DNA of 63,111 nucleotides, counting the filler. It is 4 parts of 4 records of this genome, joined end to end, with 100 filler letters (N's around TTAATTAATTAA, not from the genome) between each part and the next. Parts side by side here need not be neighbours in the genome. Positions count along the whole stretch, not along the records: positions 23,716 to 37,049 come from DRR723986_7131; 3 more parts are not named here. One strand, given 5' to 3'. This document shows positions 1-63,111 of the stretch, piece by piece. Below the pieces are notes generated by a model, which was not told where the DNA came from, did no database searches, and saw only the letters and a list, made by a program, of their open reading frames with translations. The position numbers and the translations under genes are program-made. Each line of letters opens with the position of its first letter. The stretch's first letter is position 1.

Positions 1-1581
1 GATGTCGCAGGTTTTGCAATGCACGCAGTTTTGAGCGTTGATCTGCAGCTGATCTTTGCCATCTTCTTTTTTCACATACTCATACACACCGGCAGGGCAG
101 TAGCGCTGCTCCGGCCCTGCGTAGGTAGTCAGGTTTGTTGCGACCGGCACATCCGCATTCTTCAACGTGAGGTGTGCGGGCTGATTTTCCTCGTGGTTGG
201 TGTTGGAGATAAACACCGAACTCAAGCGATCAAACGTGATTTTCCCATCAGGTTTCGGGTAGTTGATCGGCTGGAACTCCGAGGCGGGACGAAGGCACTC
301 ATGATCCGCATGCTTGTGGTGCAGAGTCCAAGGTACCTTGCCCTTGAACAGTTTTTGTTCGATACCCACCATCATGGTGCCGGTATACAGGCCTTTGCTC
401 ATCCATTGCTTGAAGTTACGGGCGCGGTATAGTTCGTCGAACAGCCAAGAGTCGTGGAATGCCTTTGGATAGGCTTCCAGCTCGTCGCCAGCACGGTCCT
501 GGGCCAGTGCGTCAGCAATCGCATCGGCGCACAGCATGCCGCTCTTGATGGCCGCGTGTGAGCCTTTGATTCGTGATGCATTCAAGAAGCCGGCATCACA
601 GCCCACCAAGGCGCCGCCAGGGAACACCAACTTGGGCAAACTCATCAGTCCGCCCGCAGCGATTGCGCGCGCGCCGTAGGAAATACGCTTGCCACCTTCG
701 AAATACTTGCGAATTTCAGGGTGTGTTTTGTAACGTTGGAATTCTTCGAACGGTGAAAGGTATGGGTTTTCATAGGCCAGGCCTACGACAAAACCCACAG
801 CCACCTGATTGTTTTCAAGGTGGTACAGGAAAGAACCACCGTAGGTGCTGGAGTCCAGAGGCCAACCGCCAGAATGAATCACCAAACCCGGTTTGTGTTT
901 GGCAGGGTCGATTTCCCACAGTTCTTTCAAGCCAATGCCATAGACTTGAGGGTCACGGCCGTCGTTCAAATTGAACTTCTCGATCACACGCTTACCCAAA
1001 TGGCCGCGAACACCTTCAGCGAACACGGTGTATTTGGCATGCAGTTCCATGCCAGGCTGATAAGAGTGGGTGTGTTCACCATCTTTGCCGATACCCATGT
1101 CGCCTGTTTGAACACCTTTCACGGCACCTTTGTCGTCATACAGAATTTCTGCGCCAGCAAAGCCAGGGAATACTTCAACGCCCAACGCCTCGGCCTGTTC
1201 TCCAAGCCAGCGTACGACGTTGGCCAAACTAATCACATAGTTGCCGTGATTTTGAAAACATTCAGGCAGCAGCGCGTTGGGCACTTTTTTGGCGGAGGTT
1301 TCTGTGAGAAACAAAAACTGGTCCTCGGTGACTTCGGTGTTCAGTGGCGCACCGCGTTCTTTCCAGTCGGGAAACAATTCGGTAATTGCGCGTGGATCCA
1401 TGACCGCGCCTGACAAAATGTGTGCGCCCACTTCCGAGCCTTTTTCCAATACGCACACATTGATTTCCTGGCCTTTTTCTGCAGCCACTTGTTTCAGGCG
1501 AATGGCTGTGGACAGGCCAGCGGGGCCTCCGCCAACTACCACTACGTCGTATTCCATCATGTCTCTTTCTACAGCCGACAT
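1..1581 (-). CDS. Electron transfer flavoprotein-ubiquinone oxidoreductase (ETF-QO), 3' end runs off the window
   Basis: Not in the ORF track because it has no stop in the window. Manual translation from ATG 1581 (GGAG RBS upstream) gives MSAVERDMMEYDVVVVGGGPAGLSTAIRLKQ...VCVLEKGSEVGAHILSGAVMDPRA, ending at ...QLQINAQNCVHCKTCDI (FAD GxGxxG and 4Fe-4S motifs). Confidence 0.95.
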   Translation of the reverse strand, partial: MSAVERDMMEYDVVVVGGGPAGLSTAIRLKQVAAEKGQEINVCVLEKGSEVGAHILSGAVMDPRAITELFPDWKERGAPLNTEVTEDQFLFLTETSAKKVPNALLPECFQNHGNYVISLANVVRWLGEQAEALGVEVFPGFAGAEILYDDKGAVKGVQTGDMGIGKDGEHTHSYQPGMELHAKYTVFAEGVRGHLGKRVIEKFNLNDGRDPQVYGIGLKELWEIDPAKHKPGLVIHSGGWPLDSSTYGGSFLYHLENNQVAVGFVVGLAYENPYLSPFEEFQRYKTHPEIRKYFEGGKRISYGARAIAAGGLMSLPKLVFPGGALVGCDAGFLNASRIKGSHAAIKSGMLCADAIADALAQDRAGDELEAYPKAFHDSWLFDELYRARNFKQWMSKGLYTGTMMVGIEQKLFKGKVPWTLHHKHADHECLRPASEFQPINYPKPDGKITFDRLSSVFISNTNHEENQPAHLTLKNADVPVATNLTTYAGPEQRYCPAGVYEYVKKEDGKDQLQINAQNCVHCKTCDI

Positions 1582-1710
1582 TGGGTGCGTCTCCTTAAAG
1601 TTTGTCGCGGGTGCTACAGCGAGGTGCAGCTTTGATTTTAAGCCGAAAGCTTATTGCATATCGGGAAAAAATAGTTGACTTTGATCTCTAGTCTGAGAAA
1701 CTTGCTTTTG

Positions 1711-1722
1711 TGCGATGCAGCA
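1711..1722. promoter_or_regulatory. Candidate PhaR/AniA-type operator (TGCGATGCAGCA)
   Basis: Matches the TGCRNYGCASMA-type PhaR consensus and lies between divergent ETF-QO and scoAB. Confidence 0.45.
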
Positions 1723-1786
1723 ATAAAATTGTGGGTGTCGAGAAGTTAAACTATGGGCACAAATTCAAAGTAAAGGGAATCAGGAC

Positions 1787-2497
1787 ATGGGGATGAACAA
1801 GGTATCGGTCAGCGCAGCAGAGGCATTGGCCGACAAGATCAAAGATGGAATGACGCTGGCCGTGGGCGGATTTGGGTTGTGCGGTATTCCGGAGGCGCTG
1901 ATCGAAGCCGTGCGAGCATCTGGCGCAAAAGATCTGACGGTGATCTCGAACAATGCAGGCGTTGATGGATTCGGTTTGGGTCGATTGCTGGAAACTCGTC
2001 AGGTTCGCAAAATGATTTCGTCCTATGTGGGCGAGAACAAGGAATTTGAGCGGCAATATCTCAGTGGTGAACTGGAACTGGAATTCACGCCGCAAGGTAC
2101 TTTGGCGGAGAAACTTCGCGCTGGTGGGGCTGGTATCCCCGCATTTTTTACCAAAACTGGCTTTGGAACAGTGATTGCCGAGGGTAAGGAAACCCGGGTG
2201 ATCAATGGTGAAAACTATGTGTTGGAACACAGTCTGAAGGCGGATATTTCATTGGTCAAGGCGTGGAAGGCAGACACTTCGGGCAACCTTATTTATCGCC
2301 TTACCGCGCGCAATTTCAATCCCGAATGTGCAGCGGCTTCGAAATTTACAATCGCCGAGGTTGAGGAAATTGTCGAGGTTGGGGCGCTTGATCCCAATTT
2401 TATTCACACCCCAGGGATTTATGTACAGCGCGTGGTTTTGAACGCCAATCCTGAAAAGCGGATTGAGAAACGTACTCTGGCGACCCCGGCACAATAA
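1787..2497 (+). CDS. scoA: Succinyl-CoA:3-oxoacid CoA-transferase subunit A
   Basis: GGFGLCGIPE, SNNAG and PQGTLAEKLRAGGAGIPAF motifs of family I CoA-transferase alpha subunits. Alternative start at 1793. Confidence 0.9.
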   Translation: MGMNKVSVSAAEALADKIKDGMTLAVGGFGLCGIPEALIEAVRASGAKDLTVISNNAGVDGFGLGRLLETRQVRKMISSYVGENKEFERQYLSGELELEFTPQGTLAEKLRAGGAGIPAFFTKTGFGTVIAEGKETRVINGENYVLEHSLKADISLVKAWKADTSGNLIYRLTARNFNPECAAASKFTIAEVEEIVEVGALDPNFIHTPGIYVQRVVLNANPEKRIEKRTLATPAQ

Positions 2498-2509
2498 GGA
2501 GAACAACAA

Positions 2510-3154
2510 ATGGCGTGGAATCACGATGAAATGGCAGCACGCGCAGCGCGTGAATTGCAGGATGGTTTTTATGTGAATTTGGGCATTGGATTGCCTACCT
2601 TGGTCAGCAATCACATTCCAGAGGGCATGGATGTGATGCTGCAAAGTGAGAACGGATTGTTGGGAATCGGACCCTTTCCGACCGAGGCGCAAGTCGATGC
2701 AGACTTGATCAATGCAGGCAAACAAACGGTGACCACTCTGGATGGATCAGCATTTTTTTCCAGCTCGGAATCTTTCGCAATGATTCGTGGCGGGCATATT
2801 AATTTGGCCATCTTGGGAGCCATGCAAGTTAGCGAGAAGGGTGATTTGGCCAACTGGATGATTCCCGGCAAGTTGGTGAAGGGCATGGGCGGTGCCATGG
2901 ATCTGGTGGCCGGGGTGTCCCGCGTTGTTGTGCTAATGGAGCATGTGGCTCGCAAAAAGGACGGCACCACCGACCTGAAAATTTTGCCCGAATGCACGCT
3001 GCCTTTGACGGGTAAAGGCGTGGTCAACCGCATTATTACTGACTTGGCGGTGATGGATGTCGGCCCCCAAGGTCTCCAAGTGCTTGAACTTGCTCCCGGC
3101 GTGTCTAGAGAAGAACTCCAAGAAAAAACAGGGTGCGAACTGAAGTTTAGTTAA
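2510..3154 (+). CDS. scoB: Succinyl-CoA:3-oxoacid CoA-transferase subunit B
   Basis: VNLGIGLPT, catalytic SENG and [10 protein letters not shown] motifs. AGGAG RBS. Directly follows subunit A. Confidence 0.9.
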
Positions 3155-3238
3155 GATCACTGGCATGGACCAAGCGCGCTCAGGTTATAATTCTGCTTTC
3201 AAACAGCGCACGATTTGCCCAATTGTGCGCCCTACTGA

Positions 3239-4912
<1,674 letters not shown>

Positions 4913-4937
4913 GCTGAACCCAACAGGAGGACACCTC

Positions 4938-5795
4938 ATGAAACTATGCAATTTTGAAGTGGGTTTGGATAAACCTTTTTTCCTGATCGCTGGCCCATGC
5001 GTGATTGAAAGTGAACAAATGGCCATGGACACGGCTGGCCAGCTCAAGGAAATCTGCGAGTCACTGGGTGTACCTTTTATTTACAAAAGCTCATATGACA
5101 AGGCTAACCGTAGCTCAGGCAAAAGCTTTCGTGGTTTGGGTATGGACAAAGGGCTTGATATTCTGGCCAATGTCAAGAAATCGCTGAATGTCAATGTATT
5201 GACAGACGTCCATGCAATTGAAGAGATTGCTGCTGTGGCGAGTGTGGTGGATGTATTGCAAACCCCTGCGTTTTTGTGTCGTCAAACCGATTTCATTGAG
5301 GCTGTGGCCACTTGTGGCAAGCCAGTGAACATCAAGAAAGGCCAGTTTTTGGCGCCAGGCGACATGGTCAACGTGGTTGACAAGGCCCGAACTGCCGCTA
5401 TTGAAGCCGGCGGTGATGGCAAGAACATCATGGTGTGTGAGCGGGGTGTAAGTTTCGGTTACAACAATCTGGTCTCCGACATGCGCAGTCTGGCCATCAT
5501 GCGCAACACAGGTTGTCCGGTCGTGTTTGATGCGACGCACAGCGTACAGTTGCCGGGCGGGCAGGGCACAGCCAGTGGTGGTCAGCGTGAATTTGTGCCT
5601 GTGCTGGCGCGTGCTGCTGTTGCGGTGGGCGTGGCGGGTCTGTTTATGGAAAGCCATCCTGACCCTTCAAAAGCGATGTCAGATGGCCCCAACGCCTGGC
5701 CTTTGCCCCGCATGAAAGCCTTGCTATCCACTTTGCAAGAACTGGACCGTTTGGTGAAGTCTGGTCCATTGGCCGAAACAGACTTGATGAAATAA
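4938..5795 (+). CDS. kdsA: KDO8P synthase (3-deoxy-8-phosphooctulonate synthase)
   Basis: [23 protein letters not shown] and DATHSVQ motifs. Start trimmed to ATG 4938 behind AGGAGG (ORF track starts 4704). pyrG-kdsA-eno order. Confidence 0.98.
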
Positions 5796-5825
5796 AACAG
5801 GTCGAGTGTTCAAAACAGAATTTAA

Positions 5826-7127
<1,302 letters not shown>

Positions 7128-7145
7128 TCGATATTAATCGAAGGT

Positions 7146-7169
7146 GGCCCCGCAGTGCGGGGCCTTCTT
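7146..7169 (+). terminator. GC-rich hairpin after eno (weak terminator or mRNA-stabilising stem)
   Basis: GGCCCCGCA-G-TGCGGGGCC followed by TTCTT. Confidence 0.5.
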
Positions 7170-7173
7170 GTAT

Positions 7174-7503
7174 ATGAACCCCAGGCTGATTTCACTTGTC
7201 CTTTTTGCCCTGCTGATTTTGCTTCAATACCCACTGTGGTTTGGCAAAGGCGGGATGTTGCGCGTCAGCGACCTCGAAGATCAGCTTGAACAGCAAAAGC
7301 AGGTCAATGAGGCGTTGCGTTTGCGCAATCAACAACTTGAGGGCGATGTACGCAGTTTAAGTGAAGGGGTTGAGGCCATTGAGGAACGTGCCCGAAATGA
7401 TTTCGGCATGATCAAGAAAGATGAAGTGTTTATTCAGTTGATTGAGCCGCGCGGTCAACCCGCAGCCACACAACCTGGTGCAGCTGCAGAAACCTCAAAT
7501 TAA
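7174..7503 (+). CDS. ftsB: Cell division protein FtsB
   Basis: TM helix with QYPLWFGKGG, then a coiled coil and EAIEERARNDFGMIK. Follows eno. Start trimmed to ATG 7174. Confidence 0.95.
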   Translation: MNPRLISLVLFALLILLQYPLWFGKGGMLRVSDLEDQLEQQKQVNEALRLRNQQLEGDVRSLSEGVEAIEERARNDFGMIKKDEVFIQLIEPRGQPAATQPGAAAETSN

Positions 7504-8429
7504 TGCAAGGTGGGTGGCTGGGGGTTTTGTGAGGCGTCCTCATGAGAGGTCTCGGTAAACAATGCCTCGCAATCAGCTCGTGTGAATGAGTAATTGGCGT
7601 TGCAGAAGTCGCACTGAATTTCGACCGTAGGGTTTTCTGACAGGGCTTCGTTCAATTCGGCCTGTCCCAAGGTCACCAGCATTTTCCCCACCTTTTCGCG
7701 TGAACAGGAGCATTCAAAGTGCGCTTGGCGTTCTGCCAGTCCATCCGGGTCCTCCTCCCAGAATAGACGTTTGGCCAATTCATCGGTGTCGGTAGTCAAA
7801 TGCTCCTCAGCCTGCAGCGTATTGATCAAGGCTTTCAGTCGGTCCCAGCCGTCGGCGTCAAACTCTTTGTTTGAAACAACACCGCCATGCTGTGGCATTT
7901 GTTGAAGCATGACGCCTGCAGCAGTGGTGGAGTTTGAATTGAGAATTAGGCGGGTTTCCAATTGTTCGCTGCTGTGCATGTACGCTTCAAGCGAATCGGC
8001 AACGGAGGTACCTGAAAGCGGCACAATGCCTTGATAGGGGGCTTGACCCGGTAGACGGTTACGGGGGTCGAGAATGATTGCGCATATGCCTTTGCCAGTC
8101 GCATTGACCAAATCTTTAAAGCACGCATCCTCGGGGATGTCGGTGCCTTCAAGCAATTTGACAGTGGCACGCAAACCCAGGCGACTATTGCACTCTGCCA
8201 CCAGCAAACGAATGGGTCCGTCGCCCTGGATCTGAATAATCAGCGATCCTTCGAACTTCAGCGACGCTGAAAGCATGGCGCTGGCCGCAACCAGTTCACC
8301 CAATACTCGCTGAACCGGCTTCGGATAATCATTGTTGTTGACCACTTGTTGCCAGGCTTTGGAAAGATGAACCAAGTGCGCTCGGCAACTGGATTGATCA
8401 AAGATCAGTGTTCGTAGTGTGTCGGTCAT
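7500..8429 (-). CDS. hslO: Hsp33 redox-regulated chaperone
   Basis: QIQGDGPIRLLVAE and YQGIVPL motifs, zinc motif CSCS...CDFC. Start trimmed to ATG 8429. Confidence 0.95.
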   Translation of the reverse strand: MTDTLRTLIFDQSSCRAHLVHLSKAWQQVVNNNDYPKPVQRVLGELVAASAMLSASLKFEGSLIIQIQGDGPIRLLVAECNSRLGLRATVKLLEGTDIPEDACFKDLVNATGKGICAIILDPRNRLPGQAPYQGIVPLSGTSVADSLEAYMHSSEQLETRLILNSNSTTAAGVMLQQMPQHGGVVSNKEFDADGWDRLKALINTLQAEEHLTTDTDELAKRLFWEEDPDGLAERQAHFECSCSREKVGKMLVTLGQAELNEALSENPTVEIQCDFCNANYSFTRADCEALFTETSHEDASQNPQPPTLH

Positions 8430-8451
8430 GGATACAAAATAAGGGCAAGAT

Positions 8452-8976
8452 TTAATCGTCAATTCGTTCAAGTGTTTCTTTGAACAGCTTGGCTTTTTGC
8501 ACGTAGAAGGCAGCACCTATCAGGCGGGCCACTTCATCGTCGTTCAGGGTTCGAATCACTTTTCCGGGCGAGCCGACCACCAGCGAACGGTCGGGAATTT
8601 CCTTGCCTTCTGTGATCAAGGCGCCGGCGCCGATGATACAGTTTTTTCCGATCTTTGCGCCGTTCAGTACCACTGAACGAATTCCGATCAAACTGCCTTC
8701 ACCGATAGTGCAGCCGTGCAAACACGCCTGATGTCCAACTGTCACGTTTTTTCCAACCACCATGGGATAGCCAATGTCAGTGTGCAGCACAGCGCCTTCC
8801 TGTACATTGCTTCCCGCCATGATGTGGATTAATTCGTTGTCACCTCGGATCGCTGCGAAATCCCAGACCGACGTGTTCTCATCAAGTTGCACTTTGCCGA
8901 TGATGCTGGCCATTTCAGCCACATACGCGCTGGAGTGGACGGTGGGGGCTTCGCCATTGATTTTGTACTTGGCCAC
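8452..8976 (-). CDS. Gamma carbonic anhydrase family (YrdA/PaaY-like) hexapeptide-repeat protein
   Basis: IRGDNE, SNVQEGAVLHTD and TVGHQACLHGC motifs. GTG start at 8976 behind AGGAG. Confidence 0.92.
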   Translation of the reverse strand: MAKYKINGEAPTVHSSAYVAEMASIIGKVQLDENTSVWDFAAIRGDNELIHIMAGSNVQEGAVLHTDIGYPMVVGKNVTVGHQACLHGCTIGEGSLIGIRSVVLNGAKIGKNCIIGAGALITEGKEIPDRSLVVGSPGKVIRTLNDDEVARLIGAAFYVQKAKLFKETLERIDD

Positions 8977-9055
8977 GATTGTCTCCTGAGTCGGGGTGTT
9001 GCCATGGTGTGTTTGCCTTAAAATAACATGCATCGAACCCTTGTGCAGTGTGGTT

Positions 9056-9865
9056 ATGGGCAGTGAACTGGAACAAACTTTGAGACAGGCCGCCTTGCAG
9101 GCATTGGAGTGTAAAAACTCCGTGGAAAAAGTGTGTCTGGTCTTGGCGATTGATGAAGGCCTGGCAATTGGCGGTGAGGAGGAGTTTTCACCGGGTGTGG
9201 GCCGCCCCGACAAACCGGAGCTGGTACACCCGGCACGCGTGCCCACACGCAAAGTCAATCAGCCGCTGGGGCGGGGCATGCTATTGCACTCGCTGGCCCA
9301 CATTGAGTTCAATGCAATCAATTTGGCCCTAGACCTGCTGGTTCGTTTTTCCTCCATGCCCGATCAGTTTTATCTCGATTGGTTGAAAGTGGCCAAGGAG
9401 GAGGCTTACCATCACAACTTGTTGTGCGACAGAATGAGGGCATATGGATTGAGTTATGGAGACTATCCTGCCCATGATGGCCTTTGGCAGATGGCTGAAA
9501 AGACCAAAGGCAGCTTGCTGGCTCGACTCGCCTTGGTGCCGAGGCTTTTGGAGGCACGCGGACTGGACGTGTCACCAGCCATACGTGAGAAACTGGCCGC
9601 GGCCGGGGACATGGATAGTGCCGAGGTACTGGACATCATTTTGCGTGATGAAATTGGGCATGTGGCCATTGGCAACCGCTGGTTCAATGAAGTGTGCAAC
9701 AATGAAAACCGTGAGCCTCTTGAAGCCTTCGAGGGTTGTTTGCGCGAGTACACCGCCCCACAGCCCCGTTCTCCCTTCAATTTCAAGGCCCGCGCACAGG
9801 CTGGTTTTTCTGAAGAAGAGTTGGCTTGGTTGATGCAAGTTGAATTGGAGCAATCCGCCCAATAA
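9056..9865 (+). CDS. Ferritin-like domain protein (DUF455 family)
   Basis: LHSLAHIEFNAINLALD, EEAYHH, LEARGLD and DEIGHVAIG di-iron ExxH motifs. Confidence 0.88.
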   Translation: MGSELEQTLRQAALQALECKNSVEKVCLVLAIDEGLAIGGEEEFSPGVGRPDKPELVHPARVPTRKVNQPLGRGMLLHSLAHIEFNAINLALDLLVRFSSMPDQFYLDWLKVAKEEAYHHNLLCDRMRAYGLSYGDYPAHDGLWQMAEKTKGSLLARLALVPRLLEARGLDVSPAIREKLAAAGDMDSAEVLDIILRDEIGHVAIGNRWFNEVCNNENREPLEAFEGCLREYTAPQPRSPFNFKARAQAGFSEEELAWLMQVELEQSAQ

Positions 9866-9880
9866 GTGGATTGCAAGCGT

Positions 9881-10765
9881 ATGAGTACAGCAGCACAAAT
9901 TGACTGGAGCGACCCGCATTTGATCAATGCGGATCTTCATTGTCATTCCACCACCTCAGATGGCACTTTGACCCCGGAAGAGCTCGCGGCACGCGCCGCT
10001 TCCAACGGAGTGCAGATCTGGTCCCTGACCGATCATGATGAGGTGGGTGGTTTGGCGCGAGCAGCAAAAGCAGCAGCTGAACACAACATGATTTTTGTAC
10101 CTGGTGTGGAAATTTCGGTGACCTGGTCCGCGGTAACCTTGCACATTGTGGGTTTGAATGTGCAGTACGAGAATTCGCCGCTTGAGAAGGGTTTGGCCAG
10201 CGTGCGCAACGGGCGAACCGAACGAGCCATGGAAATGTCGCGGCAACTCGAAAAGGTGGGCATCGAAGATGTGTATGAAGGTGCCTTGAAGTATGTGGGC
10301 AACCCCAACCTGATTAGCCGAACCCACTTTGCCCGTTGTTTGGTTGAGCGCAAGGTGTGTACTGATATTCGCGAAGTGTTTGAGCGTTTTCTAACCCCGG
10401 GCAAACCAGGTTACGTGCCCCATGAATGGGCCAGCTTGAAGCAGGCGGTCGACTGGATTCTGGAGTCAAACGGCTTGCCTGTCATTGCGCACCCGGGGCG
10501 TTACGATTTGAATCCCATGCAGATGGATGAACTGGTTGAGCAGTTTGTCAAAATGGGTGGTGTTGGAATTGAGGTGGTCACGGGCAGCCACACCACCGAC
10601 CAATACGCCACCTATGCGCGGAAATCTGTTCGATCTGGCTTGAAGGCATCGCGCGGATCAGATTTTCACGGCCCCACTGAATCCAGGGTTAATTTGGGTG
10701 AATTACCCCGGTTGCCCGACGGCTGCGTGCCAATCTGGGATAATTGGGGCAAGTTGTTCAGCTAA
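9881..10765 (+). CDS. PHP-domain phosphatase (YciV/TrpH-like 3',5'-nucleoside bisphosphate phosphatase)
   Basis: DLHCHSTTSDG, LTDHD, GVEIS, AHPGRY and GSDFHG motifs. Confidence 0.9.
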   Translation: MSTAAQIDWSDPHLINADLHCHSTTSDGTLTPEELAARAASNGVQIWSLTDHDEVGGLARAAKAAAEHNMIFVPGVEISVTWSAVTLHIVGLNVQYENSPLEKGLASVRNGRTERAMEMSRQLEKVGIEDVYEGALKYVGNPNLISRTHFARCLVERKVCTDIREVFERFLTPGKPGYVPHEWASLKQAVDWILESNGLPVIAHPGRYDLNPMQMDELVEQFVKMGGVGIEVVTGSHTTDQYATYARKSVRSGLKASRGSDFHGPTESRVNLGELPRLPDGCVPIWDNWGKLFS

Positions 10766-10776
10766 CAGGATACCCA

Positions 10777-11433
10777 TTGGCGCAGTTATTCAACGTACAT
10801 CCTCAAAACCCACAATCGCGTTTGTGCAAACAGGCTGCCGACTTGATCAATTCAGGTGGAATTGCGGCAATCCCGACAGACAGTTGTTATGCACTTGTTT
10901 GCCACCTGGATGATAAAAACGCCGTTGAGCGCCTGCGCAGGTTGAAGGGTATTTCAGAGAAGCAGCATTTGGCTTTGCTGTGCAAGGATTTGAGTGAACT
11001 GGGCAGTTACGCCAAGGTGAACAATGTTCAATACCGCTTGCTGAAGTCGGTGTTTCCCGGGCCGTATACTTTTATTCTCGAGGCTACAAAAGAAGTACCA
11101 AAGCGGGTATCGCATCCTTCGAAGAAATCGATTGGTTTGCGCGTACCTGCACACGCAGTAGTGCAGGGCTTGCTTGAACACATTGAAGGCGCGTTGATTG
11201 CCACCACGCTGCAATTGCCGGGTATGGATGAACCTGCACGTAGCGGTTGGGAGGCCCAGGAAGCCGTGGGTAACGATGTAGATTTAATTGTGGACGACGG
11301 AGAGTACTGCGGCGCATTTCCGACCACCGTGATTGATTGGACCAGTGAAGAACCCGTGGTGGTGCGAATTGGGGCTGGACCACTGACAGGTCCTTTGGAA
11401 CCCGTGAATGTTGAAGAACAGGAAGAGCTGTGA
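10777..11433 (+). CDS. Sua5/YciO/YrdC family protein (YciO-like)
   Basis: HPQNPQ.RL, PTDSCYAL, PGPYTFILEATKEVP and IGLRVP motifs. Probable TTG start. Confidence 0.9.
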   Translation: MAQLFNVHPQNPQSRLCKQAADLINSGGIAAIPTDSCYALVCHLDDKNAVERLRRLKGISEKQHLALLCKDLSELGSYAKVNNVQYRLLKSVFPGPYTFILEATKEVPKRVSHPSKKSIGLRVPAHAVVQGLLEHIEGALIATTLQLPGMDEPARSGWEAQEAVGNDVDLIVDDGEYCGAFPTTVIDWTSEEPVVVRIGAGPLTGPLEPVNVEEQEEL

Positions 11434-12089
11434 TGGACGCAGGCATTATTCAAACCATTGCGGTGTACGCATTGCCCGTGCTTTTTGCCATTACGCTACA
11501 TGAGGCGGCACATGGTTACGTGGCGCGAATGTATGGCGACAACACTGCCATGTATGCGGGTCGCATTACCTTGAACCCAATCAAGCACATCGACCTAGTG
11601 GGAACCATTCTGGTGCCGATTGCAATTCTGGTGTCCTCAAGCTTGATGGGCATTGGTGCCTTTCTGTTTGGCTGGGCCAAACCTGTTCCGGTGAATTTTG
11701 GCAATTTGCGCAATCCGAAAAAAGACATTCGTTTTGTGGCTTTCGCTGGGCCCGGCGCGAATTTTGTGATGGCCCTGATATGGGCACTTAGCCTGAAAGT
11801 GCAGTTTGTCACCGGGCTGAACGAGCCCTTTTTTGCCGAAATGGCCAAGGCCGGAATCGTAGTGAACCTGGTCTTGGCTGCTTTGAACCTTCTGCCAATC
11901 CTGCCGCTGGATGGTGGACGAATTCTGTTCAGCTTCCTGCCCAGTTCTGCAGCCTACAGTTTCAGCCGTACCGAGCCCTATGGCATGATCGTGCTCATTG
12001 CACTCTTGATGCTGGGTATTTTGCCCATGTTCATCCAGCCCATTGTTAGCGCCGGGTTGAGTGTGTTAACCCTTTTGTTTAATTTTTAA
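11433..12089 (+). CDS. Site-2 protease (M50) family membrane metalloprotease
   Basis: HEAAH zinc motif, NLLPILPLDGG motif and several TM helices. Confidence 0.93.
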   Translation: MDAGIIQTIAVYALPVLFAITLHEAAHGYVARMYGDNTAMYAGRITLNPIKHIDLVGTILVPIAILVSSSLMGIGAFLFGWAKPVPVNFGNLRNPKKDIRFVAFAGPGANFVMALIWALSLKVQFVTGLNEPFFAEMAKAGIVVNLVLAALNLLPILPLDGGRILFSFLPSSAAYSFSRTEPYGMIVLIALLMLGILPMFIQPIVSAGLSVLTLLFNF

Positions 12090-12095
12090 GTCACC

Positions 12096-13133
12096 ATGTT
12101 TCCTGAACGCGTATTGTCGGGCATGCGCCCAACCGGTTTGTTGCACCTTGGCCATTACCATGGTGTGTTGAAAAACTGGGTGAAACTTCAGAACGAGTTT
12201 CCCTGCCTGTTTTTTGTGGCCGATTGGCATGCGCTGACCACGCATTATGAAACCCCGGAAGTCATCAAGGAAAATGTGTGGGACATGGTGATTGACTGGC
12301 TGGCTGCTGGCGTTGACCCCGAGAAGGCCACATTGTTTGTTCAGTCCAAGGTGCCTGAGCATGCTGAACTGCATTTGCTGTTGTCGATGAATACGCCTTT
12401 GAGCTGGCTTGAGCGCGTGCCCACCTACAAAGACCAGCAAGAAAAACTCAGTGATAAAGACCTGGCCACCTATGGTTTTTTGGGCTACCCCTTGTTGCAG
12501 TCCGCTGACATTCTGATTTACCGCGCCACACAAGTCCCAGTGGGTGAAGACCAGGTGCCGCACATTGAGCTGACCCGCGAAATTGCGCGGCGCTTCAATC
12601 ATTTTTACAGCAAGGAAAAACTGCTGGATGCGAAAGGTGTTGAAATTGGCCGAAAGCCGATTTTGCTGGAACCCAAAGCCTTGCTGACCGAGGCCAGCAA
12701 GATGCCAGGGTTGGATGGCATGAAAATGTCCAAGAGCTACCAAAACACCCTGACCTTGCGGGAAACACCCGAGAACATTTCCCAGAAAGTACGCAAAATG
12801 CCAACGGACCCGGCCCGCGTGCGCCGCACCGACCCGGGTGATCCCGCCAAATGCCCTGTTTGGCAATTGCACGAGGTGTATTCAGACGCCAGCACCAAGC
12901 AGTGGGTGCAGGAAGGTTGCAAATCGGCAGGCATTGGCTGTATTCAATGCAAAGAGCCCATTATTCAGGCAGTTACCGACGAGTTGACGCCCATGCGCGA
13001 ACGGGCAGCGATGTACACCGACAACCCGACATTGGTGCGAAAAATCATCAGCGAAGGCTGTGAACGTGCGCGTGCGATGGCCAACGACACAATGCAGGAT
13101 GTGCGCAAGCACATGGGGCTGGATTATTCCTGA
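12096..13133 (+). CDS. trpS: Tryptophan--tRNA ligase
   Basis: SGMRPTG.LHLGH (HIGH), VPVGEDQ and KMSKS motifs. Confidence 0.98.
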   Translation: MFPERVLSGMRPTGLLHLGHYHGVLKNWVKLQNEFPCLFFVADWHALTTHYETPEVIKENVWDMVIDWLAAGVDPEKATLFVQSKVPEHAELHLLLSMNTPLSWLERVPTYKDQQEKLSDKDLATYGFLGYPLLQSADILIYRATQVPVGEDQVPHIELTREIARRFNHFYSKEKLLDAKGVEIGRKPILLEPKALLTEASKMPGLDGMKMSKSYQNTLTLRETPENISQKVRKMPTDPARVRRTDPGDPAKCPVWQLHEVYSDASTKQWVQEGCKSAGIGCIQCKEPIIQAVTDELTPMRERAAMYTDNPTLVRKIISEGCERARAMANDTMQDVRKHMGLDYS

Positions 13134-13134
13134 C

Positions 13135-13722
13135 ATGGCTGCTGATCACGCCAATCCGCTCATGGCGCCCTCGCCATGGGTTCGCCAGTGTGTTGAAAGC
13201 CTGCTAGGTTCGGGTCTTGTCAAACCAGGTTCGAGGGCACTTGATCTTGCCTGTGGGGGCGGGCGTCATGCCTTGTATCTATCGGGTTTGGGTTACTCCG
13301 TGCACGCGGTAGACAAGCACACACCGACCACCGAATGGCCGGTCAACGTGCATTTTGAGGCCATGGATCTGGAGCAGGATCACTGGCCGCTGGCTGGGCA
13401 GCAATATGACCTGATTGTGGTAACCAACTATTTGCATCGGCCTCATTTCGAGAACCTTTTGGTCAACTTGAAGTCAGTCAATGCAGTCTTGGTGTATGAA
13501 ACATTCATGGAAGGAAATGCGCAGTTTGGCTCACCTCGCAGTCCAGAGTTTTTACTGCAGCCGGGCGAATTGTTGGCGCGTATGTCTTCGTTGAACGTTC
13601 TGCGTTTTGAACAGGGTTTGAGAAGGGTTCCAAGCCCTGCAATGATTCAACGGGCCATGGGCATTACAGGCGCTTGGTCTGAGATACAATCTGGAACAAT
13701 AACACTCACTCAAAGGGACTAA
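13135..13722 (+). CDS. Class I SAM-dependent methyltransferase (TehB-like)
   Basis: LDLACGGGRH motif I, VTNYLHRP and YETF motifs. Sits in the conserved trpS-MTase-dapA order. Confidence 0.85.
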   Translation: MAADHANPLMAPSPWVRQCVESLLGSGLVKPGSRALDLACGGGRHALYLSGLGYSVHAVDKHTPTTEWPVNVHFEAMDLEQDHWPLAGQQYDLIVVTNYLHRPHFENLLVNLKSVNAVLVYETFMEGNAQFGSPRSPEFLLQPGELLARMSSLNVLRFEQGLRRVPSPAMIQRAMGITGAWSEIQSGTITLTQRD

Positions 13723-14601
13723 ATGATCACTGGCAGCATTGTCGCGATTGTTTCGCCGATGTTTGAAGACGGATCGCTGGACTATGACAGCTATCGTCAG
13801 CTCATTGATTGGCATATTGAACAAGGCACCGACTCGATTGTAGCGGTTGGAACCACTGGGGAATCACCTACAGTGGACGTGGAAGAGCACGGCGAATTGA
13901 TTCGTGTAGCGGTTGAGCAGGCAGCTGGTCGCATCCCGATTATTGCGGGTACCGGCGGCAATTCAACCACTGAGGCCATTGAGCTCACCGAATTTGCCCG
14001 CAAAGTGGGTGCTGCAGCCAGTCTTCAAGTCGTGCCTTATTACAACAAGCCGACCCAGGAAGGCATTTACTTGCACATGCGCAAGGTTGCCGAGGCTGTT
14101 GACTTGCCAGTAATTTTGTACAACGTACCTGGCCGCACGGTGGCCGACATGGCACATTCAACGGTGGTTCGCCTAAGCCAGGTCGATGGCATTGTGGGTA
14201 TCAAGGAGGCCACAGGCAACCTTGAGCGCGGAGCTTGGTTGATTCGAGACACCTCACCCGATTTTGCCGTGTACAGCGGTGACGACCCCACAGCAGTGAA
14301 CTTGATGCTGATGGGTGGAAAAGGCAATATTTCAGTGACTGCCAACGTGGCCCCGAAGTTGATGCATGAGTTATGTGCCGCGGCCATTGCAGGTGATTCA
14401 AAAACTGCTCACACGTTAAATTTGAGCTTGCTGGATTTGCATCAGGCCATGTTTGTACAGGCCAATCCAATTCCCGTGAAGTACGCATTGAGCAAAATGG
14501 GCAAAATGGCACCCGGTGTGCGCTTGCCTTTGACCCGACTGGAATCCAATTTTCACCAAACCGTGGACGCCGCCTTGCGTGCGCACCGGTTGATCGACTA
14601 A
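13723..14601 (+). CDS. dapA: 4-hydroxy-tetrahydrodipicolinate synthase
   Basis: [22 protein letters not shown] and GIKEATG motifs. Confidence 0.98.
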
Positions 14602-14616
14602 AGACGACTTAAGGCT

Positions 14617-15783
14617 GTGAAACACATGGAATTGAACAAGATGACCCCTTTCAAGCTGTTACTGATCGCAGCGGCCGTATCCACTGCCGCTGGCTGCGCC
14701 TCTTACAAAGAGGCTGTGGAAGGACAGAAGACGGCTTACCGCACTGCTGAAAAGCGTGAGCAGGGCCTTGAGGTGCCGCCCGATCTGACAGCACAGTCTG
14801 CCGATGAGCAATTCCTGATTCCGGGAGAGTCTGGTTCCGGTTCGGTCTCCGCCTCGTCCTTTTACAGCGGTGGCGGCGCCCGTCCAGCGGGTGCACGTCC
14901 ACAGGCACAGGCCGAGCCGGTATTGGTCTCCTCCGATGATGTAAAAATCAAACGGGTGGGCAATTTGCGTTCTCTGGAAGTGAAAATGCCCCCTGAGCAG
15001 CTGTGGCCCAAATTACGCGAATTCTGGAAGGACACTGGGTTTGAGCTGGCTGTGGATGATCCGAAAATTGGTTTGATGGAAACCAATTGGGCGGAAAACC
15101 GCGCAAATATTCCACTGGACGGTTTGCGTAAGGTAATTGGTACTGTATTTGACGGCATTTACTCCAGCAATACCCGAGATCGTTACCGCACCCGTGTAGA
15201 GCCTATTGAGGGCGGCGTTGAAGTTTTCGTTACTCACCGTGGCATGGAAGAAAACTACACGGATCAGTCGCAATCCAATTTGGTGTGGATGAATCGTCCC
15301 TCTGATCCAGAGTTGGAGGCGGAGATGCTGAACCGTTTGATGGCGAAGCTGACTGGAGATGAAAAGGCTGCTGCAGCGGCTGGACGCCCCGTCGGTCAAG
15401 AGCTTATATCGGTTCAGAAAAAGCCAGAAGGCACTTCGATTATTCTGGCAGAGGACTTTCCTTTGGCGTGGCGTCGGGTAGGGTTTGGCCTGGATCGCGC
15501 CGGATTTATCGTCGAAGATCGTGATCGTTCCAACGGTGTGTACTACGTGAAGTACATTCCTGATTCAGCCTCGGCTGAGGGAAAGAAAACGGGTTTCTTT
15601 GGAAAAATTTTCGGAGGTGCCGCGGATGACAAATCCTTGAAAGCGGATCAACGCTTCCAGGTGGTTGTCGCGCCCGAGGGCAACAAATCCACATCTGTAA
15701 AGTTTACGTCTGAACGGGGTGCGGCGGTGGACGCTGCAATCTCTGAGGAAGCTGCGACCAAGCTGGCCGGAAAGCTCAGGTAA
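14617..15783 (+). CDS. bamC: Outer membrane protein assembly lipoprotein BamC (NlpB/DapX)
   Basis: Lipobox AAGC, LEVPPDL, METNWAENRA and WRRVG..LDR.GF.VEDRDRS motifs. Downstream of dapA. Confidence 0.9.
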   Translation: MKHMELNKMTPFKLLLIAAAVSTAAGCASYKEAVEGQKTAYRTAEKREQGLEVPPDLTAQSADEQFLIPGESGSGSVSASSFYSGGGARPAGARPQAQAEPVLVSSDDVKIKRVGNLRSLEVKMPPEQLWPKLREFWKDTGFELAVDDPKIGLMETNWAENRANIPLDGLRKVIGTVFDGIYSSNTRDRYRTRVEPIEGGVEVFVTHRGMEENYTDQSQSNLVWMNRPSDPELEAEMLNRLMAKLTGDEKAAAAAGRPVGQELISVQKKPEGTSIILAEDFPLAWRRVGFGLDRAGFIVEDRDRSNGVYYVKYIPDSASAEGKKTGFFGKIFGGAADDKSLKADQRFQVVVAPEGNKSTSVKFTSERGAAVDAAISEEAATKLAGKLR

Positions 15784-15788
15784 TTGGT

Positions 15789-16607
15789 GTGCGTTTTGCG
15801 AGTTTGGGCAGTGGTAGTGAAGGGAACAGTTGGCTGTTTGAATGCAGGCTGACTGAGACGCCTGCGCGCCTGATGGTGGATTGCGGTTTCGCCGTCAAGG
15901 AAACTGTGGGTCGCCTGAATCGCGTGGGCCTTGCTCCCGAGGATGTCGATGCGATCGTTGTGACACATGAACATGGCGATCACATCGGGGGGGTGTTCAA
16001 ATTCAGCAGAAAGTTTGGAACGCCGGTGTATTTGACCCACGGTACCTGGCGAGCTGCATTGCGGTCTGGATTAACCGACGAAGATTACCTGCAATCGGGA
16101 CGGGTGATGTTAATCGACAGCCACTCTCCGTTTCGCGTGAAAAATCTGACATTGCATCCATTTCCGGTTCCCCACGATGCGGCCGAACCCATCCAGATGT
16201 TGATCGAATCAACGTCAGGCTTTGTGACCGGTATTCTGACTGATTGTGGAAGCTCCACGCCGCATCTGGTCAGTATGTTGAACCGTGCACATGCCTTGAT
16301 ACTGGAATCCAACCATTGCCCGGATATGCTGTCCAATTCGCCTTATCCACCTAGTCTGAAAAAAAGGGTAGGTGGTGATTACGGTCACCTCAGCAATCAG
16401 GTGGCCTGTGACATTCTTCGACAGCTTGATTCGGGAAATTTACAGTTTGTCGTGGCGGCCCATTTGAGCCAAACCACAAATTGCCCCGAGTTGGTTCAAA
16501 AACTGTGGGCTGAGGTGCTAACCCCACGTGGAATCGGGTTTGACATTGCTTGCCAAACTGAAGGTTTTGGCTGGACTACCCTTGATATGCGGCAAATAGC
16601 GGCATAA
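15789..16607 (+). CDS. MBL-fold metallo-hydrolase (YycJ/PhnP-like)
   Basis: MRFASLGSGSEGN, THEHGDH, ESNH and GHLSN motifs. Confidence 0.9.
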   Translation: MRFASLGSGSEGNSWLFECRLTETPARLMVDCGFAVKETVGRLNRVGLAPEDVDAIVVTHEHGDHIGGVFKFSRKFGTPVYLTHGTWRAALRSGLTDEDYLQSGRVMLIDSHSPFRVKNLTLHPFPVPHDAAEPIQMLIESTSGFVTGILTDCGSSTPHLVSMLNRAHALILESNHCPDMLSNSPYPPSLKKRVGGDYGHLSNQVACDILRQLDSGNLQFVVAAHLSQTTNCPELVQKLWAEVLTPRGIGFDIACQTEGFGWTTLDMRQIAA

Positions 16608-16638
16608 AAAAACCCCGGATTTTCATCCGGGGTTTTTT
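16606..16638. terminator. Bidirectional intrinsic terminator
   Basis: A7-CCCCGGAT-TTTC-ATCCGGGG-T6 between convergent genes. Confidence 0.9.
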
Positions 16639-16669
16639 CATTCAAATCGCTTTGACAAGCGAAAAGAAT

Positions 16670-16894
16670 TTACTTCTTTTCTTCTTCAGCTGGGGCTGCT
16701 GCTGGCTCAGTAGCTGCTGGCTCAGTAGCGGCTGGCTCAGTTGCTGCTGGTTCTGTAGCGGCTGGCTCAGTTGCTGCAGGAGCTTGCTCAGTTACAGCTG
16801 GTGCTGCTGGTTCAACAGGAGCTGCTTCTTCTTTCTTGCCACAAGCGGCCAAAGCAACTGCAAACAAAGATGCGATCAAAATTGAGTTTTTCAT
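16670..16894 (-). CDS. Small lipoprotein with Ala/Pro/Glu/Thr repeats
   Basis: MKNSILIASLFAVALAAC lipobox followed by (PAATE)n. AAGGA RBS. Confidence 0.8.
   Translation of the reverse strand: MKNSILIASLFAVALAACGKKEEAAPVEPAAPAVTEQAPAATEPAATEPAATEPAATEPAATEPAAAPAEEEKK
16698..16772. repeat. Five tandem 15-bp repeats encoding (TEPAA)5
   Basis: gctgctggctcagta x2, gcggctggctcagtt, gctgctggttctgta, gcggctggctcagtt. Differences are synonymous on the minus strand. Confidence 0.9.
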
Positions 16895-17027
16895 GTTTAT
16901 TCCTTTTGGGGTCACGAACTAGACGCCGATTCAAGCGTCTTTTTTAGAGCAAATAGGCTCACAAGAGAACCCAGAATCACCCATTTTCCTGCTGGGTGTT
17001 CAAGCACTCAAGCGGAAAACTCTGCAA

Positions 17028-17115
17028 ATTCTATCGAATAGCCTGTCAAATTCAAGTCATTGTTTCGACCTTATTTTCGAAGCAAAATTCTATTGACTTT
17101 GCCGAGTCGTTTCAA
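17028..17115 (-). promoter_or_regulatory. Two tandem sigma70-like promoters upstream of the small lipoprotein
   Basis: Minus strand TTGAAA-N17-TAGAAT (17115-17087) and TTGAAT-N16-TAGAAT (17055-17028). Confidence 0.5.
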
Positions 17116-17132
17116 ATTCTAAATGAAATTAA

Positions 17133-18284
17133 TCACATTAGGGTTTCTACCCAACCGGCTTTTGCAAAACCAATTAAAAAATACTGGAATTCAGGATTTT
17201 TTAAAGCCTCTGCAGCGTCGATTGGCTCCATTTCGCGCTGGTTTGCGAGCATTTGCAGCTGTTTAACGGTAAGGGCACTGACCGGGTTGACAGCTTCGCC
17301 GTTGATGTAGAAAACAGCATCTTTGAACAACATTTTAGTTTTCATGCTTAATGCGATGCCACGCTCACCGAGAACACTAATAATTTCGTGTATTTCTTGA
17401 TCTTCGGTGTTGTTTACAAAATACACATGTGGCTTGGGTTCTGTGAGCAAAATCCCCATGCTGCGCTGGATTTGGGGCGATTTCGCTGAAAATTGTTGAA
17501 TCAAATTAAATCCAAAATTCAGCAAATCGTCAGGAATCTCTGCCGGGTTTTTCTGTAGCCCACGGGCCGGGTCAGAAAACAGCGTTTGAGTCATGGTGGG
17601 GTCTTGATCAATTTGATCAGCCATGTCTCGCAATATGCCGCTGAGAACCTCTGCTTGCGTGGGAGCTCTGAAACCAATGCTCAGGGTTGAGCAGGTACCT
17701 TCGGCAATGCCATCGTGCCCATAGTTCGGGGGAAGATAAAGCATGTCTCCCGGCTCGAGTACAAACTCTTCGGTGGGCTCAAAGTTCTTCAAAATTTTCA
17801 GTGGCACGCCTTCTTCAAGTTCTTTGTTCGGCAAAGGACCAATTTTCCAGCGCCGTTTGCCGTGCATTTGCAGTAGAAAAACATCATAGGAATCGTAGTG
17901 TGGGCCCACACCACCACCGTCGCTCGCCAGGCTCAACATGACGTCATCAAGGCGTGCGTCGGGAATGAAGCGGAATAGTTGCAGCAGGTCATACGCTTCA
18001 GGCAGATGGTGGTCGATGCCCTGAATGAGCACCGTCCATGCCTTTTTCCTCATCGATGGCAGTTCATCAAAGGGACCATGTTCAAGAGTCCAACCGGTTT
18101 TGGTGTGTTGGATAAGCCGGCTTTCGATGTCTTCATCCGAGGCCATCTCGGCGATGGTGTCGAAATCGCACAGTGGTTCAAAATCAGGAAATGCCTGACG
18201 AAACAAATATGGCTTGAGGTGCCAATACTCGGTCATGAATTTTTCCACGGACAGAGTGGCGATGCGGGTGAGGGGCTTGATCAT
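17133..18284 (-). CDS. JmjC/cupin 2-oxoglutarate oxygenase (YcfD/RoxA-like ribosomal protein L16 hydroxylase)
   Basis: RFIPDARLDDVM, GGVGPHYDSYDVFLLQ and LEPGDMLYLPP..HDG motifs (HxD...H). Confidence 0.9.
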   Translation of the reverse strand: MIKPLTRIATLSVEKFMTEYWHLKPYLFRQAFPDFEPLCDFDTIAEMASDEDIESRLIQHTKTGWTLEHGPFDELPSMRKKAWTVLIQGIDHHLPEAYDLLQLFRFIPDARLDDVMLSLASDGGGVGPHYDSYDVFLLQMHGKRRWKIGPLPNKELEEGVPLKILKNFEPTEEFVLEPGDMLYLPPNYGHDGIAEGTCSTLSIGFRAPTQAEVLSGILRDMADQIDQDPTMTQTLFSDPARGLQKNPAEIPDDLLNFGFNLIQQFSAKSPQIQRSMGILLTEPKPHVYFVNNTEDQEIHEIISVLGERGIALSMKTKMLFKDAVFYINGEAVNPVSALTVKQLQMLANQREMEPIDAAEALKNPEFQYFLIGFAKAGWVETLM

Positions 18285-18384
18285 CTAAAGGGGCTTTATT
18301 TGGGTGATTTATCGATTACGGGTATCATAGGCCACCTTAAAAGACTGCCCGCGATTCGGGCGCTGATTTCTGGAGTTATGTACG

Positions 18385-18933
18385 ATGATTGTTGAGCAAG
18401 GCACGGTGGTAACCCTTGATTTTGAGCTGCGTGATGCGCAGGGTGAACTGATTCAGGAACACGGTGGCGAGCCGATTATCTACCTGCATGGCAGTGAAAA
18501 TGAGGTGTTTCCCAAACTTCAGGATGCGGTGCAAGGCAAGGCCGTGGGTGACGAGGTATTTGTGCAACTCGAGCCAGATGAAGCATTCGGTGACTTCGAT
18601 CCGGAACTGATGCGTGTTGAAGACATCGAGATGTTTGGCGAAGAACTCGAAATCGGTATGCAGCTTGAAGAGGTGCCTGTGGATGATGAGAATGAACCCG
18701 ATGAGCAGGCGAACGAGGAAAACACCGGCTTTGGTCGCGTGTGGACGGTGACTGACATTGCAGAGGGCAAGGTGGTCTTGGATGGCAACCACCCGTTCGC
18801 GGGCATGGCCTTGCGCTACCATTTGAAAGTGCTGGATATTCGTGCAGCGAACGACGAAGAAAAAGCGCAGGGTGCCGCAGCCCAATCGCTATTCAGCATC
18901 GCGCCGAACCCGGACGCGCGCAAGCTTAATTGA
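18385..18933 (+). CDS. FKBP-type peptidyl-prolyl isomerase (SlyD-like)
   Basis: YLHG, LEPDEAFG and LDGNHPFAG motifs. No His-rich tail. Confidence 0.88.
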   Translation: MIVEQGTVVTLDFELRDAQGELIQEHGGEPIIYLHGSENEVFPKLQDAVQGKAVGDEVFVQLEPDEAFGDFDPELMRVEDIEMFGEELEIGMQLEEVPVDDENEPDEQANEENTGFGRVWTVTDIAEGKVVLDGNHPFAGMALRYHLKVLDIRAANDEEKAQGAAAQSLFSIAPNPDARKLN

Positions 18934-18953
18934 AATTCGAGCCAATCGTTATC

Positions 18954-19961
18954 CTAGTTGCCCGCAGCAGGGGATGGCATCGATTGGCTGCTGACTTCAA
19001 ATGGCGCTGTCTGGCCTTGATTGACGGTAACCCTTACCCAAGTATTCATGAAGGGATGCCCCCATCCTTCGACCCGGTAAAATAAAAAATCCGTGTGGGG
19101 GGTGCCCCCAAATTTCTGAAGGCCGGGTTTGTCCCATTTGAACCGATGGGTGTCGCCGTGGGCCAGCAGCACTGGTCGATTTGTGGTGTTGATGTATTTT
19201 ACCAGCCGCTCCATGAAGCGTGCATACCCATTCTTTTTGGGGTTGATGTCATCGCCACCTGAGCCGTCGATTGGATTGCCTTGAATGGCAATGACAGTTT
19301 CGGTGGGACGCGTTCTTTCATCCAAAAACAAGGCCTCTGCCTCGTTCAACCATGCGTCAATTGCCCGTTCGCGCGCCAGCAGCAGTTGCATTGCTTTACT
19401 TGTGGTGGTCTTTCTCGATTCTGGGTTGAGCAAGTCATTGTTACTGCCTGGCACATTCAAACTCACGAAGAGTGTACTGCCTTGTTGCCACATCAGGTTT
19501 TCGGGATAGGGATGGCTGGCTTGTTGTTGAACCCGAAAGTTGGTTTTACCCAGCGACCTTGGATCAGAAAATACCTGCTGTCGAAGAAAGCTCAGGCGTT
19601 CTTGGCTGTCGAAATTTCCGTTGGACGGCCTGTGGCAATCGGTCCATTCATTGTCGCCGGGTACATACACCAAGGGTATTTCGCTTCTTTGCAGTTGCGC
19701 GATGCGACGTTCTATCAATTCGTTGGTGCAAGGCTCGTTGCCACCCTTGATGTCGCCGAGGTGCAAAATCCAGTGAATATCGGGTTGATTCCCAATGTGT
19801 TGAATCAAGCTTTCAGTGGCCGGCTCGAAGAAATTGTTGTAAGGCTGATCTCCAATCAGTGCAAAGCTGAAGGTGATTTGCCGGGGGCTGGCTTGGACAG
19901 CCGCAATGAAAGTGACCAAGGCGGCCGCACAGGCTCTGATGGCTGCGCGGCTAAGATTCAT
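18954..19961 (-). CDS. Exported calcineurin-like metallophosphoesterase
   Basis: Signal peptide (AVQA), then [24 protein letters not shown] and HGDTH motifs. Confidence 0.75.
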
Positions 19962-22585
19962 GTTTGCAGGCCTTTCAATTGAAAGATTAACTGCAATGCT
20001 TCACGCGGGCTAAGTTCATCCGGGTCAATTTCGTTGAGTTTTTCAAGAATCAGGTTGACGTGTTGAGCACTGGCTGGTTGCTCGGCCGCTTCCTGAGTTG
20101 GCATATCAAACAGATCCACCTGGGCGTTCATGGCACGTTTATCAGCCTCGAGCTGGTCAAGTCGTTTTTGTGCATTTTTCACCACCAAGGCGGGCAAGCC
20201 CGCAAGCTTGGCCACTTGCAGGCCGTAACTTTGGCTAGCAGGGCCAGCTTCAATGCGGTGCAAAAATACCAGCTTGCCTTGATGTTCGGTGGCTGACAAA
20301 TGCACATTGAAAACACTGTCAAGTTCATGACCCAACGCGGTAATTTCAAAGTAATGTGTGGCGAACAAGGTCAGGCATTTGTTGGTGTTGGCCAAGCGCT
20401 TTGCGATTTCCCAAGCCAGAGATAAACCATCGAAAGTTGAGGTTCCACGTCCAATTTCGTCCATGATGACCAGGCTTTGAGGTGTGGCTTGCCGAACAAT
20501 GGTTGCGGCCTCGGTCATTTCCACCATAAAGGTTGAGCGACCTCCTGCAAGGTCATCCGATGCGCCAATGCGCGTAAAAATACGATCAAGCAAGCCAATT
20601 TGCGCGTTGGTTGCTGGTACCAAACTGCCCATGTGAGCCAATAGCGCAATGAGCGCTGTCTGGCGCATATAGGTACTTTTACCGCCCATGTTGGGCCCAG
20701 TGATCAGCGCCATGTGTTTGCCGGGGTGCAAGGCGCAGTCGTTCGGTGTGAATTGTTCCACTTGTACTTCGAGTACTGGGTGACGGCCTTGCTGAATGTT
20801 CAGCAGGGCATGCGGCACCATTTGCGGACGCACCCAATTTGCCTCGAAAGCCACAATCGCCAGGGCCGCCATGGCATCGAGTTCAGACAATTCACGCGCA
20901 CAGCGTTGCAAAAATGGTGTGAATTGCCCCAGCCACGCCATCAGGTTTTCATAGATCACTTTTTCTAGGTTCAGTGCTTTGTCTTTTGCGGAGAGCGCTT
21001 TTTCCTCGAAGGCTTTTAATTCCTCGGTAATGTAGCGTTCCGCATTTTTCATGGTCTGCCGGCGAATGTAGTGCGCGGGCACCTTATCGGCCTGAGAACT
21101 GCTGACCTCAATGTAAAAACCATGCACCCGGTTGAACTCAACTTTCAAGTTGGAAATACCGGTGGCCTCGCGTTCCTGTTTTTCCAGTTCAATTAAAAAC
21201 TGCCCGCTGCCGGTTTGAATGTTTCGTAACTCGTCAAGTTCGGTGTGGTAACCGTCAGCAATTACGCCTCCATCTCGAATCAGTACTGGCGGGTTCTCCG
21301 CCAAGGCTTGCATCAATTCAGCCAATAGCTCGGGTGGTGCTTGAAGTGCTTCCAAGGCGGCGTTGAATTCGCCGTTGCCAAAATCAGCGATGAGCTCGGT
21401 AACCTGCGGCAGTGCCTGCAGACTTTCCCGCAGTGCCAACAAATCACGAGGTTTGGCTGTTTGCATGGCAATGCGGCTGCTGATACGTTCAATATCGGCC
21501 ATTGCACGCAATGTTTTTACCAGGCTGAAACAGGCCGGCTCGGGTGCTTGGCCCAAGGTGGAGAGCAGGTGCTGTATTTTGTTTTGTCGTGCTTCAATGT
21601 GGGCAAGGTTGCGTAGAGGTTCCAGCAGCCATTGGCGCAGACGTCTGGCACCCATGCCGCTACCAGTGCGGTTAATGCGCGAGAACAGCGTGGGTGCAGG
21701 CTCGCCTCGCAATGTTTCTGTCAATTCCAGGTTGCGGCGCGCGGCCTCATCCAGCACCAGAAAGTCTTGCTCGTGTTCAACCTGAATATCGGACACGTGT
21801 CTGAAGGTTTCAATACTGAGGTGCGTTTCTTTCGCATATTGCAAAGCTGCGCCCATGGCTGGCACGGCCAGTTTGGCCTTATGCAATTCGAGGCTTGCCA
21901 GGTTGGCTGCTTGCAGCACGGTTTGCAGATGCGTCTGGGCAAAACCTGCGTCAAAGTGCCAGGCGGGACGTTCGATACAGGCCGCAATTTGGCTTTGCTG
22001 CGCCCATGTGCGGTTATTCACGAGCACCTCGGCAGCATTAAAACGACTTAAGTGGGCCGACAGCGCGCTAGAGTCGCATTCCAGCAAACGGATTGAACCC
22101 GCAGACAGTGCCAGACAAGCTACTCCCCAATACTTGCCGTCCTCAGAAAACAAGCTAAGCAGTGTTTTGTTTTCCTGGTCGGGCAATAAGGTGGATTCGG
22201 TGAGTGTACCCGGAGTGACTACCCTGGCAACCTTGCGTTCCATGGGGCCTTTGTTAACACCAGGTGTTCCCACTTGCTCACAGATCGCTACTGAATGACC
22301 CAGCGCCACAAGTTTGGCAAGGTATTGATCTGCCGCATGAAAAGGCACACCGGCCATCGGAATGGGTTGACCCGCCGATTGGCCTCGGTGGGTCAGGGTA
22401 ATCCTCAGAAGCTGTGCAGCCAGTTGTGCATCGTCAAAAAACAGCTCGTAAAAATCGCCCATGCGATAAAAGAGCAGTTTATCGGGGTATTCGGATTTCA
22501 GCGTAAGGTACTGCTGCATCATTGGCGTGTGGCTTTCAAACGCCTGTGATGCGGCCTGGTGATTTGTACTCGCTTGTTTGCTCAA
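19958..22585 (-). CDS. mutS: DNA mismatch repair protein MutS
   Basis: [35 protein letters not shown] and ATHYFE motifs. Confidence 0.99.
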
Positions 22586-22601
22586 CTGGGTTCCTGTTTG
22601 T

Positions 22602-23369
22602 TTATTTGAAGCTCAGGAGGTACTGAAGGGCTTTCGGGTTGCCTGCCACTGCATCGCCCGTGGTCATGAATGTGTCATTGCCTTGGGGGTCAGTGATCAA
22701 TCCGCCAGCTTCGGAAACCAGCAAAACGCCTGTCGCCAAATCCCAGGGTTTAAGACCAAAACACATGTATCCGTCTAGGCGACCACAGGCCACATAAGCC
22801 AAATCAAGCACTGCTGAACCGGATTTTCGAATGCCGGCGGTGCTCTCGGTCAGTGCCAGCATTTTGCGTTTTACACCCAGTGAGCCCTCATTCTGACCGC
22901 TGGGGAAAGCAAAACCAACCAGGAATTCATTCGGCTTGCTGCGTTTTGAAACCCGAATTCGACGGTTGTTCAAAAATGCGCCTTCACCTTTGGATGCTGT
23001 GAAAAGATCGTTGGTGGCTGGGTTGTACACGACTGCTTGTTGTACATTGCCGTTCACTCGCAACGCGATTGATATCGCGTAATGTGGATAGCCGTGAATG
23101 AAGTTTGCTGTACCGTCAATGGGATCGATCACCCACTCATACTCGGATTTGCCGGATGCACCGCTTTCCTCGGCTAGAATGGCATGATCGGGAAAGGCTT
23201 GTTTGAGAACTTCGATAATGGCGCTTTCAGCAGCCTGGTCGGTCTCGGTGACGAAATCGTTGGGCCCTTTGACACCGATTTTTACCTGATCGAGGTCAAG
23301 CTCCGCTCGGTTGATGATTTTTCCAGCAGCGCGAGCGGCTTTCACCGCCACGTTCAACATCGGATGCAT
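22602..23369 (-). CDS. suhB: Inositol monophosphatase family protein SuhB
   Basis: [13 protein letters not shown] start at ATG 23369, WVIDPIDGT and WDLATG motifs. Divergent from trmJ. Confidence 0.95.
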
Positions 23370-23412
23370 GGCCTTTCCTTTCAATTTGAATACGTTTAAC
23401 CCGACATTATAA

Positions 23413-23615
23413 ATGACCGCAGCCATTTCCCTCGAATCCATTTCAATAGTTCTAGTAAAAACAAGCCATCCAGGCAACGTCGGTTCGGTGGCACGCGCCA
23501 TGAAAACCATGGGTTTGAATGATTTGCGTTTGGTTGAACCGAAAACCAAAGAAATTTGCATGGCCGAGGAGGCGGTTTCTTTGGCCAGTGGCGCCACTGA
23601 TGTGCTGGAACAGGC
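23413..23615 (+). CDS. trmJ: tRNA (cytidine/uridine-2'-O)-methyltransferase TrmJ, 5' fragment at contig end
   Basis: [29 protein letters not shown] motif. suhB/trmJ divergent pair. Confidence 0.88.
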
Positions 23616-23715
23616 NNNNNNNNNNNNNNNNNNNNNNNNNNNNNNNNNNNNNNNNNNNNTTAATTAATTAANNNNNNNNNNNNNNNNNNNNNNNNNNNNN
23701 NNNNNNNNNNNNNNN
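23616..23715. other. Artificial contig linker (N44-TTAATTAATTAA-N44)
   Basis: 100-nt spacer with stops in all six frames. Gene content changes abruptly across it. Confidence 0.99.
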
Positions 23716-24250
23716 TTGCTTTTTGATTCTTTTGTTAGTTCTTGTGGCTGAATTGTCGCGGCACCGAACGAGAATGTTTCTTGATTTGATTGTCGATACG
23801 GTTGTTTGAAGTGTGAGTGTGGAGAGAGTAAGCGTTTAGCGTGAGTGCTTATTGAATGTCGCTGTAGCGCACTCAACGCCGGGGGATTCTCTTTGTGTGA
23901 ATATAGCGTTGCTTGTCCCACGCAGATGTTAAGTCTATTGAAGTGCTGGTCTGAAACGGCACTGGAGGTCTGATAAGTAGATGGGTGTCTGGTTGTGTGA
24001 TAAGGCGGATTGTTCTAAATAGCTTGTGTGAACTCTCAAAGCAAGAGCCAATTTTTCAACAAGTGTTTTCTGATCTACTGTTGGATGTTAACTCAACGAT
24101 TAACAAAAATATCAAAAAGCCTGAGATGCGAACGGAGTGAGTCAGCTCAAAGCGGTCTGGGGAAGTGAGCGACGATTTGAACTTGGAGGCTGAATTGTAT
24201 CTGTGCTATGATATGTCGAATTTCGATACGATGCACTCGTGTAACTGTTG

Positions 24251-24300
24251 GTAAACAAAGACAGCCGCCAGCTTGACTTACATCAGGCTGGCGGCTGTCT
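24251..24300 (-). terminator. Intrinsic terminator downstream of the RHS gene
   Basis: 18-bp stem AGACAGCCGCCAGCTTGA-cttaca-TCAGGCTGGCGGCTGTCT (one imperfect pair), followed on the minus strand by TTGTTTAC. Confidence 0.75.
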
Positions 24301-24415
24301 AGCTACTAACGACCTTGATTTTTTGGTTCGCGGAGCAAGTGGTATGTGTACGAATTTACATTCAGTTACGGCAATGAGCCTATACGCTGATTTGCAATTG
24401 AATCAATGCTGTTCA

Positions 24416-27400
24416 CTACCGTAGTTCAGCGGGTTGTGGCGCAGTGAAATCTGTTCCATAACCAGCTGGTCCAGTATTGTTGGAGTTAAATAAAGTATTT
24501 GTTAAGACTGCATTGGTTGTTTCAGTCGCTGTGCCGATAGCAGTCATAGAGCCCAAATTCGCCAACGAATGCGAGTTGTGCAGTTTGTTTACTCCTCCCA
24601 TGATTTTGGATTGGGTCATGCTCACAGCGTTAGCGACGTCTGCAGGGTCAGCTGTTCCCATTCGACCAATTACCCTAGGCGCATTGAAGAAATTCTTCAT
24701 AAGGGTATTCTGTACATTCAGGTTGCTTCTGGCAATAGATCCGAGTACGGTATTCGTTAACAATCCACTAAGACCTCCGATCGCTCCCGTGGCCAGCCCT
24801 GGCAAAAATTTGCTGTTGGCTTGATCTGTATTCAGGCGACCTAATGCTTCGCCGACTGACTTATCATAATACCTCACGTCGACATATGTTTGCCCGGCAA
24901 TATCGCCAACTACATTTCCTACTCCTCCCGCAAGTGATGCACCAGCAGCGAATAGGAATGGAGTTGCCGTTCCACCAGATGCGACCATTAGGTCCGTAGC
25001 TCCACCAAGAATAAGTCCAGCTGTACCTCCTTCTACAACTCCTTGCCAATAGTCTCCTCCATTCATTGAGGCCGAAACACCGCCGACTACGGCACCTATC
25101 AATCCACCCAAGAGAGTACCAATGAGTTTACCACCTGGATCTTTTGTTAACATTGGACTATTTAGACCATACTGGTATGGACTCCAGCCTCTATATACTT
25201 CCCACAACGGATCAATACTCGTAAAGCGCCCCAGCTCATCGTCGTACTTACGCACGCCAAAGTCACCCAGATTACTTTCGAAGTCCTTTTCCTTGTCAAT
25301 ATAAGAGAGGCGTTCCGTGCTGGCACCCTGAATAGGTTTGCCAAACGGTTCGTAGTCGACTGCATTCATGTACGCGCCAGTCTGGTCAAGCACCAGGCGT
25401 GTGGAACCGAGGTGGTCTGTGATTTTGTATTCACGGCCAATACTCGGGCGAGTCGTAATGTTATGATGGTCACCAACGCCATGCGACAGATATTCCGTTG
25501 GGTAGAAATAGACTGCGCGTGCTTGCGTTTGAGGACCACCACCGCAGTCCACCTGAGTGGTTTGTGTGCCGTGAAAAACAGCGCGTTGTTTGCCGGTGCC
25601 GTCCAGTTGGTAGTAGACCCAGGGGTGCGCATTGCCACATTCGTCACCTTCCGGTGAGTAGTAGAGGCGTTTTTGCTCACGTTCGCCTGAGGGGCTGTAG
25701 CGATAGCGCCAATCCAAATCACCGCTTGTTGTGGAAGGACAGGTGGGCGCTACAGTATTTGGATCCGTGACCTTGTACTGTTCAAGAAGGCCGTCAAAAC
25801 CATAGATGAAGCCTTCCGTGTCACCCGGAACCCAAACCTGGCCACTTTTGTGCCAGTTTTCGCGTTGCGTAAGTGCGCCGCTGCCATTGTAGCTGTATTT
25901 GTGTCTGTTGTTGGCAAAAGTATATTCACTCACGCGGTTTGGACCAACGGGATCGTTGTATAGTAGCGTTGTCTGTACGCCATCACGCACAAAGTTATGG
26001 CGGTTGCCAAAGGCATCGTAACCATAGCTTTGGGAGCGAGAAATACCTGGATGGTTAAAGTTCCAGTTTGTCAATTCTCTCTGCTCGTTGTAAACATAAG
26101 TTTGTCCGGCCCAGCCCGGTTGCAGGACATTCCACGAGTCCTGTTGATAAATCTGGCCGTTAGGCTGGTAGCGTAGTTCCTGTACGAAGATTGAACCGGT
26201 TACAGCATCACGTGCATGTACCAGAAGGGGCCAGGTACGCTCGTTATAATCATACTGTACACTTACGTCAATTTCCGGATAGTACAAGAAGCTAATCTGC
26301 CCGCGGTTGGTGTAATCATATTTGATGACCGGGTCGTCAGTCGGTGGATTCACAATGATGGGATAGTCCGGGTTTGAAATGCCAAGGCCAAATGTATTGG
26401 CGGCCAGGAATTCCCAAACCTTGTCCATGCGGCCATTGTGATCGTAACCGTACCAGTTGCTGTGCTGTCGCGTCGGCGCGGCGCTCGTTACGGCAATGAC
26501 TTTGTTCATGGAATTGTAGCTGTAGTAGACAGCGTCAAAACCGAGGTTGTCGGTATAACGAATCAGGGCTTCGAGGCGGCCACGTTCATCGTAGCTGTGC
26601 ACTTCGTAGTGGAAGGCTTCACCGCCGTGCTGGCGATAAGCAATTGCGGCCTGCTTGCCCTTCAGATTGCGAACCACGCCCGTCGGAGCCAAAGCGTCCC
26701 ATTGTGCGGCAGTGGGGAATGCGCCCCAAACAACACCAATCGACTGTGGCAATTCATCATAATGGAAGGCTTTGCGGACGTACTCGGGGTAGGTCCAGAC
26801 GTCCTCAAAGTCATGTGCGTTAGCCGCCGGCCCGTAGTTGCGATCGTAGTAGGCAAGTGGGTGTTTAACATACGCTGAAGGCGGAACTACGTTGCCTGGC
26901 AGGCCGCCAACACCGGCGGGCGTACAGGAGTAGTATTCAACTTCGCTTACGTTAAAAACTGCCGGAACTGGACGTGCCGGTGTTGCCGGATTCCAGATCG
27001 TTGAGTTGACCGTGAGCGGATCGGTCGGATTGTTGTTGTTTAAGCCGTGTGGGTTAAGAAAATCCGTCCAACGTGTAACTACAATAGCAGAGGCAAGCGC
27101 ATCAGCGCTACCTTTGCCGCCGAAGTTAATGCCTTGACCCTCTGGTCCGCCGCCTTCACCGCCGCCGCCGGGACCAGTCGGCGCAAATACTGCTTCACCG
27201 ATCAGAATCGGACGATTGAGGTCATCATACTGGTTAAATGTTAAGCGGTCATTGTCGGCCTGTTCCTGTGTCTGTGAAAATCGAACATTGCCGAGGTTGT
27301 CATAGGCATACGAGACCACACCAAGATCAGCCTGACGTTTGTATTTCACTTGACCGGCTTCGTTGTAACAGTAGCGTGTTTCATGATCGTCAGGGTCTAC

Positions 27401-30400
27401 ATACGTGCCGGGGTGTGATACTGTTAAAGTGCGTCCCAGTTGATCAAATTCGTATTCGGTGACCTCGTTCATACCACCAGACTCGGAACTATAAATTTCA
27501 CGCTTTAGGCGACCAAATGCATCAAAGTACTGCTCGGTGACCACGCCGATTTCATCTGTGCTGCGTGTAACTGTGCAGAAACCGAAATAGTCAGCATCGT
27601 TGAGGTTGGGGTCTATCTGACTAGGTCTTCCGACTTCAAACTCTTGTGAAGTATTGGAAGCGTCGGGGTTGAGCACATGAACTGGCCGCCCCTGGGCGTC
27701 GTAGCTTGTCGTGGTTGCAAAGCCCTCCTGATCAGTTATTAAACTGGTCTGACCGAGACCGGTATAGCCAAAAGTTGAACTAACGAATGTCGGTGAATTG
27801 TTCGGGTCGCCAATAGTTTGTTCCGCTGTCATTACACGTCTATCGACACCAAAGATGTTGCGACTTTGAGTGTAGCGTGAAAAACCAACTGTCGGTACGG
27901 ACCAGTCATCCTCTGTGTGTTCAATGTCATCGACCTTGGCCAGTACCGTACTGGACAGCTCCGGCAAATGATCAACGTAGCTGTAGTTTAACGTGAAGTC
28001 ATTGCGTGAGCTGAGGTGTTTAAGGTCGCCGGTCAACACCAGGCGCGGCCAGGAATCCTGCGCGTCATTGAAGAACTCAACCGACGATCCGAGCGTGTGG
28101 TTTTTAACACGAAATTCTACGTGGCCGCCGGCCAGTGAACTTAGATCATTAACAATTGAGTTGAGATCAAGAATGAATGCTTCCTGATTGCCTGTATCGG
28201 TGCTGCCATAATAATTAAATAAGTAGGTTTCGCTTAACAAGTTGTTTTCCTGGCCGAGGGCATCGATGTGCACCACGTCAAAAGTCAGGAAAATATCATG
28301 CCCTTGGATTGACTGCATTTCGAGCCGCAAGTGCAAGTCACTGAGAGAGACTGCGCTTTGTAATAGATCCAGGGCGTCGGGATAGTAGCTTACAATCGCC
28401 TGGTATTCGCGCTCGGTGTCGAACGGAAACTTAACATTGCAGTCTATCGGAACCTGTGTCTGGTCTGAACCACCCTTCTTTTTAGTTCCGGAACTGCTGA
28501 TTGTGCAGGTACAGCTTGAAGGACAGGGGGGCATTTCTGTCCAGGGCCGCGCAGCAATCAGGTGATCGCGTTTCTCTGCGTTTGCAAGGTCTTCCGTCCA
28601 CCACTTCGAGTTATTATCCTGGATCGATCCGCTGCCTCCCCAATACAGAAATTCTGTTGTGCGCGAATACTTGGAACGGCCCAGCAGGTCTATGTTAAGT
28701 GTTCCAGTGAAGTCGTCGCTGTATAGCTGGTCGGACGGGAAGTCAAACGGCAACCATGCAGTTTTTAGGCGGCCAATTTTGTCGTACTCAGTTTGAGAGT
28801 AAGCACCGTTGGCATCCATCGTACCTGATGGTTGATCCAGGAATGTGCGTTCGTACAGAGTCTCAAGATACTCTGTTGTAATCCCAGCACCCGGCTGATA
28901 CTTACGCACTTCGGCCTGATCGGCCAGTGAGCCCTCATGCATGGGCAGTTTTCCGCGCAGTTTGCGTGTGCTGGTCTGGTCGTTGTTGTCCAGCAGGTTC
29001 GCTTCCGGCAGGTTAAACGTCGTGTAATTGCTATTCAGGATTTCGCTGTAGTCGTAGTGGGTATGTGAAATAGCGTCTACAGCATTTTTAACACTCGTCG
29101 GCGAGTTAACAGCGTATATTGAACCATAGGCGTATTCGGCTGCCAGGATCTCGTTGCCGCCCTCTTGAATGACAAATTGTTTCAAAGGCGCGCCGCGTAC
29201 CTGCTCGAATTCACCAGTCGATCCCGAGATTTGGAATACCGTCGCGTATTCTGTGCGATTCCCCTGTAAAACCATGCTGCTGGCCGGGTCCAGCGTTTTG
29301 CTGCTCAAAACAAGGCCATGCATGTACGGTGAACACAGTTCCGCAGTATGATTGGTTTCTACAAAAACTGGGATATCGAAATAACTTTCGTAGTCATGTG
29401 CTTCACCGGTTTCTTGCAGCCGAAACCATTCTTCCAAGGCCAGATTTTTGGACCATCTGCGCGCAGTCCACGGAATGTTGTACTCCGCCGTCGGCAGGTG
29501 TTCATAAACCGTCTCGTTTGAAATAAAGGGTGTGCCATCGTCAGGCCGGTTGGTCGTTTGTGTCGTTTTGGCGATCCCCAGGCCGAAGAGACTTTGCATA
29601 TTTGGCGTTATTGGGTCGTTGCCATAGTCCCGAACGTAGACACTCTCGTATTCATACGTTACGTTGGAAGTGGGAATCATGGTGACTCCCGACTCATCAA
29701 AGTACTCGCTGTTTTTCTGGCCGGTGCTGGTTGTTTTGCTGACTGGGACGCGCTGGTATTCCGTCGCGGTATTGGGGTCGTTATCGACTGCCGCAAGGCT
29801 ATTATAGACCGTATGTTCTATTGTGCGTGTTAAACCAGCATCGCGCCTAACGGTATTCAGCCTTGTAAAACTAACTTCATCTAGTAGACCGTTAACATAA
29901 TCATTGTCATAGCTGTCGCGATCGTAGAAATACAGTGTCCGGTTGCTCTTGCCGGTAATCTCGTCCGTTATTGTGTGTCCTACGACCCACTTAGTTTCGT
30001 TCGGAATGTGGCAGGTTGTGCCGAATGGCTCAGTTGGATCTTCGATGAAGACCGAACCGTAGCAGTATTCATATTCGTCGGTGGTCTGCAGGCCAACACT
30101 TGCATCAACACCTTTGTACTTTTTCAGAAATGCGACGACATTACTTGCGTGATAGCGTTGATGGTCGACGGTCTGCTCGGGCTCACGTCCTCCCGTATAG
30201 TTTGAACTCAGGAGCATGGACTTGTTGCCTCTATATGTTAACTCCTGATAGGTCTGACCGCTTTGCACCGATAGCAGGCGATAGTTCTTGAGTGTCATTT
30301 CGATCGGTTCACTGATACTCGCCGTTGCTTTGGGCACACCCCAGTTGCGATAGATACGAGTGTAGTCATCATAGGTGAAGTTGACAAAGCGGCCCTCGGG

Positions 30401-31678
30401 GTCTTCGACCGAGCTTACAAATGCCTGAAATGATTTGTAGTCTCCAAGAGTCTGAGCGCCAGCTTGGGTATAGGTGTCAGCGGGGAATTCCAGGTCACCC
30501 AGTTCACCTGTGCCATAGGCCTTCCACCGAATGTTAAATGTGCGGCCCAAAGCCTCAATGCTCATTCCCGAGCCATAGTAACTGAATCTGTGGCCTTCAA
30601 AAGACTCCACTGCCGCGCGACCTAGTTTAAGTGAAGGGCCATGACCAATATCGCGCGTGTAGTTGAACTCTGTTAATACTCCGGTGCTGCCTTTAATGCG
30701 CACCAGGTAAAAAACCGTCGGTGCCGCAAATGGCTGCTTCACTCCACCGATAATTGCAGCCCAAAGCGAATTGTCGGCACCAAAGGGCACGACCATTTCC
30801 TGAAATTCATATTCCAGGCCATCGCCGGGGTAATAGTAGACTGTACGCGGTGCAAAATAATAGTCGTCTGCATCAACGGCGGAGGCATGATTTCCATTCT
30901 TGAAGTACCAGTGTTCACTGTTTTCCCGAGCCTTTGTCCATTCTGTCTCATTGACTTCTACGCGCGCATAACCATTGGCATTGACGGCGTTCTCGTAATA
31001 GTGGCCGGTGTACAAGGCTTCCTTTTTAAACAGGTCGTTATAGCCATTGAAATGATCGCGAGTGGTGCCATTGCGCAGCTCGAGCAGGCTGCCGTCGGCG
31101 CGCATCAGGTGGATGACATCCTGGTCAACCGGGTTGTTAATCTGCTCCATATTGTCCATACGGTTGCAGACTTCATATCCCTTGATCAGCCAGTTGAAGT
31201 GATCGTCATTGAAATCTTGTTCAGAAGTGTTACTGAAAATTCCATCTCGGCTTCGGAAGTCTGTCGCTGCATGCAGCGCCTGCACAGCAAAACCGTTAAC
31301 ACCAACAATCCAGGTTGGCCGGTTTTGTGTAGCTTCCTTCCACTGGCCGCCGGCTTGATCATATTCGAGATAGGAAGTGTATTGCACTCCACCGTTGTAG
31401 CTCAGTGAAGTACTGATCGGATAACCATCAATCGTAAAACTTGAGATGGGGTAGACGTAGGATACCGCTCCGCTGGCATTGTTAACTGCCAGGTTGCCGT
31501 CCAGACTGAGAGAGCTACTTTTCAGGTAACCGCCTTCGTCGTGCATGTCCAGTACTCCCTCCAGAATTGAAGGAGCATCCTGTGCCTTTGCCATCGGCGA
31601 AACAGCCGTAGACAGCACAAGCAGCGCCAAAAAACAGCGCAAAATTGATTTATGAGACATAGACATAGTATTCTCCAC
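24416..31678 (-). CDS. Sec-exported RHS/YD-repeat protein with RHS-associated core and Gly-rich C-terminal extension (2420 aa)
   Basis: Signal peptide ending AKA|Q. Many YD repeats (YDKIGRL, YDAQGRP, YDNLGNVRF, YDDLNRP, YDERGRL). Core TDHLGSTR...DYEPFG...RKYDDELGRFTSIDPL...SPYQYGLNSPMLTKDPGG. Confidence 0.93.
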   Translation of the reverse strand: MENTMSMSHKSILRCFLALLVLSTAVSPMAKAQDAPSILEGVLDMHDEGGYLKSSSLSLDGNLAVNNASGAVSYVYPISSFTIDGYPISTSLSYNGGVQYTSYLEYDQAGGQWKEATQNRPTWIVGVNGFAVQALHAATDFRSRDGIFSNTSEQDFNDDHFNWLIKGYEVCNRMDNMEQINNPVDQDVIHLMRADGSLLELRNGTTRDHFNGYNDLFKKEALYTGHYYENAVNANGYARVEVNETEWTKARENSEHWYFKNGNHASAVDADDYYFAPRTVYYYPGDGLEYEFQEMVVPFGADNSLWAAIIGGVKQPFAAPTVFYLVRIKGSTGVLTEFNYTRDIGHGPSLKLGRAAVESFEGHRFSYYGSGMSIEALGRTFNIRWKAYGTGELGDLEFPADTYTQAGAQTLGDYKSFQAFVSSVEDPEGRFVNFTYDDYTRIYRNWGVPKATASISEPIEMTLKNYRLLSVQSGQTYQELTYRGNKSMLLSSNYTGGREPEQTVDHQRYHASNVVAFLKKYKGVDASVGLQTTDEYEYCYGSVFIEDPTEPFGTTCHIPNETKWVVGHTITDEITGKSNRTLYFYDRDSYDNDYVNGLLDEVSFTRLNTVRRDAGLTRTIEHTVYNSLAAVDNDPNTATEYQRVPVSKTTSTGQKNSEYFDESGVTMIPTSNVTYEYESVYVRDYGNDPITPNMQSLFGLGIAKTTQTTNRPDDGTPFISNETVYEHLPTAEYNIPWTARRWSKNLALEEWFRLQETGEAHDYESYFDIPVFVETNHTAELCSPYMHGLVLSSKTLDPASSMVLQGNRTEYATVFQISGSTGEFEQVRGAPLKQFVIQEGGNEILAAEYAYGSIYAVNSPTSVKNAVDAISHTHYDYSEILNSNYTTFNLPEANLLDNNDQTSTRKLRGKLPMHEGSLADQAEVRKYQPGAGITTEYLETLYERTFLDQPSGTMDANGAYSQTEYDKIGRLKTAWLPFDFPSDQLYSDDFTGTLNIDLLGRSKYSRTTEFLYWGGSGSIQDNNSKWWTEDLANAEKRDHLIAARPWTEMPPCPSSCTCTISSSGTKKKGGSDQTQVPIDCNVKFPFDTEREYQAIVSYYPDALDLLQSAVSLSDLHLRLEMQSIQGHDIFLTFDVVHIDALGQENNLLSETYLFNYYGSTDTGNQEAFILDLNSIVNDLSSLAGGHVEFRVKNHTLGSSVEFFNDAQDSWPRLVLTGDLKHLSSRNDFTLNYSYVDHLPELSSTVLAKVDDIEHTEDDWSVPTVGFSRYTQSRNIFGVDRRVMTAEQTIGDPNNSPTFVSSTFGYTGLGQTSLITDQEGFATTTSYDAQGRPVHVLNPDASNTSQEFEVGRPSQIDPNLNDADYFGFCTVTRSTDEIGVVTEQYFDAFGRLKREIYSSESGGMNEVTEYEFDQLGRTLTVSHPGTYVDPDDHETRYCYNEAGQVKYKRQADLGVVSYAYDNLGNVRFSQTQEQADNDRLTFNQYDDLNRPILIGEAVFAPTGPGGGGEGGGPEGQGINFGGKGSADALASAIVVTRWTDFLNPHGLNNNNPTDPLTVNSTIWNPATPARPVPAVFNVSEVEYYSCTPAGVGGLPGNVVPPSAYVKHPLAYYDRNYGPAANAHDFEDVWTYPEYVRKAFHYDELPQSIGVVWGAFPTAAQWDALAPTGVVRNLKGKQAAIAYRQHGGEAFHYEVHSYDERGRLEALIRYTDNLGFDAVYYSYNSMNKVIAVTSAAPTRQHSNWYGYDHNGRMDKVWEFLAANTFGLGISNPDYPIIVNPPTDDPVIKYDYTNRGQISFLYYPEIDVSVQYDYNERTWPLLVHARDAVTGSIFVQELRYQPNGQIYQQDSWNVLQPGWAGQTYVYNEQRELTNWNFNHPGISRSQSYGYDAFGNRHNFVRDGVQTTLLYNDPVGPNRVSEYTFANNRHKYSYNGSGALTQRENWHKSGQVWVPGDTEGFIYGFDGLLEQYKVTDPNTVAPTCPSTTSGDLDWRYRYSPSGEREQKRLYYSPEGDECGNAHPWVYYQLDGTGKQRAVFHGTQTTQVDCGGGPQTQARAVYFYPTEYLSHGVGDHHNITTRPSIGREYKITDHLGSTRLVLDQTGAYMNAVDYEPFGKPIQGASTERLSYIDKEKDFESNLGDFGVRKYDDELGRFTSIDPLWEVYRGWSPYQYGLNSPMLTKDPGGKLIGTLLGGLIGAVVGGVSASMNGGDYWQGVVEGGTAGLILGGATDLMVASGGTATPFLFAAGASLAGGVGNVVGDIAGQTYVDVRYYDKSVGEALGRLNTDQANSKFLPGLATGAIGGLSGLLTNTVLGSIARSNLNVQNTLMKNFFNAPRVIGRMGTADPADVANAVSMTQSKIMGGVNKLHNSHSLANLGSMTAIGTATETTNAVLTNTLFNSNNTGPAGYGTDFTAPQPAELR

Positions 31679-31749
31679 GAATTTCGTGTAGTTCTTTTTG
31701 ATTTTATGTTAAATAATGGGTCGTGTTAAACGGAGTGAATTCCCGCGTT

Positions 31750-33930
31750 CTAGCGTAGGATCACCACCGGGTATGCCCCGATAAAGTGGCCTTCCGAGTG
31801 CAACTTGGCGACGTAATAACCGGCGGACATGCCACTTAAGTTAAACGCTTGCATAAACTCGCCCGACTGGTCGACATTGATCTCACGGCTCTCAAGGATG
31901 CGGCCATCACTGGCTGCAAGTTCAATGGTGTAGATTCCAGCTGGAATTTTCTGTGCCTCGATCTTAGTCTCACCGCCTGCAGGATTTGGGTACACCCGCA
32001 CGACCGGGATGGCTGTGACATCCTCAGATTCCTCAACGGCCGTTATAACTGGTGGCGGTGGAATCGTAGGCGGATCATCAAGTTTAAAGTCTACTTGTTG
32101 GACGCGGTAAGAATTCTTACCCGTAATGTCGCGTACTGCCGGGTCGGTTAAGTCAAAACCGGTTCTGAAATCCATAGCATAAAACAGCTCGGTTTGTATC
32201 GTTGGGCTAATACCGGCCAGGTTCCAGGTCTCGACCGTCATGAACTCTTGTGCAAAGATAGTTAACACGCGGCCAGTCTCAACTGGACTTGCGCCGCTGT
32301 TATCAGTTCCGGAAATTGTGAACACCAGGTCGAGGCTTTCATCATCATGAGTGCCGTCGTTAAGTTGCAGCATTGAAAATGATACCTGTAGATTTTCCCA
32401 GACCGGGTACTCAATGTATGTTTCACAGTGGTAGTACGGATCACTGTCACCCACAGGATTGCAGCCGCTGTAATTCCATATCACTTTGTAGGGGATGTAT
32501 TTCCCAAGATTGTCACACCAGCGGCCAATCAGCTCGCCCTGGAAGACGCTGCTGGAGGCATTCGGAATTGTATAGAGTGCGCCCTTAAACAAGGCTACGT
32601 CCTGTCGGTCGGGTAGTGTTGTCAAATCGCAGGGAAATGTCGCCAACAGCTCGGGCTTCAAATTGTATAAATCGTTTTCGTACACAGCACCTTTGCTCAG
32701 GTTAAATCGTGCGCCCGAAAAGAGGCGTCCGTTGCCCAAGGCAACATCACGTCCAAATTCATTGGAGCTTGAACCATCACTGGCTGTTAATTTATTCTCC
32801 TCGGTCCATGTGCTATTCTCGTAATGAAAAACGTAGGCCGAACCAGAGTTGGTACCATTGTCGTTATCCGTCGGCGCACCAATAAAGGCGACACCGGCGT
32901 CCAGTGCCACACCGAACCCGAGCTTGTCGCCCGCGGCACCATCTGAGGCCAAAAATATGTGCTCCTCGGTCCAACTTGTGCCGTTGTAGCGGTAGGCATA
33001 CGCACCGCCCGATTTACTACCATTGTCGTCCTTACGCGGAGCGCCCACGAGTGCCAGACCGTCCTCTATTCCAACGCTAAACCCGTACTCGTCGCCCGCC
33101 GCGGCATCGGAGGCAGTCAACTTCTGTTCAAAGACCCAGGCACTCTGATTGTAACGGTATATGTAGGCCGAGCCTTCGTTGCTGCCTGAGAGATCATCAA
33201 GGCGGGCACCGATTATCGCGAGGTCACCACGCACATCTACATCATAGCCGAACCAGTCGTAGTGGCCCGCATCGGAGGCCGTCAGCCATTGGTTTTGTGC
33301 CCATGTGCTACGAGATTCATCCCATTCAAAAACATATGCGGAACCGGCGTTTTGTTCAACATGGCTATCCTGAAAAGCACCGATGAAAATCGTTTCGCCG
33401 CTAATTGACAGAGCATGACCAAATTCATCGCCGGCGCCGGGGTTATCGGCTGTTAACTTAGCCTCCTGGACCCAGCTTTGACCGTCAAAGCGAAAGACAT
33501 AAGCCGAGCCGGCGTCGGTGGCATTGTCGTCATCCTGATGCGCCCCGACTACGGCTATATTACCGTCAATTGCAACCGCGCGCCCAAATTCATCATCCGC
33601 ACCGGGGTCACTTGGCAGAAGTTTTTGCTCCTCTTGCCAGGTTGTTCCGTCCCAACGGTAGATATAGGCTGAACCAGAGGCATTCAGGCCGTTGTCATTA
33701 TCATTACTAGCACCAACAATTGCAACAGTACCATCTGTGTCCACTACGCGACCGAACTGGTCATTTGCAGCCCCGTCACTGGCGGTTATTTTTATCTCTG
33801 CGGCTTCGGCGGAAGTCCATGGTACAGCTGCCACAGCTAAGGCTACCACCCCTGGTAGCAGCTTAGCCAAACACGCCGATTTTAATCTCAATAATAAATG
33901 CATTTCAAAAGGCTCCATGTATGGATACAT
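31750..33930 (-). CDS. FG-GAP seven-bladed beta-propeller protein with unknown middle domain and T9SS type-A C-terminal sorting domain
   Basis: Signal peptide (AEA|A), seven KLTASDxxxxDxFG...GA...GSAY repeats, a Pro-rich linker, then VYPNP...DGRIL...LSGMSAGYYVAKL. The start could be 33930, 33918 or 33903. Confidence 0.9.
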   Translation of the reverse strand: MYPYMEPFEMHLLLRLKSACLAKLLPGVVALAVAAVPWTSAEAAEIKITASDGAANDQFGRVVDTDGTVAIVGASNDNDNGLNASGSAYIYRWDGTTWQEEQKLLPSDPGADDEFGRAVAIDGNIAVVGAHQDDDNATDAGSAYVFRFDGQSWVQEAKLTADNPGAGDEFGHALSISGETIFIGAFQDSHVEQNAGSAYVFEWDESRSTWAQNQWLTASDAGHYDWFGYDVDVRGDLAIIGARLDDLSGSNEGSAYIYRYNQSAWVFEQKLTASDAAAGDEYGFSVGIEDGLALVGAPRKDDNGSKSGGAYAYRYNGTSWTEEHIFLASDGAAGDKLGFGVALDAGVAFIGAPTDNDNGTNSGSAYVFHYENSTWTEENKLTASDGSSSNEFGRDVALGNGRLFSGARFNLSKGAVYENDLYNLKPELLATFPCDLTTLPDRQDVALFKGALYTIPNASSSVFQGELIGRWCDNLGKYIPYKVIWNYSGCNPVGDSDPYYHCETYIEYPVWENLQVSFSMLQLNDGTHDDESLDLVFTISGTDNSGASPVETGRVLTIFAQEFMTVETWNLAGISPTIQTELFYAMDFRTGFDLTDPAVRDITGKNSYRVQQVDFKLDDPPTIPPPPVITAVEESEDVTAIPVVRVYPNPAGGETKIEAQKIPAGIYTIELAASDGRILESREINVDQSGEFMQAFNLSGMSAGYYVAKLHSEGHFIGAYPVVILR
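32677..33798 (-). repeat. Seven FG-GAP (integrin-alpha-like) protein repeats of about 55 aa
   Basis: Repeats begin EIKITASD, EQKLLPSD, EAKLTADN, NQWLTASD, EQKLTASD, EHIFLASD and ENKLTASD. Confidence 0.9.
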
Positions 33931-34204
33931 AATAGGTAGTTAAATTTGGAGTGAGTTCGCCTTGCATCTCAACATGACAGTTAACAGTCAGAAGCCGCCC
34001 AGAGCCAACTTGCGGGTACGGTCGATCAACCGGCAGGTCGTCGAATACAACCCAGGCTAGCGCTGCTGCGCTGACTAGTGCATCAATGTTGGATGCGATG
34101 TAAGTGTTGATTTAACAATGGTCGTGGCAAGAGAACATCTGCTCAATACCGCTTGAGGTACATCACAATGTCATGTGCCAATAAAATACGACTTGGATTT
34201 AGTG

Positions 34205-34315
34205 AAGAACTGGGGGACAGTTCTCAAACAAAAAGTAAACAATACACCAAGGGGGAATTGATGCGCTTATTGTCTTTCGATGAATTCTCCTGTAGTGGGG
34301 GTGGAGAATTACATC
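34205..34315 (-). ncRNA. Candidate structured leader: three consecutive stem-loops with CCCC(C) loops
   Basis: Minus-strand hairpins AATTCTCC-ACCCCCACTACA-GGAGAATT, GCATCAA-TTCCCCC-TTGGTGT (extendable by ACAATA/TATTGT) and GAGAACTG-TCCCC-CAGTTCTT. The imperfect pairs are G-U only on the minus strand. Confidence 0.45.
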
Positions 34316-34358
34316 AATACTACAGTCAGTGACCTTCGACTATAATGTAGACCTATGC

Positions 34359-34387
34359 AAAGTAATACTTAAATGTTAACTGAGCAA
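34359..34387 (-). promoter_or_regulatory. Candidate promoter for the FG-GAP/RHS operon
   Basis: Minus strand TTGCTC-N17-TACTTT(GCA), just upstream of the C-loop hairpins. Confidence 0.4.
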
Positions 34388-35183
34388 GGGAAATTTTAAT
34401 TGCCAGTATTACAAATGATCTTAGTGAACATTTAGTAGCAACTGGACGCTGATCTCCCAGTTCTGTTTAGCTGTGTAAACTGTGCGTGTGTTAACATTGT
34501 GTTTCGGCTGACGGCTCAGGCATGGGGGCGAAGAGAGGCCGTCGCGGCTTTTGCGACAATCACAACCCAATTGACATTGATGAGTACTAACTGTCGACTT
34601 CCTGCTTCTTTACATACCTGTCCTGTATTTTCGGAGAGCCGGCGGCGGCCAGAGACGTTCCCTGATCCATTTCCTGACTCATGAAATAAAATTGAATTGC
34701 GAACTTGACTGCCTCACCAGACCGTGCTCCGGATCTGCATTTCAGCTTTTAACTGGAGCACCGATGCCCTTTCCAATTGGACCGGCGCAACATTGAGACA
34801 CACCAAGCAATAATTGGTTAAAAAAACTTTGGACCGTTTGTCTTTTGACCTGGCTTTTGTAGCTCACTTTGAAGTGAAGTCATATGCCAGTTCTTCCTAC
34901 CGCTCAGGAAAACCAACGATCATATTTTTTTGGGGATCGTTGTTTGCGCAACACCCCAATTGTTTAGCCCCAATTAGAGCAAGCAAGTCAAGAATGCCAA
35001 ACCAATTAGTGTCAATTTTGAAGCGTGAAGTGAGAGGATTTACATTGGCCTACACGCGAAAAACGTCGAATTCATTGCAAAATCAGTGATTTGCGGAGTA
35101 ATGCAGCACATTAGAGTTTGAAACTGTTAACTTGAATTCTTTGGATTGGTAGTTGTCTGGATTTTGCGGAATAGGAGGCACAC

Positions 35184-36722
35184 ATGAGCTCAACGGAAGA
35201 ACTTTACCAACTCATTCAAACGATGTCCAGAGCCGAAATACGCAATTTTCGCCAGGTCGTAGGCAGTAACACCAAAGATGGTCAAAGTAATTACCTGAAA
35301 CTATTTGACCTTATCCGTCGCCACGGTGATCAGGGAGAAGAACTCATACGGAAAAAGCTGCGCAAAGAGAAATTTGTTGAGCACCTGGCTACCACACGCT
35401 ATCAACTGAGTAGTCTACTGTTGCAAAGTCTATGCCGCTATAATTCCGCTAAAGACCCACTATTTGAGCTGCAGGAAGGCATTCAAAGTGTACGTTTATT
35501 ATTCGACCGCGGGCTTTGGGAATTCGGCGGACGTTTACTGAAAAAGGTGCGCCGTAAAGCCGAGATGTATGACTATCACTATGAACAAATCGAAATATTC
35601 AGATTAGAACGATTGGAATTGATGCGTTTGCAAACTCAGGGAATGGAACAGACACTGACTGAACATCTTGATAAAGAAAAGGCCGTCGTCCAAAAGTTAA
35701 CATTGGAGAGGGCTTACGCCGATCTGAGTTATCGGATGAATATTCTGGTAGGCAAGCAGATGTCAAGCAAAGATGGGCATACCTTGGAAAAAGCCAGAAG
35801 TATCATGTCCAGTCCTCTATTACGGAATAAGGAACAAGCCCAGACTTTTTTATGCAAGATGGTGTTTCTTAACACGCACACACAGTATTCCATTTTTACC
35901 GGGGACAAAGACAATGCGTACGAGTATATGTTTCAGCTTAAGCGCCTATGGGAAACCGAACCCCATCGGATCACAGTAGCTCCGGGTAGATATAAAACCT
36001 GCCTCACCAATTTTATGAGCATGTGTGTGACGAGCAGGCGTTACACTGAAGTGATGCCGGCTGTTAACGCTCTCAAAGCTCTTCCATCATTGTCAGCTTC
36101 AGATGAGATTAAGACGTTTCTGCATGTATCCAGTATCGAATTGATCTACCGACTTAACACTTCGCACTTTAAAGGTGGCGTAAGCTTAATCGATGAGATA
36201 GAAGAGGGTCTTAAAAAATATTCGGGTAAAATGGATGATGGCAAGGTGATGGTTCTGCTCCACAACAGTACTGTCTTTTTGTTTCTGAAAGGTGACTTTG
36301 CGCGCACGGCGGTTTGGATCGAGAAAATATTATTAAGCAAAAAAACTGACATCTTTAAGGGGCCAATCGAGCTGGCGCGTTTGCTTTTGCCCATTGTACA
36401 ATTTGAACTGGAAAATGATAGTCTTGTTGAACCTCTGATTCGCTCCGTGCAACGCTATTTACAACGCCATGAGCTTCTTAGTGATTTTTACTCGGTTTTC
36501 CTGGCCGGCCTTAACAAACTCGCAGCCACTGTTCAATCAGAAAGGACCTCCGATCTTTACCGCAGCTTGGACAAACAATTGCGTGTGATCAATCAGGAGC
36601 AACCGCCGCCGCCGCTAGAGTTCCAAAGCAATATCCTGTTGTGGCTCAAAAGTAGAATTGAGCAAACGCCGATTAACGAACTGTACTTGCGCAAAATAAG
36701 CAATAGTGATTCGACCCTGTAA
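35184..36722 (+). CDS. Uncharacterised 512-aa all-helical (TPR-like) cytoplasmic protein of a Bacteroidota-type family
   Basis: AGGAGG RBS and no signal peptide. N-terminus LYQLIQTMSRAEIRNF...NYLKLFDLI, followed by amphipathic helical repeats. Confidence 0.8.
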   Translation: MSSTEELYQLIQTMSRAEIRNFRQVVGSNTKDGQSNYLKLFDLIRRHGDQGEELIRKKLRKEKFVEHLATTRYQLSSLLLQSLCRYNSAKDPLFELQEGIQSVRLLFDRGLWEFGGRLLKKVRRKAEMYDYHYEQIEIFRLERLELMRLQTQGMEQTLTEHLDKEKAVVQKLTLERAYADLSYRMNILVGKQMSSKDGHTLEKARSIMSSPLLRNKEQAQTFLCKMVFLNTHTQYSIFTGDKDNAYEYMFQLKRLWETEPHRITVAPGRYKTCLTNFMSMCVTSRRYTEVMPAVNALKALPSLSASDEIKTFLHVSSIELIYRLNTSHFKGGVSLIDEIEEGLKKYSGKMDDGKVMVLLHNSTVFLFLKGDFARTAVWIEKILLSKKTDIFKGPIELARLLLPIVQFELENDSLVEPLIRSVQRYLQRHELLSDFYSVFLAGLNKLAATVQSERTSDLYRSLDKQLRVINQEQPPPPLEFQSNILLWLKSRIEQTPINELYLRKISNSDSTL

Positions 36723-37049
36723 GTAGTTTAACTGCTGGCGACGGGCAGTTGTCTCATGGCAAGATTGCGGTGTTTTGAATCAATCTGAGCAAAAAAATAG
36801 TGCTCAATATTAGCGCAAATTAGAATTGGCATGTAGGTTCTGCTAATTTTTCCATCCGTTCAAGCGGCAATACGGTACGTTCACCCATGGAATGCGGGCC
36901 ATTCGATTTTTCGCGTATTAATAATTGCCGGGCTTGAGTTAGACTTGTAGTTGACGGCGTGCAGCATGCAGTGCGCCGCTCCTCGATGGCCTTTCACTCA
37001 CAAAAAAAATCTGCATTACGCAGGGTGGGTGGAATGCGTCTGGACGTGG

Positions 37050-37149
37050 NNNNNNNNNNNNNNNNNNNNNNNNNNNNNNNNNNNNNNNNNNNNTTAATTA
37101 ATTAANNNNNNNNNNNNNNNNNNNNNNNNNNNNNNNNNNNNNNNNNNNN
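37050..37149. other. Artificial contig linker
   Basis: N44-TTAATTAATTAA-N44. Confidence 0.99.
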
Positions 37150-37195
37150 CCCCGGCGTGACAGGCCGGTACTCTAACCATCTGAGCTACAACCGC
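37150..37195 (-). tRNA. tRNA-Asp(GTC), 5' part only (truncated at contig end)
   Basis: Reverse complement GCGGTTGTAGCTCAGATGGTTAGAGTACCGGCCTGTCACGCCGGGG: acceptor 5' strand, D-arm, and anticodon stem CCGGC/GCCGG with loop CT-GTC-AC. Confidence 0.92.
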
Positions 37196-37234
37196 CCGCT
37201 GTTTCGTCCAGCGTGTCTTGCTGAACGTTGGGGT

Positions 37235-37263
37235 GTACTATTTCCACTCCGGCGCATCGTCAA
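37235..37263 (-). promoter_or_regulatory. Sigma70-like promoter of tRNA-Asp
   Basis: Minus strand TTGACG-N17-TAGTAC about 40 nt upstream of the tRNA. Confidence 0.6.
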
Positions 37264-37590
37264 GCGGCCTTTCGCACTTTTTTCCAAACAATCGCAAAAA
37301 CTTGTGGATAGCTTTTGCAAGCGACGAGGCCCCTCACCCCTTTGCGAACTTAAAATCGCCATAAAAACAAAGGGTTCCGCAACACCTGACCGCCATAAAC
37401 CCACCCAAATCACACGACCCACCTAATTTTACGGGCAAATCACATTTCCTGCTCTCCCCCGAGAATGGTACTTTCAGACCCTCAGCCACAGGCGCCCGCC
37501 GGGTCGCGCCAGATCATGAACACGCTCGGTTGCGGCGCACACGAGCAGATCCGTAAAACCGCGCCCGGCGTCTGGTGTCCCATCGACTCG

Positions 37591-37626
37591 AAAAGGGCGC
37601 GCAAGGTTCCCCTCGCGCGCCCTTTC
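37591..37626 (-). terminator. Intrinsic terminator after the exported hypothetical gene
   Basis: AAAAGGGCGCGC...GCGCGCCCTTT inverted repeat about 20 nt past the stop codon. Confidence 0.75.
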
Positions 37627-37647
37627 ATTCAAAACAGTCGGTGGTGG

Positions 37648-38181
37648 TTACTGTGACATCTGCTCAGCATTGCACGCCCGACCCATCTCCATCGCTTTGT
37701 ATGTCCCTGCCAGGTTCACGCTAAACGCGGCCTCGGTCTCAGGGAAAACGGTCATGGTGTATTTCTTGGCAAGATCATCGATAAAGTTCGCGTTATTGGC
37801 CAGAATATAACCGCCGGAATACCCTTCGGTGATATTGCCTTTCATGCCTGTCGCTTTCGAAGAATAGACATTGCCATCAATGCTGACGATAACTTCTTCC
37901 TTCTGGCCTTTTCTAATGCCAGCTTCGTTTTTGGAAAACACACCCAAGTATCCAACCGAATGATCTGCGGTCAAACCCATTTGGACAACGTTAGCTGCTG
38001 CATCCACGTTCTCAATCAAACAAGATTTACGTTCGATATCTACATAAACGTTCCAGCCTTCAACTTCACCGTATTTCGTAAACCCATCGCTTCCTGGGGC
38101 AATCACACCTTGTGCCATTGCACCCGTTGCCAATCCAACAGTAATCGCAGAAACAGACAGCGCAGTTTTAAATTTAATCAT
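37648..38181 (-). CDS. Exported hypothetical protein
   Basis: Signal peptide MIKFKTALSVSAITVGLATGAMA|Q, GGGAG RBS, two Cys and its own terminator. Confidence 0.8.
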   Translation of the reverse strand: MIKFKTALSVSAITVGLATGAMAQGVIAPGSDGFTKYGEVEGWNVYVDIERKSCLIENVDAAANVVQMGLTADHSVGYLGVFSKNEAGIRKGQKEEVIVSIDGNVYSSKATGMKGNITEGYSGGYILANNANFIDDLAKKYTMTVFPETEAAFSVNLAGTYKAMEMGRACNAEQMSQ

Positions 38182-38339
38182 CAGATAACTCCCTCTAAGT
38201 AGAACAAACAGTTCCACATTATTCTATTACTTGATTCCATGCGAGGTCGAGTTCGCACACATTTGAATATGTTTCCGTTTCTCTCGATTTCCGCCTAAAG
38301 TTATCGTCCGCACATAATTTGAGCAACAATCAGCCGATA

Positions 38340-39299
38340 TCATTCGTCAATTGCCTCAAAAATATGCACCGCCTCTTTCCCAGTTTGCCCCATTTGCCCC
38401 TCAATTTGCCCTAGCAAGGAAGACCGGACGTATTTAGCAATAGCAGCTGGCATGGATGCAAATTCCTGATCTCGCGCGACAACTGTTATCGTTCGTGACA
38501 TTGCCGCGCCCGGCAAGGGGCGCACATTCAGTGGCATTCGTTCCACCAAACCATCAATCAATAAGGTTGGCGTCAAAATGGTGAATCCCATTCCATCTGC
38601 GACGCACGCTGTCACCATACTACTTCGATCTGCCTGAATCACGCGAGGAGGCTGAACGCGCAGACGCCGCAAATGTTGGGAGATCCGACGCCCCACATCC
38701 GTTGTATCGCCAAACCGAACCAATGGCAGTTGTTTAACCACCTCTTCCAGACTGCGAACCGACCCTTGAAACCCAGCAGGCAACACCAATAGAAATGCCT
38801 CAGTAAACACCGGATGCCGCTCTAACCCGTCCAGGTCATAAAGCGGATTGCTGGTGACAACGATGTCCGCCTGTTTGGTCCGAATAAGCGCCTCGTGATC
38901 CCCACTTTGCCCTGCATGCAAGATCATATCCTGCACACCAAAATCATCCTTCGCCAATCGCACCAAACCCGGCGAAACCGTGGTCGCAATGGATGCCTGC
39001 AGGCCAAGACGTAACCGCGTGATTGGGTGCGGCCCTTGGTGGCGCATATCACTGCTCAGCGTCCCCACAGCTGTCAGGATTTGGGTCGCATGACGGTGCA
39101 TCAACACCCCCGCCTGTGTCGGGCGCACAGGACGCACCCCCCGATCCAGCAGCTTCACATCATAGGTCTTTTCCAGCCCCGCGATATGCTGCGATGCAGC
39201 AGATTGCGTCATACCAACCAGCCGTGCAGCGGCCGTCACCTGACCGGTTTCTACAACAGCAACAAAGACTTCCATCGCCTTTATCAAGTTCGAACTCAT
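38340..39299 (-). CDS. LysR-family transcriptional regulator
   Basis: HTH FVAVVETGQVTAAARLVGMTQSAASQHIAGLE...LLDR. Start 39299 (alternative 39320). Confidence 0.93.
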   Translation of the reverse strand: MSSNLIKAMEVFVAVVETGQVTAAARLVGMTQSAASQHIAGLEKTYDVKLLDRGVRPVRPTQAGVLMHRHATQILTAVGTLSSDMRHQGPHPITRLRLGLQASIATTVSPGLVRLAKDDFGVQDMILHAGQSGDHEALIRTKQADIVVTSNPLYDLDGLERHPVFTEAFLLVLPAGFQGSVRSLEEVVKQLPLVRFGDTTDVGRRISQHLRRLRVQPPRVIQADRSSMVTACVADGMGFTILTPTLLIDGLVERMPLNVRPLPGAAMSRTITVVARDQEFASMPAAIAKYVRSSLLGQIEGQMGQTGKEAVHIFEAIDE

Positions 39300-39333
39300 C
39301 GCGCCGCGCTGTTCCATCATCACCCCATCAGAT

Positions 39334-39364
39334 TTGCCAGTATTAGAAATCCTAATACTGGCAA
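39334..39364. promoter_or_regulatory. LysR recognition site (perfect 13-bp inverted repeat containing T-N11-A)
   Basis: TTGCCAGTATTAG-aaatc-CTAATACTGGCAA between divergent lysR and the MttB-family gene. Confidence 0.75.
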
Positions 39365-39425
39365 CTGTCAATTGATCGATCTGCCGTCCCTCTGCACATT
39401 GCAGGCCACCACAAGGAGGCTGGTC

Positions 39426-40970
39426 ATGACCGAACCCCAACCCAAACGACGGCGCAAGAAATCAGGCGGACGCGGTGCCCCCCGTCCCGGCGCCGATCAG
39501 CCTCGCGCCCCTTTCATCCTGCGCAAACTGGGCACCTTCAATATTCTGGGCGAAGAGGGCCTAAGCCTGATCGAAGAAAACGCCGATAAGATCCTTGCCG
39601 AAACAGGCATGGATTTCGTCGATGACCCCGAGATACTAGAGATCTTTGCCAACGCAGGCTGCGATGTTCAGGGCAGCCGCGTGCGCTTTGCCCCCGGGTT
39701 CTGCCGCAAGACCATTCAGGCCACAGCCCCCAAGCAGTTCACGCAACACGCCCGCAACCCGGCCAATTCGGTGCAACTGGGCGGTGATGCGACCGTGCTC
39801 TGCCCATCCTGGGGCCCGCCTTTTGTGCATGATTTGGATCGCGGCCGCCGCTATGCCACCTTTGAGGACTTTGAAACACTGGTGAAACTGCACCACACAA
39901 TCCCCTGGCTGCACCATTCGGGCGGCGTGGTGTGCGAACCCGTGGACCTGCCAGCAAACAAGCGCCATCTGGATATGCTGTACACCCACATCCGATACTC
40001 AGACCGCCCCTTTATGGGTGCCTTTATCGGAGCGGAGCGCGCTGGACATGCGCTGGACATGGCCCGGATCGTCTTTGGGGCCGAGTATGTCGCCGAAAAC
40101 CCCGTGCTCTATTGCGTGTCAAACACCAATGCGCCGTTGGTGATGGATTCGCATATGTCTGGCGCGCTGAAAACCTACGCCCGCGCAGGACAGCCGGTGG
40201 CCACCGCCCCTTGGGTGCTGGCCGGAGCCATGAGCCCCTGCACGGTTGCGGGCACCATGGCACAGGTATTGGCTGAGGCTTTGGCCTGCTTGACACTCGC
40301 ACAACTGGTCAAACCCGGCGCACCGGTGCTGATGGGCAGCTTTGCCTCAACCATGTCGATGCAATCGGGCGCGCCAACCTTTGGAACGCCCGAAGCCGGA
40401 CAAATGGTATTGGCGGCTGGTCAGTTGGCGCGACGGTTGGGCGTGCCGCTGCACACCGTCGGCACCCTTAGTGCGTCGAAAATCCCCGATGCCCAAAGCC
40501 AGCAAGAGGCCACATGGGGCCTGATGATGTCGATGTTTGCCGGGGCCAACCTGATCAACCACGCCACGGGCTGGTTAGAAGGGGGGCTGGTGACCAGTTA
40601 TGAGAAGACCATGATCGATGCAGATTTATGCGGAAAGATGGCGCGGTTCTTTGACGGCATTGATCTGAGCGAAAATGCACAAGCCATGTCCGCCATTGCC
40701 GCCACCGGACCGGGCGCACATTTCTTAGGGTCCGAGCACACCCAAGCCAACTTTATGACCGCCCTGTTCCGCCCAGAAACGCCAGACAACAACGCCTATG
40801 AGCATTGGGAGGCGGCGGGATCGCTGGATACAGCCCAACGCGCCAATGCGCTGTGGAAATCCCATCTGGACGCCTACGAAGACCCTGGTCTGGATCCGGC
40901 AATCGATGAAGAGCTTCAAGCCTATATCGCCAAACGCAAAGCGGAAACGCCAGATATGGATTATTTCTGA
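39426..40970 (+). CDS. Trimethylamine methyltransferase (MttB/MtgB) family protein, non-pyrrolysine
   Basis: ARNP...GG, CEPVDLP...RHLD, GAMSP.TVAG, SGAPTFGTPE, SKIPDAQ and GWLEGGL motifs. No in-frame amber codon. ATG 39426 behind AGGAGG. Confidence 0.92.
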   Translation: MTEPQPKRRRKKSGGRGAPRPGADQPRAPFILRKLGTFNILGEEGLSLIEENADKILAETGMDFVDDPEILEIFANAGCDVQGSRVRFAPGFCRKTIQATAPKQFTQHARNPANSVQLGGDATVLCPSWGPPFVHDLDRGRRYATFEDFETLVKLHHTIPWLHHSGGVVCEPVDLPANKRHLDMLYTHIRYSDRPFMGAFIGAERAGHALDMARIVFGAEYVAENPVLYCVSNTNAPLVMDSHMSGALKTYARAGQPVATAPWVLAGAMSPCTVAGTMAQVLAEALACLTLAQLVKPGAPVLMGSFASTMSMQSGAPTFGTPEAGQMVLAAGQLARRLGVPLHTVGTLSASKIPDAQSQQEATWGLMMSMFAGANLINHATGWLEGGLVTSYEKTMIDADLCGKMARFFDGIDLSENAQAMSAIAATGPGAHFLGSEHTQANFMTALFRPETPDNNAYEHWEAAGSLDTAQRANALWKSHLDAYEDPGLDPAIDEELQAYIAKRKAETPDMDYF

Positions 40971-43363
40971 TGGGGCGGACAATTATCATTGGTGGTGGCG
41001 CGATTGGTCTGTCTCTGGCCTATCACCTGGCCCATCGCGGGGCCGAGGATGTGGTGGTGTTGGAGCGAAACCAGCTGACATCCGGCACATCTTGGCACGC
41101 GGCGGGTATTGTTGGCCCCCTGCGCGCAACGCCTAATATGACTAAACTCGCCAGTTATGCGCTTGAGCTGTTTCCGCGACTTGAGGCAGAGACCAGCATG
41201 GCCACCGGCTATCGCCAGACCGGGGGCTATTGGCTGGCCCGACGCCCCGAGCGTCTGGACGAATTGCATCGGATTTCCACACTTGGGCGGCATTTCGGGC
41301 TCGATGCGCAGGTGATCGGCACAGACGATGTGAACGTGCCGGGGTTGGATGTTTCCAATCACGCCGGGGCCATGTGGGTCGCCCAAGACGCCAACGTAAA
41401 CCCGGTTGACCTGTGCATGGCCTATGCCCGCGCGGCCCGTTCCAAAGGCGTGGACATCCGCGAGAATGTTCAAGTGGAGCGCATTGTAACCCAAGACGGG
41501 GCCGCGCGGGGCGTCGCGCTGGCCGATGGGACAATCCTTGAAGCCGAGAGCGTCGCACTCTGCGCCGGAGCGTGGTCAAAACCCTTGGCTGAGGCGGCTG
41601 GGTTAGATCTGCCGCTACAGGCTGTAGAACACATGTATGTGGTGACAGAGCCGATGCCGGGGCTGCCGGATCCCTTTCCGGTGATCCGCGATATGGACAC
41701 TGGCATTTACATCAAAGGAGATGCTGGAAAACTGGTGATCGGCGGCTTTGAGCCGGACGCCAAGATCTGGGACGCATTTGGCCCTGAGGGGGATCGCCCG
41801 TTTTTGGAAATGCCCGAAGATTGGGATCAGTTCATGCCCTTCATGGAAGCGGCGCTAGAGCTGATCCCCGCGTTGGCGGAAACGGGCATTCAACATTTCA
41901 TGAACGGACCAGAGAGTTTCACCAACGATACCCGCCCCTTGGTCGGAGCCGCCCCGTTTGTGAATGGGCTATACGTGGCGGCAGGTATGAATTCAGTCGG
42001 CATTATGTCATCTGCAGGCATTGGGCGCGTGTTGGCCGACTGGATGGTCGACGGCGAAGCGCCCATGGATCTGTGGGAAGTGGATGTCGCCCGCGCCGAC
42101 CCTCGCGCCGCGACGCAGGCCCATATGGCAGATCGCATGCAAGAGAGCGTTGCTGATCTAATGGCGATGCATTGGCCCTTTAAGCAACCCAAAGCAGGCC
42201 GTGATATCAGGTATTCCGCCCTGCACAGCGCTTGGGCAACCGAAGGCGCGGTTTTTGGCCTGACCGCTGGGTGGGAACGCGCGCTGTGGTATGCACAATC
42301 CGACGCGGAGCGTGATCTGCCCTATTCGGTTGGGGCGCAAAGCTGGTTCCCCCTTGCCCAGCGCGAAGCTGCGCAAATGATAGAGGGGGCGGTTTTGCTG
42401 GATCTTTCCCCTTTTGGAAAGTTCGATGTTACGGGTCCGGATGCCTTGCGCGCCATGAACGCTTTGGTTTGTGCGCAGATGGACGTCCCAGTTGGGCGCG
42501 CAGTCTATACCCCGATGTTGAATGAAAAGGGCGGGATCGAAGGCGACCTGACTGTGACCCGATTGGGGAGCCAGCATTTTCGCATCACCTCTGGTGCCGC
42601 GACGCGCTGGCGGGATCTGGCGCTGCTGCGCCGCCGCTTCGCGGTCTGGTCTGTCGACTTGCGAGATGTCACCGAAACCGAGTGCGTTATTGGCGTTATG
42701 GGTGCAGCCGCACGGGATATCCTGACCAAGACCAGTGACGCCGACTGGATCGACTTCCCGTTCTCAACCGCGTGCCATGTGAGGATCGCCAGTGTTCCCT
42801 GCCGCGCCACGCGGATGAGTTTTGTTGGTGAACTTGGGTGGGAATTGAACATACCAGTCGATCAGGCCGATGTAGTCTTTGATGCCTTGATCCAGCTGGG
42901 TGCAAACCCCATGGGCATGTATGCACTAGAGGCGTGCCGGATCGAAAAGGCGTTTCGCCATTGGGGGCATGATCTGGGGCCGGAAATCACCCCCTTGGAA
43001 GCGGGCCTTGGATTCACGATTGACTGGAGTAAGGAATTTGTTGGCAAATTCGCACTAGAGGCCCAGCGCATCGCAGGGTTGTCTCGGCGACTATGCCTAT
43101 TCCAAGTGGAGGGCGATCCGCTCATCTTGCATGACGAACCCATTCTTGAGAACGGAACTGTCGTTGGCCTAACGACATCAGGTGCCAAGGGCGCGCGCAC
43201 AGGGCTGACGCTTGCGCTTGGAATGATCAGCATCTCTCCCGGTGAAAAGCTCTCACAGACCTGCGACAGAACCTTTGAGGTGGATATCGCAGGACAAACT
43301 TATCCAGCACGGGTTTTACCCTGTCCCCCCTATGACCCCAAAGGCGAAAGGATGCGCGGATGA
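40970..43363 (+). CDS. GcvT-family FAD/folate-dependent N-demethylase (sarcosine/dimethylglycine dehydrogenase-like) 1
   Basis: IIGGGAIG, GTSWHAAG (covalent-FAD His), NGPESFT, SFVGELGWE and RIEK motifs. TGATG overlap with the upstream gene. Confidence 0.92.
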   Translation: MGRTIIIGGGAIGLSLAYHLAHRGAEDVVVLERNQLTSGTSWHAAGIVGPLRATPNMTKLASYALELFPRLEAETSMATGYRQTGGYWLARRPERLDELHRISTLGRHFGLDAQVIGTDDVNVPGLDVSNHAGAMWVAQDANVNPVDLCMAYARAARSKGVDIRENVQVERIVTQDGAARGVALADGTILEAESVALCAGAWSKPLAEAAGLDLPLQAVEHMYVVTEPMPGLPDPFPVIRDMDTGIYIKGDAGKLVIGGFEPDAKIWDAFGPEGDRPFLEMPEDWDQFMPFMEAALELIPALAETGIQHFMNGPESFTNDTRPLVGAAPFVNGLYVAAGMNSVGIMSSAGIGRVLADWMVDGEAPMDLWEVDVARADPRAATQAHMADRMQESVADLMAMHWPFKQPKAGRDIRYSALHSAWATEGAVFGLTAGWERALWYAQSDAERDLPYSVGAQSWFPLAQREAAQMIEGAVLLDLSPFGKFDVTGPDALRAMNALVCAQMDVPVGRAVYTPMLNEKGGIEGDLTVTRLGSQHFRITSGAATRWRDLALLRRRFAVWSVDLRDVTETECVIGVMGAAARDILTKTSDADWIDFPFSTACHVRIASVPCRATRMSFVGELGWELNIPVDQADVVFDALIQLGANPMGMYALEACRIEKAFRHWGHDLGPEITPLEAGLGFTIDWSKEFVGKFALEAQRIAGLSRRLCLFQVEGDPLILHDEPILENGTVVGLTTSGAKGARTGLTLALGMISISPGEKLSQTCDRTFEVDIAGQTYPARVLPCPPYDPKGERMRG

Positions 43364-45771
43364 CCGACGCTCAGGTTTTAATCATTGGTGGCGGTGCTAT
43401 GGGCGTGTCGCTCATGTATCATCTGACCAAAGCCGGATGGCGTGACGTCGTGTTGGTCGAAAAGAACGATCTCACTCATGGGTCCACCTGGCACGCTGCC
43501 GGACTTTGTACACATTTCGCCCATAATCCTACAATTCAGGAACTGCGCGCTCGGTCTGTTCGTTTGTACCGGGATATCCTGCCAGAGGAGACCGGACAGA
43601 GTTGTGGCTTTCATTCCTCGGGCGCAATGCGTGTGACATCCAACCCGGATCGCATGGATGAGTTTCGCCATGTTGCCGGGTTATCAGACTTTACCGGTTA
43701 CCCGTTAGAGGTGCTGACCCCCGAACGTATCGCCGAGCTGCACCCCCTTACTGAATTGGATGGGTTGATCGGCGGGATCTATGAACCCGATGACGGCCAT
43801 GTGGACCCAACGCTTGCGACCAATGCGATGGCACAGGTGGCGACGCGCAATGGGGCAAAGATCAGTCGCTATAACCCTGTCCGTTCCATCCACCGCGAAG
43901 ATGGCAAATGGATAGTGGAGACGGACAAGGACACCTTTCGGGCCACTCACATTGTCAACGCCGCGGGTACATGGGGTTGGGAAATTGGGCATATGATGGG
44001 ATTGAATATCCCCTCTGTCCCCGTGCTGCACCAGTATCTGGTGACCGACACCATCCCCGAGGTTAATGATCGTATCAATGCGGGCCAGCCCGAACTGCCC
44101 ATGATCCGCGACCCCGAAGAAAGCTGGTACGTGCGCCAAGAGCGGGACGGGTTGATCCTAGGCCCATACGAGAAAGACGCACAGGTCTGGTCGATAGATG
44201 GGGTTCCCCCAGAGTTCGGGGCCGATCTGATGCCGCCGGATCTGGATCGGGTTGAACATATTATCGAAGCCGCAATGAACCGGGTGCCTGCCCTGATGAA
44301 TGGCGGCGTTAAAACCGTGGTCAACGGACCGATCACCTTTACCCCTGATGCAAACCCCCTGATTGGCCCGGCGCATGGCTTGGACAACGCATGGCTTATC
44401 ACGGGGTCCTCTATGGGTGTGATGGAGGGCGGTGGTTCTGGCTGGTTCTTGGCCCATTGGATGACACATGGTGCCCCCCCTATGGATGCCCTTGCCGTTG
44501 ATAGCCGACGTTTTGGCACATGGGCGGACCGGGATTATCGCGTAGACAAGGCGATTGAATGCTTTGGCCTACAGTTCGGTGTGCATTACCCCGGCGAAGA
44601 GCGCCCCGCAGGACGTAACAAGCGCCTGTCCCCCCTACACCAACTGATGCTGGATCGCGGGGCCGTCATGGGGGCTGCCTATGGGTGGGAACGTCCCAAT
44701 TGGTTCTCAGACACCCCCGGTGATATCGCCCACGAAAGCTTTCGCCGCCCGAACTGGTTCCCCCATGTCGCGCATGAAGTCGAGACGGTCACAACCAAGG
44801 CCGCGATTGCGGATCTTTCGGTATTCTCAAAGTTTGACGTGATTGGCCCGGACGCCCGGCGCTTTGTCGATACACTTGGGGCCAATCGCGCCCCTGCAAA
44901 TGGGCGTATCGGGCTGACCCATGTTTTGACCCCAGCCGGGGGTGTTCTGTCTGAGTTCACTGTCACCATGCTGGGCGATACACACGCTTACCTGACATCC
45001 GCAGCCGCAGCAGAGCAGATCGATCTGGATCAATTGCTGGCCCATGCGGACGGTTTGGATGTTTCCGTCATCAACCGATGCGAAGAGATGGCGGTCATTG
45101 GCCTGATGGGTCCCTTGTCCCGAGACATACTGCGTCCCCACACAGATGCGGATCTGGACAGCAGGTTTCCTTGGCTCACCGCGCAAACATTGGACGTTGC
45201 AGGCCACCCCGTCCGGGCGCTGCGCGTTTCGTATCTGGGTGAATTGGGGTGGGAACTGCATATGGATCGCGCCTGTGCGGAAAATGTGTTCCTTACCCTA
45301 GAGGCCACAGGCAAGCCGTTGGGCATGGGGTACTACGGGTCCTACGCCGCCAACGCGATGCGATTGGAAAAAGGGTATCGCGGTTGGGGCAGTGATCTGA
45401 CCACCGAACGTAGCCTGCACGAAGCCGGGTTGGGGCTGTTTGCCCGCGCTAAGGACCGTAGCTTTGTGGGCCGTGACGCCATGCTGGAACGCAAAGACAG
45501 TGAGGAGCGGTGGGACATGGTTCTGCTGGAAATCCACGACAGCGAGTTTGACCCATTCTATGCCCACTCTGTTCTGCAGGGGGACCAAGTCGTCGGGATT
45601 GTGACATCTGGCGCCTATGGCCATCGCACCGACAAAACACTGGCGCTCGCCTACTTACGCGACCGCCACGCCACCGAGGGGCTGACTGTTTCTATATTGG
45701 GGCGCAAATGCCCCGCTACGATTCTGACCAATGCCCCATTTGATCCCGACAACACGCGCCTGAAATCCTAA
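43360..45771 (+). CDS. GcvT-family FAD/folate-dependent N-demethylase (dimethylglycine dehydrogenase-like) 2
   Basis: IIGGGAMG, GSTWHAAG, VNGPITFTPD, SYLGELGWE and MRLEKGYR motifs. ATGA overlap. Confidence 0.92.
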   Translation: MTDAQVLIIGGGAMGVSLMYHLTKAGWRDVVLVEKNDLTHGSTWHAAGLCTHFAHNPTIQELRARSVRLYRDILPEETGQSCGFHSSGAMRVTSNPDRMDEFRHVAGLSDFTGYPLEVLTPERIAELHPLTELDGLIGGIYEPDDGHVDPTLATNAMAQVATRNGAKISRYNPVRSIHREDGKWIVETDKDTFRATHIVNAAGTWGWEIGHMMGLNIPSVPVLHQYLVTDTIPEVNDRINAGQPELPMIRDPEESWYVRQERDGLILGPYEKDAQVWSIDGVPPEFGADLMPPDLDRVEHIIEAAMNRVPALMNGGVKTVVNGPITFTPDANPLIGPAHGLDNAWLITGSSMGVMEGGGSGWFLAHWMTHGAPPMDALAVDSRRFGTWADRDYRVDKAIECFGLQFGVHYPGEERPAGRNKRLSPLHQLMLDRGAVMGAAYGWERPNWFSDTPGDIAHESFRRPNWFPHVAHEVETVTTKAAIADLSVFSKFDVIGPDARRFVDTLGANRAPANGRIGLTHVLTPAGGVLSEFTVTMLGDTHAYLTSAAAAEQIDLDQLLAHADGLDVSVINRCEEMAVIGLMGPLSRDILRPHTDADLDSRFPWLTAQTLDVAGHPVRALRVSYLGELGWELHMDRACAENVFLTLEATGKPLGMGYYGSYAANAMRLEKGYRGWGSDLTTERSLHEAGLGLFARAKDRSFVGRDAMLERKDSEERWDMVLLEIHDSEFDPFYAHSVLQGDQVVGIVTSGAYGHRTDKTLALAYLRDRHATEGLTVSILGRKCPATILTNAPFDPDNTRLKS

Positions 45772-45784
45772 AGAGGAGGCTTTT

Positions 45785-47098
45785 ATGACCCACGCACCAC
45801 TCCACACCGATTGGTCCACCGAGGCCACAGCCGCCCGGCGCGACAATTTCTATGCCGCCAGCCAGCGCAAGTTTGTACCTTTCAAAGATCCTTTGGTGTT
45901 TCAAAAGGGATCGATGCAATACCTCTGGGACGCAGAAGGTAACAAATACACCGACCTGTTGGGAATGAACGTCTGCATCTCTGTCGGTCATTCCCACCCA
46001 ACTGTAGTTGCCGCAGCCATGGCACAGGCCCAAGAGCTGACCCATTGCACCACCATGTTCTACCACCCTACCCCCGCGCATCTTGCCGAGGATCTGGCGG
46101 CCACTATGCCCAAAGGCCATGAATGGGTTGTGCATTTCACCAACTCAGGGTCCGAGGCCGTTGATCTGGCGATGACAATGGCCCGGACCTATACCGGCAA
46201 CCTTGATCTGTTAGCCTTGCGCACCGCCTATCATGGACCAACGGCAGCGGCGCAATCGATCACCGGTATTTCCGGGTGGCGCCATCCGGGTATGCCGGGC
46301 AACGTCGCCTTTGTCGCCGAGCCCAACCAATATCGCGGTATCTTTGGGGAAAACGCCGGGGCCGCGCCCTATCTGGATGAGATCGAACGCACCATTGCAA
46401 CAGCAACCAACGGACAATTGGCCGGGATGTTTGTGGAAAGTGTCCAAGGCTATGGCGGGATCATCGAAATGCCTGCTGGCTACATGTCAGGCGCGGCTGA
46501 ACGGGTGCGCGCAGCAGGTGGGTTGTATATCGCGGACGAGGTGCAATCCGGCTTTGGCCGCACCGGTGATCACATGTGGGGGTTTGAAGCCGATGGCGTG
46601 GTGCCCGACATCATCGTCATGGCCAAGGGTTTGGGCAACGGGTTTCCCATCGGTGCTGTGGTCGCAAAGAAAGAAATCGCCGCCCCCATGGCCGAAAAGT
46701 TCATGTTCCACACCTATGGGGCCAATCCGACCTCTTGCGCGGCGGGACGTGCGGTGTTGCAGGTCATCCGCGAGGATAACGTACAAAACAACGCCAAAGT
46801 TGTCGGGGCCGCCCTGCTGGAGCGGCTCAAAGACCTGCAATCACGCCATGCCGCCATCGGGGATGTGCGCGGGCGCGGTCTGATGCTAGCGATTGAGATG
46901 GTCAAGGATCGCAAAACCAAAGAGCCGGACCGGGAGACGACATCCGCCGTGTTTGAGCATTGCCGTGCCCAGCGGTTGATCCTGTCAAAATCCGGCCCTT
47001 TCCAAAGCTCGCTGCGGATGGTGCCCCCTATGTGCCTGACACTGGAAGATGTCGACCGGGTTGCCGAGGGTTTGGATCAGGCGTTCTCTTCGCTTTGA
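45785..47098 (+). CDS. Class-III PLP aminotransferase (AGXT2/beta-alanine aminotransferase-like)
   Basis: SVGHSHP, FTNSGSEA, IADEVQSGFGRTG and MAKGLGNGFPIGA motifs. Confidence 0.9.
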   Translation: MTHAPLHTDWSTEATAARRDNFYAASQRKFVPFKDPLVFQKGSMQYLWDAEGNKYTDLLGMNVCISVGHSHPTVVAAAMAQAQELTHCTTMFYHPTPAHLAEDLAATMPKGHEWVVHFTNSGSEAVDLAMTMARTYTGNLDLLALRTAYHGPTAAAQSITGISGWRHPGMPGNVAFVAEPNQYRGIFGENAGAAPYLDEIERTIATATNGQLAGMFVESVQGYGGIIEMPAGYMSGAAERVRAAGGLYIADEVQSGFGRTGDHMWGFEADGVVPDIIVMAKGLGNGFPIGAVVAKKEIAAPMAEKFMFHTYGANPTSCAAGRAVLQVIREDNVQNNAKVVGAALLERLKDLQSRHAAIGDVRGRGLMLAIEMVKDRKTKEPDRETTSAVFEHCRAQRLILSKSGPFQSSLRMVPPMCLTLEDVDRVAEGLDQAFSSL

Positions 47099-47122
47099 TT
47101 TACTGAGGCCCTAATAACCCCC

Positions 47123-47151
47123 GCGCTCACCTAGAATTGGGTGGGCGCTTT
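47123..47151 (+). terminator. Probable terminator closing the demethylase operon
   Basis: GCGCTCACCTA-gaat-TGGGTGGGCGC (with G-U pairs) followed by TTT. Confidence 0.55.
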
Positions 47152-47345
47152 GGCAAACTCACTCGGGCGGTACGAAAGTACGAATAACCACGCCCCCTCT
47201 GTAGATTTATGTGATCCGCCAAGTGGGCCAAGTGAGATTGCGCTAAAGCCGAATGGAACAGGTGAAACCATTTGCGCTCCTAAGCAAGACACGTCTGGAT
47301 TGAAAAAAGGTGTGACAGGCGCAAAAAGACCTGTAGACATATATT

Positions 47346-47984
47346 ATGAATTTGGTTGAAAACTTCGTCACGCTTTGGGTTGTCATCGACCCGATTGGTA
47401 CAATTCCCGTTTTCATAGCGGTCACTGCGGGCATGACGGCGAGTGCCAGACGGTCTGCCGCACTTATGGCAACGCTCGTCAGTATGAGCGTTCTGCTATT
47501 CTTTCTTGTGCTTGGGCAACTGCTTATTGATGCATTGGGCATCAGCCTGCTTTCGTTTCAAGTCGCCGGCGGGATCATTCTATTTCTATTCGCTCTGACT
47601 ATGATCTTTGGCGAACCGAAACAGGAAACAGACAAAAAAATGCTGGATGAGGATGAGAGCAGTCCTGCTCCGGAAAAGCCGTCACCAGCTATTTTTCCTT
47701 TGGCGGTTCCGTCTCTTGCCTCTCCGGGTGCCATGCTGGCCATTGTGCTTTTGACGGACAACAATCGCTTTTCAATCGCTGATCAGGCGGTTACGGCCGC
47801 TGTTATGTTCAGCGTTTTAGCCGTTGCTTATGTGTTCATGTTACTTGCCGATCCGATCATCCGGATCATTGGCGATTCAGGGGCCGCAATTGTCAGCCGA
47901 GTGATGGGGATGATACTTGCCTCGGTGGCGGCCGATGCGGTCCTGTCTTCGCTCGTCGAAATACTAAACACTGGAACCTTATAG
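47346..47984 (+). CDS. MarC family membrane protein
   Basis: IDPIGTIPVF, FQVAGGIILF, FPLAVPSLASPG and SRVMGMILA motifs. Confidence 0.92.
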   Translation: MNLVENFVTLWVVIDPIGTIPVFIAVTAGMTASARRSAALMATLVSMSVLLFFLVLGQLLIDALGISLLSFQVAGGIILFLFALTMIFGEPKQETDKKMLDEDESSPAPEKPSPAIFPLAVPSLASPGAMLAIVLLTDNNRFSIADQAVTAAVMFSVLAVAYVFMLLADPIIRIIGDSGAAIVSRVMGMILASVAADAVLSSLVEILNTGTL

Positions 47985-48028
47985 CGCCAAGTTTAGGTGT
48001 GGGGCGGAACAAGACTATGCCCCTTGCC

Positions 48029-48901
48029 CTAGCTCTGATTGCGGAACAATCGTGTAGAGGAGAACATCGCCTCCAACTCCTCGATCCGTTCTTTGCTTTC
48101 TTCCCAACGCGCGCCTTGTACTTCGGCGATCAGGGCTTCGATGATCAACTGCAAAGCCATTGTGCTGTCCCATGAGGACGGGGCCTCGACCAACCCGTTA
48201 AAGGTATAATCCGCACACCGCGCAATCGGCGATCCCCATTGATCCGTAAGCAAGACCACCGTCACCCCACGCTCGCTGGCGATCTGGGCCAGTTTTTCCA
48301 GATGTGCCTCGTATCGGCGGATGTCGAATATCACCAGAACCGAGGATTCATCCATATCCAGCAAATATTGCGGCCAGACGTTTGCGGAATTGCCCAGCAT
48401 TGTCACGTTGGGCCGAATGATCTGCATATGATTGAACAGGTAATCCGCGTTTGACCGGGTAATCCGCCCCCCGACCACGTACAAAGGCCGTGCCTTATCG
48501 GCCAACAACTGTGCCACGGCATCAAACATCCCGGTATCAACGCGTTCCAGCGTGTGCCGCATGTTTGTCCACACCACTTGCGCAAATCGCATCAATGGGT
48601 GTTCAGCGCTATCATCAACCATCCATGCATCGCGTTTCGAGATCGGCTTTTTGATTTGCGCTGCCACCTCTTCGCGCAGGGCGTCCTGTAGATCCGGAAA
48701 TCCGTCAAATCCGAGCTTACGCGCCATTCGGATGACCGTGGGGGTTGAGACCGTCGCAGCCGCAGCCAGCTTGGTGATGGATTGCAAACCGCCCATTGGG
48801 TAGTCCTGCAACAAAACCGAGGCCAGCTGACGCTCTGACGGGGTCAGGCCCTCGGTGTTGTCTTGTATCAATTGCTTCACGAGCTTGGTTGTCGGGGTCA
48901 C
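48029..48901 (-). CDS. MurR/RpiR-family transcriptional regulator
   Basis: LTPSERQLA...SITKLA...VSTPTVIRMARKLGFDGFPDLQ HTH, followed by a SIS domain. Confidence 0.92.
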   Translation of the reverse strand: MTPTTKLVKQLIQDNTEGLTPSERQLASVLLQDYPMGGLQSITKLAAAATVSTPTVIRMARKLGFDGFPDLQDALREEVAAQIKKPISKRDAWMVDDSAEHPLMRFAQVVWTNMRHTLERVDTGMFDAVAQLLADKARPLYVVGGRITRSNADYLFNHMQIIRPNVTMLGNSANVWPQYLLDMDESSVLVIFDIRRYEAHLEKLAQIASERGVTVVLLTDQWGSPIARCADYTFNGLVEAPSSWDSTMALQLIIEALIAEVQGARWEESKERIEELEAMFSSTRLFRNQS

Positions 48902-48915
48902 GGCACGCCCTTTTC

Positions 48916-49004
48916 TTTAGCATTTGTTACAGCGTAGTCAGGTTTGTAGCTATGTCTACAGAAATTTTCTTGACAGCGCCGTGCATTCTGTAACCAATGC
49001 TACA
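48916..49004. promoter_or_regulatory. Three TGTA-N8-TACA boxes plus a TTGACA -35 (candidate RpiR operators)
   Basis: TTTAGCATTTGTTACA (48916-31), TGTAGCTATGTCTACA (48945-60), TGTAACCAATGCTACA (48989-49004). TTGACA at 48970-75. Confidence 0.65.
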
Positions 49005-49005
49005 C

Positions 49006-49791
49006 ATGTCTGCTACTACCGAGTCACCATTGCTACATTCTTTAGAACTGCCCGCAGCGCGTGCATTGAACACCCGTGGCCAAGCGCCCGCCCTTTTGGT
49101 CTGTGAACATGCCAGCCGGTTTATTCCTGCTGCGTTGAACGGGCTTGGTCTGACGGCCGAGGCAGCCAACTCGCACGCCGCGTGGGATATTGGGGCGTTG
49201 GATCTGTCGGTTGAGCTGATGGGCGCGCTGGATGCACCTTTGGTTCAATCCCGCGTCAGCCGACTGGTCTATGACTGCAATCGCCCGCCAGAAGCCCCTG
49301 ATGCAATCCCATCGCAAAGCGAACGCTTTGTCATACCGGGAAACGCCAACCTGTCTGCCGATCAGCGCGCCGCACGGGTGAGCGATGTATATTTTCCGTT
49401 CCACGACATGCTCAAACAGACGCTAGATGCCCTTCCAGTGCCCCCGGTATTGATCACGATGCACAGCTTTACCCCGGTTTACAAAGGTCAAACCCGTGCG
49501 GTTGAGCTGGGGATTCTGCACGACAGCGATGACCGCGCCGCGCAGGCCCTGTTGGCCGCCGCGCAGGGCAGCGGGCTCAACACCGCGCTAAACGAACCAT
49601 ATTCTGTCACCGACGGTGTCACACATACGTTACGTGAACATGGTCTCAATCGGGGATTGCCGAACGTCATGATCGAGGTCCGCAATGATCTGATCGACAC
49701 GCCCACCGGTGTAAACCGCATGGCGGGGCTTTTGGCCCCAATGTTGGCACAGGTAATTGAACAGCTGGCCCCAAGAGAGGCACATCCATGA
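49006..49791 (+). CDS. N-formylglutamate amidohydrolase family protein
   Basis: CEHAS, HAAWDIGA, SRLVYDCNR, HSFTP, NEPY and IEVRNDLI motifs. Alternative start at 48997. Confidence 0.9.
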   Translation: MSATTESPLLHSLELPAARALNTRGQAPALLVCEHASRFIPAALNGLGLTAEAANSHAAWDIGALDLSVELMGALDAPLVQSRVSRLVYDCNRPPEAPDAIPSQSERFVIPGNANLSADQRAARVSDVYFPFHDMLKQTLDALPVPPVLITMHSFTPVYKGQTRAVELGILHDSDDRAAQALLAAAQGSGLNTALNEPYSVTDGVTHTLREHGLNRGLPNVMIEVRNDLIDTPTGVNRMAGLLAPMLAQVIEQLAPREAHP

Positions 49792-50306
49792 TATTTGCGC
49801 GTAAATACATCATCTTCATCGATGGGATGAACCGCGTGATCGGGCGCACTGTCATGTACGGCATCTTTGTGATGATGGGCATTCTGCTGTGGTCGTCGAT
49901 CTCAAAAACCTTTTTCTTGCCGTCGCTCTGGACGTTGGAAATGGCGCAGTTCGCCATGGTCGCTTATTACATCCTTGGCGGACCTTACTCGATCCAAATG
50001 GGATCAAATGTCCGTATGGACCTGCTGTATGGCGAATGGTCGCTGAAACGGCAGGCCTGGACTGACGCGATCACCGTGTTTTTCCTGATCACCTATCTGT
50101 GTGTGCTGCTTTATGGTGGCTACGACAGTCTTAGCTATTCGCTGCAATATGGTGAGCGCAGCCCGACCGCTTGGCGTCCCTACTTATGGCCAATCAAATC
50201 TATCATGTGTCTGGGCATCTTTCTGATGCTGCTTCAGGCGATATCCGAATTTCTCAAAGACATCCTGCGACTACGCGGTGAAGACATCGCGAAGGAGACC
50301 ATCTGA
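49788..50306 (+). CDS. TRAP transporter small permease (DctQ)
   Basis: Four TM helices, W.LEMAQF and VRMDLLY motifs. Followed by the large permease. Confidence 0.9.
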   Translation: MIFARKYIIFIDGMNRVIGRTVMYGIFVMMGILLWSSISKTFFLPSLWTLEMAQFAMVAYYILGGPYSIQMGSNVRMDLLYGEWSLKRQAWTDAITVFFLITYLCVLLYGGYDSLSYSLQYGERSPTAWRPYLWPIKSIMCLGIFLMLLQAISEFLKDILRLRGEDIAKETI

Positions 50307-50488
50307 TGTCCTACGAATTGATCGCCATCCTCATGTTTTCAACCATGATGCTGATGCTGTTGACCGGTCAGCGTGTGTTCGGCGCGATTGGCTTTGTCGC
50401 CGTCATGGCATCGCTGCTGTTGTGGGGCGACCGGGGCGGCTATGACCTTGGGTTCTCTGCCGCGATGAAGCTGATGAAGTGGTATCCG
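50306..50488 (+). CDS. TRAP transporter large permease (DctM), 5' fragment
   Basis: MSYELIAILMF...LLTGQRVFGAIG. Truncated by the contig end. Confidence 0.8.
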
Positions 50489-50588
50489 NNNNNNNNNNNN
50501 NNNNNNNNNNNNNNNNNNNNNNNNNNNNNNNNTTAATTAATTAANNNNNNNNNNNNNNNNNNNNNNNNNNNNNNNNNNNNNNNNNNNN
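50489..50588. other. Artificial contig linker
   Basis: N44-TTAATTAATTAA-N44. Confidence 0.99.
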
Positions 50589-50590
50589 CT

Positions 50591-51229
50591 GCGGGTCAGT
50601 CATTGGGCGCATTTGCGGTGCAAGGGCTGAAGCTTGACGTGGCTGGTGATGCCAATGATTATGTTGGCAAAGGCCTTTCAGGTGGCACCATTGTTGTGCG
50701 GCCGTCTGACCGTGCGACCTTTAACTCGCGCGACAATACCATTATTGGCAACACTGTCTTGTACGGCGCAACGGCAGGTAAGCTGTTTGCCGCTGGGCGT
50801 GCTGGCGAACGCTTTGCTGTCCGAAACTCCGGTGCCAATGTTGTGGTGGAAGGATGCGGCGCCAATGGTTGCGAATATATGACCGGTGGTACGGCTGTTA
50901 TATTAGGCACAGTCGGGGATAATTTCGGTGCTGGCATGACCGGTGGCATGGCCTTTGTTTATGACGAGGGCGATACGATGGCGGATTTTGTTAACACTGA
51001 AACGGTTGTGTTCAACCGGCTGGCCAGTGCGCACTGGGAGGCGGTTTTGAAAGGGTTGATCGAAGAGCATCTTGAACAAACCCATTCCCGCTGGGCGGCA
51101 ACACTGCTCGCTAACTGGGACACAAAACGACAAGATTTCTGGCATATTGCCCCCAAGGAAATGCTGGATCGGCTTGAGTTTCCCATTTCTGATCATGCGC
51201 AGCCAGAAATTGAAGCGCTTACCGCATAA
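50591..51229 (+). CDS. gltB: Glutamate synthase large subunit, C-terminal fragment
   Basis: AGQSLGAF, DANDYVGKGLSGG, AGERFAVRNSGA and CEYMTGG motifs (GXGXG domain). Confidence 0.96.
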   Translation, partial: AGQSLGAFAVQGLKLDVAGDANDYVGKGLSGGTIVVRPSDRATFNSRDNTIIGNTVLYGATAGKLFAAGRAGERFAVRNSGANVVVEGCGANGCEYMTGGTAVILGTVGDNFGAGMTGGMAFVYDEGDTMADFVNTETVVFNRLASAHWEAVLKGLIEEHLEQTHSRWAATLLANWDTKRQDFWHIAPKEMLDRLEFPISDHAQPEIEALTA

Positions 51230-51297
51230 AAAAATTTATAGATGCAGTCGTTTTGGTAATTGGCGACCCCTCTTTCATAGGGTATGACAGAGGGGTT

Positions 51298-51966
51298 ATG
51301 CCCATTTTATATCATCATTGGCTCAGTCCTGCTGCCCGGTTTGTGCGTGTGCTTCTATTGGAGAAGCGCATTGATTTTACCTTGCGGCTGGAAAAAGAGT
51401 GGGAGCGTCGGCCCGCCTTTTTGGCCCTAAATCCGGCAGGCGAAGTACCGGTTTTGGTCATGGATGACGGCCACGCTTATTCCGGCGTAATGGCGATTGC
51501 AGAATATCTGGAAGAAATAGTGCCGGAACCGCCTTTGCTTTTAGGCAGCGCTGACGAGCGCTATGAAGCCCGCAGGCTGGTGGGGTGGTTTCACACCAAA
51601 CTGGGCAGCGAGGTTTCGCGCCATATTGTTTCTGAAAAACTGTTTAAGCGGTTTTTGGGCTTGGGCGAGCCAGACTCGGAGGCGGTTCGCTGTGCCGCCC
51701 ATAATTTGAAAACCCATTTGAAGTATATTTCTTTTCTCGCTGAGCGGCGGCACTATTTGGCTGGGCCGCAGTTTACCATGGCAGATGCAGCGGCGGCGGC
51801 CCACGTGTCGGTGATTGACTACTTCGGTGACATTCATTTTGAAGACTGGCCCCAAGTGAAAGAATGGTACGTGCGGGTTAAATCTCGCCGGTCTATTCGT
51901 GCGCTGTTGGATGACCGTATCACCGGGTTAAGGCCGCCTGCTCATTATCAAGACCCTGACTTCTAA
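51298..51966 (+). CDS. Glutathione S-transferase family protein (FzlA-like)
   Basis: WERR..FLALNPAGEVPVL and WYVRVKSR motifs. Directly upstream of queG, as is usual in Alphaproteobacteria. Confidence 0.85.
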   Translation: MPILYHHWLSPAARFVRVLLLEKRIDFTLRLEKEWERRPAFLALNPAGEVPVLVMDDGHAYSGVMAIAEYLEEIVPEPPLLLGSADERYEARRLVGWFHTKLGSEVSRHIVSEKLFKRFLGLGEPDSEAVRCAAHNLKTHLKYISFLAERRHYLAGPQFTMADAAAAAHVSVIDYFGDIHFEDWPQVKEWYVRVKSRRSIRALLDDRITGLRPPAHYQDPDF

Positions 51967-53030
51967 TGGCACAGGGTGAGCATGAGGCAGACTTGACAAG
52001 CATTCGTGCTCGCTTGCAACAACAAGCTTTTGACTTGGGGTTTGATCAATTTGGTATTACGAGCGCCGCCGTTAGCGAAAATATCGCTCACGGCTTGCGC
52101 GCGTTTGTTGAAAAAAACCACCATGGTTCCATGGCATGGCTCGCAGACAGGCTTCATCACCGGGAGAGTCCGCAAAACCTGTGGCCTGAAGCCAGGTCAG
52201 TGATTATGGTTGCGCTGAATTATGGACCTAGAGATGACCCGCGGCCTTTGCTTAAAGAGCGGTCCAGCGGCAACATTTCTGTTTATGCGCGCGGCAAAGA
52301 TTATCATGATTTGTTGAAGAAACGCTTGAAAGCACTCGCTCGCCAAATGGTGGAGACTTATGGCTGTGAGTTGAAAGTATTCGTCGATACGGCACCTGTG
52401 CCGGAGAAGCCGCTTGCGTCTGCAGCAGGGCTTGGTTGGCAAGGCAAACACACCAATATGGTTTCGCGTGACTATGGCAGTTGGCTTTTTCTGGGTGCCA
52501 TATATACGGACATGGAACTGCCCGTTGACGCGCCGCACGAGGACCAATGTGGTAGTTGCCGTGCGTGCCTGGATGCTTGCCCGACAGACGCCTTCCCCGA
52601 GCCTTACAAAATTGATGCGCGCCGCTGTATCTCTTACCTGACCATTGAGAACAAAGGCCCGATTCCGCCAGAGTTTCGCAAAGCGATGGGTAACCGTATT
52701 TACGGCTGTGATGATTGTCTTGCCGCGTGCCCGTGGAACAAATTTGCCAGCACAGCTAACGAGGCTGCTTTTCATGCCCGGGTTGAACTTGGTGCGCCGC
52801 CCCTTAATGATTTGTTGGCGTTAAATGATGCTGATTTTCGCCAGATATTTTCCGGTAGCCCAATAAAACGCATCGGCCGGGACCGGTTTGTGCGTAATGT
52901 ATTGATTGCTGCGGGCAATTCTGATGACCTAAGCCTGTTGGCCCGTGTGCAGACCCTGAAAAGCGATGTAAATCCTGTTGTGGCTGAGGCCGCCAATTGG
53001 GCATCAACAGAATTGACCAAATTGATATGA
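51966..53030 (+). CDS. queG: tRNA epoxyqueuosine(34) reductase
   Basis: YARGKDYH, VDTAPV.EK, CGSCRACLDACPT and GCDDCLAACPWN motifs. Confidence 0.96.
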   Translation: MAQGEHEADLTSIRARLQQQAFDLGFDQFGITSAAVSENIAHGLRAFVEKNHHGSMAWLADRLHHRESPQNLWPEARSVIMVALNYGPRDDPRPLLKERSSGNISVYARGKDYHDLLKKRLKALARQMVETYGCELKVFVDTAPVPEKPLASAAGLGWQGKHTNMVSRDYGSWLFLGAIYTDMELPVDAPHEDQCGSCRACLDACPTDAFPEPYKIDARRCISYLTIENKGPIPPEFRKAMGNRIYGCDDCLAACPWNKFASTANEAAFHARVELGAPPLNDLLALNDADFRQIFSGSPIKRIGRDRFVRNVLIAAGNSDDLSLLARVQTLKSDVNPVVAEAANWASTELTKLI

Positions 53031-53043
53031 AAATTGGGCAGAT

Positions 53044-53343
53044 ATGAAAAAAGAACTGATTTTTGTGGTTGTTGTTGGCTTGATTTTGCTTGGTCTGGAT
53101 TACCAGCGACCAACCAGTCATAGCCGGATTATAAAAGTGGAAGTGTTATCTCTTGCTGTAGCGCCAGAAGGCAATGGCTGGCGGCTTATCACTGTGAAAA
53201 TGCCGGACGGCAGAGAGCAAACCATCAAAACACTGGTGCCGTTCTTTTATAAGGCTGGCTATTTGGCCCATGTGGGTGTTTTTGAACGCCGTATTTTTCC
53301 AGATGAACTGGACTTTGTCGCAACACCTGAGGTTTTGCCCTAA
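53044..53343 (+). CDS. Small membrane-anchored hypothetical protein
   Basis: N-terminal TM helix. Fills the gap after queG in the same orientation. Confidence 0.6.
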   Translation: MKKELIFVVVVGLILLGLDYQRPTSHSRIIKVEVLSLAVAPEGNGWRLITVKMPDGREQTIKTLVPFFYKAGYLAHVGVFERRIFPDELDFVATPEVLP

Positions 53344-53363
53344 TTTACAGGGAGGTAAATAGT

Positions 53364-54371
53364 CTACAGGCCCTTGATAAGGTCGAAAAAGGTCTCTGTG
53401 CCGATGTTGGCGCCGCAAACAATAAGGCCCACCTTCTTACCCGCGCATTTTTCTTTCAAAGGGCCGATTAAGGCGGCGGTTGTTGCAGCCCCTGCCGGTT
53501 CAACCGCAAGCTTTAAGTCTTCGAAAAGCAGCTTCATTGCCCGGCGCATCTCACCGTCTTCAATCAGGACAATTTCATCGATAAACTTGCGGCATACCGC
53601 ATAACTGTAGGGTGCTGAATAGGGCGCAGACAGAGAATCTGCTATGCTTTTTGGGCCGCCTTCCAAGGTGCCGGTTTCGCCGCTTTCAAACGCGATGCTC
53701 ATGGTGTTGGCCCCCACAGGCTCAACGCCGTATATGATGCAATTTGGGCTGGCTTGCTTGACGGCGCAGGCAACCCCTGAAGCCAACCCGCCGCCGCCAA
53801 TGGGTACAATAACTGCATCCAGGTCTGGCACTTGTTCGGCAAATTCTGCGCCCAGTGTGCCGGTGCCAAGGGTGATGTCTTCGCCTTCAAAAGGGTGGAC
53901 AATCGTGCGGCCTTCTTCCTCCGCCACTTTAACCATAGTGTCTAACACGTCGGCAATACTGGCAACCTGCATGACATCTGCGTTCATGTCTTTAATCGCC
54001 TGCAAGCGCATAGGGTTGATGGTTTTTGGCACAATCACTTTGGCATTTACGTTAAAAACTTTGGCCGCGAGTGCCACAGCAACGCCGTGATTACCGCCGG
54101 TGCCAGCAACCAGGCCGCGTGCTTTTTCTTCCTCACTCAAGCGTGACACAACAGTAAGCGCGCCCCGGGCTTTAAAAGACCCTGCTTTTTGAAACAGCTC
54201 TAACTTAAGAACCGGGTGACAATTTGCGCCCAATAACTTGTCTTTTGTGGGGCTTTCCCAGCTTTGTATGGGGGTTAAGCGTAAATGCTGCCGAAGCGCT
54301 TCGGCCTGCTGGCTGAAGGCAGCTAAACTGGGGTAATGTAGCGTGCTTGATGTCTGGTTTGTTTTTGTCAT
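53364..54371 (-). CDS. Threonine/serine dehydratase (serine racemase-like, no ACT domain)
   Basis: KLELFQKAGSFKARGA (PLP Lys), GNHG, IGGGGLASG and VEPAGA motifs. Start trimmed to ATG 54371. Confidence 0.88.
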   Translation of the reverse strand: MTKTNQTSSTLHYPSLAAFSQQAEALRQHLRLTPIQSWESPTKDKLLGANCHPVLKLELFQKAGSFKARGALTVVSRLSEEEKARGLVAGTGGNHGVAVALAAKVFNVNAKVIVPKTINPMRLQAIKDMNADVMQVASIADVLDTMVKVAEEEGRTIVHPFEGEDITLGTGTLGAEFAEQVPDLDAVIVPIGGGGLASGVACAVKQASPNCIIYGVEPVGANTMSIAFESGETGTLEGGPKSIADSLSAPYSAPYSYAVCRKFIDEIVLIEDGEMRRAMKLLFEDLKLAVEPAGAATTAALIGPLKEKCAGKKVGLIVCGANIGTETFFDLIKGL

Positions 54372-54477
54372 TGAGATACCCCCAAATTTTCGCCTGAGCT
54401 TATCGGTACAGCTTATGGCTGGATAGCGGCGTAGTGCAATAACCAAACGTATGATCAGGGCATAAAGCCAGAAAGGC

Positions 54478-55764
54478 TTAGTTGGGTAGTAACAGAATTG
54501 AGGTTGGTTCAACCGTTTGGTTTTCTCTAACACCACCACCAGGGGCATACTTTGGCCATTGGCTGGATGCGACAAAGGCTAAACCGCCCGGTGTGGAGGT
54601 GCCGAGCGTCGGTTCGTCAAACCCCGCCAGGTTATTAGCCAAAACTTTGATGTCGGTTACTGTGTCCAGCGAAGCATCCAGTTCAATTTCGATGATCCGG
54701 TGAGGGCTGGTGCCATTTTGTATCGCAATTAATTGGCCTTTGTGAGCAAACAATCCGTCAATCCCTATTAACGATATGCTGGACGGCAGGCTTAATAACT
54801 TCGCCTGACTGGTTAGGGTATCAATACGCCATAGGCCGCGCCCGTAATCCGCCATCATTAAGGTGTGATTTCCAAGAAAGGCCATACCTTGGGGACTACG
54901 AAATTGTTTTTTGGTGTCCAGTTTTTCAAGTGCATCACCAACAACCCTATATATACCGCCGGACTGCGCCTCTGAAAGGTAGACTGTGCCGTTGGGACTG
55001 ATCGCAATATCGGCTATTTGCTGATTTTCGGTGCCGCCGGGTAATGACCAGTCGCCAGTAACCTCGCCAGTAACCGGGTTAATGCGCATAACGCCGGTTA
55101 GGCCTTCGCCCTTTGGCATATTCGGTGTTTGGTCAACCCGGCCATAAGTGACGTATAGTGCATTTTCATGCGAGCTGTAGGCCGTGCCAAAAAAACTACC
55201 TGCAGCATGGTCAGCACCGTCGACCAAAATGGAAATTTCTTGACCAGGGTTTCGACGCAAAACTGTGCCCGACACGACGGTACTCAGGAAATAAGTACCG
55301 TTATTGTCAGTGGCAACACCTTCAATCAAACGGTGGTCTGCAGGAACAGAAAATAGCGTTTCGGCATAGCCTGTTGGTTGACTAATTTGGTTAAACTTTT
55401 CATTGAAACCCGACCATATCTCAGCTGGAAGTTTCTCTTTCATTTTTGCCTGAAACGGATCACCCGGCATCAGACCCAGTGTTAGGAACTGGTTGGCAAA
55501 CTCGATTACATCACTGGTATTTTCAGATTCTGCTGCCAGAAACAGCGCGTTATTCAACAGGGCTATGTTGGTTGGCCGGTCTGCCAAGGCGCGCTTCATA
55601 CCGTCAAGTGCTGTGGTAAAATCGCCAGCGCGAAAAGCTGTGATGGCTTCACCGCGCGCAGCTTGCGACCGGGCATACTGTTCTTCACTTTCGGAAATTA
55701 GGTCTTGAGGTGACACAGGTAGCGTCACCCCGAAAAGAATTATGGCTGCAGCAAATATGTTCAT
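54478..55764 (-). CDS. Exported protein with N-terminal TPR-like helices and an SMP-30/gluconolactonase-like beta-propeller
   Basis: Signal-like N-terminus, helical segment, then IEGVA, DIAISPNGTVYLSE, SPQGMA, GIDGL and QNG propeller motifs. Confidence 0.7.
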   Translation of the reverse strand: MNIFAAAIILFGVTLPVSPQDLISESEEQYARSQAARGEAITAFRAGDFTTALDGMKRALADRPTNIALLNNALFLAAESENTSDVIEFANQFLTLGLMPGDPFQAKMKEKLPAEIWSGFNEKFNQISQPTGYAETLFSVPADHRLIEGVATDNNGTYFLSTVVSGTVLRRNPGQEISILVDGADHAAGSFFGTAYSSHENALYVTYGRVDQTPNMPKGEGLTGVMRINPVTGEVTGDWSLPGGTENQQIADIAISPNGTVYLSEAQSGGIYRVVGDALEKLDTKKQFRSPQGMAFLGNHTLMMADYGRGLWRIDTLTSQAKLLSLPSSISLIGIDGLFAHKGQLIAIQNGTSPHRIIEIELDASLDTVTDIKVLANNLAGFDEPTLGTSTPGGLAFVASSQWPKYAPGGGVRENQTVEPTSILLLPN

Positions 55765-55832
55765 GCCTAAAAGTTTAGATGGGCAGCGGCACAATGCCAA
55801 GCAATGCGCGATAAGCGGTTTATCGCAAAAGT

Positions 55833-57536
55833 TTAGCGACGCCGAAGAGGTTGGTTCCCACCGCCTTTACCACTTTTTTTGCCAACGCCTTTCGCGCCAG
55901 GCCTGTTTGGTTTTCCAGGCTTGCCTGATTGGCCCGGCTTGCCGCTAAACTTTCCGCCGCGCTTTTCTCCGCGTTTGCTGGCGGGTTTTCCAGATGACTT
56001 TCCGAATGATTTTTCAGATGGTCTACCGGTGAATTTACCGCCGGGCTTACTGCCAGGCTGGCTGCTTGCTTTGCTGCCACTATCTTTGCGACTGTTATCT
56101 CTTCGGCGGTCGTCACGGGTTGGCCGGCCTTCTTCAGCAGTGCGGCCTTCCGGTTTGCGACGAGGACCAGACGATCGGAATGGTCGTGCATCTGCCGTGC
56201 TATCTTCACGGGCAAAACGTGGCTTGCCTTTATTCTTGTTGGTTTTTTTGCCGCCAGTTTTTTTGTGATCAGCTAGCGGGAGTTCACCATAAAATTCTGC
56301 ACGTTTGCCTTTGGCTTTTTTGGGCTTCGCTGGGCCAGCTTTTTTTCGTGCCGCTACCACGGGGCGTTTTTTAGGTGTGAAACTGGCCTTCTTTTTCATA
56401 GTCATTCGGTAGGGATGGTCTTCAATAACGTCTAAAGCTTCACCCAGAATATCTTCAATAGCACGAATTAGGCGAAATTCGTTTTTGCCACACAGGGTAA
56501 AGGCACGGCCGCTGGCACCACCGCGCGCGGTTCGTCCGATACGGTGCACATAGCTTTCGGCTTCTACGGGTACATCGAAGTTGAACACATGGCTAATGTC
56601 TTTCACATCAATACCGCGTGCGGCAACATCGGTCGCGACTAAATAATCAAACTGACTATTGCGGAAACCATTGATGGTGCGCTGGCGCAGTTTCTGTGGC
56701 TTGTCGCCGTGAATCGCTTCTGCTTTTAGACCAAGACTTTCAAGGTAAGAGGCAATTTCGTCTGCATCGCGGCGGGTGCGAACAAACACTACCGATTTTT
56801 GTGGTTCTTCGTTTTCAATCAACCAATGCAGTAGTTCTTTTTTCTGGTGGCCGGGCACATGCATAACCCAGTGGTCCAGATTGTCGGCGACAGTTGTGCT
56901 GGTAGACACATCCACCTGTGCCGGGTCATCCAGCAAGGTTGACTTTAGATCGCCTATGGCATCGCTCAAGGTTGCGGAAAACATCACCGCTTGATGTTTT
57001 TTGGTGATTTTTGAGTTGATCTTGCGCACATCGTCAACAAAGCCAAGGTCAAGCATGCGGTCAGCTTCATCAAGGACAAAATAGTCAACTTGATCAAGAT
57101 AGATGTTGCCGCGTTTCATGTGGTCAAGAAGGCGACCGGGCGTGGAAATCAGGATATCAACACCGCGGCGTAAAATGTGGGTTTGAGTCCTGTAGGGCGC
57201 GCCGCCGTATATGGTGCAGCAACTGGCTTTCATGCCTACAGAAAGCTCTTTAATACGGTCAGTTGTTTGTAGGGCCAGTTCGCGCGTTGGCGCAAGAATT
57301 AGCGCGCGGGGCATGTGAGCTTCTGCTCTGCCTTCATACATGGCCAGTTTTTCCAACAATGGAATAACAAAGGCCGCGGTTTTGCCACTACCGGTTTGGG
57401 CAATACCAATCATATCGCGCCCTGCCAGTAGGGCCGGTATAGTTTCTCGTTGAATAGGCGTTGCTTGTGAAAAGTTAGCCTGTTCAAGCGCGCGCATCAT
57501 CGGCTCGCTGAGGCCAAGTGTGTTAAAGTCAGACAT
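55833..57536 (-). CDS. DEAD-box ATP-dependent RNA helicase (RhlE-like) with long basic tail
   Basis: AQTGSGKT, PTRELA, DEAD, SAT and HRIGRTAR motifs. Confidence 0.95.
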   Translation of the reverse strand: MSDFNTLGLSEPMMRALEQANFSQATPIQRETIPALLAGRDMIGIAQTGSGKTAAFVIPLLEKLAMYEGRAEAHMPRALILAPTRELALQTTDRIKELSVGMKASCCTIYGGAPYRTQTHILRRGVDILISTPGRLLDHMKRGNIYLDQVDYFVLDEADRMLDLGFVDDVRKINSKITKKHQAVMFSATLSDAIGDLKSTLLDDPAQVDVSTSTTVADNLDHWVMHVPGHQKKELLHWLIENEEPQKSVVFVRTRRDADEIASYLESLGLKAEAIHGDKPQKLRQRTINGFRNSQFDYLVATDVAARGIDVKDISHVFNFDVPVEAESYVHRIGRTARGGASGRAFTLCGKNEFRLIRAIEDILGEALDVIEDHPYRMTMKKKASFTPKKRPVVAARKKAGPAKPKKAKGKRAEFYGELPLADHKKTGGKKTNKNKGKPRFAREDSTADARPFRSSGPRRKPEGRTAEEGRPTRDDRRRDNSRKDSGSKASSQPGSKPGGKFTGRPSEKSFGKSSGKPASKRGEKRGGKFSGKPGQSGKPGKPNRPGAKGVGKKSGKGGGNQPLRRR

Positions 57537-57765
57537 GTCAAATCCGTATGCTTATGGCAAACGTACGGCTTGCCAATATTATCCTGTCTCTTGCGGTAAG
57601 TCACAAGAGCTAGGCTGGAAACCAGTATTACTGAACCTTCGGATCGTGTCTGAGCGGCAGAACGCCGGTGGACGGGTCACATGGGGTTTGCGCGACATCG
57701 CGCGAACACTGGGGGGCGATTCTGTCGCCGGGGCGCTGTGTGCGCCTTTATTCTGGAAATGTCAA
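57537..57765 (-). promoter_or_regulatory. Promoter (TTGACA at 57765-57760) and about 190-nt structured 5' leader of the DEAD-box helicase
   Basis: Minus-strand hairpins GGCGA/TCGCC, GCGCGA/TCGCGC, CTCTTGTG/CGCAAGAG and TGGCAA/TTGCCA. Confidence 0.5.
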
Positions 57766-57808
57766 CTTCAGGCGCTTTTGATGTGCACTGTGCGTTATGA
57801 TAAATAGA

Positions 57809-58594
57809 TTACCGGCCTGAAAGACTGGTTGGTGCCGCATTGAGAGAAATGTGCCCTGCGCCCACAACTTTTCCGTGATAATACCCTTGTTGTAACAAGA
57901 TGGCCAAATGGTCTGCGCCAGCTTCCCGGCCAGTTTGTACATCAAGTGTGTAAGTGGTCGCGGAGCCATCCCAGTCCGGCAACATATCAGACAAGCGCAC
58001 CACGTTAGTATAATGCAGAGACCGACCGTTGTTTTCCCCGTCGCCTATCTCAACGGTTGCGTCGCCTAAGTACCACACTGTCACCACAGCGATGTCTTCA
58101 GGGACATCTGTTTGTGGCAAACTAATGGTAATTGAGGTGCCGTCGCTGGCAAGTTTAGGAGAAACTGTTAACCGGTTTTCAGATCGGGCTGCTTCAACTG
58201 CCTCGCGCACATCGCTTTGATTAGAACCAACACTTTGGAACCGTCCATCAAAAACCATTTGCGGGGTGTAAACACCGCCGCGGCCAAAGCGCTTATTATA
58301 AGCAGATTGACGCATGGCAGAATGCGGCTGCGCAAAAGTGTCTTCCCAACCGAGGCGGTCCCAATAGTCTACGGCCCATGATAGCGTAAGGATGCCGGGT
58401 CGGTCTCGCATGGTGCGAAGGGCAGCGTCAGCCGGCGGGCAGCTGGAACACCCTTGGCTGGTGAACAGTTCAACAACGGTCAGGCGCTCGCTGTCCCGTT
58501 CGGGCGTGATTTGGGCAATAGCATTTTGGGCCGCAGCAGCGAAGCCCATCAAAAAACCGGTGGCTATAATCAGTGTCTTTTTCATCATGCTCAT
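57809..58594 (-). CDS. DUF1223 thioredoxin-like exported protein
   Basis: VVELFTSQGCSSCPPAD, VDYWDRLGWED and YTPQMV motifs. Confidence 0.92.
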   Translation of the reverse strand: MSMMKKTLIIATGFLMGFAAAAQNAIAQITPERDSERLTVVELFTSQGCSSCPPADAALRTMRDRPGILTLSWAVDYWDRLGWEDTFAQPHSAMRQSAYNKRFGRGGVYTPQMVFDGRFQSVGSNQSDVREAVEAARSENRLTVSPKLASDGTSITISLPQTDVPEDIAVVTVWYLGDATVEIGDGENNGRSLHYTNVVRLSDMLPDWDGSATTYTLDVQTGREAGADHLAILLQQGYYHGKVVGAGHISLNAAPTSLSGR

Positions 58595-58770
58595 AAGGTA
58601 GGTGACATTATCGTCACATACCAATCACCTGTGCGTGAGGGTTTTGTGCACCCTATTTTGAAAATATGAAGTGCTTTAAAGCAAAAACTATTGAAGCTGC
58701 AAAGGTCCTATTGAGGCCTTTCACACCAAAGTGAAATTTTGTACAGACCATGACAAAAACCTTGGAGCGC

Positions 58771-58801
58771 AAAAAAGGGGCAACGTTACCGTCGCCCCTT
58801 T
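58771..58801 (-). terminator. Intrinsic terminator after acnA
   Basis: A6-GGGGCAACG-ttac-CGTCGCCCCTTT. Confidence 0.75.
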
Positions 58802-58844
58802 ATCAATGTTCACGGGTTTATACGTTATTAGTTAAAGAGGATAC

Positions 58845-61523
58845 CTAGGCTGCAAGGCGGCGTAGCACATAATGCAGAATGCCGCCGTTCTTGAAATATT
58901 CCACTTCGTTTTCGGTATCAATCCGGCATAGCGCGGTAATTTCTTTAGATGTACCGTCGGCATAGTGAATTGTAACTGTAACGTCCTGACGCGGCGTAAT
59001 GCTGCCTTGAATGCCGGTAATGTCAAAAGTTTCGGTGCCTACAAGCCCCAGGCTTTCGCGGCCTTCACCGTCTTGAAATTGTAGTGGCAGAACGCCCATT
59101 CCAACAAGGTTAGAGCGGTGAATGCGCTCATAGCTTTCAACCAGCACTGCTTTTACACCGAGGAGTATGGTGCCTTTGGCCGCCCAGTCGCGCGATGAGC
59201 CGGTGCCATATTCTTTGCCGCCAATCACTACCAGCGGTGTGCCTGCTTCCTGATATTGCATGGCAGCATCGTATATGCTCATTACCTCGCCGGAGGGTTG
59301 GTGTGTGGTCCAACCGCCCTCGGTGCCTGGCGCCATAAGGTTGCGCAGGCGAATGTTGGCGAACGTGCCGCGCATCATTACCTCGTGGTTGCCGCGGCGA
59401 GAGCCGTAGCTATTGAAGTCTGCACGTGCCACACCGTGGGCTTGCAAATATTCGCCGGCTGGGCTGTCCGGTTTGATCGCGCCCGCCGGGCTGATATGGT
59501 CGGTGGTAATACTATGGCCCAAAAGCGCTAATGGTCGCGCGCCCATAATGTTTTCGGTGTCGGCAATGTCTGGCCCCATGCCCTGGAAATACGGCGGATG
59601 CTGAATGTAGGTAGACTTGTCGTTCCACTGGTAGGTTTGACCTTCTGAAACAGGAATAGCCTGCCACTCAGGCGTGCCTGTAAACACGTCAGCATACCGT
59701 TCAATGAACATGGACCGGGTGAGCGAGGCATTCACTGCAGCATCAACCTCAGCGTTTGTAGGCCACAGGTCTTTCAAATATACATCGTTGCCGTCTTTGT
59801 CCTGCGCCAACGGCTCTGTCGTTATGTTAATGCGCATGGACCCGGCGATGGCATAAGCAACAACCAGTGGCGGTGAGGCCAGGTAGTTAGCTTTAATGTC
59901 TTGGCTAATTCGGCCTTCGAAGTTTCTGTTGCCGGAGGACACGCTTGTGCACACCATATCATTTCCATTGATGGTTTTGCTGATTGGGCGCTCAAGTGGG
60001 CCAGAGTTGCCAATGCATGTGGTGCACCCATAACCCACCAGGTTAAAACCAAGCGAATCAAGATGTTCGGTAAGGCCTGCGCGGTCCAGATAGTCGGTCA
60101 CAACCTGGCTGCCGGGCGCGAGAGAAGTTTTAACCCACGGCTTGCGTTTCAAGCCCAGCTCGTTGGCTTTTTTCGCCACAAGACCTGCGGCTACGAGCAC
60201 ACTGGGGTTTGACGTGTTGGTGCAACTGGTAATTGCCGCGATACAAACGTCACCGTGGTTAAGCTTGTAACTTGCGCCTTCCACAGAGTAACCGGCGTTG
60301 TCGCCGCGCTTGCCAAAGCTTTCAAGCACGTCATCAAAGGCGGTATCAGCAACTTCCAGTTCAACCCGGTCTTGTGGGCGCTTGGGGCCAGCCAGGGATG
60401 GCTTGACGGTTGAAATGTCGAGCTCAAGGGTGTCGGTAAATATGGGGTCGGGTGAATGGGTGTCGCGCCACATGCCTTGTTCTTTGGCATAAGCCTCAAC
60501 CAGTTTTAAGGTTTCTTCGTCGCGACCAGTAAACTCCATGTAATCCAGTGTTTGGCGAGAAATTGGGAAGAATCCGCAGGTGGCACCGTATTCCGGGCCC
60601 ATGTTAGCAATGGTGGCCTGGTCTGCCAATGTAAGTTCATCAAGGCCGTCACCGTAAAATTCAACAAATTTACCCACAACGCCTTTTTCGCGCAGCATTT
60701 GCACCACTGTTAGAACCAAATCGGTTGCTGTAATACCTTCATTAAGCTTGCCGGTTAACTTGAAGCCGACCACTTCAGGAATTAACATGGACACAGGCTG
60801 TCCCAGCATGGCGGCCTCTGCCTCAATGCCGCCCACACCCCAGCCAAGAACCGCAAGGCCGTTGATCATGGTGGTGTGGCTGTCTGTGCCAACACAGGTG
60901 TCAGGCAGCGCAATGGTGCGGCCATCCACTTCGTAGGTCCAGACGGTTTTAGCGATATATTCCAAGTTCACTTGGTGGCAAATGCCCGTGCCGGGTGGAA
61001 CGGCATTGAAGTTGTTGAGGCTGTTTTGGCCCCATTTCAGAAATTCATAGCGCTCTGCATTGCGCTCCATCTCCAAGTCCACATTTTGCTTGAAGCTTTG
61101 CGCGGTGCCAAATTTGTCCACCATCACGGAATGGTCAATAATCAAGTCGCATTGTGCGAGAGGGTTAATTTTCTCTGGGTCGCCGCCCATTTCCGCCATT
61201 GCAGCGCGCATGGCGGCCAAGTCAACAACGGCGGGAACACCAGTGAAGTCCTGCATTAAAACCCGCGCTGGGCGATAGTCAATTTCATGGGAAATGCGCC
61301 GTTCTTTTTGCCAATCTGCCAGCGCCTGAATGTCATCCGTTTTCACGCTAACGCCGTCTTCGTGGCGCAGTAGGTTTTCCAGAAGAACTTTCAGGGTGTA
61401 GGGAAGTCGGGACACATCGCCGATTTTTTCTTCTACGGCCTTCAGGCTATAATAGTCATAATCTTTTCCGTCTATAGTAAGCGTGCGACGGGTGTTCAGC
61501 GTGTCTTGTCCAACAGTTGTCAT
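58845..61523 (-). CDS. acnA: Aconitate hydratase A
   Basis: [44 protein letters not shown] and [10 protein letters not shown] motifs. Confidence 0.98.
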
Positions 61524-61742
61524 AAGGTTTTGTATCCATTTCAGGGTTTAAATATGCGCCCATATTTTGGCCAATACGGCAGCGCCAAACGCGTCTATAA
61601 GCATATGTTATCCAAGCCAATCTATCTTGCAAGCACGCGTTTGTTGAAATAATATGCGCGCGCCCCACGTTATCAATGCTTGGCAAACTTTTTCAAGATG
61701 CAGTTTCCAAGCTCACTCTAACTCTATTTTGTCAGGATGGTC

Positions 61743-63111
61743 ATGAGTTTGTACACAGAATATTTGAATGAGATTGCAACCCGAAAAAGTCAGGGCTTAA
61801 ACCCAAAGCCTATTGATGACGGCGCTCTTGTGACCGAGCTTGTCGCTCAAATTCAAGACAGTGAGAATGAGCATAGAGCGGATTCGCTTAAATTTTTCAT
61901 ATACAATACGCTGCCCGGCACAACCAGCGCCGCGGGGGAAAAGGCCAAGTTTCTGAAAGATATCATTCTTGGAACAGTTGCGGTTGAAGAAATCCCCGCA
62001 ACGTATGCTTTTGAACTGCTTTCACATATGAAAGGTGGTCCTTCGGTGGAGGTGCTGCTTGATCTTGCGCTTGGCGACAATGCCGCAATAGCCCAATCAG
62101 CCGCTGAAGTGCTTAAAACACAGGTGTTTTTGTATGAGGCAGATACCAGCCGCCTTGCCGCGGCGTATGAGGCCGGTAATGCTGTCGCTAAAGATATTCT
62201 GGAAAGCTATGCAAAAGCTGAGTTTTTCACAAAGCTGTCCGACATTGATGAAGAGATTAAAGTTGTCACCTATATTGCCGCGGAAGGCGATGTGTCGACG
62301 GACCTGTTGTCTCCGGGCAATCAGGCGCATTCACGGTCAGACCGGGAGTTGCACGGTAAATGTATGATCTCTGAAGAGGCACAGGCCGACATTCAGGCGC
62401 TGCAACAACAGCACCCTGATGCACGGGTTATGCTTGTCGCTGAAAAGGGTACGATGGGCGTGGGCTCGTCTCGCATGTCAGGTGTAAACAATGTTGCACT
62501 TTGGACCGGCAAACAAGCCAGCCCTTATGTGCCTTTTGTTAATATTGCGCCGATTGTTGGCGGTACAAATGGCATCTCGCCAATTTTTCTAACAACCGTT
62601 GATGTAACTGGCGGCATTGGCCTTGATCTTAAAAATTGGGTGAAAAAGCTGGATTCTGACGGTCAACCACTCACAGACGAAAACGGTGACCCGGTTATAG
62701 AACAGGCCTATTCTATCGATAATGGCACTGTCCTGACCATCAATACCAAAACGCAGAAACTTTATGATCACGCGGGTAAGGAGTTGGTGGACATTTCGGC
62801 GGCTTTAACCCCTCAGAAAGTTGAGTTTATTAAGGCGGGGGGGTCTTACGCAATTGTTTTTGGCAAGAAGCTTCAAAGTTTTGCTGCTTCAACGCTGGGT
62901 GTTGACATGCCCGCTGTTTTTGCCGTCGCCAAAGAAATTTCCCATGAGGGTCAAGGGCTGACTGCTGTTGAAAAAATATTTAACAGAAATGCCGTTGGGG
63001 TAAAATCTGACACGGCGCTGCATGCGGGGTCAGATGTTCGTGTGAAGGTAAATATTGTTGGCTCGCAAGATACGACCGGTTTGATGACTTCCCAGGAACT
63101 GGAAGCCATGG
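61743..63111 (+). CDS. acnB: Bifunctional aconitate hydratase 2/2-methylisocitrate dehydratase (AcnB), 5' part
   Basis: Not in the ORF track because it has no stop in the window. Manual translation MSLYTEYLNEIATRKSQGLNPKPIDDG...LLSHMKGGPS...STDLLSPG...GVGSSRMSGVN...GQGLTAVEKIF...VGSQDTTGLMT matches AcnB motifs. Confidence 0.92.
   Translation, partial: MSLYTEYLNEIATRKSQGLNPKPIDDGALVTELVAQIQDSENEHRADSLKFFIYNTLPGTTSAAGEKAKFLKDIILGTVAVEEIPATYAFELLSHMKGGPSVEVLLDLALGDNAAIAQSAAEVLKTQVFLYEADTSRLAAAYEAGNAVAKDILESYAKAEFFTKLSDIDEEIKVVTYIAAEGDVSTDLLSPGNQAHSRSDRELHGKCMISEEAQADIQALQQQHPDARVMLVAEKGTMGVGSSRMSGVNNVALWTGKQASPYVPFVNIAPIVGGTNGISPIFLTTVDVTGGIGLDLKNWVKKLDSDGQPLTDENGDPVIEQAYSIDNGTVLTINTKTQKLYDHAGKELVDISAALTPQKVEFIKAGGSYAIVFGKKLQSFAASTLGVDMPAVFAVAKEISHEGQGLTAVEKIFNRNAVGVKSDTALHAGSDVRVKVNIVGSQDTTGLMTSQELEAM

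Follow-up and report, generated by a model that had tools for sequence, protein, structure and literature searches.

Results

Two co-oriented genes lie on the minus strand, separated by a spacer of 71 nt (31679..31749, from ORF coordinates and translations). The upstream one, the partner or 'adaptor' gene (31750..33930), encodes 726 aa, and the downstream one (24416..31678) encodes an RHS polymorphic toxin of 2420 aa with a GTG start, identified by its translation and family matches. This two-gene arrangement, described in an earlier note on the same DNA, is confirmed in both coordinates and order. Both proteins begin with a basic and then a hydrophobic stretch ending in AxA, as read from the translations, in agreement with the signal peptides previously proposed for each. 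A terminator-like hairpin with 18-nt arms and a 6-nt loop, which the terminator scan does not list, lies 116 nt past the RHS stop (24259..24300, minus strand), and no immunity gene was seen in the 700 nt left before the contig end. The window, that is, the whole stretch of 63,111 nucleotides analysed, is a pseudo-molecule of four contigs glued via N-runs around TTAATTAATTAA. Both genes sit on the 13.3-kb contig B (23717-37050), which is flanked by artificial joints at its low end (23616..23716; N-run, TTAATTAATTAA, N-run) and at its high end (37051..37150).

By ORF, translation, Pfam and NCBIfam, the partner consists of a leader, seven FG-GAP_2 repeats, an FG-GAP-like middle module, a Pro-rich linker and a T9SS type-A sorting domain. 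The repeats (~aa 45-410; 32701..33798, minus strand) match PF14312 in seven stretches with an E of 3e-109, which bears out the seven-bladed propeller that had been reported. The propeller is accessory, since it occurs only in the window copy and in two copies of the Kapaibacterium MAG G002 (L013 and L044), and only three of 51 partner genes are long enough to hold it, all others encoding 260-481 aa. The 'integrin-like adhesion module' of the earlier note is therefore not what is conserved. What defines the family is the middle module (aa 448-612; 32095..32589, minus strand), in which alignments A2 and A4 reveal two D-x-x-x-D loops and an invariant Trp, and which is all-beta in the structure model. 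It had been called an unknown domain of ~200 aa; alignments and profile searches make it an FG-GAP-like module of ~165 aa. A profile search against the PDB gave weak matches only, with integrin alpha chains in 16 of 16 (E 0.2-1). Of the 150 top-ranking matches to the A4 profile (out of 7189), ~105 are short proteins of 177-436 aa, and none is a fused partner-RHS protein; the profile also matches giant FG-GAP repeat proteins, in which it finds 7-27 stretches. One full-length orthologue (P0093) shares 46% identity over 689 aligned positions. What the partners have in common is thus a short FG-GAP-like module together with the sorting domain, to which few of them add the seven-blade propeller.

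By sequence, the window copy has a marginal sorting domain (aa 646-726; 31753..31995, minus strand): the 27.7 bits of Por_Secre_tail (PF18962) over aa 646-714 are just above the cut-off of 27, and TIGR04183 stays below threshold at 21.4 against 23. Nevertheless, relatives and the structure model confirm the type-A domain that had been assigned. PF18962 is found at E <= 0.01 in 29 of 34 partner homologues, 17 of them above the cut-off. In the model, where this domain has a pLDDT of ~95, the best VIA-align match of residues 232-315 is the sorting domain of mirolase (8qb1; Z 11.4, rmsd 1.8, 77 aligned), followed by PorU (Z 10.9), PorZ (10.6) and NucA chain 8glk_D (10.2); generic Ig and FN3 domains score equally well, at ~Z 10.

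The RHS protein starts with a leader reaching to ~aa 32 (...AKA followed by QD; 31583..31678, minus strand; read from the translation), and a comparable N-terminal hydrophobic run is present in 31 of 35 N-termini of the family, as judged by a rough rule and not by a predictor. The shell spans ~aa 55-2108 (25355..31516, minus strand). In a structure model of aa 1-520 (pLDDT 81, pTM 0.82), residues 55-520 match the Rhs effectors Tse15 (8uxt; Z 14.5, rmsd 3.2, 225 aligned), RhsA (13.1) and Tse5 (12.9), as well as teneurin (12.1); unrelated structures reach Z 4.7 at most. Residues 55-520 are thus predicted to fold as RHS shell, and the idea of an unknown docking domain at the N-terminus is not upheld. 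Both RHS_repeat (at aa 1305-1339) and YD_repeat match the protein, and we infer that the stretch between the modelled part and the first of these (aa 520-1300) is also shell. The Rhs-associated core (aa 2109-2183; 25130..25354, minus strand) scores 46.6 bits with TIGR03696 against a cut-off of 32.5, and a DPGGK motif (aa 2180-2184) straddles its boundary with the tail, after which relatives diverge; an orthologue (P0123) shares 46% identity across 2199 aligned positions and has a different tail. The shell followed by a variable tail, as read earlier, therefore stands. No sorting domain, PAAR, VgrG, SpvB or TcdB family was detected in the RHS protein at E <= 0.01 with Pfam and NCBIfam, so that the absence of a T9SS domain, PAAR and VgrG holds as well. 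In none of the RHS proteins are there FG-GAP-like blades for the partner to complete.

The tail of the window protein (aa 2184-2420; 24419..25129, minus strand) is Gly/Ala-rich and carries small-xxx-small zipper motifs at a density of 6.2 per 100 residues, compared with 1.0 elsewhere in the protein. Gly-zipper_YMGG matches at an E of only 0.026, and no relatives of this tail were found. Judged from its motifs, it is glycine-zipper-like and probably membrane-active, a putative payload. The tails of related RHS proteins match Tox-REase-9, AHH, NlpC/P60-CHAP, Toxin-JAB1, YkuD and Ntox33, and carry precomputed annotations of PF00545, PF15545 and PF15526. These family assignments show the tails to be polymorphic and, as predicted nucleases and peptidoglycan enzymes, putatively antibacterial. 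A sorting domain was found neither in 29 RHS tails (E <= 0.001) nor in the window RHS protein (P0002).

We examined the pairing in genomes of the class to which G002 belongs, using 36 loci with an RHS protein of the same N-terminal family (L013 and L044-L078). Two were set aside for having less than 320 nt upstream, and a partner was scored if it preceded the RHS gene in the same orientation by no more than 700 nt. It was directly upstream in 32 of the 34 testable loci. Even in an adverse sample of 15 loci chosen because no partner was listed beside the RHS gene, 12 of 13 testable ones have it. The two exceptions among the 34 contain inserted genes, a MutH-like gene plus a methylase fragment in one (L062) and IS21-type IstA/IstB in the other (L078). 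Conversely, for 16 partner loci without a listed RHS gene, three of which lack downstream room, an RHS N-terminus follows directly in 12 of 13. The neighbourhood comparison suggested in the earlier note thus strongly favours a conserved upstream sorting-domain protein in both directions, and the pairing is near-obligate. Where no gene intervenes, partner and RHS are -32 to 178 nt apart in relatives, with three exceptions at 444-519 nt. When all ORFs of 57 loci were clustered, no family other than partner and RHS exceeded five loci. The two proteins also diverge together (Mantel r 0.675, matched by 0 of 2000 permutations), as is expected of any jointly inherited unit. Of 401 genomes sampled across the phylum, 12 have a strong partner match, and each of these is also part of the class sample. 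Apart from one weak partner match in 400 genomes of the class of G001, the genome nearest to the window, relatives of both genes were seen, among sampled genomes, only in the class of G002.

SprA is above cut-off in all six cassette genomes tested, and G002 has at least 150 PF18962 matches. The GspD secretin was found in none of five cassette genomes, whereas the control detected it in 6 of 14 genomes. The cassette therefore resides in genomes with a T9SS and without a detectable secretin. The host of the window copy is a separate matter, because the artificial joining of four contigs makes the neighbours in the window uninformative about it. It is conceivable, and to our mind improbable, that the cassette is non-functional or non-native in this assembly, being either a foreign contig in a mixed assembly or a recent transfer into a proteobacterium without a T9SS. 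The other contigs look proteobacterial; contig A matches G001 at 99-100%, and contigs B, C and D are absent from G001. That genome lacks SprA, any PF18962 match and a partner homologue, while the positive control for SprA and PF18962 worked in G002. In tetranucleotide composition, the correlation of contig B with contigs A (0.75) and D (0.73) is about as high as that between its two halves (0.76). However, both genes are intact and long, and their taxonomic distribution speaks against such an origin. Moreover, if the assembly were mixed, the native host of the contig would be an unseen Bacteroidota-like organism, and the best explanation would be unaffected.

Discussion

That dozens of relatives retain this pairing points to a role of the partner in getting the toxin out of the cell. 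We consider it about an even bet that the cassette is a lineage-specific two-gene polymorphic toxin of Kapaibacterium-like Bacteroidota, in which the sorting domain of the partner brings the RHS protein across or onto the outer membrane. Both products would be exported by Sec and reach the periplasm: the partner with its ~165-aa module, linker and sorting domain (plus the propeller in the window copy), and the RHS protein (~270 kDa), which is shell almost all the way between leader and Rhs core and ends in a swappable toxic tail. The FG-GAP-like module might bind the shell, possibly as a cap, comparable to the propeller in Tc toxins. The sorting domain would then engage the T9SS, so that the toxin crosses the outer membrane, is tethered at the surface, or both, and the tail would be freed into a competitor upon contact. 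Such piggy-back export is what we infer, and the interpretation in the earlier note is, as a whole, partly supported.

No T9SS cargo is known to travel on a sorting domain that another protein provides in trans, and a folded cocoon of TcB-TcC size may exceed the width of the SprA channel. The latter point would also fit a different explanation, which we regard as possible if somewhat unlikely, namely that the partner is itself the T9SS cargo, serving as surface adhesin, in target recognition or as cocoon cap, and joins the RHS protein only outside the cell. For its exit the toxin would then rely on outer-membrane vesicles, on lysis, on a so far unknown translocon, or on a cryptic T9SS signal within the RHS protein itself. 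Pairing and co-divergence are compatible with any functional link between the two proteins, FG-GAP modules are characteristic of adhesins, and the additional propeller in three copies resembles a binding module. Against this, no alternative export route is evident, GspD having been found in none of the five cassette genomes, no gene of the cassette beyond the pair is conserved, and a small module plus a sorting domain is little for an adhesin.

It is very improbable that delivery of the RHS protein relies on a T6SS or on its being the BC component of a Tc toxin, with the upstream gene unrelated to delivery. The shell fold does match T6SS Rhs effectors, there are weaker matches to Tc BC proteins (5kis_A, Z 6.2; 6sue and 4o9x by Foldseek), and the total shell length is presumably close to that of TcB plus TcC. 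However, T6SS effectors load from the cytoplasm, and the export-like leaders of the family argue against this route. The PAAR, VgrG, SpvB and TcdB families are not detected at E <= 0.01, TcA-like, VgrG and chaperone genes are not conserved nearby, and the upstream partner is retained throughout nearly all loci.

Returning to export through the partner, the proposed system shares the shell fold (Z 11.5-14.5), Rhs core and swappable C-terminal toxin with T6SS Rhs effectors (RhsA 7q97, Tse15 8uxt, Tse5 8cp6 and RhsP 8h8a). These are coupled to PAAR or VgrG, often with a chaperone, and have no Sec leader, whereas the window protein has a leader, an about twofold longer shell and a sorting-domain partner. 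The large cocoon with a self-contained tail recalls the Tc BC cocoon (TcdB2-TccC3; YenB/RHS2 5kis). An FG-GAP-like propeller is part of the Tc cocoon, and the TcdB_toxin_midN family overlaps FG-GAP in P0208. However, the Tc propeller lies within TcB and docks on TcA, while here a protein of its own, equipped with a T9SS sorting domain, carries the FG-GAP-like module, and there is no TcA-like gene near the window cassette or conserved nearby. Export of T9SS type-B cargo depends on a PorP/SprF-like protein from a neighbouring gene; there the cargo itself has the sorting domain and its partner is an outer-membrane protein, whereas here the cargo lacks the domain and the partner has it.

The closest precedents come from Bacteroidota. 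In the parts of Steele and Moran 2021 (PMC8125069) available to us, most Apibacter rhs genes adjoin genes for type-A sorting-domain proteins, a T9SS link is inferred and a role in antagonism is considered possible. As here, these RHS proteins lack PAAR; SpvB and TcdB domains are described at their N-termini, neither of which was detected in the window protein. Those parts of the paper define no partner family, partner module or pairing counts, and the neighbour sets were compared by description. The middle module was seen, among sampled genomes, only in the class of G002. As far as we could consult it, Jana et al. 2020 (Jana, Salomon and Bosis; PMC7073777) proposed T9SS export for TANFOR toxins without a sorting domain, which likewise have a Sec leader and polymorphic C-terminal domains and lie near T9SS substrates. 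They differ in having no RHS shell, and the large SprB, Fn3 or PKD proteins in their vicinity were identified by enrichment in a range of ten genes to each side, whereas the RHS genes have a dedicated small partner immediately upstream; an NCBIfam scan of the window RHS protein gave no TANFOR match, the TANFOR model possibly being outside that library. Of the earlier claim of an RHS delivery route distinct from T6SS and Tc toxins, the separation from the T6SS is retained in view of the leaders; the idea itself is partly in print in the portions consulted (PMC8125069, PMC7073777). T9SS-linked RHS delivery is thus not wholly new as an idea, given the Apibacter rhs genes and the TANFOR toxins.

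A two-gene cassette on a contig of its own

The window is made of four contigs glued at three joints (23616-23716, 37051-37150 and 50490-50589), each consisting of an N-run, TTAATTAATTAA and a second N-run, and synteny across these joints is meaningless. The cassette is carried by contig B (23717-37050, 13.3 kb) and comprises two co-oriented minus-strand genes 71 nt apart. The upstream gene (31750-33930) encodes the partner, a 726-aa protein with an N-terminal Sec leader, as read from the sequence, seven FG-GAP_2 repeats (PF14312, E 3e-109), a stretch without family match, and a Por_Secre_tail domain at aa 646-714 (PF18962, 27.7 bits, just reaching the cut-off of 27; TIGR04183 scores 21.4, under its cut-off of 23). 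The downstream gene (24416-31678) encodes the RHS protein, P0002, of 2420 aa, with a leader, RHS and YD repeats (PF05593, E 6.7e-7; TIGR01643), an Rhs-associated core at aa 2109-2183 (TIGR03696, 46.6 bits vs a cut-off of 32.5) and a 237-aa tail; no sorting domain of type A or B, PAAR or VgrG was found in it at E <= 0.01. Given the gene order and the family matches of both proteins, the earlier note had described correctly the anatomy of the partner and an RHS protein devoid of sorting domain, PAAR and VgrG.

Besides the cassette, contig B holds only a 512-aa helical ORF without family match (35184-36722, plus strand), and no T9SS marker was found on it. Between this ORF and the partner gene lie 1.25 kb of apparently non-coding DNA of lower GC content. 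Contig A, which carries a BamC-type lipoprotein gene, is 99-100% identical to G001, the nearest genome. Because the contigs are separate, contigs B, C and D were not found in G001, and a composition comparison does not place contig B, the neighbours in the window are uninformative about the host of the cassette. In G001, neither SprA, nor a PF18962 match, nor a partner homologue was found by searches that succeed on a positive control, and contig D is matched by the aconitase genes of G001 at only ~65%. The assembly of the window may combine several organisms. Contigs C and D together encode aconitases A and B, a DEAD helicase and QueG, for which G001 offers matches of ~65-70% or none. The region at 39027-47098 on contig C, with an MttB-family methyltransferase, two dimethylglycine-oxidase-type genes (DAO + GCV_T), an aminotransferase and a LysR regulator, has the look of an ordinary cluster for methylated-amine catabolism.

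An RHS shell with a variable tail

The N-terminus of the RHS protein, which has no family match, is further shell. A model of aa 1-520 (pLDDT 81, pTM 0.82) matches Rhs effectors at Z 9.6-14.5, far above a background of unrelated structures at Z 4.7 or less; the matches include Tse15 (8uxt; Z 14.5, rmsd 3.2, 225 aligned), RhsA (Z 13.1) and Tse5 (Z 12.9), and Teneurin follows at Z 12.1. According to this model, the shell begins ~25 residues past the leader, with no separate delivery domain predicted ahead of it, and we infer that it continues up to the core at aa 2109. With this extent the shell would be about as long as TcB and TcC combined.

The core is followed by the motif DPGGK in P0002 and mostly by DPxGL or DPxGM in relatives, ahead of the tail. 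Tails vary: those of 29 relatives match Tox-REase-9, AHH, NlpC/P60-CHAP, Toxin-JAB1, YkuD, Ntox33 or no known family, and none contains a sorting domain at E <= 0.001. The orthologue in the Kapaibacterium MAG, P0123, is 46% identical to P0002 over 2199 aligned positions and ends in a different tail. Repeats and shell fold, core with DPxG motif, and varied tails together make P0002 a member of the RHS/YD polymorphic toxins. Its own tail is probably a membrane-active payload, as it is Gly/Ala-rich, with small-xxx-small motifs enriched ~six-fold and a sub-threshold Gly-zipper match (E 0.026). Relatives of this tail were not found among longer proteins, which is weak evidence, and in the Atlas it falls only into unnamed clusters of low recognition. 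The last 700 nt of the contig hold no same-strand ORF longer than 60 aa other than a frame entering the N-run, and no immunity gene is visible there. Fragments of RHS C-termini were seen 3' of full-length RHS genes in L052 (3711-5438), L063 (14179-14724) and L086 (1-459), and look like the orphan tail modules of other rhs loci.

Conservation of the pairing

The earlier note had proposed a neighbourhood analysis of RHS homologues for a conserved upstream sorting-domain protein, and its expectation was borne out. We called ORFs in 56 further loci (L044-L099) and ran an iterated partner profile and RHS queries on them. The loci form three sets: 20 with both matches listed on one contig, 20 with an RHS match and no listed partner, which constitute an adverse sample, and 16 with a partner match and no listed RHS. 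In the first set the pair is side by side in 18 loci, the exceptions being L062 and L063, where the matches are 1.2-5.5 kb apart. An RHS protein of the N-terminal family was found in 36 loci (L013 and L044-L078), two of which have less than 320 nt upstream; in 32 of the 34 testable loci a partner lies upstream on the same strand, at most 700 nt from the RHS gene. Even within the adverse set, the partner is beside the RHS gene in 12/13. The converse holds as well, since an RHS N-terminus follows directly downstream of the partner in 12 of 13 testable loci of the third set (the exception is L089; three of the 16 have no room downstream). With such counts in both directions, chance adjacency of the pair can be ruled out. 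Among the counted pairs is that of the Kapaibacterium MAG, where a 2381-aa RHS gene starts downstream after a gap of 84 nt.

Both cassettes in which the pair is broken hold inserted genes. In L062 the pair is separated (5775-8819) by opposite-strand genes for a MutH-like nuclease, an unknown protein and part of a C-5 methylase, and in L078 an IS21-type IstA-like gene and IstB (121-2548) stand directly upstream of the RHS gene, followed by the contig end. When non-nested ORFs of 57 loci were clustered, only the partner and RHS families occurred in more than five loci. Several genomes carry three to five or more cassettes each. Distances between partners correlate with those between RHS N-termini (Mantel r 0.675, a value matched in 0 of 2000 permutations), which shows that the two are inherited as a unit, not that they bind.

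A Cys-rich family of ~200 aa with a leader sits between the partner and RHS genes in five cassettes (L062 4708-5343, L067 6144-6758, L070 4980-5579, L073 8649-9260 and L077 4389-5072); the single copy scanned, that of L062, gave no match in Pfam. A more distant RHS subfamily of 2122-2188 aa, weakly alike over about the first 200 residues, was encountered in L079-L083, where phmmer gives no N-terminal match and no partner gene was found. Three of these loci (L080, L081 and L083) share a conserved gene of ~228 aa 3' of the RHS gene, and L083 has a 445-aa ORF 1.8 kb upstream of it that matches the sorting-domain part of the partner profile only.

The conserved core of the partner

A homologue search with the entire partner sequence was swamped by proteins with FG-GAP_2 propellers, among which P0093 alone spans the rest of the partner (46% identity, 689 aligned positions); it was the sole full-length relative in the word-indexed search. 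P0093 comes from a MAG titled Candidatus Kapaibacterium sp. (locus L013), a taxon placed in Bacteroidota by the NCBI taxonomy. Most partners are much shorter: 48 of the 51 partner genes seen encode 260-481 aa, and the seven FG-GAP_2 repeats occur only in the window copy and the two copies of the Kapaibacterium MAG, the propeller's absence from partners of the third set being judged by length alone. The propeller described by the earlier note is therefore present in the window copy, but it is not a conserved part of the partner, since only three of 51 genes have it. What is conserved in the alignment is a leader, a module of ~165 aa and the sorting domain, the latter two joined by a Pro-rich linker.

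The sorting domain is of type A, as in T9SS cargo. Of 34 partner homologues, 29 match PF18962 at E <= 0.01, and in 17 of these the score exceeds the cut-off. A model of the partner has a mean pLDDT of 82, rising to ~95 across the last 85 residues, and its best structural match is the sorting domain of mirolase (8qb1; Z 11.4, rmsd 1.8, 77 aligned), followed by T9SS sorting domains of PorU, PorZ and NucA (chain 8glk_D); generic Ig-like domains come within ~1 Z of these matches. Leaders, which were judged by reading and a crude rule and not by a dedicated predictor, are present in 27 of 29 full-length short partner homologues and in 31 of 35 RHS N-termini.

The middle module (aa 448-612 of the partner) contains two D-x-x-x-D loops and an invariant Trp in the alignments. 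Its profile had 7189 matches at E <= 0.001 among 1.84 billion representatives, 157 of them at E <= 1e-30. Of the 150 best matches, about 105 are single stretches in proteins of 177-436 aa, that is, short partners; the remaining 45 fall in giant proteins, each matched in 7-27 stretches, and all four giants scanned are FG-GAP (PF01839) repeat proteins. All 16 matches in a PDB profile search are integrin alpha chains, with weak E values of 0.2-1. Pfam calls no FG-GAP in the module of the window partner, FG-GAP_3 matches weakly in two of 34 homologues, and fold searches with the partner model were filled by matches to the sorting domain. These sequence patterns suggest that the module comprises two to three FG-GAP-like blades. 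No such blades were found within the RHS proteins at E < 0.1.

Distribution and secretion systems

A search of 5.8 billion proteins with the first 1220 residues of the RHS protein retrieved 20, whose precomputed toxin families differ among tails; their named sources are MAGs of Bacteroidota or the FCB group, except for one Promethearchaeota. In a 401-genome sample of the class to which the Kapaibacterium MAG belongs, 55 genomes have an RHS N-terminal match (E <= 1e-5), and 22 contain strong partner matches, at least 47 in all at E <= 2e-18, no more than five candidates per genome having been scored; genome G369 enters only these two tallies. In a phylum sample of 401 genomes, 12 have partner matches at E <= 1e-15, each of them a genome that the class sample contains as well, and two further genomes have weak matches. 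The class of G001 yielded a match in one of 400 genomes, which is weak and lies inside a 3373-aa ORF.

SprA was over the cut-off in all six cassette genomes tested, these being genomes of relatives, and the Kapaibacterium MAG alone has at least 150 sorting-domain matches. GspD was found in none of five cassette genomes (the control was positive in 6 of 14 named genomes). With leaders on the RHS proteins, the natural reading is a two-step route via the periplasm, in which the T9SS is the sole recognised exit across the outer membrane.

A sorting signal that may act for two

We consider it an even chance that the FG-GAP-like module of the partner docks onto the RHS shell while the partner's sorting domain engages the T9SS, whereby the toxin would be exported, held at the surface, or both. 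A more specific version, which is rather improbable, is that the signal acts in trans: the module of two to three blades would bind or cap the 270-kDa RHS cocoon in the periplasm, and the partner's sorting domain would take it through the translocon or assemble it there. The cocoon would then be the first hitchhiker cargo of the T9SS, and the route the third for RHS delivery beside T6SS and Tc. Several points count against export borne by the partner. No fused partner-RHS form is present in the best 150 of the 7189 module matches, we know of no precedent for a sorting domain acting in trans, and a folded cocoon may exceed the width of SprA. A complex prediction for RHS aa 33-520 with the module, which scored 0.00 in a run in which alignments were unused and the partner fold was uncertain, weighs on neither side. 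The main alternative, less likely than export borne by the partner, is that the partner is exported alone and meets the toxin only outside the cell, the toxin leaving by another route; no exit other than the T9SS was recognised in the cassette genomes.

Many large toxins of Bacteroidota have a Sec leader and no T9SS sorting domain, and their way across the outer membrane has been in question since the TANFOR report of 2020. The cassette represents a clean minimal case, in which two near-obligately paired genes divide the roles, the small protein bearing the export tag and the large one the payload. As tag and payload reside on separate paired proteins, the question of export becomes directly testable. 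Should the tag prove to act in trans, it would no longer hold that each T9SS cargo bears a sorting domain of its own; the T9SS would also take part in interbacterial killing, and large folded cargo could be exported by means of a compact handle.

Comparison with known systems

The cassette differs from T6SS Rhs effectors, as P0002 has a leader and contains no PAAR or VgrG, and no such gene is conserved nearby. Nor does it resemble Tc BC components beyond the generic shell fold, the only feature they have in common: no SpvB or TcdB-mid Pfam family was detected at E <= 0.01, and there is no TcA-like neighbour. As regards the N-terminal domain of TANFOR toxins, an NCBIfam scan of P0002, with a library that may lack a TANFOR model, lists Rhs_assc_core and YD_repeat only. 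Searches of the literature on the T9SS with Rhs or polymorphic toxins returned no experiment on T9SS export of RHS or TANFOR proteins. In a study of Apibacter, rhs genes are linked to genes for proteins with type-A sorting domains (PMC8125069), and the TANFOR report proposes T9SS export for toxins without a sorting domain (PMC7073777). The kind of system to which the cassette belongs is thus already in print, still as a hypothetical one. What is new here is a defined, dedicated partner family with a recognisable module, a near-obligate pairing counted in both directions, an RHS protein predicted to be shell from end to end, and the restricted lineage in which the cassette occurs.

Follow-up and report, generated by a model that had tools for sequence, protein, structure and literature searches.

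The closest described relatives of the operon analysed here are non-pyrrolysine methyltransferases of the MttB superfamily (pfam06253). The MtgB, MtpB, MtcB, MtyB and MthB enzymes of anaerobes belong to this family, with transfer of a quaternary-amine methyl group to Co(I) as the presumed common chemistry and one paralogue per substrate. They take off a single methyl group, which feeds acetogenesis or methanogenesis, and in the accessible portions of the sources all are reported with Arg312 and none has flavoprotein demethylases or a transaminase as coupled partners (PMC13080624, PMC12155760). For aerobes, B12-dependent MtgBCD demethylation of glycine betaine, followed by demethylation of dimethylglycine (DMG) and sarcosine, was published in 2025; according to the available part of that source, the MtgC and MtgD proteins of the MtgBCD(E) system of the roseobacters Ruegeria pomeroyi and Phaeobacter inhibens are encoded elsewhere and shared, the later methyl groups are removed via DAO-GcvT dehydrogenases, and up to seven pfam06253 paralogues are uncharacterised (PMC12478193).

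The present roseobacter operon likewise encodes a non-pyrrolysine pfam06253 methyltransferase, but the enzyme is another paralogue, whose glycine betaine-site columns read W-H-H-W-G and not Y-R-H-W-G, and its gene shares an operon with those for two dedicated dehydrogenases and a class-III aminotransferase. The initial annotation had stated that no aerobic route with this gene set was described. Because aerobic MtgBCD demethylation has been published (PMC12478193), the chemistry is known; for the set including the aminotransferase the statement held within the accessible literature, where no description of an MttB, two DAO-GcvT flavoproteins and an aminotransferase together was found. We propose, with a probability of roughly 0.6, that the operon encodes a LysR-controlled route in which some trimethylammonium compound, but not glycine betaine, is demethylated to a primary amine and then deaminated.

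Organisation of the operon

The window, i.e. the whole 63,111-nucleotide stretch of DNA that was analysed, consists of four contigs joined by N44-TTAATTAATTAA-N44 linkers at 23616–23715, 37050–37149 and 50489–50588. The operon's own contig is roseobacter-like and spans 13.3 kb (37150–50488), to which physical linkage with the operon is limited. All five genes of the initial annotation, as well as their tight coupling, were recovered. Specifically, a LysR-type regulator gene on the minus strand (38340–39299, 319 aa) lies divergently opposite a translationally coupled plus-strand operon encoding the MttB homologue (39426–40970), two flavoproteins referred to as DH1 (40970–43363) and DH2 (43360–45771), and a class-III pyridoxal phosphate (PLP) enzyme (45785–47098). 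MttB and DH1 overlap by 1 nt (TGATG) and DH1 and DH2 by 4 nt (ATGA), while the 13-nt gap between DH2 and the aminotransferase contains AGAGGAGG.

The regulator, for which the ATG at 39299 was chosen as start over a longer TTG ORF, carries an N-terminal HTH_1 (2.1e-19) and a LysR_substrate domain (6.9e-22), and an NCBIfam search of the protein returned no equivalog at or above cut-off. The 126-bp LysR/MttB intergenic region contains a perfect palindrome, ATTAG-N5-CTAAT (39342–39356), as a candidate LysR box; it is the single match in the window, and none of 100 shuffles yielded any. In 15/74 loci, the looser TTAG-N5-CTAA fell within a 420-bp stretch spanning the MttB start, compared with 21 matches over the whole 1.37 Mb of these loci.

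Downstream, a GC-rich hairpin with an 11-bp stem (47123–47148, plus strand) begins 25 nt past the aminotransferase stop. The terminator claimed to close the operon is at best a possible one: the hairpin is stable (–20.8 kcal/mol, z –1.9, with equally good folds in 9/200 shuffles), but its 3′ T tail is weak (TTT only) and it was absent from the output of a consensus terminator scan.

Conservation of the gene set

Starting from the aminotransferase, a scan found 502 related stretches, of which the best 80 loci were used and 69 were evaluable. Close aminotransferase homologues (79–99%) were present in 80/80 of these best loci, and MttB, DH1 and DH2 accompanied them in 64/69 evaluable loci, in two gene orders: 41 of type A, which is the order of the window, and 23 of type B. 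The reciprocal scan, anchored on MttB (267 relatives; best 80 used, 69 evaluable), placed the aminotransferase directly after DH2 in 67/69 evaluable loci. The four catabolic genes are thus kept together, as the initial annotation had supposed, and the cultured carriers that it had suggested looking for exist. Carriers comprised genomes of Rhodobacterales, Hyphomicrobiales, Geminicoccaceae, Puniceispirillales and Granulosicoccaceae, and most of the 80 loci anchored on the aminotransferase had a LysR homologue (39–97% identity) next to the cluster. Exceptions were the aminotransferase alone (L016, L061 and L080) and MttB-DH1-DH2 without aminotransferase (L271 and L279).

The MttB homologue and its pocket signature

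The 514-aa MttB homologue matches PF06253 over its full length (1.4e-200; profile positions 5–500 of 500), and its closest PDB matches were 4yyc (8.4e-178) and the MtgB structures 2qne/9yce (3e-111). Preceded by the ribosome-binding site AAGGAGG, its frame (table 11) is open from 39426 to 40970 without an internal stop or in-frame UAG, and hence without a pyrrolysine codon; against TIGR02369, the model of pyrrolysine-type trimethylamine methyltransferases, it scored 265 bits, under the 525-bit cut-off.

In MtgB, glycine betaine is bound by Y97, R312, H348 and F356, with Arg312 as the carboxylate-binding residue, according to the accessible portion of PMC13080624. An offset of +2 between these numbers and the chain index of 9yce was deduced because all four residues then coincide. 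The window's MttB carries W129, H343, H379 and G387 at these positions, and so retains, of the four, only the His and the aromatic character of position 97. The same columns read W-H-H-(W)-G in 42/42 type A and F-H-H-(C)-L in 25/25 type B sequences, with Arg312 and Phe356 of MtgB missing from all of them. The two lineages are 51–55% identical, and both show the Arg-to-His change when linked to the aminotransferase. In a near-identical relative (G002), one MttB paralogue is a neighbour of guaA and thus in synteny with MtgB1 of R. pomeroyi (SPO2108); it reads Y-R-H-W-G, and the Arg is also kept in a further six paralogues (one has Lys). At the aligned columns, the predicted pocket signature of the operon's MttB is different from that of the glycine betaine enzymes.

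The available text of PMC13080624 reports Arg312 for MtyB (gamma-butyrobetaine), MtcB (carnitine) and MthB (phosphocholine) alike, and the Arg-to-His change therefore disfavours glycine betaine without pointing to a carboxylate betaine of greater length. The substrate class originally assigned, an omega-amino carboxylate betaine, was not upheld; this MttB lacks the Arg that all characterised members with acidic substrates keep.

DH1, DH2 and the class-III PLP enzyme

Both DH1 (797 aa) and DH2 (803 aa) have the DAO-FAO_M-GCV_T-GCV_T_C architecture (Pfam) of tetrahydrofolate-linked N-demethylating dehydrogenases, in common with DMGDH and SARDH (PDB 4p9s, 4pab, 5l46; PMC5082570) and Arthrobacter dimethylglycine oxidase (1pj5). 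Unlike these enzymes, they are two of 15–21 such paralogues per genome. Being 34% identical to each other, they differ in their likeness to DMGDH: DH1 matched the human and rat enzymes at 4e-119 (402 bits), whereas DH2 is more DMGDH-like (2e-193 and 648 bits against the rat enzyme). Among the five paralogues compared (5 of 15 in G002), DH2 scored highest against rat DMGDH (648 bits vs 604, 570, 532 and 402), a likeness that is equally compatible with a glycine-like and a beta-alanine-like substrate. A SWHAAG motif is present at the position that we take to be His91 of DMGDH, the flavinylated histidine. The operon partner argues that DH1 and DH2 may act on N-methylated forms of some amine that is not glycine. 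Within the family, nicotine catabolism provides an example of an enzyme with a longer substrate, 4-methylaminobutyrate oxidase.

The 437-aa PLP enzyme (Aminotran_3 PF00202, 5.3e-84) belongs to the class-III branch of AGXT2 (alanine-glyoxylate/beta-alanine/3-aminoisobutyrate-pyruvate transaminase) and ETNPPL/PHYKPL. In class-III aminotransferases, an Arg holds the keto or amino acid by its alpha-carboxylate, and the window's enzyme retains this transaminase Arg in SSLRMVPPM, next to an Aminotran_3 fold and a PLP-lysine region (VMAKGLGNG, aligned to TMGKPMGNG of 6tor). Its top PDB match was nevertheless 6tor, the human phosphoethanolamine phospho-lyase ETNPPL (3.8e-88, with a second match at 1.7e-68), which has Lys in place of this Arg, as do two fused kinase-type homologues (1015 and 1032 aa) and the L097 homologue. 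From these four sequences we infer that Lys may be diagnostic of an ETNPPL-type lyase. With Arg in that position and no kinase gene as partner on the operon's contig, the PLP enzyme is read as a probable transaminase and not a lyase. Source labels and automatic Atlas names, which are labels only, call it alanine-glyoxylate/3-aminoisobutyrate transaminase.

Candidate corrinoid partners and glycine betaine-linked genes elsewhere

No gene for a corrinoid protein or a methylcobalamin:THF methyltransferase lies on the operon's contig. The near-identical relative G002 encodes one stand-alone MtgC-like protein (B12-binding_2 plus B12-binding), followed by DUF1638 and unlinked to the operon, an MtgD-like Pterin_bind gene with a DH paralogue as neighbour, and a locus in the order DH–ADH–homocysteine S-methyltransferase–AraC–DH. 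From relatives at 89–92% DNA identity, we infer that MtgC and MtgD would also be present in the window's organism. In line with the initial annotation, the corrinoid partner may thus be supplied in trans, for which, in the accessible part of the source, MtgC and MtgD of R. pomeroyi set the precedent (PMC12478193). G002 also has separate genes syntenic with MtgB1 and MtgB2, away from the operon, and the glycine betaine-induced MtgB1 and MtgB2 of R. pomeroyi are orphans outside any operon of this kind, with guaA and a gene for an outer membrane protein as neighbours.

Proposed pathway and alternative readings

Judging from its family, the MttB homologue would methylate a Co(I) corrinoid protein of the MtgC type encoded elsewhere, taking the first methyl group from the substrate, and an MtgD-type enzyme would hand this group to tetrahydrofolate. 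The DMGDH/SARDH-like architecture of DH1 and DH2 suggests that these would oxidatively strip the two remaining methyl groups, yielding methylene-THF. The primary amine left by these steps would then be transaminated by the AGXT2-type enzyme, with pyruvate as the probable acceptor, and the aldehyde so formed would enter central metabolism. As a substrate, beta-alanine betaine, which is produced in marine communities according to the available portion of PMC9321204, is our tentative first guess. Other omega-amino or hydroxylated betaines (gamma-butyrobetaine, carnitine, valerobetaine, betaine-lipid head groups) are less likely candidates, as are choline or its O-esters; glycine betaine appears improbable, and trimethyltaurine even more so.

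The four activities also form consecutive steps of the standard glycine/betaine map, so that the operon could be a self-contained glycine betaine pathway, in which MttB would yield dimethylglycine, DH2 and DH1 would take the roles of DMGDH and SARDH, respectively, and glycine and pyruvate would be turned into glyoxylate and alanine by the AGXT2-type enzyme. The DH2 score against rat DMGDH, best of the five paralogues compared, and the alanine-glyoxylate transaminase labels of the PLP enzyme agree with this, and later-demethylation genes are often near mtgBCD in the accessible part of PMC12478193. However, the lack of Arg312 and Phe356 in all 42 type A and all 25 type B sequences, set against the Y-R-H of the MtgB1-syntenic paralogue in G002, makes such a pathway hardly probable, as do the separate glycine betaine-linked loci of G002 and the orphan position of the induced MtgB1 and MtgB2 in R. 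pomeroyi. Moreover, the equilibrium of alanine-glyoxylate transamination lies far towards glycine, which makes it a poor route for glycine consumption. The MttB signature, together with the separate loci, therefore sustains the initial view that glycine betaine is an unlikely substrate. Because roseobacter genomes carry 9–21 MttB and 15–21 DAO-GcvT paralogues, some adjacency by chance is possible, and a general methylamine-salvage MttB, unrelated dehydrogenases and a housekeeping aminotransferase might be mere neighbours outside any single pathway, as the five exceptional loci would allow. This is very improbable given that four orthologues stay together in two gene orders from Rhodobacterales to Granulosicoccaceae, in translationally coupled frames, and that two diverged MttB lineages share the same aminotransferase-linked Arg-to-His change.

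Choline or an O-ester (choline-O-sulfate, phosphocholine) might instead undergo three demethylations to a 2-aminoethyl ester or ethanolamine, which the PLP enzyme would eliminate, as ETNPPL does, or transaminate. A PAPS-type sulfotransferase gene, which adjoins 38/80 and 35/80 loci, often right after the PLP gene, would then supply or recycle the ester group where present. The ETNPPL match, an MttB without carboxylate-binding Arg, and the L016 locus, which contains MFS–PLP enzyme–sulfotransferase only, point in this direction, as do the weak scores of OpuAC proteins near some clusters to choline-binding models. According to the available part of PMC12155760, phosphocholine is moreover a proven substrate of the MttB family, with choline needing prior activation. 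In Eubacterium limosum, the kinase MthK phosphorylates choline for MthB. However, MthB is reported to retain Arg312 in the accessible text of PMC13080624, and the PLP enzyme keeps Arg where ETNPPL and the fused kinase-type homologues have Lys. The window's operon and about half of the loci have no adjacent sulfotransferase copy, unlinked homologues (5/5 tested genomes) lie in uninformative contexts, and PAPS use in catabolism is costly, so that we regard this reading as unlikely. Quite unlikely, too, is its more specific form, by analogy with MthK, in which cluster and sulfotransferase would aerobically demethylate a quaternary amine with a hydroxyl group, for instance choline, bypassing glycine betaine: the hydroxyl would be sulfated first, the His-for-Arg MttB would demethylate the ester, and the AGXT2/ETNPPL-like enzyme would dispose of the 2-aminoethyl ester. 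If true, it would be the first instance of 'activating' sulfation being put to catabolic use in the breakdown of amines.

Neighbouring genes

The sulfotransferase gene had gone unmentioned in the first reading of the cluster, and its presence at 38/80 loci is unexplained by any beta-alanine betaine scheme. The best structural match of its predicted model (pLDDT 91) was 4gox, an olefin-synthase activating sulfotransferase, with a TM-score of 0.60. In 7/80 loci, the cluster had a gene for an OpuAC-type binding protein (betaine/choline) as neighbour. Finally, a second module composed of different paralogues, LysR / MttB–class-III PLP enzyme–DH–DH, was present in L050 and G002.

Operon architecture and genomic context

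The gene set listed in the initial annotation was recovered in full. A LysR-type regulator gene (38340-39299, minus strand) lies divergent from four plus-strand genes, which encode a non-pyrrolysine MttB-family methyltransferase (39426-40970; PF06253, 1.4e-200, open frame, score under the threshold of the Pyl-type TMA methyltransferase model), two flavoproteins of DAO-FAO_M-GCV_T-GCV_T_C architecture that are 34% identical to each other (DH1, 40970-43363; DH2, 43360-45771), and a class-III PLP enzyme (45785-47098). These four genes are coupled through TGATG and ATGA junctions and, before the last gene, a 13-nt gap that holds a strong ribosome-binding site. The terminator proposed at the end of the operon held up in part: an 11-bp GC-rich hairpin does lie 3′ of the final stop codon, yet it has a T tail of just three bases and was not among the calls of a consensus terminator scan. 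The 126-bp divergent intergenic region contains the perfect palindrome ATTAG-N5-CTAAT, which is unique within the window. Among 74 related loci, 15 have its looser form TTAG-N5-CTAA directly 5′ of MttB, and the whole 1.37 Mb of those loci contains 21 matches.

N44-TTAATTAATTAA-N44 linkers at 23616-23715, 37050-37149 and 50489-50588 divide the window into four contigs from more than one molecule. The operon contig (37150-50488) is colinear with a Paracoccaceae MAG along 13,354 bp (92.2% DNA identity); it is also colinear with Rhodobacteraceae bacterium EL53 (89% DNA identity). The first contig (1-23615) is betaproteobacterial and Limnobacter-like, its MutS being 71% identical to that of a Limnobacter MAG, and it matches the compared genome G001 at 100% identity (window 12100-23615). 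By its aconitase (93, 84 and 76% identical), the last contig (50589-63111) belongs to an Emcibacter-like alphaproteobacterium. The source assembly looks like a mixed bin with contigs of different taxa. A genomic island or inter-class transfer, a reading that had rested on G001 lacking MttB and anything from 23.6 kb on, is therefore void, and only 37150-50488 counts as operon context. The contig at 23716-37049 carries genes for an RHS-repeat protein of 2420 aa and for an FG-GAP protein.

Downstream of the operon, the same contig carries genes for MarC, an RpiR regulator in divergent orientation, an FGase-family protein and a TRAP transporter that is truncated. Within 48029-50306, the RpiR gene is divergent from that of the FGase-family amidohydrolase and the TRAP DctQ gene runs off the end of the contig; these three genes also follow the operon in a related MAG (L002). 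At the start of the contig (37150-37200), the bases resemble, by eye, a tRNA gene truncated at the contig edge; ARAGORN called no tRNA anywhere in the window.

Proposed pathway

Each step relies on known chemistry, and an aerobic, B12-dependent version of the first was published in 2025. The earlier statement that no aerobic route had been described no longer holds for this first step (PMC12478193), whereas the operon itself was not found in the literature searched. According to that work on Ruegeria pomeroyi, aerobic roseobacters demethylate glycine betaine via the methyltransferase MtgB, a common corrinoid protein MtgC and the pterin methyltransferase MtgD, and as many as seven additional pfam06253 paralogues could act on other methylated compounds (PMC12478193). 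The operon fits this MtgBCD demethylation scheme. Going by the enzyme families, MttB would take the first methyl, with MtgC and MtgD acting in trans, the second and third would be removed as methylene-THF by DH1 and DH2, and the transaminase would turn the resulting primary amine into an aldehyde.

Our literature search returned no description of the operon or of the Arg-to-His MttB lineages reported below; the figures and supplementary information of PMC12478193, outside its coverage, may show related neighbourhoods. Among the MttB- and DMGDH-like paralogues of roseobacters, a system has been assigned for glycine betaine only, and the operon is the cleanest handle we have seen on a second substrate, being compact, with its own regulator and a diagnostic active-site change, and occurring in hundreds of species-level genomes, cultured type strains included. 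Identifying that substrate would reveal a further route in the marine methylated-nitrogen cycle and widen the known demand for vitamin B12.

Conservation of the gene set

Genome scans, which took one genome per species, yielded 502 related stretches for the aminotransferase query and 267 relatives for the MttB query. Of the best 80 aminotransferase-anchored loci, 69 had enough upstream DNA to be evaluable; in the reverse MttB scan, 69 of the best 80 were evaluable. MttB, DH1 and DH2 were all present at 64/69 of the former (best 80 of 502), and the aminotransferase lay directly 3′ of DH2 in 67/69 of the latter (best 80 of 267; exceptions L271 and L279). The four genes that had been proposed to act together are thus conserved as a set. 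The gene order of the window (type A) was found at 41 loci. At 23 others (type B), DH2-DH1 is divergent from LysR-MttB-aminotransferase, and the MttB is just 51-55% identical to that of the window. The five misses comprise two loci with a damaged DH2 (an IS21 insertion in L015 and a broken gene in L039) and three where the aminotransferase stands alone (L016, L061 and L080). In L015, from a Rhizobiaceae MAG, the IS21-family element (transposase and IstB; 7393-9503) leaves only the GCV_T_C end of DH2 before the aminotransferase.

The cluster is carried, among others, by many cultured Rhodobacteraceae/Paracoccaceae (Falsiruegeria, Tropicibacter, Roseovarius, Nioella, Ruegeria, Leisingera, Shimia, Aliisedimentitalea, Paracoccus and Tabrizicola), by Aestuariivirga, and by MAGs of Rhizobiaceae, Geminicoccaceae, Puniceispirillales and the gammaproteobacterial Granulosicoccaceae. 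Strains with the cluster are Falsiruegeria mediterranea CECT 7615, Roseovarius albus CECT 7450, Nioella sediminis JS7-11, Aliisedimentitalea scapharcae KCTC 42119 and, in the type B order, Leisingera aquimarina DSM 24565. The aminotransferase is the best-conserved member of the set (79-99% identity across orders). Among sequencing runs, no RNA run was listed as carrying the operon. In Nioella, an apparent 266-aa protein encoded between the MttB and DH1 genes was discarded as an antisense ORF artefact, the real gene being a sulfotransferase gene on the other strand. At three type B loci of Leisingera (L024, L026 and L035), the aminotransferase is directly followed by genes for a 699-aa Oxidored_FMN + Pyr_redox_2 flavoprotein, an architecture like that of trimethylamine/histamine dehydrogenases and DgcA, and for a PotD-like ABC transporter.

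The MttB pocket argues against glycine betaine

In MtgB, Y97 and F356 are assigned cation-pi contacts and R312 and H348 the binding of the carboxylate, and R312 is stated to be retained by all MttB-family members of known, acidic substrate (PMC13080624). The window MttB aligns W129, H343, H379 and G387 to these Y97/R312/H348/F356 columns. In a MAFFT alignment, with one extra column given in brackets before that of F356, the pocket reads W-H-H-(W)-G in 42/42 type A sequences and F-H-H-(C)-L in 25/25 type B sequences. By alignment, an Arg-to-His change is common to two MttB lineages, barely half identical, when linked to this aminotransferase.

The EL53 genome (G002), whose operon proteins are 91-99% identical to those of the window, also encodes an MttB paralogue with the pocket Y-R-H-W-G that adjoins guaA, in synteny with MtgB1 (SPO2108) of R. 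pomeroyi. MtgB1 stands next to SPO2109 GMP synthase and was induced on glycine betaine (PMC12478193, Dataset S1). Another EL53 paralogue has an outer-membrane-protein gene as its neighbour, as does MtgB2 (SPO2134), and the single stand-alone corrinoid protein gene is followed by DUF1638, as is described for MtgC (PMC12478193). A Pterin_bind gene adjoins another DH paralogue, and a further locus reads DH - ADH - homocysteine S-methyltransferase - AraC - DH. Judged from this gene content, glycine betaine is predicted to be handled by other genes in EL53, apart from the operon.

A glycine betaine operon would agree with DH2 being the most DMGDH-like of five paralogues scored among the 15 in EL53 (648 bits vs 604, 570, 532 and 402); the text of PMC5082570 does not give the substrate-binding residues of DMGDH. 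However, both the type A and type B pockets differ from the MtgB site, and EL53 holds separate MtgB1/MtgB2-syntenic, corrinoid, pterin and DH loci. The equilibrium of alanine-glyoxylate transamination lies far towards glycine, which would make the transaminase step a poor exit from that product. We therefore consider glycine betaine an improbable substrate.

The PLP enzyme as a probable transaminase

The closest solved relative of the PLP enzyme is human phosphoethanolamine phospho-lyase (6tor, 3.8e-88; next match 1.7e-68), and its top NCBIfam matches, far under the cut-offs, are the C-terminal domains of kinase-fused PRK06148/PRK06149 proteins. Together, these matches raised the possibility of a lyase. 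In class-III transaminases, an arginine holds the alpha-carboxylate. At this position the window protein has Arg (SSLRMVPPM) and 6tor Lys (NVLKIKPP); in the EL53 and G004 genomes, Lys is likewise found in two fused homologues (1015/1032 aa) and a 444-aa protein (L097), and Arg in three ordinary class-III paralogues. Because Arg is kept where 6tor and the fused homologues show Lys, the phospho-lyase reading was downgraded and the enzyme is read as a putative AGXT2-branch transaminase. This assignment agrees with its names in the source records and the Atlas, which count as labels only.

Candidate substrates and a linked sulfotransferase

Classical substrates of AGXT2-type enzymes are beta-alanine and 3-aminoisobutyrate, a range that favours beta-alanine betaine as the substrate. 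The closeness of DH2 to DMGDH points the same way, as does an SDR, potentially a malonate semialdehyde reductase, that adjoins about 11/80 loci. Marine communities make this betaine (PMC9321204), and our literature search found no catabolic route for it; its use by the operon would constitute a nitrogen counterpart of DMSP demethylation. However, MtyB and MtcB, which act on longer carboxylate betaines, retain Arg312. The loss of this carboxylate ligand from the pocket would rather suit a choline-type compound, as would the PLP enzyme's relationship to a 2-aminoethyl-phosphate lyase, the occurrence of OpuAC binding-protein genes at 7/80 loci, and the linkage of a sulfotransferase gene to the cluster.

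This Sulfotransfer_5 (PF19798) gene, encoding 250-260 aa, adjoins the cluster at 38/80 aminotransferase-anchored loci (L007:4402-5184, minus strand; L015:11322-12083, plus strand; and 36 further loci) and at 35/80 MttB-anchored loci, lying directly 3′ of the aminotransferase, 3′ of DH2, or between MttB and DH1. At L016 it accompanies the aminotransferase alone, and it is absent from the operon contig of the window. In all five examined carriers that lack an adjacent copy, a 49-56% identical homologue is encoded elsewhere, in genomic contexts that were uninformative. The protein had no PDB sequence match, and its predicted structure (pLDDT 91.3) resembles PAPS sulfotransferases, with a top TM-score of 0.60 to an olefin-synthase activating sulfotransferase. 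Our literature search found no bacterial choline sulfotransferase described.

A second module and further paralogues

A second module of LysR divergent from MttB - class-III enzyme - DH - DH, built from other paralogues, was found in EL53 (L090:6032-16334) and Ruegeria sp. Ofav3-42 (L050:11400-20064). A taurine-type reading would be one candidate for this module, but the Xsc-like TPP enzyme located 3′ of it in EL53 scores 389 bits, below the 676-bit Xsc cut-off, and the module's PLP enzyme is HemL-like. The recurrence of this layout suggests that "demethylate then deaminate" operons form a family and that the scheme is modular.

Roseobacter genomes G002-G005 each hold 9-21 MttB paralogues, and DAO-GcvT paralogues number 15-21 per genome in G002 and G004. 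Across G002-G005, many MttB and DH genes adjoin as pairs, each with its own LysR, GntR, TetR or AraC regulator, and the stand-alone corrinoid protein occurs just once per genome.
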